DNA from: a virus
Taxonomy: Duplodnaviria > Heunggongvirae > Uroviricota > Caudoviricetes
DNA length: 30,900 nt
Reading direction: 5' to 3' (one strand)
IMG/VR virus record: IMGVR_UViG_2617270950_000011
Shown: positions 1 through 30,900 of the stretch, one piece after another
Layout of the letters: each line of letters starts with the position of its first letter
Numbering within the stretch: position 1 is the stretch's first letter
The notes under the pieces: model-generated
What the model was told of the DNA's origin: nothing
Database searches by the model: none
What the model saw: the letters and a program-made list of their open reading frames with translations, nothing else
Translations under genes and position numbers: made by a program

Positions 1-732
1 GTTCTCTGCTCCCAGCCTGATATCCTGGATATATCGGGAATCCGCATCCTGCTGTGTTATACCAGAAGTGATGTTTATGTCCTGCGTCCCGTCAAAGGGA
101 ACACCATTAATTGTGTGGGCATTTGCCAGCCTGTTCGCGGCAACGGCGGTGCCGTCCGATGGCAGGGCATTCGCCGCCCTGTTTACCGTTTCCCGTAAAC
201 CGACGTTATCGATAAAAGCCCCTTTATCCGGAATGTCTGCGCCGTTCTGCTCCCTGCGCAGGTAACGGTTATCACCTTCGCTTTTGCTGTAAACATCCAG
301 ATTATTACGGGCGGTTCCCTTATTCTCCAGGTCGGCGAGATTCTGATCCTTCGCCAGGGCATTAACGTCAGCGGGACCAAGACTGTTTTTTGTGGCAAGC
401 GTCCCCAGACCAAGATAACCACGGGCCAGACGCTGGGCCTCCGCACCGGCATCAGCAATTTCTTTCAGGTTATTTTTCCGGGAAAAGGCATTCGCAGCGA
501 TAATGGCTTTAATGGACAGCGTAAGCTGGTTTAACTGCGCCTTATCCGGCTGAATACTGGCTTCAGCCAGAATATTCAGCAGTTCGGCCTGGAGAATATT
601 CAGCCAGTCCTGACCAATCCAGCTGATACCTTTTTGTCCGTCACCTTCGGTAAACCAGGTGGTGGTATTACTCTGCGCCGGTGCCAGCGCAGGCATATTC
701 GCCACGCCGGAATTATTATCAACATGAAACAT
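1..732 (-). CDS. Tail fibre protein, N-terminal part (partial; gene continues beyond window start)
   Basis: ATG at 732-730 overlaps the upstream stop (TAATG). My translation stays open to position 1 ([35 protein letters not shown]...[45 protein letters not shown]). It is absent from the ORF track only because no stop lies in the window. Last gene of the baseplate string; LGLxETVNRA motif as in P2 H-type fibres (recalled). Confidence 0.55.
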
Positions 733-1292
733 TAAATAGTCTCCTCTTCATGGCTGTTTGCATAAACGTAAATAAACGTCTGCCATGCAGGCTTATAACG
801 GTTCAGAATACATTCCAGCGCACCGCCTTCATAAATACGCAGCGGCGTGAGAATATCATCCAGCACATTCATATTCCGGTAGCCGGTTTCACTGTTAATC
901 GTGACAATACTGACCCACTGCGAATCCGGTGAGGGCTGAATGTCAATCTGATAACCAAACTCCGCCGCAAACCGGATATAAAATTCACGGTTCAGCGAGG
1001 GCTTCATCCGGTATTTATTTCCGGCATAACGCTGTCGCTCCGTGAGGGTGGCTCCGGCCATATCACACTCGGGAAGCCCGAGATAACGCTCCCAGTCTTC
1101 CAGCAGCAGGCGCGACGTGTCAGGGAAACGCTCTGCAAGCAGCTGTTTACCCGTCCAGGATACACGCGCTGTCGAATGACTGAGGCCCAGACATAATGAT
1201 GCCAGTACGGATGACGGACGCTTGTCCCATGCCAGCCCGTCAGGCAGTAACTGCAACAGGGCGCGCTGATGCGGGGTCAGGGTTACAGCCAT
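732..1292 (-). CDS. Phage tail/baseplate protein, DUF2313 (Mu gp48 / YmfQ-like)
   Basis: 186-aa ORF ([25 protein letters not shown]...) immediately downstream of the baseplate J-like gene, with overlapping stop/start; family assignment from memory. Confidence 0.55.
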
Positions 1293-2365
1293 GTGATTTC
1301 TCCTACCGTCAGCAGCTCACTGTCTCCCGCCTGAACTGACGTCAGCGGACTGCGCACTTCAAAATCCTCCAGATTTTTCACCCCTGCCACCGCCCGCCAG
1401 AAAGACGACGGCAGAACCAGACCGCCGGGCCGGGATTCGTTATACAACAGGTCGGTCAGCGCCTGTTTTACGGCCGCCTGATTCTCCGGTGTTTTCGGGA
1501 TGATCCTGATGCTGAAGGGCACCGGCTTATTGGTCAGTTTAAACACGGTCACCGTCGGCCCCAGAGGCTGTCCGACAGGCTGGCCGGTCGCCGGATCATC
1601 ATGACTGCGGATATAATCCGCCACCCGCTGAACATCACCGTCACCGGGGAAAATATCCGGGTTATTATCCTGAACAAACGTTACCCCCACGCTGCCCGCC
1701 TGCGGCCATTCCGGGCGGCACCATGCCCGCGTCACGCCCGGCACTTCACGCGCCCAGCGTTCAAAATCATACTGCGTGCCGCCGGACGGTGGATTCTGCA
1801 CCCGGAAAACCAGACGGGAAAGCAGCTCCGGCACGGTTTCCACATCCGCACCACCGGTGATCCCCGTTCCGGTCACCGTGGCCGTCTGGTTGATCCCCGC
1901 CTGCGGTGTGATAAATGTCAGTTTTGTCCCTGCCGGGGCATTCCCCGCACGACCGGCACTTTCGGCTTCCACACTGACATTCAGCGTACCGGCCTTACCG
2001 GTCAGGGAGGTGGTGATACGGTAAACCACGCCATCACTTCGCTGGAGAAGCACACCTTCCTTGATCCCCGCATCCGTGGTCAGCATCAGCTGAACCGGCC
2101 CGTCCCCCCGAGAGGCAGGCTTACGCATGACGCCCCAGAATGCACAGTGTTTCAGCAGTTCGGCTTCATCGGCTTCGGTCGGGATGATCTGACGCGCAAT
2201 CCAGGCCAGATGCTCATGCTCCTGAGCAGATAACCCTGCCTGAGCGTAAGCAATGGCATTCAGGGTGGTTTCATTCACACCCGGCTGCGAGCCGGGCAGG
2301 CGCTGGCTGATATCCTGCTGTGTCTGCGTGATTAACTGTGCCAGCGGTAAAGGCTGATAAGGCAT
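1283..2365 (-). CDS. Baseplate J-like protein (Mu gp47 family)
   Basis: 360-aa ORF, position and size typical of the baseplate wedge J protein; ATGA overlap with the upstream gene. Confidence 0.6.
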   Translation of the reverse strand: MPYQPLPLAQLITQTQQDISQRLPGSQPGVNETTLNAIAYAQAGLSAQEHEHLAWIARQIIPTEADEAELLKHCAFWGVMRKPASRGDGPVQLMLTTDAGIKEGVLLQRSDGVVYRITTSLTGKAGTLNVSVEAESAGRAGNAPAGTKLTFITPQAGINQTATVTGTGITGGADVETVPELLSRLVFRVQNPPSGGTQYDFERWAREVPGVTRAWCRPEWPQAGSVGVTFVQDNNPDIFPGDGDVQRVADYIRSHDDPATGQPVGQPLGPTVTVFKLTNKPVPFSIRIIPKTPENQAAVKQALTDLLYNESRPGGLVLPSSFWRAVAGVKNLEDFEVRSPLTSVQAGDSELLTVGEITWL

Positions 2366-2802
2366 TACTCCCCCTTAAGATCAGCATAAAAAATCATGGG
2401 CCTCACTGAACCATCAGGCAGGGTTATGCGCACCGAAAGCGCCAGCCGCGCGTGTCCCACACGTTCTGCATGACAGACCACGGATGACGCCACGCCATCC
2501 TGACTGAGCCAGCCCAGCGCCTCATCCGCGTAAGCACGGGCACGGCTTATCACCGAGGCCAGCGTTTTTTCCCGGCTGAGAAGCCACAGACGGGAGCCAA
2601 TGGGGCGCGGGCGAAAACTGTCTCCCCACCATCCCCGGCGGTCGCGCGTACCGTCAGGGATTTCATCCGATGCCAGCGCCCGGCGGTCAGTAAACAGCGA
2701 AATCAGAACGGCCGTCAGCAGACTGTCATCCGTCAGCAGGTCGGCACCGTTCAGTTGCAGCGAACCGCATCCCTGATCCCACACAATTGCAATATCAGCC
2801 AT
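2365..2802 (-). CDS. Baseplate protein, gpW/gp25-like (Mu gp46-like)
   Basis: ORF track gives 2365..2946, but the internal ATG at 2802 (MADIAIVWDQ...) has a GGAGA ribosome-binding site and sits 3 nt upstream of the preceding gene's stop (ATGGCTGA), so the shorter 146-aa product is preferred. Confidence 0.5.
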   Translation of the reverse strand: MADIAIVWDQGCGSLQLNGADLLTDDSLLTAVLISLFTDRRALASDEIPDGTRDRRGWWGDSFRPRPIGSRLWLLSREKTLASVISRARAYADEALGWLSQDGVASSVVCHAERVGHARLALSVRITLPDGSVRPMIFYADLKGE

Positions 2803-3409
2803 TCTCCGGCACTCCTGTCTTACTGCCTTCGCCGTTATCATGATGCACATGGCCGGAATACCGTATCCCTGCAATAACGGCATCCGACATTGTGAACAGT
2901 CCCTGAGATTTCCCCGTACCCTCAAGCGCGAAATTACCCTTAACATGCAGGTTCTTATCCACCGTCACATTGCCCGTAAAGGTGGCTTCCGGCGTATCCA
3001 CCCGCATCCCCTCGTCGGCGTAAATCTCCAGCATTTTGCATGTCACAATAATGCGGCCATCCTTTGTTAACCGTATCCGGTGCCCCTCATGGTGATACAC
3101 CCCCGTATCTCCGGCTGTGAGTCCGGTCGGGCGGCTGCGCCGGTCTTCCACCACAAGCACCACAGTCTGATCCCGCTGTCCGCCCAGACAGGCAAAAAAG
3201 GTTTCCGCACCCGGCAGGGGAACGCTGATCTGCCCGTACTGCTGGGGACGCTCCACATCATCAAAGGTTTCGCCGTCCATGCCGGTGAGCTGCACATTCT
3301 GCATTTTCAGTTCGTCATGTGTGCCGGTCAGAACGCCCCGGCCAAACAACAGGCGAATACCGCGCGTTACCGGGGCAATCAGGCGGCTGAACACTTCATC
3401 ATTCATCAA
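2795..3409 (-). CDS. Baseplate assembly protein V / spike (Mu gp45-like)
   Basis: 204-aa ORF with gpV-like size and position between the gpP-like and gpW-like genes. Confidence 0.55.
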   Translation of the reverse strand: MMNDEVFSRLIAPVTRGIRLLFGRGVLTGTHDELKMQNVQLTGMDGETFDDVERPQQYGQISVPLPGAETFFACLGGQRDQTVVLVVEDRRSRPTGLTAGDTGVYHHEGHRIRLTKDGRIIVTCKMLEIYADEGMRVDTPEATFTGNVTVDKNLHVKGNFALEGTGKSQGLFTMSDAVIAGIRYSGHVHHDNGEGSKTGVPENG

Positions 3410-3427
3410 AGCTGATCCCCTGTTTTT

Positions 3428-4522
3428 TCATCTGCTGGCGAATAAAGGCATCAACATCGTCACCGGAACCCCCCGGCCCTTACTGTCCGGCTCTGCCGGA
3501 ACGATAAAGCCGTCACGCGGTGCCAGTACCAGCCGGGTGACTTCCCCGTTATGCTCATCAAGTAAAAACTCCACCTGACAGACCAGCAGTTCAGTCTGTT
3601 CTATACCGAAACGCAGGGCTGAAACACCGGTCAGCAGATTGACATCCCATAACCGGCCATCATCCCGGAACCAGCCACGCACGGTGGCAGAAAACCGTTC
3701 TGAACGGGCAATCGCACGGCGCATTTCACGCAGGGCACGCTGCCGTGCACCGGTGATGTCTGTCTGTTGATCGGCGAGGATGATTTTCGGCCGGTAGCGG
3801 CCGATCTGCTCATCACTGATGACGCCCACAGGTGCTGCCAGACGGGCGGCGGATTCGCTGTCTCCCCGTTTGCCACCACCGCGCCCGTGTCCCCGGACAC
3901 GGTATTCGCTGTATCGTCCTCGCCAGTCCGTGTTGTAATCGGCATCAAGCAGGTTATCTCCCAGCACCAGTCTGTCCGTCTGCTGGCTTCCTGCCTGGGT
4001 GAACACCAGATCGCCGTCAGCATTACTGGTCACCAGCACCCCGCGATGCCGGGCAGCACGGGTCAGCGCATCCGCCACGGTTTCTGAGTTTTCCAGCGTA
4101 AAAGAGCTGAAGGGGCGTGCAGCCGTGTCGTCGTTAACCTGCCAGCGCACGGCTATCCCGAAGGGCGCACATAAATCTGCGGCAATCTGTGCCAGCGTCC
4201 GGTTGCGCCACTGGCTGCCGGGATGGATGGCGGCACAGTCCACCAGGTCGCCGGTTTTATCCCGACCGCTGATGCTGATCTGATGACGGGTTGCACTGAT
4301 CCGCTGACTGACCTGATCCAGCCAGCCACTGATGACCGTCTGCCCGTTAATTCTGAGCGTCAGGGACTGACCGGTCCGCAGGGCTGAGGGGATGCGCTCA
4401 CCGGGCAGCATCAGCCCCAGTTCAAACGACCCGGCCAGATGCTCCAGCGAGCGACGGACGCTGACCGTCAGCCAGCCGGAAAAAATACTGCCGCCGATAT
4501 ACAGTTCAATCCTGCTGCTCAC
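3428..4522 (-). CDS. Tail protein, Mu gpP / P2 gpD family
   Basis: 364-aa ORF following the gpN-like gene; size and position as Mu P. Confidence 0.55.
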   Translation of the reverse strand: MSSRIELYIGGSIFSGWLTVSVRRSLEHLAGSFELGLMLPGERIPSALRTGQSLTLRINGQTVISGWLDQVSQRISATRHQISISGRDKTGDLVDCAAIHPGSQWRNRTLAQIAADLCAPFGIAVRWQVNDDTAARPFSSFTLENSETVADALTRAARHRGVLVTSNADGDLVFTQAGSQQTDRLVLGDNLLDADYNTDWRGRYSEYRVRGHGRGGGKRGDSESAARLAAPVGVISDEQIGRYRPKIILADQQTDITGARQRALREMRRAIARSERFSATVRGWFRDDGRLWDVNLLTGVSALRFGIEQTELLVCQVEFLLDEHNGEVTRLVLAPRDGFIVPAEPDSKGRGVPVTMLMPLFASR

Positions 4523-5864
4523 TGATCACCTCCACGCGGCGGCCACCCGGAACAAAAACCGGATCGGGGATATTGTTTCTGCGGACAAAATACTGCCAGC
4601 GGCGGCTGTTACCGGTGGCACGGTACAGCGTGACCAGTGCCGGTTCGGTGGTTCGCACCATGACCTGAAAAGCACCGGGAAGATGCACGCTCCGCGTGGT
4701 TAAATCTTCTGTCAGCGCAAGCCCTGCATCACGTAATGCAAGGGCGGTGCCGGTATGGCCCTGTGCGGACAGATCCAGCACCTGTTGTTCCATGGCATCG
4801 CTCAAATCCCGGTTGATACGCTGCACATCAGCAGAACTTTCCAGCCAGGCCAGTCCGCCCGCACGGTCAGTATCCTGAACGTGCGTCGTATTCTGCCGGA
4901 TGACCTGATCCAGCAGTTTTCCGACCGTCTGCGCCTGCGACACCAGGGCTGCACTCTGCATGACGCTCCGCAGCAGACGGATATTGTTCTGTGCCGCAGG
5001 CGTCAGACCAATCAGGCGCTGCGGATCATCCTGTTCGCTGAGGGTGTAACGCAGGGAAGAAAGTGTGCGGTACAGCTGCGGCATGGCCTGCTCTGTCGTG
5101 CTGTCACGGTTTGTGGTCAGGCTGCCGGACGGCGTTCCGGCTTTTCCGGTCAGCGACAGGGAAGGATCGCCGGGCAGCCCCGCCAGCACGGCAAACATTC
5201 CGGCCAGCGATTCAGCCATGCGACGGGGCGCATTAATCAGGGCGGCGGCATTCCCTTTCAGGGCAGTAAAACTGGCCGTAAAGGCACTGATATCCTGCAC
5301 AATCCCCATCCCTGAAACGGCATTCTCCAGCGCATCAATTTTATCGCTGATGGTGTCGGTCATGGCCTGTACATCATGCAGACCGTCTGAAATCACCGTC
5401 CAGCCGTCTGAAAGTGTGTTAAACAGCTGATTCATTGCTGAGCCGCTTTTCTGCTCCAGCGCAGCTGCCGTATCTTCTGCCACCGAAGGGGCGGTATCGT
5501 CACTGGCGGGGATCACGTTGATCGTGAACTCAACCGTTCCCTGCTCGTTGGCGTTATAACGGCTTTCAAAGCTGTTTATCAGCACGTTTAACGTGCCGTA
5601 ATCCGGGTGCATCAGTTCACCGGCACCGGGTGCACGCAGCGCATCACGCAGGCGGCTTCGCTGTGTCTGAAGATCGTCTCCGGTCACTAGAACCGTGAAT
5701 GTGAACTCCGGGAGTTTTGGCCCCAGATCATCCGCACCGCCGCTTTCACGCAGTGGGTATTCACGGCGCACAATGTTACGTCCGCCCCGTTCCCGCTGCT
5801 CCTGATAAACCAGGAACGGTACGCCACGAAAGGAGCCACGCCCCGGCGTGTCAGTAGAGGCCAT
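4506..5864 (-). CDS. Mu gpN-like tail/DNA circularisation protein
   Basis: 452-aa ORF directly downstream of the tape measure gene with overlapping boundaries. Confidence 0.5.
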   Translation of the reverse strand: MASTDTPGRGSFRGVPFLVYQEQRERGGRNIVRREYPLRESGGADDLGPKLPEFTFTVLVTGDDLQTQRSRLRDALRAPGAGELMHPDYGTLNVLINSFESRYNANEQGTVEFTINVIPASDDTAPSVAEDTAAALEQKSGSAMNQLFNTLSDGWTVISDGLHDVQAMTDTISDKIDALENAVSGMGIVQDISAFTASFTALKGNAAALINAPRRMAESLAGMFAVLAGLPGDPSLSLTGKAGTPSGSLTTNRDSTTEQAMPQLYRTLSSLRYTLSEQDDPQRLIGLTPAAQNNIRLLRSVMQSAALVSQAQTVGKLLDQVIRQNTTHVQDTDRAGGLAWLESSADVQRINRDLSDAMEQQVLDLSAQGHTGTALALRDAGLALTEDLTTRSVHLPGAFQVMVRTTEPALVTLYRATGNSRRWQYFVRRNNIPDPVFVPGGRRVEVISEQQD

Positions 5865-7908
5865 AGTTCCCTCCGTTCCAGACGTTCACATCCAGGCCAT
5901 GCTGTGCGGTATCATCCACATCAATACTGCGCGCCCGCCAGCCTTCAGGGGCCACAAGCTCCACCCGTGCGGCGGTTTTCGCGGTGGCCTGTCCGCCGTT
6001 TTCGTCACTGCTGCCACGCAGTTTCTGCCAGGCCTGCGTCAGCCAGCCCCCCAGATAATCACCGAGATAGCTGCCCACCGTGGAACCAATGGCAACCCCG
6101 ACCGGACCGGCAGCCGCCCCCAGCGCGCCACCGGCGATACTTCCGGCAAGAGAACCCACGGCACCGGCTTTATCGGCTGCACTGGCGCTGCTGTCCAGCA
6201 GTACAGGAGCCGCCATGGCACCGGCCCACAGGGCACCACCACCCAGCCGACCGGCACCACGGAACAGCCCGGCAAAACGCCCCAGCCCCATGCGGTTTCC
6301 GGCCGCCGTTAGCAGACCACCGGCACGGCTCATCATACGACCGAAGAAGCCCTGTTTACCGGCACTCTCCGCCAGTTGCTCACCGGCAGTCACGACGGTC
6401 GTGACACCCCGTCCACGTCCGGGGCCGCGTTTTTTACGGCCGCGCACGGTTTTGCCGTCACCGCTGACCACCACATCCCCGCCACCTGAGGCCAGGCCAC
6501 CCGCAGGCCAGTTGGTGACCAGCACGGGCTGAACGGCAGCCGGATTTACCCCGGTAAGGAAATTCAGGAACCGGCCAGCGCGTCCGGGCTGCGTTCCCGG
6601 TACAGTGGTCTGCGGTTTGCGGAAGGGCGACGTCAGCACGGAGGTCATCGCCATGCCATAGCGTAAGGGGGTTGCGCCGAGACGTAATGCCCCCGTCCCT
6701 GCAAACCTGAGCACCTTCAGCGCACGGGAGGCGAGATACATATACATCAGGTACTTTGCGGCGGTCTGCGCACCCTGACCAATACGATCCAGCGCATCGC
6801 CATAACCGGCGTCGCGCAGTGCCTGAAGCGTTTCCCTGACTTTCTGAATGGCCCGGTAAAAGCCGGTCGCAGCATCTCTGGCATACTCAAATCCCTGATT
6901 CAGAGCTGAGGCCGTCTGTGTGGCCAGCTTATCCTGTAAGCCGCTTTTCTGTGCCGCATCGGCATAATCCAGGAAGCCTTTCAGGCTCTTTTTCAGGCTG
7001 TCAAACGGTCCCTTTGCCATCACCTCGCGGGCAAATCCGTCCCAGACGTCGCCCATCATGGACGTCATTCCCGTCCAGGAATTCATGGCGTTTTTCTGGG
7101 CACCTTTTGCCTGTTCGGCCATCACCTGAAATAACAGGCGAATGCTGTCCGGCCCCAGTTTTCCTTTTTCGCCTTTCTCACGGATGATCTTCTGGTTTAC
7201 GCCCAGCTTATCGGCCAGTAACTGGTAAACGTTAATCCCGTATCCGGTCAGAATATTGGCGTCCGCTGCCTGGATACTCTGGCGGGCAAACATCTGTTTG
7301 AGTTGCAGGGACGCACCCTGTGCATCTGACAGTGACCAGCCGTGATAGCCGCCCTGATCCTGAAGCATGGTAATAAAGCGACGGGCTTCCCTGTCACTCA
7401 TACCGAACCCGCGACTGGAGGCGTATTCCTGCATAACCCCCGCCAGCCCCCAGGTGGTGTCTTTGGCGTTCTGTACCGCCCAGGCTTTCACTGCTTCCGT
7501 TTTTGCCGTATCGCCATGATTAATGGCGTTGAGACGCAGAATATAGTTCTCCATCTCTGCGGCCGGGCGGATAAAGGCTTTATTAAACCCGTAGACCGCA
7601 GCCCCTCCCGCCAGCATCCCGTAAAGGTTGCTTATCCGCCCGATGGTGCCGGTAATGCTGCCCTGAAGGCGGTCAAAATCTGACGTCACCGTGCGGATAC
7701 TGCCACGAACACCGGCAAGCGTTCGCTGCATACGGGAGCCGACAAGTTCTGTCTCCTGACCGGCACGACGTGCTGCATTTCCAAGACCACCCAGCCCCGT
7801 CCTGCCGGAACGGGAGAATGCCCCCAGCTCCTGTGACCACTGGCGGGATTTGGCAGAAATATTGCCGAGTAAATCGACAATCAGGGAGGCTTTCAGGTTT
7901 TTTGCCAT
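5851..7908 (-). CDS. Tail tape measure protein
   Basis: 685-aa Gly/Ala-rich ORF in the canonical position between the tube/chaperone genes and the baseplate genes. Confidence 0.7.
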   Translation of the reverse strand: MAKNLKASLIVDLLGNISAKSRQWSQELGAFSRSGRTGLGGLGNAARRAGQETELVGSRMQRTLAGVRGSIRTVTSDFDRLQGSITGTIGRISNLYGMLAGGAAVYGFNKAFIRPAAEMENYILRLNAINHGDTAKTEAVKAWAVQNAKDTTWGLAGVMQEYASSRGFGMSDREARRFITMLQDQGGYHGWSLSDAQGASLQLKQMFARQSIQAADANILTGYGINVYQLLADKLGVNQKIIREKGEKGKLGPDSIRLLFQVMAEQAKGAQKNAMNSWTGMTSMMGDVWDGFAREVMAKGPFDSLKKSLKGFLDYADAAQKSGLQDKLATQTASALNQGFEYARDAATGFYRAIQKVRETLQALRDAGYGDALDRIGQGAQTAAKYLMYMYLASRALKVLRFAGTGALRLGATPLRYGMAMTSVLTSPFRKPQTTVPGTQPGRAGRFLNFLTGVNPAAVQPVLVTNWPAGGLASGGGDVVVSGDGKTVRGRKKRGPGRGRGVTTVVTAGEQLAESAGKQGFFGRMMSRAGGLLTAAGNRMGLGRFAGLFRGAGRLGGGALWAGAMAAPVLLDSSASAADKAGAVGSLAGSIAGGALGAAAGPVGVAIGSTVGSYLGDYLGGWLTQAWQKLRGSSDENGGQATAKTAARVELVAPEGWRARSIDVDDTAQHGLDVNVWNGGNYGLY

Positions 7909-8035
7909 GGGTTACTGCTTCGTTCTGAGAATTTTTTCGGTCTGTCGGCAGTGCCGGTAAAGCTGCGATAAGGGGAGGTTAAGCGCCCACTCCGGGCCGC
8001 TTTTTGTCACCATCCCCAGCACAATTGCGGCTTCT

Positions 8036-8512
8036 TCAATCTGATCCCGGCACTGCATCTGGTCGCCCCCGTTCAGCGACCAGCTTTCCGGCCATCGCGG
8101 AATCAAGCAGGCTTACTGCCGCCATCAGTCGGGAGAGATCGCGCTCGCTGAGCTGTCCTATCTGACGCGGAGACAATGGCCCCTCAATCTGGCCGACAGC
8201 GGCAATCTGACGGCGCAGCAGCGCAATGCCGCGCAGTGCCGGTGAGGCCACAAGAACCGGACCGTTTCGGGTTTCCATAAGACGCTCGGCCTCGCTCTCC
8301 GCATCAATGCTGTCTTTTGCCGTCAGTTCGCGGAAGGTGACGCGGTATTCACGGGATTCCCCGAACGGCAGACCGTCGAGCAGATCCACATAGCCGTTCG
8401 CCAGTTGTTCAGCCAGCCCGGCGGTGCGGGGATCGCCGTCTTCAAGTGCATCCCGGATAGCCTCCATCACGGCCTCGTCAGAAACCGCCGTTTTTTTCTT
8501 ACGTGTGCTCAT
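8036..8512 (-). CDS. Putative tail assembly chaperone
   Basis: 158-aa acidic ORF between tail tube and tape measure, the position chaperones occupy in contractile-tail phages. A 64-aa ORF in the +1 frame (7912..8106) bridges to the tape measure start. Confidence 0.4.
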   Translation of the reverse strand: MSTRKKKTAVSDEAVMEAIRDALEDGDPRTAGLAEQLANGYVDLLDGLPFGESREYRVTFRELTAKDSIDAESEAERLMETRNGPVLVASPALRGIALLRRQIAAVGQIEGPLSPRQIGQLSERDLSRLMAAVSLLDSAMAGKLVAERGRPDAVPGSD

Positions 8513-8526
8513 TACATTTTTCCTGA

Positions 8527-8892
8527 TTACTGGACACGGGTACTGGTGGCGCTGGCGAACTTCGCGGAGATATCACCACCACCGTCAAGCGAGGCCGGTT
8601 CACTGCTCCAGGCCTTCGTCATCATGTGGACTTCACCGGTATCGGCCACGAACTCAATCGTGACCGCAGTCCAGGTGTTGATTTCATCGGCAGCCGGTGA
8701 ACCTTCTCCGCCAGCCGGAAATTTACAGTCCAGCGTCGCCTCACGGGGTTTCTCGCGATAGCCGTAAACTTTCGCGCCTTTCACCACTTCACGCTCAAAG
8801 CCGGACGGGGAGAACGTGGCCCCCTCAAGGGTGTCGTACTCCTGCCCGTTCACACGGATGGTGGCCGTGCCCTGATACTGTTTTCCGCTCAT
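8527..8892 (-). CDS. Tail tube protein
   Basis: 121-aa ORF immediately downstream of the sheath gene. Confidence 0.6.
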   Translation of the reverse strand: MSGKQYQGTATIRVNGQEYDTLEGATFSPSGFEREVVKGAKVYGYREKPREATLDCKFPAGGEGSPAADEINTWTAVTIEFVADTGEVHMMTKAWSSEPASLDGGGDISAKFASATSTRVQ

Positions 8893-8900
8893 GCCTTACC

Positions 8901-10403
8901 TCACAAAATGAAACGGATCTGCGCGGCCATGAAGCGGAACTGGTTAACCAGATCCGGTGTACACATCACATCCAGACGGTTACGGTCTTTTGTGTTGCGC
9001 TCCACGAGCAGATTCTTTTTAAAGGTGTCCAGATTTTCGACCAGTCCCAGATCCACCCATTCTTCCCCCAGCGAAATTAACTGAAGTTTCATGATCTCCG
9101 GTGTCACGATATTCTGACCGGCACGAACGGGCGTCCCGTCATCAGCCAGTTTATGGCGCGGAAAACGCTGCGTGATAAAGGTGCGCAGGGAATAACGCAG
9201 ATATGACAGGGTGTAGATGGTTTCCACATCCAGATAGCTGGGATCGATTTCGCCGTATGCATTCTGACGGTACATCGTCACCTGACGTTCAATCTGCACC
9301 ACATCCGCGGCCGCGACGGTCACCGTGGACATGCCGGTATAAAGCAGGCTGTTTCGCTCTTCCCGCGTCAGACGATCCGGTGCTTCAGGTGCCATACGGG
9401 CAGGCAGCGCCAGTGTCTGTAATGGTCGGGCCGGATCCGTTGACAGGGAGGGCGCACAGACCGCACAAATGGAGGCAGCCCAGACATAATCCGGCTCTGG
9501 TGCTTTAGGAATAGAAGTGCAGGTAAACAGGAAGTCATTACGGGATTCACCAAAACTGGTTGCCGTACCGAAGGTGCCGGTATGCGCCATCCAGACCATA
9601 CCGTCCGACATTTTTACCGGTCCCCAGCGTTTCAGCAGTTCATCCGCCAGAATTTTGAGATTTGCCGCATCCTTATAGGGCATGACGATGTAGTTGTACT
9701 GACGATTCCCCATCCCTGAGACGCTACGGGTGATATCGGGGTTTGTTGCCTTCTGTGTTGGCGCGACGAGCTCCAGCGTAAGACCGGCCGGTGTAGTTTC
9801 ACCGTCATAATAGTTCACCCGTAAATCATGAGCTGAGCATTCACCGATAAAGCGGGCGTTAACCCCCATGCTGCCTTTAAGTCCTTCAGCATTATCACCA
9901 CTGACTTCAGCTGCGATAGCAGTGAATGGCGCATCAGTGTCAGCGTTAATGACCTTAGCCAGCTCTTCCACAAGCTCTTTACCTTTTTTCCCCTTACTGA
10001 CGGGCAGGAGGTAACGGCGACCGCCGATGTAAACACTTAACACCCCGTCTGCCAATGCTGTTCCAATGATATTCATCACGCATGCCCTGGACTGACCTGT
10101 TCCAGCCCCCTGTGCAATGGCATATAACTCTGTGTCAGGGTTAATGGCGATAAATTCCTCTACCATCAGTGCAATCATGGAACCTCGCCCCCAGAGTTCT
10201 CTTGCTTGTGAAGCTCGGGTAATACGTACTGGTACATCAAGCTGACCGCGCCCCTGAATGGTAGTGTCTTTCATTGCAGCCTGACCAAACAACAGTACCG
10301 CCTGACGCTGTGGTGGAGTGCCGGTCACGGCCATTGAATTATTGATTTCAATCTGTACCAGCGGAATGCGATTGTTATCGCCGATATAATCAAAGTTAAT
10401 CAT
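8901..10403 (-). CDS. Contractile tail sheath protein (Mu gpL-like)
   Basis: 500-aa ORF; C-terminus ...DVMCTPDLVNQFRFMAAQIRFIL resembles sheath C-termini; followed by tube, chaperone and tape measure. Confidence 0.75.
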   Translation of the reverse strand: MINFDYIGDNNRIPLVQIEINNSMAVTGTPPQRQAVLLFGQAAMKDTTIQGRGQLDVPVRITRASQARELWGRGSMIALMVEEFIAINPDTELYAIAQGAGTGQSRACVMNIIGTALADGVLSVYIGGRRYLLPVSKGKKGKELVEELAKVINADTDAPFTAIAAEVSGDNAEGLKGSMGVNARFIGECSAHDLRVNYYDGETTPAGLTLELVAPTQKATNPDITRSVSGMGNRQYNYIVMPYKDAANLKILADELLKRWGPVKMSDGMVWMAHTGTFGTATSFGESRNDFLFTCTSIPKAPEPDYVWAASICAVCAPSLSTDPARPLQTLALPARMAPEAPDRLTREERNSLLYTGMSTVTVAAADVVQIERQVTMYRQNAYGEIDPSYLDVETIYTLSYLRYSLRTFITQRFPRHKLADDGTPVRAGQNIVTPEIMKLQLISLGEEWVDLGLVENLDTFKKNLLVERNTKDRNRLDVMCTPDLVNQFRFMAAQIRFIL

Positions 10404-10681
10404 CAGGACGTCCCCTTATCTGATGCTGCGGTTTTTTCAGCCACCGCCGCAGTTTTTTCTGCTACCGCTCCCGCTGGTTTTGCCGCCGCGCCGGTATTAG
10501 CAGTTGTGGCAGCCGGGGCAGGCTCCGCCGTTTTATCCACCACAATGACGTCGCCATCATTAAGACGGCGGCACCAGAACGGAGTGAAGGGTTTCTCTTC
10601 CCCGTCCTGAGAGAGCGGAGTCATCGTGTCGGGATCGCGGATCAGGCATCCCGGCGCAGGTTTAATAAAAATGGTTGTCAT
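10403..10681 (-). CDS. Hypothetical phage protein (Mu gp38-like position)
   Basis: 92-aa ORF with an Ala/Thr-rich C-terminus, ATGA-coupled to the sheath gene. Confidence 0.4.
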   Translation of the reverse strand: MTTIFIKPAPGCLIRDPDTMTPLSQDGEEKPFTPFWCRRLNDGDVIVVDKTAEPAPAATTANTGAAAKPAGAVAEKTAAVAEKTAASDKGTS

Positions 10682-10684
10682 CTG

Positions 10685-11248
10685 TTATTCCTCTGACAGT
10701 CCGGCGTTTTCACCGGCGGCAGTTGCACCAGGCAGACGGATGTGTGCCTTAAATTCCGGCGTGCCTTCCGGTTCGGTAAAGGTTTCGTAATGGCGCAGGA
10801 AATCATCCAGCGAGCTGATATCCGTCAGCGGGTCGATCATTTCCTCGCATGAGAAATACAGGGCGTACATCACGGCACCGCTGCCTGCCTGCGTTTCGGT
10901 GTAACCGTTGACCGCCTTTTCAAAGTAAAGCGGTGAGGTTTTTTCTGCTCTGAAGCCGTCCAGCACGGTAATCAGGCGGGCCACAATCTGATAAAGCCCG
11001 GGACGGCTGACCTCACGGCCATTGAGCATGTCGCCGATGACGTAGAACACCCAGTGACTGACCAGACGCCCACGGGTACGCCCTTCACCGGCACCCAGCC
11101 AGGCAACATAGATAGCCGGGGCGTTAATCAGCATGGTGCGCAGTACGCTGTCGCTCCAGTCGCCGGGATGTGTGTCAACAGACACCAGTTCATTCCCGAA
11201 ATACTCACGGATACGGGCGATGTACGCCTGCTCGGTTTCCGTAATCAT
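10685..11248 (-). CDS. Phage morphogenesis protein (Mu gp37-like, DUF1834-type)
   Basis: 187-aa ORF (MITETEQAYIARIREYFGNELVSVDTHPGDW...) upstream of the sheath; family assignment from memory. Confidence 0.45.
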   Translation of the reverse strand: MITETEQAYIARIREYFGNELVSVDTHPGDWSDSVLRTMLINAPAIYVAWLGAGEGRTRGRLVSHWVFYVIGDMLNGREVSRPGLYQIVARLITVLDGFRAEKTSPLYFEKAVNGYTETQAGSGAVMYALYFSCEEMIDPLTDISSLDDFLRHYETFTEPEGTPEFKAHIRLPGATAAGENAGLSEE

Positions 11249-11372
11249 ATAAAGCCCTTCTGGTTGCGCCCGAACACCGCCGCATCAGACTGCACCTGCG
11301 GTAAATCCCCGGATTCAGGGGCCGCACCGTCTGTATCCACGCCGACCGGCACGTTACCGTTCATGACATCTT

Positions 11373-12518
11373 TCAGCCAGGCCAGCGCCTCACGGTATCC
11401 GAGTAATACAGAAACGGTTTGCCATGATGGCGAATACCGTGCTGTATGGCACCGGCTACGGCGAAAACATTTTCAGCCAGGTCAAGGCTCCAGCCCACCA
11501 CAAAGCGCGTGCCACCGTCGATAACAAAGGTCACTTCCGGTGCGAATGGCCGCCCGTGAACCGGGTGCGCGCATTTCAGCTTCATGCCGTGACCGTCACC
11601 AATCCAGACATAATTCACCGGCATTTTTGACCAGTCGCGGCGCGTGAATCCCTCAAGCTGGCGGTATTCACTGCCGGTAACCCGTCCTTTTTGTTTCACC
11701 ACTTCCGGCAGTTTCTTCATTGCGCGGCGAATGGTGTCATAAGACGGCATGATATCGAGCATATAAGGCTCATCAGCGTGCCGGTGCTGCCATTCGGCAA
11801 CAAAATCCTCGTAAGCCTCGGTCATTGGTCGGCCGTTTGACTGGCGATACTGCGCCAGAAATTCGGGCAACCAGTTAATATCTTCGGCTTTTATTTCCTG
11901 GCGTTTACCTGGTGCCAGCAAAAGCAGGCGTTCAGCAGCGTTCTGTGCCTTATTAAAGGCCGCAATCCAGCGTTTCAGCGTGATTTCACTCAACACGCGA
12001 CTGTTTCCCTTTCTGGCGTTCGCTATCTCAACCATTGCCACAATGCGCTCATCCAGTTGCGAGTGTGACAGGCGGTCAACGATGAACCAGATAGCTTTAG
12101 CGCAGCTGAAACCGGGTTGTTGCGTGAATTTCAGCACCTCACTGACGATCGCAATGCGTGCGTCTGCCACCTGGCGCTGGTTTTCAGTCAGGGCATTGAG
12201 GCGTTCGACCATCAGTTGTGGTGATCCGCGATATGCCTCCACCGCATCAACCACGGCAGACGAGCGTCTGGCCTTTGTCACCACCGGAGCCGGTGATTCA
12301 TCGGCTTTTTGCGTCATCAGTTGCAGGGCATAACGTTCGCGTAATGCCTGCTGTGTCACTTCAGGTAAACAGTCAATGCTGTATTCAAAACCTTTAGCGC
12401 CTTTCTTGCGGCGTCTGCTGGTTTCGCTGGTTGCATACTTCCTGATTGAATAGCGAACGCCTTGCTCCGTTCCCGGCATCCCCGGTAATCCAACCAGTTC
12501 TTTGACTGAAGCAAACAT
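11373..12518 (-). pseudogene. Mu-type DDE transposase (MuA-like), C-terminally truncated after the second catalytic Asp
   Basis: 381 aa. N-terminus has the Mu winged-helix end-binding pattern (SVKELVGLPGMPGTEQGVRYSI...GAKGFEYSIDCLP); WIGDGHGMKL and ...YYSDTVRRWPG* match the first two DDE aspartate regions of MuA (recalled). The catalytic Glu and C-terminal domains are missing, and the next gene is gp37-like, not B. Confidence 0.75.
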
Positions 12519-12520
12519 AA

Positions 12521-12751
12521 TTACGCGACCTTACGAATGTAGCGGCTGGGCCAAATCTCCTCGGGCGGCACCCCCAGGCATTCCGCGATAATCCCCTCAT
12601 ACTTGGGAACATGGCGGTATACCGCGTTGTACAGATTGTTCTGACCCACGCCAGCTTTACGGGCCAGCGCCCTCATGCTTCCTTCTCTGGCTCTGACTTC
12701 CCCCAAAATTCTTTGAGGATGCCAATCAGGCTTAACTTCATTTCTCGCCAT
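12521..12751 (-). CDS. ner: Ner-like DNA-binding regulator
   Basis: 76 aa; ...WHPQRILGEVRAR...ALARKAGVGQNNLYNAV...PEEIWPSRYI matches the Mu Ner/Nlp pattern (recalled); sits immediately upstream of the transposase on the same strand. Confidence 0.75.
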   Translation of the reverse strand: MARNEVKPDWHPQRILGEVRAREGSMRALARKAGVGQNNLYNAVYRHVPKYEGIIAECLGVPPEEIWPSRYIRKVA

Positions 12752-12780
12752 GATTCATCTATCCTAAAAAGTTACGAAAT

Positions 12781-12804
12781 TTGATAACTAAACTTAGTTA
12801 TCAA
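12781..12804. promoter_or_regulatory. Operator-like 24-bp palindrome in the divergent ner/repressor control region
   Basis: TTGATAACTAA-AC-TTAGTTATCAA: 11-bp perfect inverted arms, with further TTGATA half-sites just upstream (~12779) and downstream (~12806); lies between the divergent Ner-like and repressor genes. Confidence 0.5.
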
Positions 12805-12935
12805 GTTTGATATAAGTATTGATCCACTTCTGCTTCATGTAAAGCAAAAAAACATCTTTCTTTTGTCTATTGTGGATCAATGGTTGCTGACAACACTAAA
12901 AGTTAATAATTTCAAATTGATAGGAAGAAAAGAAA

Positions 12936-13481
12936 ATGAACAAGCAAACAACAACATCTCTTTCTTTTCCTGGTGGTAGAAAAGAAAGCATTGCTGAGCG
13001 TCTGAAAAGGCTGATTGGCTCCCGCAGCGTCAGAGCTGCAGCAAGAGATTGGGGGCTTTCATTTTCAACACTAAACAATTATCTGTCTCGTGGCACTGAG
13101 CCATCCTTAAGTGTCGCCCTTCAGATTGCGTCTATCGAAGGAGTAAGTGTTGAGTGGCTATGTGGATTCAGTGATGCATCACAAGTGAATCGGTGCGAGA
13201 TCAAAGAAAATCAAGATGAAAGCAAGAAGATAATTATGACGATTATCAGCGCACTTGATGAAAAAGACTTAGAGCAGCTATCGAAAAATTTGGTTCTGAA
13301 TGGAGCCAAGTACTTAGCTCGGTTGTTAGAGCCTGAAAATCAAGATCTAATCCGCTTAGAAGGAAGGAAAAGAATAGCTGCATTACAGCTTGAAGGTATG
13401 TCTGACGAACGCGTCAGAGAGATTTTGGAAGAAACTGAGAGAAGTCGCAAATCTAACGCGGTAGAACCAAAAGCGGGTTAA
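12936..13481 (+). CDS. Phage repressor with CI-type N-terminal HTH (Phage_CI_repr-like)
   Basis: 181 aa; ...ERLKRLIGSRSVRAAARDWGLSFSTLNNYLSRGTEPSLSVALQIASIEGVSVEWLCG is a CI-type helix-turn-helix; divergent from ner across the operator palindrome. Confidence 0.7.
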   Translation: MNKQTTTSLSFPGGRKESIAERLKRLIGSRSVRAAARDWGLSFSTLNNYLSRGTEPSLSVALQIASIEGVSVEWLCGFSDASQVNRCEIKENQDESKKIIMTIISALDEKDLEQLSKNLVLNGAKYLARLLEPENQDLIRLEGRKRIAALQLEGMSDERVREILEETERSRKSNAVEPKAG

Positions 13482-13555
13482 TAGCATTAGCCCGCATTTT
13501 GCACTATATCGAGTATTTCGCATTGTTTGGAACGCCTTAAAAGACTAAAACCACA

Positions 13556-13711
13556 GTATCAAATGAGTTGCCGATTTTATAATAAATGACTAATTATTGC
13601 ACAATCGGTATCAAATAGACCTTATCCGCACATCTAGCCATCACCTGTTTTATTTCAGTATCTTACAGGTGATTTCACCTCCTTTCACTAAAACCCTTGT
13701 CGGTATCAAAT
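13556..13711 (+). repeat. Three direct copies of GTATCAAAT plus a 9-bp inverted repeat at the repressor/gene A junction
   Basis: GTATCAAAT at 13556-13564, 13608-13616 and 13703-13711; inverted repeat ATCACCTGT / ACAGGTGAT at 13640-13648 and 13665-13673; TTATCCGCA (DnaA-box-like) at 13622-13630. Function unknown. Confidence 0.4.
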
Positions 13712-15715
13712 GATTCACCTGGTTATATTAACGAGGCCGCCGCAGCATTCTCATGGAACAGCCCGAAAAAGGCTATTAACCCTTATCTGGACCCGGCGGA
13801 AGTTGCGCCGGTTTCTGCGCTTTCAAACCTGATCACTCTGTACGCTGCCGATAACGAGCAGGAACAACTGCGCCGCGAGGCACTGAGTGATCAGGTTTGG
13901 GAGCGTTATTTCTTTAATGAATCCCGTGATCCTGTCCAGCGCGAAATGGAGCAGGATAAGTTCATTAGCCGGGCAAAGTTGGCGCATGAGCAGCAGCGTT
14001 TTAACCCGGACATGGTCATTCTGGCAGACGTTAACGCCCAGCCTTCCCATATCAGCAGGCCGCTGATGCAACGTATTGAATACTTCAGCAGCCTTGGTAG
14101 GCCAAAGGCTTATTCCCGCTATTTACGTGAGACGATTAAGCCATGTCTGGAACGGCTGGAGCATGTACGCGACAGTCAGCTATCCACTTCTTTTCGCTTT
14201 ATGGCAAGCCATGAAGGGCTGGACGGCCTGCTGATTCTGCCTGAAATGAGTCAGGATCAGGTGAAACGCCTGTCCACCCTTGTTGCTGCGCATATGAGCA
14301 TGTGCCTTGATGCAGCTTGTGGCGATTTGTATGCCACCGATGACGTTAAGCCAGAAGAAATCCGCAAGACATGGGAAAAGGTGGCAGCAGAAACCCTGCG
14401 ACTGGATGTCATACCGCCTGCGTTTGAGCAACTCCGCCGGAAAAGAAACCGCCGTAAACCCGTGCCCTATGAACTCATTCCGGGTTCGCTGGCGCGTATG
14501 TTGTGCGCCGATTGGTGGTACCGGAAATTATGGAAGATGCGTTGCGAATGGCGGGAAGAGCAGTTGCGTGCTGTTTGCCTGGTCAGCAAAAAAGCATCTC
14601 CCTATGTCAGCTATGAAGCCATGATGCATAAACGTGAGCAGCGCCGTAAGTCGCTGGAGTTTTTCCGTTCTCATGAACTGGTGAACGAAGACGGCGACAC
14701 GCTGGACATGGAGGATGTGGTAAACGCCAGCAGCAGCAACCCTGCGCATCGCCGCAATGAGATGATGGCCTGTGTTAAAGGTCTGGAGCTTATCGCGGAA
14801 ATGCGCGGTGACTGCGCCGTTTTCTACACCATCACCTGTCCGTCACGTTTCCATTCCACGCTAAATAACGGCAGGCCCAACGCTGAATACGTTAATGCCT
14901 GGGCGTCTCTGCATCGTGTTCAGCAATTCCGCTTCTTTGGCATTCCGGGGCGTCAGGCTTACCGTGAACTGCGATTGCTGGCTGGTCAGGCGGCAAGGCA
15001 ACAGGGGGACAAAAAAGCAGGTGCGCCGGTACTGGATAACCCGCGCCTTGATGCAATCCTGGCTGCTGCTGATGCTGGTTGTTTTGCCACCTACATCATG
15101 AAGCAGGGCGGCGTACTGGTTCCCCGCAAATATCACCTCATCAGAACTGCTTATGAAATCAACGAAGAACCGACCGCATATGGCGATCACGGTATTCGTA
15201 TTTATGGCATCTGGTCACCCATTGCAGAGGGCAAGATCTGCACTCATGCGGTGAAGTGGAAAATGGTTCGTAAGGCCGTTGACGTTCAGGAGGCGGCAGC
15301 CGACCAGGGCGCTTGCGCCCCTTGGACTCGTGGCAATAACTGTCCCCTTGCTGAAAATTTGAACCAACAAGGGAAAGACAAATCAGCTGATGGGGATACC
15401 AGGACGGACATTACCTGCATGGATGACAAGGAGTTGCACGATTACCTGCACAGTATGAGCAAAAAAGAGCGCCGGGAACTGGCTGCAAGGTTACGCCTGG
15501 TGAAACCGAAACGGCGTAAAGACTACAAACAGCGAATTACAGACCATCAGCGACAGCAGCTCGTCTATGAACTGAAGTCCAGAGGATTTAATGGCAGCGA
15601 GAAAGAGGTCGATTTACTCCTTCGCGGCGGCAGTATTCCGTCAGGAGCAGGCCTGCGTATCTTCTATCGGAACCAGCGTTTGCAGGAAGATGATAAGTGG
15701 CGAAACCTGTATTAA
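13697..15715 (+). CDS. P2 gene A-family replication initiator homologue, apparently missing the HUH/Tyr catalytic core
   Basis: 672-aa ORF from a TTG start (true start uncertain). [23 protein letters not shown] and [27 protein letters not shown] resemble recalled P2 A segments, but no HxH or YxxxY motif occurs anywhere in the ORF. Confidence 0.7.
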
Positions 15716-15807
15716 TTACGCGGGTTAACAATTCGTGCTCTTAATAATACCAGGCATATCAGGCTGATGAACGTAAAAAAACGTTTTACATCAGTAAGAT
15801 TATTATA

Positions 15808-15827
15808 TACTGTAAATATAAACAGTG
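15808..15827 (+). promoter_or_regulatory. LexA (SOS) box
   Basis: TACTGTAAATATAAACAGTG fits CTGT-N8-ACAG with an AT-rich spacer; about 40 bp upstream of the small ORF and DinI-like gene; a second half-site (TGTATACAGTA) follows at ~15832. Confidence 0.7.
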
Positions 15828-15868
15828 GTTATGTATACAGTATTGCTTGTGGTGTCATAGGAGGAAAG

Positions 15869-16057
15869 ATGCAGGACTATTTTTTGGAGTCTTTGAAGCT
15901 CCAGCGCATTGATTTTTTTCTTAAGCTTGTAGCGGCTAGTGAGTGTAGTGATGAAGAGAAGGGGCTGGCTTTGCAGTGGGTTTCTGAACTGACAGATGAA
16001 CTCATGGCAAAAATCAGAACCCACGAATACAACCGCTCAATGGATGTCATCAGCTGA
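15869..16057 (+). CDS. Small SOS-controlled protein, possibly Tum-type antirepressor N-domain homologue
   Basis: 62 aa from the ATG at 15869, preceded by AGGAGG. Downstream of the LexA box and upstream of a DinI-like gene, the arrangement of the 186 tum locus; the function is inferred from context only. Confidence 0.4.
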   Translation: MQDYFLESLKLQRIDFFLKLVAASECSDEEKGLALQWVSELTDELMAKIRTHEYNRSMDVIS

Positions 16058-16067
16058 GGTGACTTTT

Positions 16068-16301
16068 ATGCGCATTGAAATAATGATCGATAAAGAGCAG
16101 AAGATTAGCCAGTCTACCCTAGACGCCCTTGAATCCGAGCTTTACCGCAATCTGCGCCCCCTATATCCAAAAACGGTAATTCGCATCCGCAAAGGTAGCT
16201 CTAACGGTGTGGAACTGACCGGACTGCAACTGGACGAAGAAAGAAAACAAGTGATGAAAATTATGCAGAAGGTGTGGGAAGACGACAGCTGGCTGCATTA
16301 A
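16068..16301 (+). CDS. DinI-family protein
   Basis: 77 aa: MRIEIMIDK...LDALESELYRNLRPLYP...KQVMKIMQKVWEDDSW aligns along its length with E. coli DinI (MRIEVTIAK...IDALAGELSRRIQYAFP...ISEILQETWESADDW, recalled); GAGGTG ribosome-binding site. Confidence 0.8.
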   Translation: MRIEIMIDKEQKISQSTLDALESELYRNLRPLYPKTVIRIRKGSSNGVELTGLQLDEERKQVMKIMQKVWEDDSWLH

Positions 16302-16309
16302 GAAACCTT

Positions 16310-16345
16310 GCCCCCAAGAGAATTTATTCTGATGGGGGCTAGTTT
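16310..16345 (+). terminator. Putative intrinsic terminator after the DinI-like gene
   Basis: GCCCCCA ... TGGGGGC stem with an inner AGAAT/ATTCT stem, followed by TAGTTTGGG. Confidence 0.45.
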
Positions 16346-16707
16346 GGGCAACGAGTGAAACGAGGCGTAAGGTGGGCGGCCATTTTGATAAGTGATTGTA
16401 CGCTTTGTGTTGTGAGTTCAACGGGTCGATGCAACGCTATCCTTAATCAAGGGGACGTTGCTCATACCCATCGATGCAATGAAAATCCATACTCATGGGG
16501 AAGACCAGAATGTCCCTGCCTTTTTCATTTTGTTCAGCACATGCACTATGGCCATTGCCTTCCCAAGCTAGCTATCGTAATCACTCAGCGTCAGTAAACT
16601 ACTGAAAAATTGTTTTACCTTGTATATCAATAATGCCAAATCATACCCAAAAAATCGAAAATAATTAGATCGACAGGCAGAAGGCAATGTGAATAATCTT
16701 AAAAACC

Positions 16708-16737
16708 TTGACTGCCAGTGAGGTTTGGTTCTATAAA
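16708..16737 (+). promoter_or_regulatory. Candidate sigma70 promoter for darT-darG
   Basis: TTGACT (16708-16713), 18-bp spacer, TATAAA (16732-16737); AGGA ribosome-binding site before the ATG at 16769. Confidence 0.45.
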
Positions 16738-16768
16738 TAGACTTACGAATTTGAAAGGATGAGTTGAA

Positions 16769-17350
16769 ATGAGCGAAAGGAAAAGAATTGAAGATCAGTA
16801 TCTTCTCTATCATTTAACATGTATGGATAATCTACCTAGTATTTTAGACACAGGATTAAGATCTCGTGCATCAGTAAAAGGTGAGTTTGTTGATGTGGCC
16901 GACGGTGAAATAATAACAGGTCGCGAAGCATTAAATTTGCAAACAATGGTTCCTTTTCATTTCTTTACTAAGAATCCATTTGATGGAAGAGTCCTGAAAG
17001 ATCATAAGGAAAAATCATTTTGTATTATTTCGGTTTGTCGGGCATTTGCCAAAGAAAATGGTTGGAAAGTTATCCCTAAACATCCATTATCCACCAGTTC
17101 TGTTATAGACCTCTTAGATTATGAACAAGGAATGGCCCAAATTGACTGGGAGCTTATGAATATAAGGGATTATAAAAATGCAGAATGCAAATCTGTATGT
17201 ATGGCTGAGTGTTTATCAAGTGTAACGGTCGAGCCGAAAAATTTCCATTGCATCTTTGTCAAAAATGATAACGAAAAAAAATATGTTGAAGGGTTGATAA
17301 AACAACAAGGATTAAGTATATTGATAACGATCAACACTTATATGTTCTAA
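16769..17350 (+). CDS. darT: DarT, DUF4433 ssDNA ADP-ribosyltransferase toxin
   Basis: 193 aa; N-terminal LLYHLTCMDNLPSIL matches the DarT YHITHIDNL signature; VPFHFF and a downstream AECLS (candidate catalytic Glu) motif; followed 4 nt later by a macrodomain gene. Confidence 0.8.
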   Translation: MSERKRIEDQYLLYHLTCMDNLPSILDTGLRSRASVKGEFVDVADGEIITGREALNLQTMVPFHFFTKNPFDGRVLKDHKEKSFCIISVCRAFAKENGWKVIPKHPLSTSSVIDLLDYEQGMAQIDWELMNIRDYKNAECKSVCMAECLSSVTVEPKNFHCIFVKNDNEKKYVEGLIKQQGLSILITINTYMF

Positions 17351-17354
17351 TTCT

Positions 17355-18326
17355 ATGATTAAGTATGCAAGCGGAAATCTTCTAAACTCTACATCGCAAG
17401 CTCTTGTGAATGCTGTAAACTGCCAAGGAGTCATGGGAAAGGGTATTGCTTTGGCTTTTAAAGAAACTTTTCCCTATAATTTCGAAGTTTATAAGAGAGC
17501 ATGCACCACTGGTACAATGAAAATTGGACAGGTTTTAATTGTAGAGGAAAAGGGAAAAATAATCGTAAACTTTCCCACTAAAGATAGTTGGAGAAAAAAA
17601 TCAACATATGATTTTATCTCGCAAGGCCTTGAATCTTTAGCAAAAATTATAGACGAAAAAAAAATTACATCAATATCAATACCACCTTTAGGCTGTGGTA
17701 ATGGGGGCCTCGATTGGAATAAGGTTGAGGCTCTTATTTTAAAAACTTTTCAAAATTTAGATAATGTTGATGTGGTAATTTATCCGCCTGCAACTAACAA
17801 TCAGCTTTCAAAAAATAAAAATGTTATTAATGCTAAGCATCTTTTGGTTCACTACGCCTATGGAAAATTAAAAGTTAAGCAAAAATATTCCCTTTATACA
17901 GTTTTTTATATTTGCGAATGTATTGAGAAAGCAAATCTTTTTTTATTCGATTTTAAACATGGTCGGCCATACTCTTCTGAGTTAGAAAATATTATGAAGG
18001 ATATAGCAAACCTTAAAGTTGAGTTGCAAGGAGATTTTGATGCTTTTATTGAAGATTATATTAATACTCATCAATCCAAAGAGTTACAAACCGAGTTTGG
18101 TAAACTAATCTCAACTTTAAATCCAAGTATAAGTTTTCTCAATGCTCTTAAAAATAAGATTGATTATACAGATAGCGTACATGTGATCACGAGAATTGCT
18201 AAAGAAAAAGATCATGGCTTGCATATTGACAATTTCAAAGAATATGAAAATATTGTGCAGCATTTAATTAAAAATGGATTGGTAATCGAAGATATTTTTA
18301 ACGAACTAAAAATAAAGGGAAGTTAG
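17355..18326 (+). CDS. darG: DarG, macrodomain antitoxin
   Basis: 323 aa; N-terminal ALVNAVNCQGVMGKGIALAFKETFP is a macrodomain signature; translationally coupled to darT (stop 17348-17350, ATG 17355). Confidence 0.8.
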   Translation: MIKYASGNLLNSTSQALVNAVNCQGVMGKGIALAFKETFPYNFEVYKRACTTGTMKIGQVLIVEEKGKIIVNFPTKDSWRKKSTYDFISQGLESLAKIIDEKKITSISIPPLGCGNGGLDWNKVEALILKTFQNLDNVDVVIYPPATNNQLSKNKNVINAKHLLVHYAYGKLKVKQKYSLYTVFYICECIEKANLFLFDFKHGRPYSSELENIMKDIANLKVELQGDFDAFIEDYINTHQSKELQTEFGKLISTLNPSISFLNALKNKIDYTDSVHVITRIAKEKDHGLHIDNFKEYENIVQHLIKNGLVIEDIFNELKIKGS

Positions 18327-18999
18327 TAGCGCTATTTTCAATTTTTTTGCTGAAATTGCGCATGCACACTCTTACGCATTATAGATGCGGCGTTAATCCC
18401 GCCAGGAGTGTTGTTTAATAAATTGAACTATTTCTGCATTGAAGGATCAACTTACGCATTCGCTGACAACGCAGGCACTCTCCTGGCTAAGCAGAAATTC
18501 AGAGTAACCAACTGGCACTTTTACAACAATTTTCTTATCAGTTGCGGCTCCATGACTTTCTGGTGGGATAACAAAGCAATTAAGGCGTGGTATTGTAAGT
18601 ATCCCGCATAATCATGCTAGTAACATTTGTCCCCCATGTAACCTAATTAAGGCAACTTCCGCTCTTCGCTCACAGTGAACCTCCATGTTTGTAAACCCGT
18701 ATATTTCGTTTTTCAAGTGGTCATTCAGATACGGATTTTCACTTCTCTTGGCTGTGCATGTCTATGCCGCATGAATCCGCATGATCGTTTGAGGATCGTT
18801 TTTGCTGAGGCCCCCCAGAACTGGCGGGCTTTTGCTTATGTCATGCAGGTGCATGAAAACCACTGCATAAAGCGGGCAGGCGTGGCGGGGATACGAGCGC
18901 GCGCTAACTCATAAATCTTAGATTATTAGTGGATTTATCTCATTGAAATGTGCACTATTCCCAGCATTGAGTTGTACCAGATGTCTTTATGGAGGGACT

Positions 19000-20766
19000 G
19001 TGGCTTTTGTAACTGATATTCGGCTTGAAGATAATGCTATTGCTGCACCTGCGACAGCACAGGTTATGGCTCAGAGGCTAGGATCTGTATTACGTAAGAG
19101 ATATGAAGAATTCATCCATAAAAGAGAGTGTGCACCAGGCCAAGCAGACTATGATGTAAAAATGGCTAGCAGGGCTTTAGCTGCATTCACTATGTATCAG
19201 TTAGGATGTGTGGATGATAAGTATGCAGGGGAGTCTGTATGTGATAGTAGTGAAGATGGTGGTATAGATGGAATAGCAATCAACCATAACGAAAAAATCG
19301 TTGTTGTTGTTCAATCAAAATTTCACCAATCGGGAAACGGCACTTGGACAAGAGCCGATTTTATGTGTTTTAAGGATGCTTGTGAGAAGCTACAAAGTGA
19401 AAGATACGAATTATTTGATTCCATATTGCAAAATAAAAGCGGGGAAATAAGTGCGGCTTTAAGTAGTTTTGAATACAAGTTCATCTTTGCGATGGCGCAT
19501 ACAGGTAAAAAAGGTGCTGCAGAGGAAATATTAAATGATATGCGGGAATGGCAATATCAATTAAACGCTGCAGCTTTTACACCTGAGGATGAGCCTAAAG
19601 AGAACTGGGGATTTCAGGTTCATTTAATATCCTCTGAAGATATGATGCATTGGTTACAGAATGGCTCTCGAAATCAAATTGATCTTAACAGGGTTGAAAT
19701 TGAGCGTTTTGGATTTTTGAATGAACCATATCAAGCTTTTTACGGGGCTATTAGTGGTGATCAAGTTGCAGAATGGTGGGAAGAGCATGGTGCTCGATTA
19801 TTTACAAAAAACATAAGGAATATGCTTGGTAAAACAGAAGTGAATGAGGAAATAAAAAAGACAGCTATAGATAATCCTGATATGTTTTGGTTTTATAATA
19901 ATGGGATTACTGTACTGGTTAAGGAGGTTGTTCCTCATAGACGAAACGCAGCTCCTAATATAGAGAGAGGGATTTTTGATTTTCGTGATGTAAGTGTCAT
20001 TAATGGTGCACAAACAGTCAGTAGTATTGGCGCATGTAAAGATGCGCTTGGTGAAAACATATATAGACTCAAAGTGCCAGCTAGATTCATTGTTATAGAT
20101 GATGATACTGATAATTTAACTGCAAATGCGATTACAAAAGCTAACAATTTCCAAAATAGAGTATTGGGAAGAGATTTTGCGTCGCAGCAGGCAGATCAAC
20201 ATAGATTGGCAAGGGAGTTAGTGCTTGAAGGATATCAATATCAGTTACTAAGAACAGATGAAGATCATTCACAGACAAATACGAAAGTCATTGACTTGGA
20301 TGAGGCGCTCAATGCACTCGCATGTTTAAGTAAAAATAATACGGTTGTATCGACACTAAAATCAAATCGCGGTAGGTTTTTTGAAAATTTTGAAGGCTCT
20401 CTATATAAAACTATTTTCAATCCAAGATTAAGTGGTTTAAAACTTATCAATACTGTTCTACATTTTAGAGTTATAGATAAGTTGATCGGTAAAACATTAC
20501 TATCAGTAGATAAAACTACCCATAGTCGCAAGCATTTAATTATTACGCATGGTAATAGATACTATGCGTCTGTGCTATTGAGCAACGTTTCTGGGATACA
20601 TAATAGCTCAGAAATTCTTGTTCCAGATGAAAAAAATCTTTCCGAAGAATTAAGTGCATTAATTCAACGTGCTGAAGAGTACATTGAAGATAATTACCCG
20701 AATGCCTATCCGGCAAGATTTTTTGCAAATCCAACGAAAATACAAGAGTTATACGATAATGTTTAA
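19000..20766 (+). CDS. Uncharacterised 58x-aa to 607-aa protein, tentatively AIPR-family with an N-terminal PD-(D/E)xK-like motif; candidate defence gene
   Basis: Maximal ORF 18943..20766 starts at TTG; the GTG at 19000 follows GGAGGG and the ATG at 19066 is an alternative. Motifs seen: DGGIDGIAINHNEKIVVVVQSKF, FWFYNNGITVLV, VINGAQTVSSIG. No Walker A, so not P2 Old. AT-rich. Confidence 0.5.
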   Translation: MAFVTDIRLEDNAIAAPATAQVMAQRLGSVLRKRYEEFIHKRECAPGQADYDVKMASRALAAFTMYQLGCVDDKYAGESVCDSSEDGGIDGIAINHNEKIVVVVQSKFHQSGNGTWTRADFMCFKDACEKLQSERYELFDSILQNKSGEISAALSSFEYKFIFAMAHTGKKGAAEEILNDMREWQYQLNAAAFTPEDEPKENWGFQVHLISSEDMMHWLQNGSRNQIDLNRVEIERFGFLNEPYQAFYGAISGDQVAEWWEEHGARLFTKNIRNMLGKTEVNEEIKKTAIDNPDMFWFYNNGITVLVKEVVPHRRNAAPNIERGIFDFRDVSVINGAQTVSSIGACKDALGENIYRLKVPARFIVIDDDTDNLTANAITKANNFQNRVLGRDFASQQADQHRLARELVLEGYQYQLLRTDEDHSQTNTKVIDLDEALNALACLSKNNTVVSTLKSNRGRFFENFEGSLYKTIFNPRLSGLKLINTVLHFRVIDKLIGKTLLSVDKTTHSRKHLIITHGNRYYASVLLSNVSGIHNSSEILVPDEKNLSEELSALIQRAEEYIEDNYPNAYPARFFANPTKIQELYDNV

Positions 20767-20770
20767 ACTA

Positions 20771-20794
20771 AAGGGAGGTTGCCTCCCTTTTTTT
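20771..20794 (+). terminator. Intrinsic terminator after the 607-aa gene (hairpin plus T-run)
   Basis: AAGGGAGG-ttg-CCTCCCTT followed by a run of T; the reverse strand also ends in a shorter T-rich stretch (possibly bidirectional). Confidence 0.6.
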
Positions 20795-20796
20795 AA

Positions 20797-21321
20797 TTAG
20801 AAATGGTATTCTTGGAATTCAATAACACCTTCTTTTATGAAATTGTTTATTTCTTGTAATCTTTTTTGCAATGGCAATAATTCATTACGTACAAATACTT
20901 TACTCGCCTTCTCTACATCTCCAAAGCCCCCAACATTATTAGGCATTATCCCCATCATTTGCGGCGGCACACGGTGTGCCGCCATCATGTCGTCCCGGCT
21001 CACGTTCTTGATATTTAGAAACTCATCCTTCGCCGCGACTTCTGACAACGGGATAATCTGAAGCCCGTCCTTTTTGCCGTTAGGAGAGTACATAAACAGG
21101 TTGCGGAAGTTGCCTGGCCCTTTGGCGCTTTTCATTGCGTTGCGGAGGTTGTTCACATCTTCTTGGTTCTGCGCGGCATCGGTCATGTACATGATGAAGC
21201 CTGCATGACTACCGTTAATGTAATACTTGCGGCGGAACAGCGTGGCGGACTCGTTGAGCAGGGCCGACGGAATGGCAGAAAGATAACCGGGCAGGCCGTA
21301 GACCTCCTGGTTGATGTCCGG
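20797..21321 (-). pseudogene. Portal protein (P2 gpQ-like) C-terminal fragment
   Basis: Frame open from 21321 down to the stop at 20797; ...AHRVPPQMMGIMPNNVGGFGDVEKASKVFVRNELLPLQKRLQE resembles portal C-termini (recalled). The N-terminal portion is absent. Confidence 0.5.
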
Positions 21322-22244
21322 TTATCGGCTTTGTTGCGCCCACGGTTGAATAGCGCACCGGACCAGAACGGATAAGCACTGTGTGTCAGGCTGGATGGCG
21401 TGGAAAAATAGGTTTGTCGCCATTTCTTGTGAATAGCCATACCGGAAGCCACTTTGCGCAGCTCCTGGAATTTCGGTATCCAGAAATATTCATCCAGATA
21501 CAGGTTGCCGTGATAACTCTGGGCAGTGCGGGCATTGGTGCCGAGGAAGTAAAGCGTGGCCCCGTTAGGAAGCACCATCGGATCGCCTTTCAACTCCACC
21601 TCCACTTCTTTGGCGAAGTCGATGATGTACTGCTTAAAGACGTGGGCCTGTGCCTTGCTGGCGGAAAGGAAAATCTGGTTACGTCCGGTCAGCAGGGCGT
21701 CAATCAGGGCTTCACGGGCAAAGTAAAAGGTCGCGCCGATCTGGCGTGACTTCAGCAGGTTGCGGATGCGGTTGGTTTTTCCGGCTTCCCACCAGTGGCG
21801 CTGGTAGTTGAACATGGAGGAATGGAAGATTTCTTCCAGCTTCTCAATCTGCTCATCGGTGAAAACATTCTTTTCCGGCTGACGGCGTGGGCCTTTGTTG
21901 CGGTTGGCGACGTTAGGGTTTAAGTCGGATTCGTTGCCGCCATTGTTAAACTTGCCGATCCGCGCGTGGCGCTCAGACTGGCGCGCCAGCAGGTCAATCT
22001 CTTTGAAATCTTTCCCTTCTTTGTGCTCCTTCATGATGAGCTGGCAGTAGCGTGCGGCGGTGGTGAGCTGCATCTGATCCAGCGGCCCATAGTCACCCCA
22101 CTTGTCGCGTTTTTTCCAGCTGTGAACGGTTGCAACTTTCTCGCCCAGCATTTCAGCAATGCGGGCTACGCGGTATCCCTGAAAGTACAGCAGCATGGCC
22201 TGCCGACGGGGATCGAGATCTGCGGGTGTCAGTGTGGTGTTCAT
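21183..22244 (-). pseudogene. Terminase large subunit (P2 gpP-like) N-terminal ATPase fragment running out of frame into the portal fragment
   Basis: Walker A-like [12 protein letters not shown] and Walker B-like [10 protein letters not shown]; credible sequence ends near ...[11 protein letters not shown] (~21350), after which the frame reads low-complexity junk to the stop at 21183. The nuclease half is missing. Confidence 0.7.
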
Positions 22245-22290
22245 GGCACAAACCTACAGCCTTGAATGAAGGCTTTCCCCGCCTGCGGTT

Positions 22291-22308
22291 TGTGTGGTTG
22301 TCTGGACA
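22291..22308. promoter_or_regulatory. TGT-N12-ACA dyad (Ogr-type late promoter element) in the gpP upstream region
   Basis: TGTGTGGTTGTCTGGACA; the P2 late-promoter dyad is normally centred near -55. It lies about 50 bp from the gpP start and may be the PP or PO element. Confidence 0.4.
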
Positions 22309-22632
22309 GACGGCATTGGTAATACATCTGGTGTCATTCCAGGCAAAACCATTACGGAACGACAGGCAGCGGAAGGGCTGATCTCCAACGTGCTGCGTGT
22401 GGAGCGGGCGCTGGAAAGGTGTGTGAAGCAACAGCCGCCGCAGAAAGTGTATGACGCGGTGGTGTCATTTGCCTTCAACGTGGGGACAGGCAATGCCTGC
22501 AGCTCCACGCTGGTGAAATTGCTCAATCAGCGGCGCTGGGCGGATGCGTGCCGACAGTTGCCGCGCTGGGTTTATGTGAAAGGTGTTTTTAATCAGGGGC
22601 TGGATACTGGAGCTGAAGGTGTATGTGGATGA
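22294..22632 (+). pseudogene. T4-type (GH24) phage lysozyme fragment, truncated at both ends
   Basis: VSFAFNVGTGNACSSTLVKLLNQRRWADACRQLPRWVYVKG parallels the RrrD-type lysozyme core ([41 protein letters not shown], recalled). The N-terminal catalytic region is missing and the C-terminus reads into the fibre fragment. Confidence 0.65.
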
Positions 22633-23578
22633 CCTGATGGCAAAACACCTTGCCGCACAGGACCCACATTCACAGTATGCACCCAAAGAAAGTCCGACGT
22701 TTACCGGAACCCCCAAAGCGCCAACGCCAGCGGCGGGGAATAATACCACGCAGGTTGCGACCACTGCGTTTGTTCAGGCGGCACTGACGGCCCTTATTAA
22801 TGGTGCGCCAGCCACGCTGGACACGCTGAAAGAAATAGCCGCAGCCATTAACAATGATCCGAATTTCAGTACCACCATTAACAATGTGCTGGCACTAAAA
22901 GCACCGTTGTCGAGTCCGGCACTCACCGGAACGCCAACAGCCCCCACGGCGGCGCAGTCGGTCAACAATACACAGATTGCCACTACAGCTTTTGTGAAAT
23001 CGGCAATTGCAGCAATGGTGGGGTCTGCACCTGCGGCACTGGATACACTGAACGAACTGGCGGCGGCGCTGGGGAATGACCCGAACTTTGCCACGACAAT
23101 GCTTAATGCGCTGGCAGGCAAACAACCGCTGGATAATACGCTGACTAATTTGAGTGGAAAGGATATAGAAGGAATTCTTACTTATCTTGGTTTAGGGCAT
23201 TTGGGAAATGCGGCAGGTAGAAATGTTGGTAATGCTAATAGTTATGAAATCCCTGACATGAGCTATTTTCAGCTAACAGGAAAAGGAAGCGATAATTTGT
23301 TGGTTAAAGGTCCGAATGGTTTAATTATACAAATATTTCGAAGAAATCTTCCTAATAGTACAACTATTGGTATTCCACAACAGCTTCCTATTACATATCC
23401 AACGCCATTCCCTAACGGAGTATGGGGTGTGTTTGTCACAAAAATGACATATGCACAAGTCGTTACGTCGTGCGAAAGTATATATAATGATGGGTTTACT
23501 GCTGTAACTTGTTTGACATCAGGAACCAGCAGTGATTCAAAAGTTTCAGGCGCTGTATTTATTGCATTTGGATATTAA
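22583..23578 (+). CDS. Tail fibre protein, C-terminal portion (N-terminally truncated)
   Basis: VYVDDLMAKHLAAQDPH collar-like motif, then tail-fibre repeat units (TGTPKAPTPAAGNNTTQVATTAFVQAAL..., TGTPTAPTAAQSVNNTQIATTAFVKSAI...ALDTLNELAAALGNDPNF) and a variable AT-rich tip. About 185 residues of an H-type fibre are missing upstream. Confidence 0.65.
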   Translation: MFLIRGWILELKVYVDDLMAKHLAAQDPHSQYAPKESPTFTGTPKAPTPAAGNNTTQVATTAFVQAALTALINGAPATLDTLKEIAAAINNDPNFSTTINNVLALKAPLSSPALTGTPTAPTAAQSVNNTQIATTAFVKSAIAAMVGSAPAALDTLNELAAALGNDPNFATTMLNALAGKQPLDNTLTNLSGKDIEGILTYLGLGHLGNAAGRNVGNANSYEIPDMSYFQLTGKGSDNLLVKGPNGLIIQIFRRNLPNSTTIGIPQQLPITYPTPFPNGVWGVFVTKMTYAQVVTSCESIYNDGFTAVTCLTSGTSSDSKVSGAVFIAFGY

Positions 23579-23580
23579 AT

Positions 23581-24057
23581 ATGAAAAGTTGTGATGATTA
23601 TCAACATGATTCTTCTTATGATTTCATATGGGATAAGGTAAATGCCAGATTTATGGCGTATATATTAAAAAATGAATATGAAAGAAATGGAATGTGGCCT
23701 AAGGAAGGGGTGGATATTTCAAATGAGACTGCTTGTGAATTCATGAAACAACCTCCGGAAGGAAAAATTCTTGGGGCAGATGATAATGGTATGCCTGCAT
23801 GGATTGATACGCCACCACTCACATATACAGAGTTAGTGGCTAAAGCAAAAACTGAAAAACAAGCACGTATAATAGAAGCTGTAAATTATATAAATAACAA
23901 ACAATGGCAGGGGAAAGCATTGCTTGGGAGACTGAATGCTACTGAACTGGAAATGTATAACATATGGCTTGATTATATTGAAGCATTAGAGGCTATTGAT
24001 CCATCAAAAGCCTCTGATACAGCCTTTCCGACTAAGCCATTTAACGATTCAGTCTGA
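23581..24057 (+). CDS. Tail fibre assembly protein (Tfa / gpG-like)
   Basis: 158 aa with the typical C-terminus ...QWQGKALLGRLNATELEMYNIWLDYIEALEAIDPSKA; immediately follows the fibre. Confidence 0.75.
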   Translation: MKSCDDYQHDSSYDFIWDKVNARFMAYILKNEYERNGMWPKEGVDISNETACEFMKQPPEGKILGADDNGMPAWIDTPPLTYTELVAKAKTEKQARIIEAVNYINNKQWQGKALLGRLNATELEMYNIWLDYIEALEAIDPSKASDTAFPTKPFNDSV

Positions 24058-25072
24058 GAATTGGATTAACAAACAACCGATCAATAATCAAGCTTAAACC
24101 AAGGCTGATAAAAAAAATGACTAAAGACAGGGATGTTGTTTTTAGTAAAATGTTGTCCACGATAAAAGGAATATTGAAATATTTCTCTAAGACTCTGAAA
24201 ACACAAACATGAATTAAATAAATTCCGTATGTCAGAGGTGCTATTTTTTCAATGATTAAAATTATTTTTTTATTATTGATGTTTATTTTTGTAAATGCAA
24301 TTACTATCAAGGAACACATTAACAACATATTAATCCCTGAGTCAAATGGGTATATGTTAAAGTTATATTTGTTAACGCTAAAATAAACAAACATCACATG
24401 TAGTAAAAATATAAAAGGGATGCTATATACAATATAATGTGTTTTAATGTCAACTCTTTTTAATAATCCGCCGACAACAAAATATAAAACCCATGTATCT
24501 ATGCTCTGTAATGGGATTAAATGATGGTAGTATTGAGAGGATTGGCTTAGAGAGTATGAGTATAATGAATAATAAAAAATGAAAGCCAAAACTATAATCA
24601 CCTTAAGGCTGTCGGCTTGTGGGATTTTATTGACTATGTATTGAATTGCTGGAGCGGTTAAATACAAACCGATAAAGGCATAAACAAACCAGAAATGCAC
24701 AGAGAGTGAAATAGTGCTTTTAGATATTAATGAGAAATATTCAAGTAAATTCGATGACGTTCCATTATTCCAGCTAATAATATAGTAATGTGCTAATGAA
24801 TATATTACAAAAGGGATAATAATGGCGGGGATTCTTTTTTTATAAAACAAAAGTGGAGTGCTATTTTGTCTGTTGAGTAGGTAGTATCCACTTAACATAA
24901 AGAATATTGGTAAACCAATGCGTACAATTGATTGTGCAAAAAGAGTTTGTATTTGTATACTTTCTGTTTGGTTACTGGTAACAGTATAAGCATAGTCGGG
25001 CGTGACATGAATTCCTATTACAAAAATACAACAAATAATACGTAACAGGTCTAAAGAAATATCTCTTTTCAT
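24041..25072 (-). CDS. Acyltransferase-3 family integral membrane protein (O-antigen/surface glycan acyltransferase-like)
   Basis: 343 aa, polytopic and very AT-rich; N-terminal MKRDISLDLLRIICCIFVIGIHV fits the acyltransferase_3 start (R-x-D-x-x-R ... H). Opposite strand to flanking late genes, in the P2 Z/fun position; its 3' end overlaps tfa by 17 bp. Confidence 0.7.
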   Translation of the reverse strand: MKRDISLDLLRIICCIFVIGIHVTPDYAYTVTSNQTESIQIQTLFAQSIVRIGLPIFFMLSGYYLLNRQNSTPLLFYKKRIPAIIIPFVIYSLAHYYIISWNNGTSSNLLEYFSLISKSTISLSVHFWFVYAFIGLYLTAPAIQYIVNKIPQADSLKVIIVLAFIFYYSLYSYSLSQSSQYYHHLIPLQSIDTWVLYFVVGGLLKRVDIKTHYIVYSIPFIFLLHVMFVYFSVNKYNFNIYPFDSGINMLLMCSLIVIAFTKININNKKIILIIEKIAPLTYGIYLIHVCVFRVLEKYFNIPFIVDNILLKTTSLSLVIFFISLGLSLIIDRLFVNPILRLNR

Positions 25073-25133
25073 ATAGTATTCAATCTGATTTAAATGGATG
25101 ACAGATGCGCAATAGTAAAATAGATTTGCGTAT

Positions 25134-25166
25134 AATAATCAATACATATTGAGATATATTGATTAT
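25134..25166. promoter_or_regulatory. 10-bp perfect inverted repeat upstream of the acyltransferase gene
   Basis: ATAATCAATA ... TATTGATTAT separated by 13 bp, 60-95 bp upstream of the acyltransferase ATG; candidate operator. Confidence 0.3.
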
Positions 25167-25192
25167 TTTATGAAAAGCCCTCATGGCGCTGT

Positions 25193-25210
25193 TGTGCCAT
25201 TTCCCATACA
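25193..25210 (+). promoter_or_regulatory. Ogr-dependent late promoter element (PF-like) upstream of sheath gene FI
   Basis: TGT-GCCATTTCCCAT-ACA (TGT-N12-ACA), centred about 84 bp upstream of the FI start codon, consistent with a -55 dyad and a short leader. Confidence 0.5.
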
Positions 25211-25285
25211 ATCCCCATCGCGTGCACCCTGCGCGTATCAACCAGAACATAGGCAGACCCCCTCTACAACCGGAGAGACTGCCTT

Positions 25286-26458
25286 ATGGCTCAGGATTAC
25301 CACCACGGAGTGCGCGTTGTTGAAGTCAACGAAGGCACCCGATCCATTACCACGGTGAGCACCGCCATCGTGGGCATGGTCTGCACGGGCGATGATGCCG
25401 ATGCAAAAATGTTTCCTCTTAATAAACCCGTGCTGATCACTGATGTGCTGACTGCCAGCGGTAAAGCGGGTGAGTCCGGCACGCTGGCCCGTTCGCTGGA
25501 TGCCATCGCTGACCAGGCAAAACCCGTGACCGTTGTTGTGCGTGTGCCGCAGGGTGAAACGGAAGAAGAAACCACAACCAATATCATTGGCGCAGTGACC
25601 GCCGAGGGTAAAAAAACAGGTATGAAAGCCCTGTTATCTGCCCAGTCACAGCTCGGCGTTAAACCGCGCATTCTCGGCGTGCCGGGTCACGATAACAAAG
25701 CCGTTGCGACTGAGCTGCTGAGTGTGGCGCAAAGCCTGCGCGGGTTTGCTTACCTGTCAGCGTATGGCTGCAAGACAGTGCAGGAGGCGATCACTTACCG
25801 TGAAAACTTCAGTCAGCGCGAAGGGATGCTGATCTGGCCTGACTTTACTGGCTGGGACACGGTGCTGAATGCCGAAGCAACGGCATATGCCACCGCCCGT
25901 GCGCTCGGTCTGCGCGCCAAAATTGATGAGCAGACCGGGTGGCACAAGAGCCTGTCCAACGTAGGCGTGAACGGTGTCACCGGAATTTCTGCTGATGTGT
26001 TCTGGGATCTGCAGGACCCGGCAACCGATGCGGGACTGCTTAACCAGAACGACGTCACCACGCTTATCCGCAAAGACGGTTTCCGCTTCTGGGGTTCCCG
26101 CTGCCTGAGTGATGACCCGCTCTTTGCCTTCGAAAACTACACCCGCACGGCGCAGGTACTGATGGACACGATGGCAGAAGCGCATATGTGGGCGGTGGAC
26201 AAACCGCTGAACCCGTCGCTGGCCCGCGACATTATCGAAGGTATTCGCGCCAAAATGCGCAGCCTGGTCAGTCAGGGCTATCTCATTGGTGGTGATTGCT
26301 GGCTGGACGAGTCGGTGAACGATAAAGACACGCTGAAAGCCGGAAAACTCACCATCGATTACGACTACACGCCAGTACCGCCACTTGAAAACCTGATGCT
26401 GCGTCAGCGCATCACCGATCAGTACCTGGTGAATTTCTCCAGCCAGGTAAGCGCGTAA
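25286..26458 (+). CDS. Contractile tail sheath protein (P2 gpFI-like)
   Basis: 390 aa (P2 FI is about this size); in the FI position ahead of the tube gene; GGAGAG ribosome-binding site. Confidence 0.75.
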
Positions 26459-26467
26459 GGGGGCAAC

Positions 26468-27736
26468 ATGGCTTTACCACGTAAATTAAAACATCTGAAC
26501 CTGTTTAACGACGGGAACAACTGGCAGGGGATCGTAGAGTCGCTGACGCTGCCGAAATTCACCCGCAAATATGAGAAGTATCGCGGCGGCGGTATGCCGG
26601 GGGCGGTGGATGTGGATCTGGGACTGGATGACGGCGCACTGGATACTGAATTTTCCATTGGCGGTACTGAGCTGCTGCTGTTTAAGCAGATGGGCAAAGC
26701 TACGGTGGATGGCATCCAGCTGCGCTTTACCGGCTCTATCCAGCGTGACGATACCGGGGAAGTGCAGGCCGTGGAGCTTGTGGTGCGTGGACGTCACAAA
26801 GAAGTGGATTCCGGCGAGTGGAAGACGGGCGAAAGCAACACCACCAAAGTGACCAGTACCAACAGCTACGCGAAGCTGACCATCAATTGTGAGGTGCTCT
26901 ACGAAGTGGACCTTATCAACATGGTGGAAATTGTGGACGGTGTCCGGGCGCGAAGTGCTGATTTTCGGGAAACGCTGAATACCCGCCGTGAAAAATCGTG
27001 GCACAAGACCACAGTTGGGGAAGTGGTGAAGGAAATAGCCGCGCGTCACAAGCTGAAGATGGCACTGGGTAAAGACCTGTCAGATAAACCCGTGGAACAT
27101 ATAGACCAGACTAATGAGAGTGACGGCAGTTTTCTGATGCGGCTGGCGCGCCAGTACGGTGCTATTGCGTCGGTGAAAAATGGCAATCTGTTATTCATTC
27201 GGCAGGGACAGGGTAAAAGCGCCAGCGGTAAACCACTGCCGGTGATCACTATCACACGTAAGGACGGCGACAGTCACCGCTTTACCCTGGCAGATCGCGG
27301 ATCTTACACGGGCGTAATTGCCAGCTGGTTGCATACCCGCGAACCCGCGAAGAAAGAAAGCACCACGGTGAAGCGTAAGCGCAGGACCGCAAAGCAGAAG
27401 AAAGAGCCGGAAGCGAAGCAGGGCGATTACCTGGTGGGTACGGATGAAAACGTGCTGGTACTTAATCGTACTTATGCCAACCGGGGCAACGCTGAACGAG
27501 CGGCGAAAATGCAGTGGGAACGCCTGCAACGCGGCGTTGCGTCATTCTCGCTACAACTGGCGGAAGGGCGGGCAGATCTCTACACGGAAATGCCAGTGAA
27601 AGTCAGTGGCTTTAAACAGCCGATAGATGATGCGGAATGGACCATTACGACTCTGACACATACCGTCAGCCCGGATAATGGTTTTACGACCAGTCTGGAG
27701 CTTGAAGTGAGGATTGATGATTTCGAAATGGAATGA
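26468..27736 (+). CDS. In-frame fusion of tail tube FII (N-terminal ~145 aa) to tail protein D (C-terminal ~275 aa)
   Basis: N-terminus MALPRKLKHLNLFNDGNNWQGIVESLTLPKF is tube-like; from RARSADFRETLNTRREKSWH...HIDQTNESDGSFLMRLARQYGAIASVKNGNLLFIRQ the sequence is gpD-like (recalled). The FII 3' end, E/E', T, U and D 5' end are absent. Confidence 0.7.
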   Translation: MALPRKLKHLNLFNDGNNWQGIVESLTLPKFTRKYEKYRGGGMPGAVDVDLGLDDGALDTEFSIGGTELLLFKQMGKATVDGIQLRFTGSIQRDDTGEVQAVELVVRGRHKEVDSGEWKTGESNTTKVTSTNSYAKLTINCEVLYEVDLINMVEIVDGVRARSADFRETLNTRREKSWHKTTVGEVVKEIAARHKLKMALGKDLSDKPVEHIDQTNESDGSFLMRLARQYGAIASVKNGNLLFIRQGQGKSASGKPLPVITITRKDGDSHRFTLADRGSYTGVIASWLHTREPAKKESTTVKRKRRTAKQKKEPEAKQGDYLVGTDENVLVLNRTYANRGNAERAAKMQWERLQRGVASFSLQLAEGRADLYTEMPVKVSGFKQPIDDAEWTITTLTHTVSPDNGFTTSLELEVRIDDFEME

Positions 27737-27826
27737 TTCTTCGCAATGGAGAACTTTTAAGTTTGCAAAATGGGATAATGCGGTATCATTATTGTGAATT
27801 TAGCAAAAATGGGGAGAACTCGAAAA

Positions 27827-28045
27827 ATGATGATTTGCCCACTGTGTGGAAGTGCCGCCCATACTCGCAGCAGTTTTCAGGTATCTTCATTGACCAAAGA
27901 GCGTTACAACCAGTGCCAGAACATTAACTGCAGCCATACTTTTGTTACTCATGAAACTTTTGTTCGTTCGATTGCAACGCCAAAAGAGTCAAATCCGGTT
28001 CAGCCGCATCCAATGAAATCAGGGCAGGTGGCGCTCTCTCTTTGA
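27827..28045 (+). CDS. ogr: Ogr/Delta-family zinc-finger late gene activator
   Basis: MMICPLCGSAAHTRSS...KERYNQCQNINCSHTFVTHETF...VQPHPMKSGQ parallels P2 Ogr (MFHCPLCQHAAHARTS...KERYHQCQNVNCSATFITYES...VRPHPLPSGQ, recalled); start taken at the ATGATG at 27827 after GGGGAGAA. Confidence 0.85.
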   Translation: MMICPLCGSAAHTRSSFQVSSLTKERYNQCQNINCSHTFVTHETFVRSIATPKESNPVQPHPMKSGQVALSL

Positions 28046-28125
28046 CGCTGCCGCCATTTTGTCGCCATCGTTAAAAAACAGTTCTTCTAACATCATGATT
28101 TTAAACGGTATAAATTTCAGGCAAC

Positions 28126-28168
28126 AAAAAACCCATCAACCTTGAACCGAAATGGCGGGGTTGATGGG
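28126..28168 (-). terminator. Intrinsic terminator downstream of ybjL
   Basis: 10-bp perfect stem (CCCATCAACC / GGTTGATGGG, 28132-28141 and 28159-28168) followed on the minus strand by TTTTTT (28131-28126). Confidence 0.5.
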
Positions 28169-28280
28169 CTCCACAAAATGGGGACATCAAAGAAAAGCAG
28201 TGGCACTAATTAAGACTGATGCCCTGCGGAAAAGTTCTGCGGTTGTGCAAAAAAATTTCATTTTCAGGGCAACTTCAGTT

Positions 28281-29966
28281 TTATCCTAATCCTGGCCATA
28301 CCATGACGATGATTGTCCCTGCCAGCGTCAGCAGGACGTTGGCGATTGCATAGGTGCCCGCATAGCCCAGCGCCGGGATGTTACTGCGAGCTGTATCACT
28401 GATGATCTCCATTGCCGGCGCGCAGGTACGTGCGCCCATCATTGCGCCGAACAACAGCGCGCGGTTCATTCGCAATACATAAGCACCGAACAAGAAACAG
28501 ATAACCACGGGCACCAGACTGACAATCAATCCGGCAATCAACATCTGACCGCCAATCGCGCCCAGGCCGTTATTAATACCGCTACCGGCGCTCAGACCAA
28601 CGCCTGCCATAAACACCATCAAGCCGAACTCTTTCACCATGCTTAATGCACCCTGCGGAATGTAACCGAAGGTCGGGTGGTTAGCACGCATAAAGCCCAG
28701 CATAATTCCGGCGAATAACAACCCGGCAGCGTTCCCCATGCCGAAACTGAATGTGCTGAACTGGAAGGTGATCATCCCGATCATCAGCCCAATAACAAAG
28801 AAGGCGCAGAATGCCAGCAGGTCAGTGACCTGGCTGTGAATCGAGATAAAGCCGATGCGATCGGCGATGGTTTTTACGCGGCGGGCATCGCCGCTGACTT
28901 GTAAAACGTCACCTTTGTTAAGCACGACGTTGTCATCTATCGGCATCTCAATCTGGCTACGAATGACGCGGTTAAGGAAGCAACCGTGATCGGTCAACTT
29001 CAGTTGTGCGAGACGTTTACCTACAGCGTTATGGTTTTTAACGACCACTTCTTCAGTGACGATACGCATGTCGAGAAGGTCACGATCGAAAACTTCTTTA
29101 CCGTTACGGAAGCTGGGATCGAGTCGGGCATGGGCGTCGGGATAGCCTACCAACGCTATTTCATCGCCCATTTGTAGCACGGCATCACCGTCTGGATTTG
29201 CCAGAATCCCGTTACGTCGAATACGTTCAATGTAGCAGCCGGTTTGTCGATAAATACCCAGTTCACGCAGATTTTTGCCGTCGGTCCAGGCCACCAGTTC
29301 CGGGCCGACGCGATAGGCGCGGATCACCGGTAAATAAACCTTACGGTTGGCATCAGTGTCCAGGCCACGTTCGCGGGCGATTTGCTGGGCGCTGGTCTGT
29401 AAGTCCTGATGCTGCAATTTCGGCAAGTAACGCGCACCAACAATCAAACTCACCAGACCGATTAAATAGGTTAAGGCATACCCGAGGCTCAGATTATCCA
29501 GTGCCAGTGAGAGCTGCCTGCTTTCCATGCCGGAATGACGCAGTGTATCGCCAGCACCGACCAGAACCGGTGTCGACGTCATAGAGCCTGCTAACATACC
29601 GGCCGTCAGGCCAATATCCCAGCCAAACAGCTTACCTAACCCTAAGGCGATCACCAGCGCACTGCCAACCATCACCAGTGCTAACATTAGGTAATTTTTC
29701 CCATCGCGAAAAAAAATGGAAAAAAAGTTCGGTCCGGCTTCGACCCCGACGCAGAAAATAAACAGCATAAAGCCAAGATTAAGCGCATCGGTGTTAATGC
29801 TGAAATGTTGTTGGCCTAATAACAGCGATACGACTAAAACGCCAATGGAATTACCCAGTTGGATCGAACCAAGTCGTAACTTTCCGAGACATAGCCCAAG
29901 CGCGAGGACCACAAATAATAACAGAATGTAATTCCCATTTAACAATTCGGCGACGTTTATATTCAC
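28281..29966 (-). CDS. ybjL: Putative transporter YbjL (host gene)
   Basis: 561-aa polytopic membrane protein with two central soluble domains; recognised as E. coli YbjL from sequence and from the ybjL-ybjM-grxA arrangement. Confidence 0.85.
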
Positions 29967-30235
29967 GGAGGCTAACTTCTTGTTTACTAGTAAGCTGTTG
30001 AAAGAAATGGTAATTTACGATAATGTTTTTTACCAGAATTCAGGGCGCAGATTCATTCAGCGCACCTAAACGATAGTAAAGCAACAATATATTTTACTAG
30101 TGTAATCACATTAGGTATCAACGGCTATATGAATTGCGTTGGCCTATATTAGCATGGAATGCGAAGCGGCTTTATCTTACTGAACGCCACACTGGCGAAA
30201 AATGTGTTCGATAGACGCAGTGTCAGGAGGAACGA

Positions 30236-30613
30236 GTGAAACATAAACAACGTTGGGCGGGGGCAATCTGCTGTTTTGTCCTCTTCATTGTGGTGTGCCT
30301 TTTTCTGGCGACGCACATGAAAGGCGCTTTTCGGGCTGCCGGGCATCCTGAAATCGGCTTGCTATTTTTCATTCTTCCTGGAGCAGTCGCCAGCTTCTTT
30401 TCACAGCGTAGAGAAGTCCTGAAACCTCTGTTTGGCGCAATGCTGGCGGCACCCTGTTCGATGCTCATTATGCGGCTGTTTTTTTCACCGACGCGCTCAT
30501 TCTGGCAAGAGCTGGCATGGTTACTAAGCGCGGTGTTCTGGTGTGCGCTGGGGGCACTGTGTTTCTTATTTATCAGTAGTTTGTTTAAACCACAGCACAG
30601 AAAAAATCAGTAA
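30236..30613 (+). CDS. ybjM: Inner membrane protein YbjM (host gene)
   Basis: 125-aa hydrophobic ORF between ybjL and grxA, as in E. coli K-12. Confidence 0.8.
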   Translation: MKHKQRWAGAICCFVLFIVVCLFLATHMKGAFRAAGHPEIGLLFFILPGAVASFFSQRREVLKPLFGAMLAAPCSMLIMRLFFSPTRSFWQELAWLLSAVFWCALGALCFLFISSLFKPQHRKNQ

Positions 30614-30633
30614 AGCCCTCAACGCGAGGGCTT
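30613..30633. terminator. Hairpin between convergent ybjM and grxA
   Basis: AAGCCCTC-aacgc-GAGGGCTT immediately after the ybjM stop and before the grxA stop. Confidence 0.5.
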
Positions 30634-30642
30634 GTCAGACGA

Positions 30643-30900
30643 TCAGGCGTCCAGATTTTCTTTCACCCATGCAGCAAAATCGGTATAGCCGCCGATATGT
30701 TGCTGATCGACAAAAATCTGCGGCACGGTTTCTACGGGTTTACCTGCCTTTTGTTGTAGATCTTCTTTAGTGATCCCTTCCGCACGAATATCTACATACT
30801 GATACTGAAAATCATCGCGTTCATTGCTCAATTTCTCAGCCAGATCTTTTGCACGCACACAGTAAGGGCAACCCGAACGACCAAAAATAACGGTTTGCAT
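30643..30900 (-). CDS. grxA: Glutaredoxin 1 (host gene)
   Basis: 85 aa, MQTVIFGRSGCPYCVRAKDLAEKL... with the CPYC active site; essentially identical to E. coli GrxA as recalled; start codon at the window's last bases. Confidence 0.9.
   Translation of the reverse strand: MQTVIFGRSGCPYCVRAKDLAEKLSNERDDFQYQYVDIRAEGITKEDLQQKAGKPVETVPQIFVDQQHIGGYTDFAAWVKENLDA

Follow-up and report, generated by a model that had tools for sequence, protein, structure and literature searches.

A P2 pF-type late promoter and its putative activator gene ogr in a decayed P2/186-like prophage of Escherichia coli

Background

When deletions have removed most of the late genes of a prophage, is the switch that once turned those genes on still in place? 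The question is raised by a stretch of 30,900 nucleotides, called the window below, that is recorded as viral DNA (IMG/VR record IMGVR_UViG_2617270950_000011). An earlier note, made from the letters alone, had drawn attention to a TGT-N12-ACA dyad in front of the tail sheath gene FI and had proposed that an Ogr-type late promoter is retained there together with an intact ogr gene. We consider it highly probable that the dyad and the promoter attached to it are an ordinary late promoter of a tail operon, orthologous to pF of phage P2 and pJ of phage 186 and dependent on Ogr, in a decayed P2/186-like prophage.

Results

The prophage and what is left of it

The layout was worked out with Pfam and by mapping against complete relatives. 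The window is E. coli chromosome, and the interval ~13700-28136 is a decayed P2/186-like prophage (Peduoviridae) lying beside ybjL. To its left, at about 1-13730, lies a GC-rich (~58-62%) fragment of a Mu-like prophage; it meets the P2-like replication gene A near 13728 and cuts that gene short. The minus strand of this fragment carries Mu-like tail and baseplate genes, and the fragment further has the N-terminal part of a Mu transposase (11373-12518), a Ner-like gene (12521-12751) and an HTH repressor-like gene (12936-13481). It replaces the int/CI/CII side, which the prophage still has in E423 and LR-64-2.

Rightward from the Mu-like fragment follow the truncated replication gene A (13697-15715), a DarT ADP-ribosyltransferase gene with a macro-domain partner (DarTG-like, 16769-18326) and an AIPR abortive-infection gene (18943-20766). 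Fragments of the portal gene (20797-21192, minus strand) and of the terminase gene P (21183-22244, minus strand) come next, then a stub of the P/O intergenic region leading into an endolysin fragment (about 22296-22605), a fragment of the tail-fibre gene H (22583-23578) and gene G (23581-24057). The anti-phage genes at 16769-20766 fill a slot of variable content that separates gene A from the portal gene; at the same slot the CFT073 prophage has a gene for a TIGR02391-family protein, and 4LV2017 has a retron-type effector.

Between G and FI, on the minus strand, an AT-rich (~30% GC) gene with an Acyl_transf_3 domain (24041-25072) occupies the slot that in P2 is taken by fun(Z). A search of NCBIfam gave no match for it; it is probably a lysogenic-conversion gene.

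For comparison there is E. coli CFT073. There the prophage is apparently full-length, occupies the same site next to ybjL and likewise has the acyltransferase moron separating G from FI. It retains all late operons (P/Q, O-S, V-G and FI-D), most of which the window lost in at least four internal deletions, and has no Mu-like element in gene A such as the window has. The FII-D deletion described below is common to the window, LR-64-2 and E423, as is a block running from G through the acyltransferase gene and FI to ogr that is ~100% identical, while their left-hand deletions differ. Side by side they show, in a small natural series, how such a prophage decays step by step.

The dyad in front of FI

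Direct reading of bases 25193-25210 gives TGTGCCATTTCCCATACA, that is, TGT, 12 bases and ACA. This bears out the dyad claimed in the earlier note and is a perfect match to the stated consensus of late promoters, TGT-N12-ACA (PMC3931495). We take it, from this reading and from alignment to the annotated sites of P2 pF and 186 pJ, to be a putative binding site for an activator of the Ogr/B type; being a dyad, it is assigned to neither strand. Its centre, 25201.5, lies 84.5 nt upstream of the ATG of FI at 25286. As in P2 and 186, it is placed between the tail-fibre assembly gene, here followed by a moron, and the FI sheath gene.

Two other readings of the dyad were discarded. The consensus for CRP is TGTGA-N6-TCACA, i.e. 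TGT-N10-ACA, and its N10 spacing rules out a CRP site where the spacing is N12. An RNA hairpin is ruled out by arms of merely 3-4 nt around a loop of 10-12 nt.

The bare pattern is not more frequent in the window than chance would have it: there are 9 matches, against 7.0 +/- 2.4 in shuffled sequences. Since the motif as such is not enriched, the case for the dyad has to rest on its position and its conservation. A match within the 11-nt slot at the expected position has a probability of ~0.003.

Geometry compared with P2 and 186

For the experimental geometry of the known promoters, meaning activator sites and starts, we relied on the features annotated in the GenBank records of P2 and 186. 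In P2 pF, which drives FI-FII-E-T-U-D and is activated by Ogr, the centre of the dyad is separated by 44.5 nt from the -10 hexamer (GAAAAT), by 57.5 nt from the start and by 82.5 nt from the ATG of FI. The corresponding distances in 186 pJ, whose activator is B, are 43.5 nt (to GACAAT), 57.5 nt and 81.5 nt, and those in the window are 43.5 nt, about 55.5-57.5 nt (to a predicted start) and 84.5 nt. The dyad is thus, as had been proposed, at the expected distance from the start of FI. In the other late promoters of P2, pO, pP and pV, the activator sites are 55-56 nt from the annotated starts.

The likeness to pF extends to the place upstream of the sheath gene, to a dyad centre that precedes the ATG by 82-85 nt and, with the start predicted for the window, transcription by ~55-58 nt, to a -10 hexamer of the form NA...T combined with a poor -35, and probably to an operon that ends after ogr. 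There are differences too. The pF site is imperfect (TGT-N12-CCA) where that of the window is perfect, the two promoter sequences diverge outside the arms and the -10, and the P2 operon FI-FII-E-T-U-D is cut down in the window to FI and an FII-D fusion. The site of 186 pJ is likewise TGT-N12-CCA, unlike that of the window, and yet its spacing of 43.5 nt between dyad centre and -10 is identical.

Conservation of the dyad and its surroundings

We collected 80 viral contigs with close FI homologues and added the window, which gave 68 distinct upstream sequences of 160 nt belonging to several quite different sequence classes. TGT-N12-ACA is found in every one (68/68), starting 87-94 nt before the ATG. 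With the dyad as anchor, the information content is 2.0 bits per position in the arms, 0.94 in the spacer and 0.38 in the 23 nt upstream. It is this combination of invariant arms, a variable spacer and unconserved DNA upstream that makes the dyad significant. A -10-like hexamer of the form NA...T starts exactly 43.5 nt from the dyad centre in 65 of the 68, though the ATG itself shifts over a range of 7 nt. Phasing that is fixed between dyad and -10, and not between dyad and start codon, has the signature of an activator site.

The upstream limit of conservation is equally sharp. Among P2-like phages and prophages (more than 100 E. coli genomes and Klebsiella phages) homology begins at 25191/25192, one or two bases before the TGT, and from one phage to another the DNA in front of the dyad is unrelated. 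The gap between G and FI is a slot in which different phages hold different cargo genes, and insertions of these morons stop 1-2 bases short of the dyad. In the 216-nt region between the acyltransferase gene and FI a single base (25187, six bases upstream of the dyad) differs between the window and CFT073; from the dyad to the ATG the two are identical. A deletion scar at the left edge of the promoter is ruled out, since the same junction of moron and promoter is present in the full-length CFT073 prophage; it is a natural junction.

If the dyad were nevertheless a chance match, FI would be transcribed, if at all, from elsewhere. A consensus scan does offer a site, the sigma-70-like ATGACA, 17 nt, TAGATT at 25098-25126 on the plus strand, and that such a consensus-like site lies upstream would favour this idea, as does the chance-level count of the motif in the window. 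However, that site is in moron DNA, which is not conserved, and the region has 2 promoter-like sites where shuffled sequences lead one to expect 3.0. A chance match would also have to accommodate a dyad that is invariant in all homologous regions compared, has fixed spacing to the -10 and aligns with the annotated activator sites of P2 and 186. We find it scarcely credible, and return to the reading of the dyad as an activator site.

The core promoter

The -10-like hexamer of the putative promoter is GAACAT at 25245-25250 on the plus strand, starting 43.5 nt from the dyad centre. The zone where a -35 would be is GCGTGCACCC, a poor match, and there is no good -35; the scan for sigma-70 consensus promoters did not call the dyad-associated promoter upstream of FI. 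Such a poor -35 zone fits what is expected of an activator-dependent promoter. The position of the -10 and an alignment to P2 pF and 186 pJ, whose starts are annotated, predict that transcription begins at 25257-25259 on the plus strand, which would put the centre of the dyad at -55.5 to -57.5. Direct reading also gives a Shine-Dalgarno sequence for FI, GGAGAG at 25272-25277 on the plus strand, which is conserved in relatives.

On the other side of the dyad, a leftward TATATC (25153-25158, minus strand) has the mirror-image spacing of 43.5 nt and faces the acyltransferase gene. By analogy with P2, where one dyad serves the divergent promoters pO and pP, Ogr might activate leftward transcription toward the acyltransferase gene. 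In DNA so rich in AT the mirror spacing is likely to be due to chance.

The transcribed genes and read-through into ogr

The tail sheath gene FI (25286-26458, plus strand) is intact. Its product of 390 aa has three Pfam sheath domains, is 99% identical to many prophage copies and differs from that of CFT073 at 7 amino acids. It is followed on the same strand by an in-frame FII-D fusion at 26468-27736, in which approximately residues 1-158 of FII are joined to D from about residue 103. The junction, mapped against phage 4LV2017, is at 26943, and the fusion product has the Pfam domains Phage_tube (residues 4-159) and Phage_GPD (172-401). These sheath, tube and GPD domains agree with the earlier mention of the sheath gene and of an FII-D fusion. 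A search of 5,426 complete E. coli genomes found this junction in just 2.

The earlier note had the promoter drive the sheath gene and the fusion only. The two genes stand as its predicted targets; the restriction to them does not, as ogr is probably transcribed too. In the annotations of P2 and 186 the F/J operon has its terminator behind ogr/B, and a scan of the window found no terminator-like site between D and ogr; we therefore think it probable, by analogy with these phages, that the pF transcript reads through into ogr, giving positive feedback.

No intrinsic terminator was found after ogr on the plus strand. The only strong hairpin there (28132-28168, no strand assigned, fold z-score -3.3) lies at the junction of attR and host DNA, the position of attR being taken from 4LV2017. 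We assign it to ybjL, as its terminator, because the T-run is on the minus strand only; whether plus-strand transcripts from pF or ogr terminate at this predicted structure is uncertain.

The activator gene

The gene for the late activator, ogr, is found at 27827-28045 on the plus strand, 2.6 kb downstream of the dyad, between the D fragment and attR/ybjL. It is an uninterrupted reading frame of 72 codons, identified by Pfam and by identity to phage Ogr, and its product of 72 aa has a C4 zinc finger CX2CX22CX4C in which all zinc-binding cysteines (C4, C7, C30 and C35) are kept. This is the cysteine motif of the Ogr/Delta zinc fingers (PMC3931495). The product scores 78 bits against Pfam Ogr_Delta (PF04606; cut-off 26.3) over residues 4-49, and 98.5 bits against the NCBIfam equivalog NF007241, below the cut-off of 116 bits. 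By these scores it is a member of the family but not an equivalog of P2 Ogr, to which it is 51% identical.

The appearance of an intact activator gene thus holds up on closer reading: the frame is open, the cysteines are kept, and the protein is identical at 72 of 72 positions to the Ogr of 4LV2017, a complete Klebsiella phage. The window and CFT073 share one RefSeq protein accession for Ogr. The segment comprising D, ogr and att is as a whole 97-98% identical to complete phages. In 4LV2017 and in the CFT073 prophage, whose Ogr proteins are identical, the dyad is present upstream of P/O, V and FI, the canonical late-promoter positions. That a late promoter of Ogr type is kept upstream of FI is borne out on both sides, with the sequence from dyad to ATG being that of a full-length prophage and the Ogr being that of a complete phage.

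A promoter for ogr itself is predicted by the consensus scan at 27762-27789 on the plus strand (sigma-70-like, TTTGCA, 16 nt, TATCAT), in a region 97% identical in complete phages. Its -10 is the hexamer annotated for 186 pB, at a comparable position, and the activator gene of 186 also lies between D and att. A palindrome, ATAATG-N6-CATTAT at 27775-27798, covers this -10; its arms are kept in 4LV2017 and its centre differs, and judged by sequence it could be an operator.

A second late-promoter remnant

The promoter in front of FI is kept, and it is not the sole late-promoter element to survive. A second dyad, at 22291-22308 (no strand assigned), is a remnant of the P/O late promoter and is chimeric, as was found by mapping the breakpoints against 4LV2017 and LR-64-2. 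Its left 12 nt are the original P/O site and its right 6 nt belong to the endolysin gene. The deletion that joined the P/O intergenic region to the endolysin gene took place at a 7-nt microhomology (junction 22296-22302) and recreated TGT-N12-ACA at the correct spacing, so that the site now reads TGTGTGGTTGTC followed by TGGACA, where intact relatives have ...GTC followed by GGTACA.

In the annotation of P2 a single site serves both pO and pP. Of the two halves in the window, that of pO has lost its core promoter. On the side of the terminase, a leftward -10-like TAGGTT (22251-22256) has the mirror spacing of 43.5 nt and faces the truncated terminase gene, and this pP half may still work and respond to Ogr.

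Discussion

A proposed circuit

How might such a circuit work? Ogr, with its C4 zinc finger, would bind the dyad ~55-57 nt upstream of the transcription start and, once bound, would recruit the host's sigma-70 RNA polymerase to a promoter whose -10 (GAACAT) is usable and which lacks a real -35. Activation by Ogr involves contact with the alpha subunit of RNA polymerase, as rpoA109/ogr genetics indicates. RNA made from this promoter would span FI and the FII-D fusion and, reading on, would take in ogr itself, closing a positive-feedback loop. At the level of sequence, every component of this circuit from Ogr to pF is present; what is said here of binding, the start site, Ogr dependence, read-through and activity in this cell is what we infer.

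Is the circuit on?

Complete components need not make an active circuit. The promoter and ogr could be intact in sequence and the circuit silent all the same; it would then have to wait for an activator (Ogr, B or Delta) brought in by a superinfecting P2/186-like phage or P4-like satellite, or would never fire. This is a serious possibility, to which we give slightly less than an even chance. In 186 the activator promoter pB is annotated as directly repressed by CI, and the ogr promoter of the window has the same -10 hexamer. Late transcription in P2 normally also requires replication of the phage DNA, and replication gene A is truncated in the window, which again speaks for silence. Expression of ogr may be absent, or too weak with just one copy that does not replicate, and silencing of the adjacent AT-rich moron could affect the promoter.

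There are also reasons to doubt silence. The window contains no CI gene, the Mu-like element having replaced the left part of the prophage, but a repressor could be supplied by a related prophage elsewhere in the genome. The early region of the prophage's relatives resembles the CI/CII/Fil region of 186, with a CI to which that of 186 is only 33% identical. A search of the ogr promoter for a 186-type CI operator, by k-mers shared with the immunity switch region of E423 and by inverted repeats, yielded no convincing operator, only one shared 8-mer and the short palindrome over the -10; the operator repeats ATTCAC/GTGAAT of 186 pB are not reproduced in the window, where there is just one GTGAAT. 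Finally, Slettan et al. (1992, J Bacteriol 174:4094) reportedly showed that P2 deleted for ogr is complemented by cryptic ogr genes in E. coli K-12 and B; ogr genes in remnants can thus, by this account, be expressed, and this is a direct precedent for the activity of such a gene.

Why promoter and activator gene are still there

We propose that the promoter and ogr are still present because the deletions that destroyed the prophage would have fallen elsewhere; we see no sign of selection. With the FII-D junction being so rare, the remnant is recent, and its retention therefore needs no explanation beyond its not having been deleted yet.

One may suppose instead that pF, FI, the FII-D fusion and ogr are a domesticated module kept by selection, for example for interfering with related phages or for trans-activating satellites. 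In favour of this is the near-perfect identity of the block in the window, LR-64-2 and E423 despite different deletions in their left parts. However, shared ancestry followed by different later deletions explains this pattern, the rarity of the junction indicates a recent deletion restricted to a lineage, and the neighbouring acyltransferase gene is a likelier target of any selection. We regard such a module as very unlikely. The same low expectation applies to its more specific form, a self-activating cassette acting on incoming elements, with interference either through mistimed trans-activation by Ogr or through the chimera of tube and hub proteins. If it were true, resident Ogr might mistime the late genes of P2-like phages or P4-like satellites; alternatively, the activator of an incoming phage might turn on the chimera, poisoning tail assembly. 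Retention without selection remains our preferred explanation.

Relation to other remnants and meaning

Other remnants of this kind have been described. E. coli K-12 (ogrK) and B reportedly carry cryptic P2 remnants with a functional ogr (Slettan et al. 1992; Barreiro & Haggard-Ljungquist 1992). Like the window, they are said to be decayed with the right end kept (part of D, ogr and attR) and the activator gene intact. Unlike it, the K-12 remnant reportedly consists of just a D fragment and ogr, without late promoter or sheath gene, and lies at a different chromosomal site and in the P2 lineage proper.

The promoter described here is a textbook element of an already known type. It stands at an orthologous position, and the full-length form of its prophage lineage is found in a well-known strain. 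Beyond correct annotation its significance is small, and it advances no open question. The comparative data do provide a clean illustration of the architecture of such promoters, with invariant arms, a fixed spacing of 43.5 nt from dyad to -10 and a sharp boundary to the morons. As was reportedly seen with the cryptic ogr genes in K-12 and B, a remnant that keeps a complete pair of activator and target could respond to P2-like phages and P4-like satellites, or complement them.

Follow-up and report, generated by a model that had tools for sequence, protein, structure and literature searches.

The open reading frame at positions 26468–27736 of the window (the whole stretch of DNA analysed, 30,900 nucleotides) joins most of the tail tube gene FII of a P2/186-like prophage to the larger part of the baseplate hub gene D. 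This fusion is very probably a chimeric pseudogene, a remnant of neutral prophage decay that arose through one homology-independent deletion, and nothing was found that contradicts a deletion origin. The fusion is an ordinary by-product of prophage decay, with many sister versions already in public databases; events of this type are familiar, and the sequence itself was already public and flagged as pseudogene fragments by the NCBI pipeline. It provides a well-resolved case of decay by homology-independent deletions, about a third of which yield chimeric reading frames that are called as proteins, and the databases consequently seem to contain more 'multidomain' proteins than they do.

Composition of the fusion reading frame and the deletion junction

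The right end of the window contains ybjL, ybjM and grxA, which places it on the Escherichia coli chromosome. The intact P2/186-like prophage of E. coli CFT073 (NC_004431.1, about 911–942 kb), located at the same site between rcdA and ybjL, was used as the reference. Its genes are ordered tail fibre, fibre assembly, acyltransferase, FI, FII, E, E', T, U, D and ogr. The window shares with it the site, the gene order, the acyltransferase cargo and orthologous FI, FII, D and ogr genes, and the retained DNA is 96–97% identical. Unlike the window, CFT073 has FII (171 aa), E, E', T (1025 aa), U and D (366 aa) as separate and complete genes.

The fusion begins 10 nt past the stop codon of the 390-residue sheath gene FI (25286–26458), and a GGGGG Shine-Dalgarno-like run lies 5 nt 5' of its ATG. 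Its components are:

26468..27736, plus strand: fusion reading frame, 422 aa, ATG start, single uninterrupted frame
26468..26943, plus strand: FII-derived part, tube codons 1–159 out of 171, without the terminal 12 residues or the stop codon
26944..27736, plus strand: D-derived part, baseplate hub gpD codons 104–366 with the native stop; the N-terminal 103 residues are gone

Two Pfam domains were detected, Phage_tube (PF04985) on residues 4–159 (profile positions 1–154 of 165, E = 8.5e-52; 175.7 bits, cut-off 22.4) and Phage_GPD (PF05954) on residues 172–401 (profile positions 78–302 of 305, E = 1.5e-24; 87.2 bits, cut-off 30.1), and both are truncated precisely where they join. The product is neither a complete FII, codons 160–171 and the stop being deleted and the tube profile ending at 154 of 165, nor a complete gpD, codons 1–103 being deleted and the profile beginning at position 78 of 305 compared with 28 in intact D. 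A search of the PDB matched residues 1–161 to residues 1–158 of 168 of the pyocin R2 tube (3j9q/6pyt, E = 1e-24) and residues 159–410 to residues 91–319 of 6u5h_C, a chain of the pyocin R2 hub region (E = 7e-23), while tblastn gave 97% identity between the D half and the gpD of intact phages. The first-pass annotation, made from the sequence alone, had described a single frame beginning as a tube protein and continuing as the C-terminal three-quarters of gpD, and this description held, with 263 of the 366 gpD residues (72%) retained in the 422-residue product.

Alignment with the CFT073 locus gave two collinear blocks that meet at the junction:

25000..26943 of the window: CFT073 locus 9001–10944, up to FII nt 476, 96.2% identity (BLAST)
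26943..28300 of the window: CFT073 locus 15331–16688, D nt 308 onward through ogr into ybjL, 96.0% identity (BLAST)
26943..26944, plus strand: deletion junction, ...GACGGTGT|CCGGGCG..., from the three-way alignment of the window with CFT073 FII and CFT073 D

The FII half is collinear with CFT073 FII nt 1–476 (156/158 residues identical) and the D half with CFT073 D from nt 308 (253/263 residues identical). The sequence missing relative to CFT073 is 4386 bp, or 3 x 1462, and comprises the last 40 nt of FII, the whole of E, E', T (1025 codons) and U, and the first 307 nt of D. A hybrid codon, GT|C, is formed at the joint and encodes Val, as in FII. The earlier proposal that one frame-preserving deletion had taken out everything from the 3' end of FII through E/E', T and U to the 5' end of D is thus borne out by the collinear 4386-bp gap, and the breakpoint, which was to be placed by alignment, lies between FII codon 159 and D codon 104. 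The short direct repeats that had been suggested as a further check at the junction are absent; in the three-way alignment no repeat was found and the parental sequences share 1 nt (T). Slipped-strand or repeat-mediated deletion was considered for the window allele and is ruled out, since only 1 nt is shared.

In the preferred sequence of events, a P2/186-like prophage located between rcdA and ybjL lost 4386 bp of its late tail operon, FI-FII-E-E'-T-U-D, in one illegitimate (homology-independent) deletion, which joined FII codon 159 to D codon 104. By chance the deleted length is a multiple of three, such that a ribosome initiating at the FII ribosome-binding site would read to the native D stop. 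Loss of the tail assembly chaperones, the tape measure and gpU inactivated the phage, and the deletion is probably the oldest lesion common to a small E. coli clade whose members later lost differing further parts. The open frame would then be a one-in-three accident, presumably kept as the event is recent.

Recurrence, distribution and age of the deletion

Nine deletion alleles of the tail operon at rcdA|ybjL were examined in complete E. coli genomes, and their end points are all different. Each allele was translated from the upstream start codon and was counted as in frame when translation reached the native stop of the downstream gene. Five of the nine were in frame (the window, AREA_497, AF56, OHT76-1 and STEC308) and four were out of frame (EC581, FDN-9, ETEC4068 and IH5). 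The in-frame joints other than that of the window are:

AF56: FII::D, 450 aa, WP_509962038.1
OHT76-1: FII::T
STEC308: FI::U
AREA_497: T::D

The excess of in-frame alleles over one-third was not significant, either for the nine alleles (5/9, p = 0.14) or for all same-strand junctions seen (about 7/15, p = 0.20), in a sample biased by the ranking of hits. As the in-frame fraction does not differ from one-third, the frame of the window allele needs no special explanation. The overlaps of the BLAST blocks at the junctions, which are upper bounds on the number of shared bases, ranged from 0 (ETEC4068, with 2 filler bases) to 17 nt (AF56). The other alleles resemble the window in being internal deletions of the tape measure region, mostly at the same site and in the same prophage family. 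They differ in their end points, which are particular to each allele, and the joint of FII codon 159 with D codon 104 is confined to the small clade of the window. All eight of the other alleles (EC581, AREA_497, FDN-9, AF56, OHT76-1, STEC308, ETEC4068 and IH5) keep the 3' part of D and ogr beside ybjL; this retention may reflect selection, or merely the way in which the hits were picked.

Among the 5426 complete E. coli genomes, two contained the exact 80-bp junction, namely LR-64-2 and E423. The exact fusion protein was found in 11 public contigs, in two genomic contexts; in the context with portal, terminase and lysozyme fragments, the portion in common with the window (16468–30900) is identical. 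A further 130 contigs encode a one-residue variant. In LR-64-2 and E423 the PGAP annotation gives two adjoining partial pseudogenes, a tube gene without its C-terminus and a VgrG/Pvc8-family gene without its N-terminus, and in other records the same family of reading frames is listed as 'phage major tail tube protein'. The naming of this reading frame is inconsistent: certain records treat it as intact, under 'phage major tail tube protein' or 'VgrG/Pvc8 family protein', and others as two pseudogenes.

The window, E423 and LR-64-2 have the FII-D junction in common at 99.98–100% identity, and the rest of the prophage differs between them. Each retains different sequence:

Window: lysozyme fragment and 5'-truncated tail fibre gene
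E423: part of I and an intact fibre gene
LR-64-2: parts of O and J

The further deletions in the three are mutually exclusive, each keeping something that another has lost, and their common ancestor therefore had those regions and already carried the FII-D deletion. This deletion was probably the earliest lesion, or among the earliest, because the loss of the chaperones, the tape measure and gpU kills the phage, and the later losses were independent of one another. The FII-D junction is consequently a handy clonal marker of a lineage in which the tail operon was deleted first and later decay proceeded independently.

All copies of the fusion are at least 99.9% identical, which leaves no time for decay and no power for a dN/dS test of selection. 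The window carries a G141C substitution (TGT for GGT, codon 141 at 26888–26890) at a position that is Gly in CFT073, in the 130-contig variant and in the pyocin R2 tube, and six other single- or double-residue variants of the fusion have been recorded besides. These very few sequence differences would fit relaxed constraint.

Late promoter, folding and possible function of the product

The first-pass annotation placed the fusion downstream of an intact FI gene and a recognisable Ogr-type late promoter, and both elements stood up to closer comparison. The features that bear on expression are:

25193..25210, plus strand: TGT-N12-ACA dyad, TGTGCCATTTCCCATACA, candidate Ogr-dependent P_F-type element, 76 nt before the FI start
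25286..26458, plus strand: tail sheath gene FI, intact, 390 aa, with domains Gp18_domIII_N, Phage_sheath_1 and Phage_sheath_1C
27762..27789, plus strand: sigma-70-like site TTTGCA-16-TATCAT from a consensus scan, possibly a promoter of ogr itself
27827..28045, plus strand: ogr/B-type late activator, intact, 72 aa, Pfam Ogr_Delta E = 6.7e-22, WP_000972391.1 (PGAP, identical genomes)

The late promoters of P2 depend on Ogr and have the consensus TGT-N12-ACA, and P_F heads the operon FI-FII-E-E'-T-U-D (PMC3931495). In an alignment of diverged relatives, from which the EC581 row was left out, TTGTG...TACAA and the downstream AACATAGG are kept although the upstream sequence otherwise differs, which supports the candidate at 25193–25210. 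The motif is not enriched in the window, where 9 copies were found compared with 7 expected, and the evidence from the sigma-70-like sites is weak, with 2 in the scanned region compared with 3.0 expected. FI has the same length as its CFT073 counterpart, is identical at 383 of 390 positions, has all three sheath domains and is annotated by PGAP as intact in identical genomes. The zinc finger of ogr, CX2CX22CX4C, is kept. The gene set of the P_F operon is incomplete in the window, E, E', T and U being absent and FII and D partial. Given the dyad, the intact FI and the intact ogr, it is plausible that FI and the chimera would be transcribed from the candidate P_F-type promoter in the presence of the resident Ogr, or of an incoming Ogr/B/delta activator from a P2-like phage or a P4-type satellite; the first-pass annotation had rated expression of the fusion as probable whenever Ogr is made. 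Further TGT-N12-ACA dyads are present at 22233–22250 and 22291–22308, in the retained divergent P/O promoter region, of which the rightward one now directly faces the lysozyme fragment.

The position of the breakpoint within the hub was compared with structural models and profiles. The AlphaFold model of intact gpD was poor, having been built from an alignment of close relatives only, with a mean pLDDT of 38 and confident prediction at residues 112–190 only. Comparison of the profile of gpD 108–193 with residues 91–180 of the Mu-type hub encoded in the window was statistically weak (E = 0.049, probability 1%); the second domain of that Mu-type hub corresponds to Pfam Gp44-like_2nd at residues 90–176. 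This profile comparison and the PDB match, which starts at residue 91 of 6u5h_C, offer a hint that the D breakpoint may lie a few residues before hub domain 2, with roughly the whole first hub domain lost. A breakpoint near a probable domain boundary may in turn give a partly folded product. A working tail is impossible from the window remnant, which is without E, E', T, U, V, W, J, I and the head and lysis genes, and the chimera itself would have no tail function, its tube C-terminus, first hub domain and assembly partners being missing.

The fusion would be of biological interest only if the chimera does interfere with incoming P2-like phages. Such a role can be envisaged if the activator of a P2-like phage or P4-type satellite, or the resident Ogr, switched on the resident late promoter, and the chimera together with surplus sheath then poisoned the tail assembly of the invader, as a form of exclusion or decoy. 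In keeping with this, the reading frame, the Shine-Dalgarno run, FI, ogr and the TGT-N12-ACA dyad are all intact, the fusion was kept while three sub-lineages independently lost other parts of the prophage, the hub breakpoint near the boundary of domains 1 and 2 might allow the product to fold, the remnant also carries known defence cargo (DarT/macro and AIPR), and in-frame alleles numerically exceed one-third (5/9). However, that excess is not significant (p = 0.14), the copies are so nearly identical that retention without selection suffices, the sister junctions are scattered and many alleles are not in frame or have no FII or no D at all. Moreover, the window allele has mutated a conserved Gly (G141C), several single-residue variants exist, and the allele is rare (2/5426 complete genomes). 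Selection for a tube-hub chimera of this kind is accordingly considered very improbable. The broader proposition, that the chimera and analogous in-frame fusions of other genes to the gpD C-terminus have been retained in E. coli as Ogr/delta-inducible, dominant-negative tail poisons against P2-like phages or P4-type satellites, in which a tube domain in place of the tube-like first hub domain, attached to hub domains 2–4, could cap or mis-nucleate tubes, is given equally little credence.

Other possible origins, related elements and the remainder of the remnant

A joint of the same form could have been produced by recombination between two P2-like prophages, in tandem or at separate loci, or by faulty assembly. 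Several P2-like prophages often occur in one E. coli, the junction query matching a median of 2 sites, and at most 8, in the genomes that it hits, and a join that is nearly free of homology could in principle connect any two prophage copies. Against recombination, both flanks, tfa-acyltransferase-FI on the left and ogr-ybjL-ybjM-grxA on the right, correspond exactly to those of the single CFT073 prophage at this site, and the divergence from CFT073 is equal on either side of the junction (96.2% and 96.0%). An assembly artefact is excluded by the identical junction in two complete genomes and many independent draft assemblies. Taken together, an origin of this kind has only a slight chance of being correct, and a single deletion within one prophage is preferred.

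A large protein collection was searched with the fusion, giving 1751 hits, of which the best 120 were inspected. Among these 120, the proteins containing both tube and GPD domains are all 77–100% identical to the query, and those with a named source are all from E. coli. At least nine different in-frame FII::D junctions were found among the best 120 of the 1751:

422 aa: FII 1–159, D from 104
423 aa: FII 1–145, D from 89
400 aa: FII 1–150, D from 117
420 aa: FII 1–95, D from 42
430 aa: FII 1–95 with 2 extra residues (NR), D from 34
431 aa: FII 1–91, D from 27
341 aa: FII 1–90, D from 117
253 aa: FII 1–91, D from 205
450 aa: FII 1–77, a short linker from the U 3' end in another frame, full-length D

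In the same best 120 of 1751, at least 14 other Pfam families also provide in-frame fusion partners for the C-terminal part of gpD, among them sheath, tail fibre, tape measure, gpU, gpV, GPO scaffold and major capsid, and also terminase small subunit, lysozyme, Dam methylase and CII. Counts of fusions compared with truncated D proteins in this collection were tried as a test and dropped, as clustering hides truncations within full-length clusters.

It is barely credible that the fusion occurs naturally as a two-domain tube-hub protein in some unusual element with a contractile tail: although it is one uninterrupted frame bearing two Pfam domains, and some records list such frames as intact (WP_509962038.1 from AF56, and 'phage major tail tube protein' for the exact sequence family), each domain is truncated exactly at the joint, the DNA of each half is ~96% identical to a gene of its own in the intact prophage of the same site, where the two genes lie 4.4 kb apart, the inspected tube and GPD matches are close relatives (77–100% identical, E. 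coli where the source is named) with differing junctions, and the element is without tape measure, chaperones, gpU and all baseplate genes. The first-pass annotation had allowed that alignment might reveal a natural multidomain protein; the collinearity with two CFT073 genes and the varying sister junctions instead identify two concatenated gene fragments.

The deletion remnant in the window has a parallel in E. coli K-12, whose cryptic P2 remnant consists of ogrK and the gpD fragment yegZ. Like the window, the K-12 remnant has been deleted down to its right end, with ogr and the 3' part of D beside the border of the attachment site. It was reportedly described by Slettan and colleagues in 1992 in J Bacteriol. 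It differs from the window in that its D fragment is not known to be fused to a tube gene, no sheath gene or P_F promoter is known to remain in it, and it occupies another chromosomal site. The gene names ogrK and yegZ occur together in PMC3946193 and PMC10652928, and a search of the literature found no paper describing the K-12 ogrK/yegZ remnant. The R-type pyocins and other tailocins, which are domesticated P2-like tails (3j9q, 6pyt, 6u5h), contain the same tube and hub families as the fusion. The tailocins keep full sets of tail and baseplate genes, with tube and hub separate, whereas in the window the tape measure, chaperone, gpU, spike and baseplate wedge genes are gone, so that no particle can be built.

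The window as a whole contains a defective P2-like prophage in which five deletion junctions and a Mu-like insertion were mapped relative to CFT073, and much of the head, lysis and baseplate regions is also missing. Positions 1–13727 are a GC-rich (0.56–0.63) Mu-like prophage segment on the minus strand, with genes for Gp48, baseplate J, GP46, a gp44-type hub, DNA circularisation protein N, tape measure, gp41, sheath and Gp37. Past these genes are a 381-residue reading frame with the Mu transposase DNA-binding domain only and an HTH repressor-like reading frame. The Mu-like segment itself looks internally deleted, because the transposase fragment adjoins gp37 with no head genes between. It splits the P2-like gene A at about nt 35, homology to gene A of E423 and CFT073 starting at 13728. 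At 14879–14881 gene A has a 390-bp in-frame deletion (130 codons, 3-nt overlap) relative to E423 and CFT073, the second in-frame deletion of this remnant.

Three further deletions in the P2-like remnant are marked by junctions at 21309–21323, 22296–22302 and 22606. One joins the 5' part of terminase P to an internal fragment of portal Q, another the P/O promoter region to nt 156 of lysozyme K, and the third nt 466 of lysozyme K to nt 468 of tail fibre H, out of frame, with a lysozyme stop 26 nt past the joint. E423 has the Q/P junction and not the others. Defence cargo is located at 16769–18326 and 18943–20766, in a variable region between gene A/DinI and the portal gene, and consists of DarT, an ssDNA ADP-ribosyltransferase, with a macro-domain partner, and an AIPR abortive-infection-type protein; at this position CFT073 has other genes (hypothetical proteins and a TIGR02391 protein). 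A moron-like, AT-rich gene (GC about 0.31) of the acyltransferase-3 family lies on the minus strand at 24041–25072, between the fibre assembly gene and FI. The same acyltransferase cargo is present in the intact CFT073 prophage, and EC581 and ETEC4068 carry a different allele.
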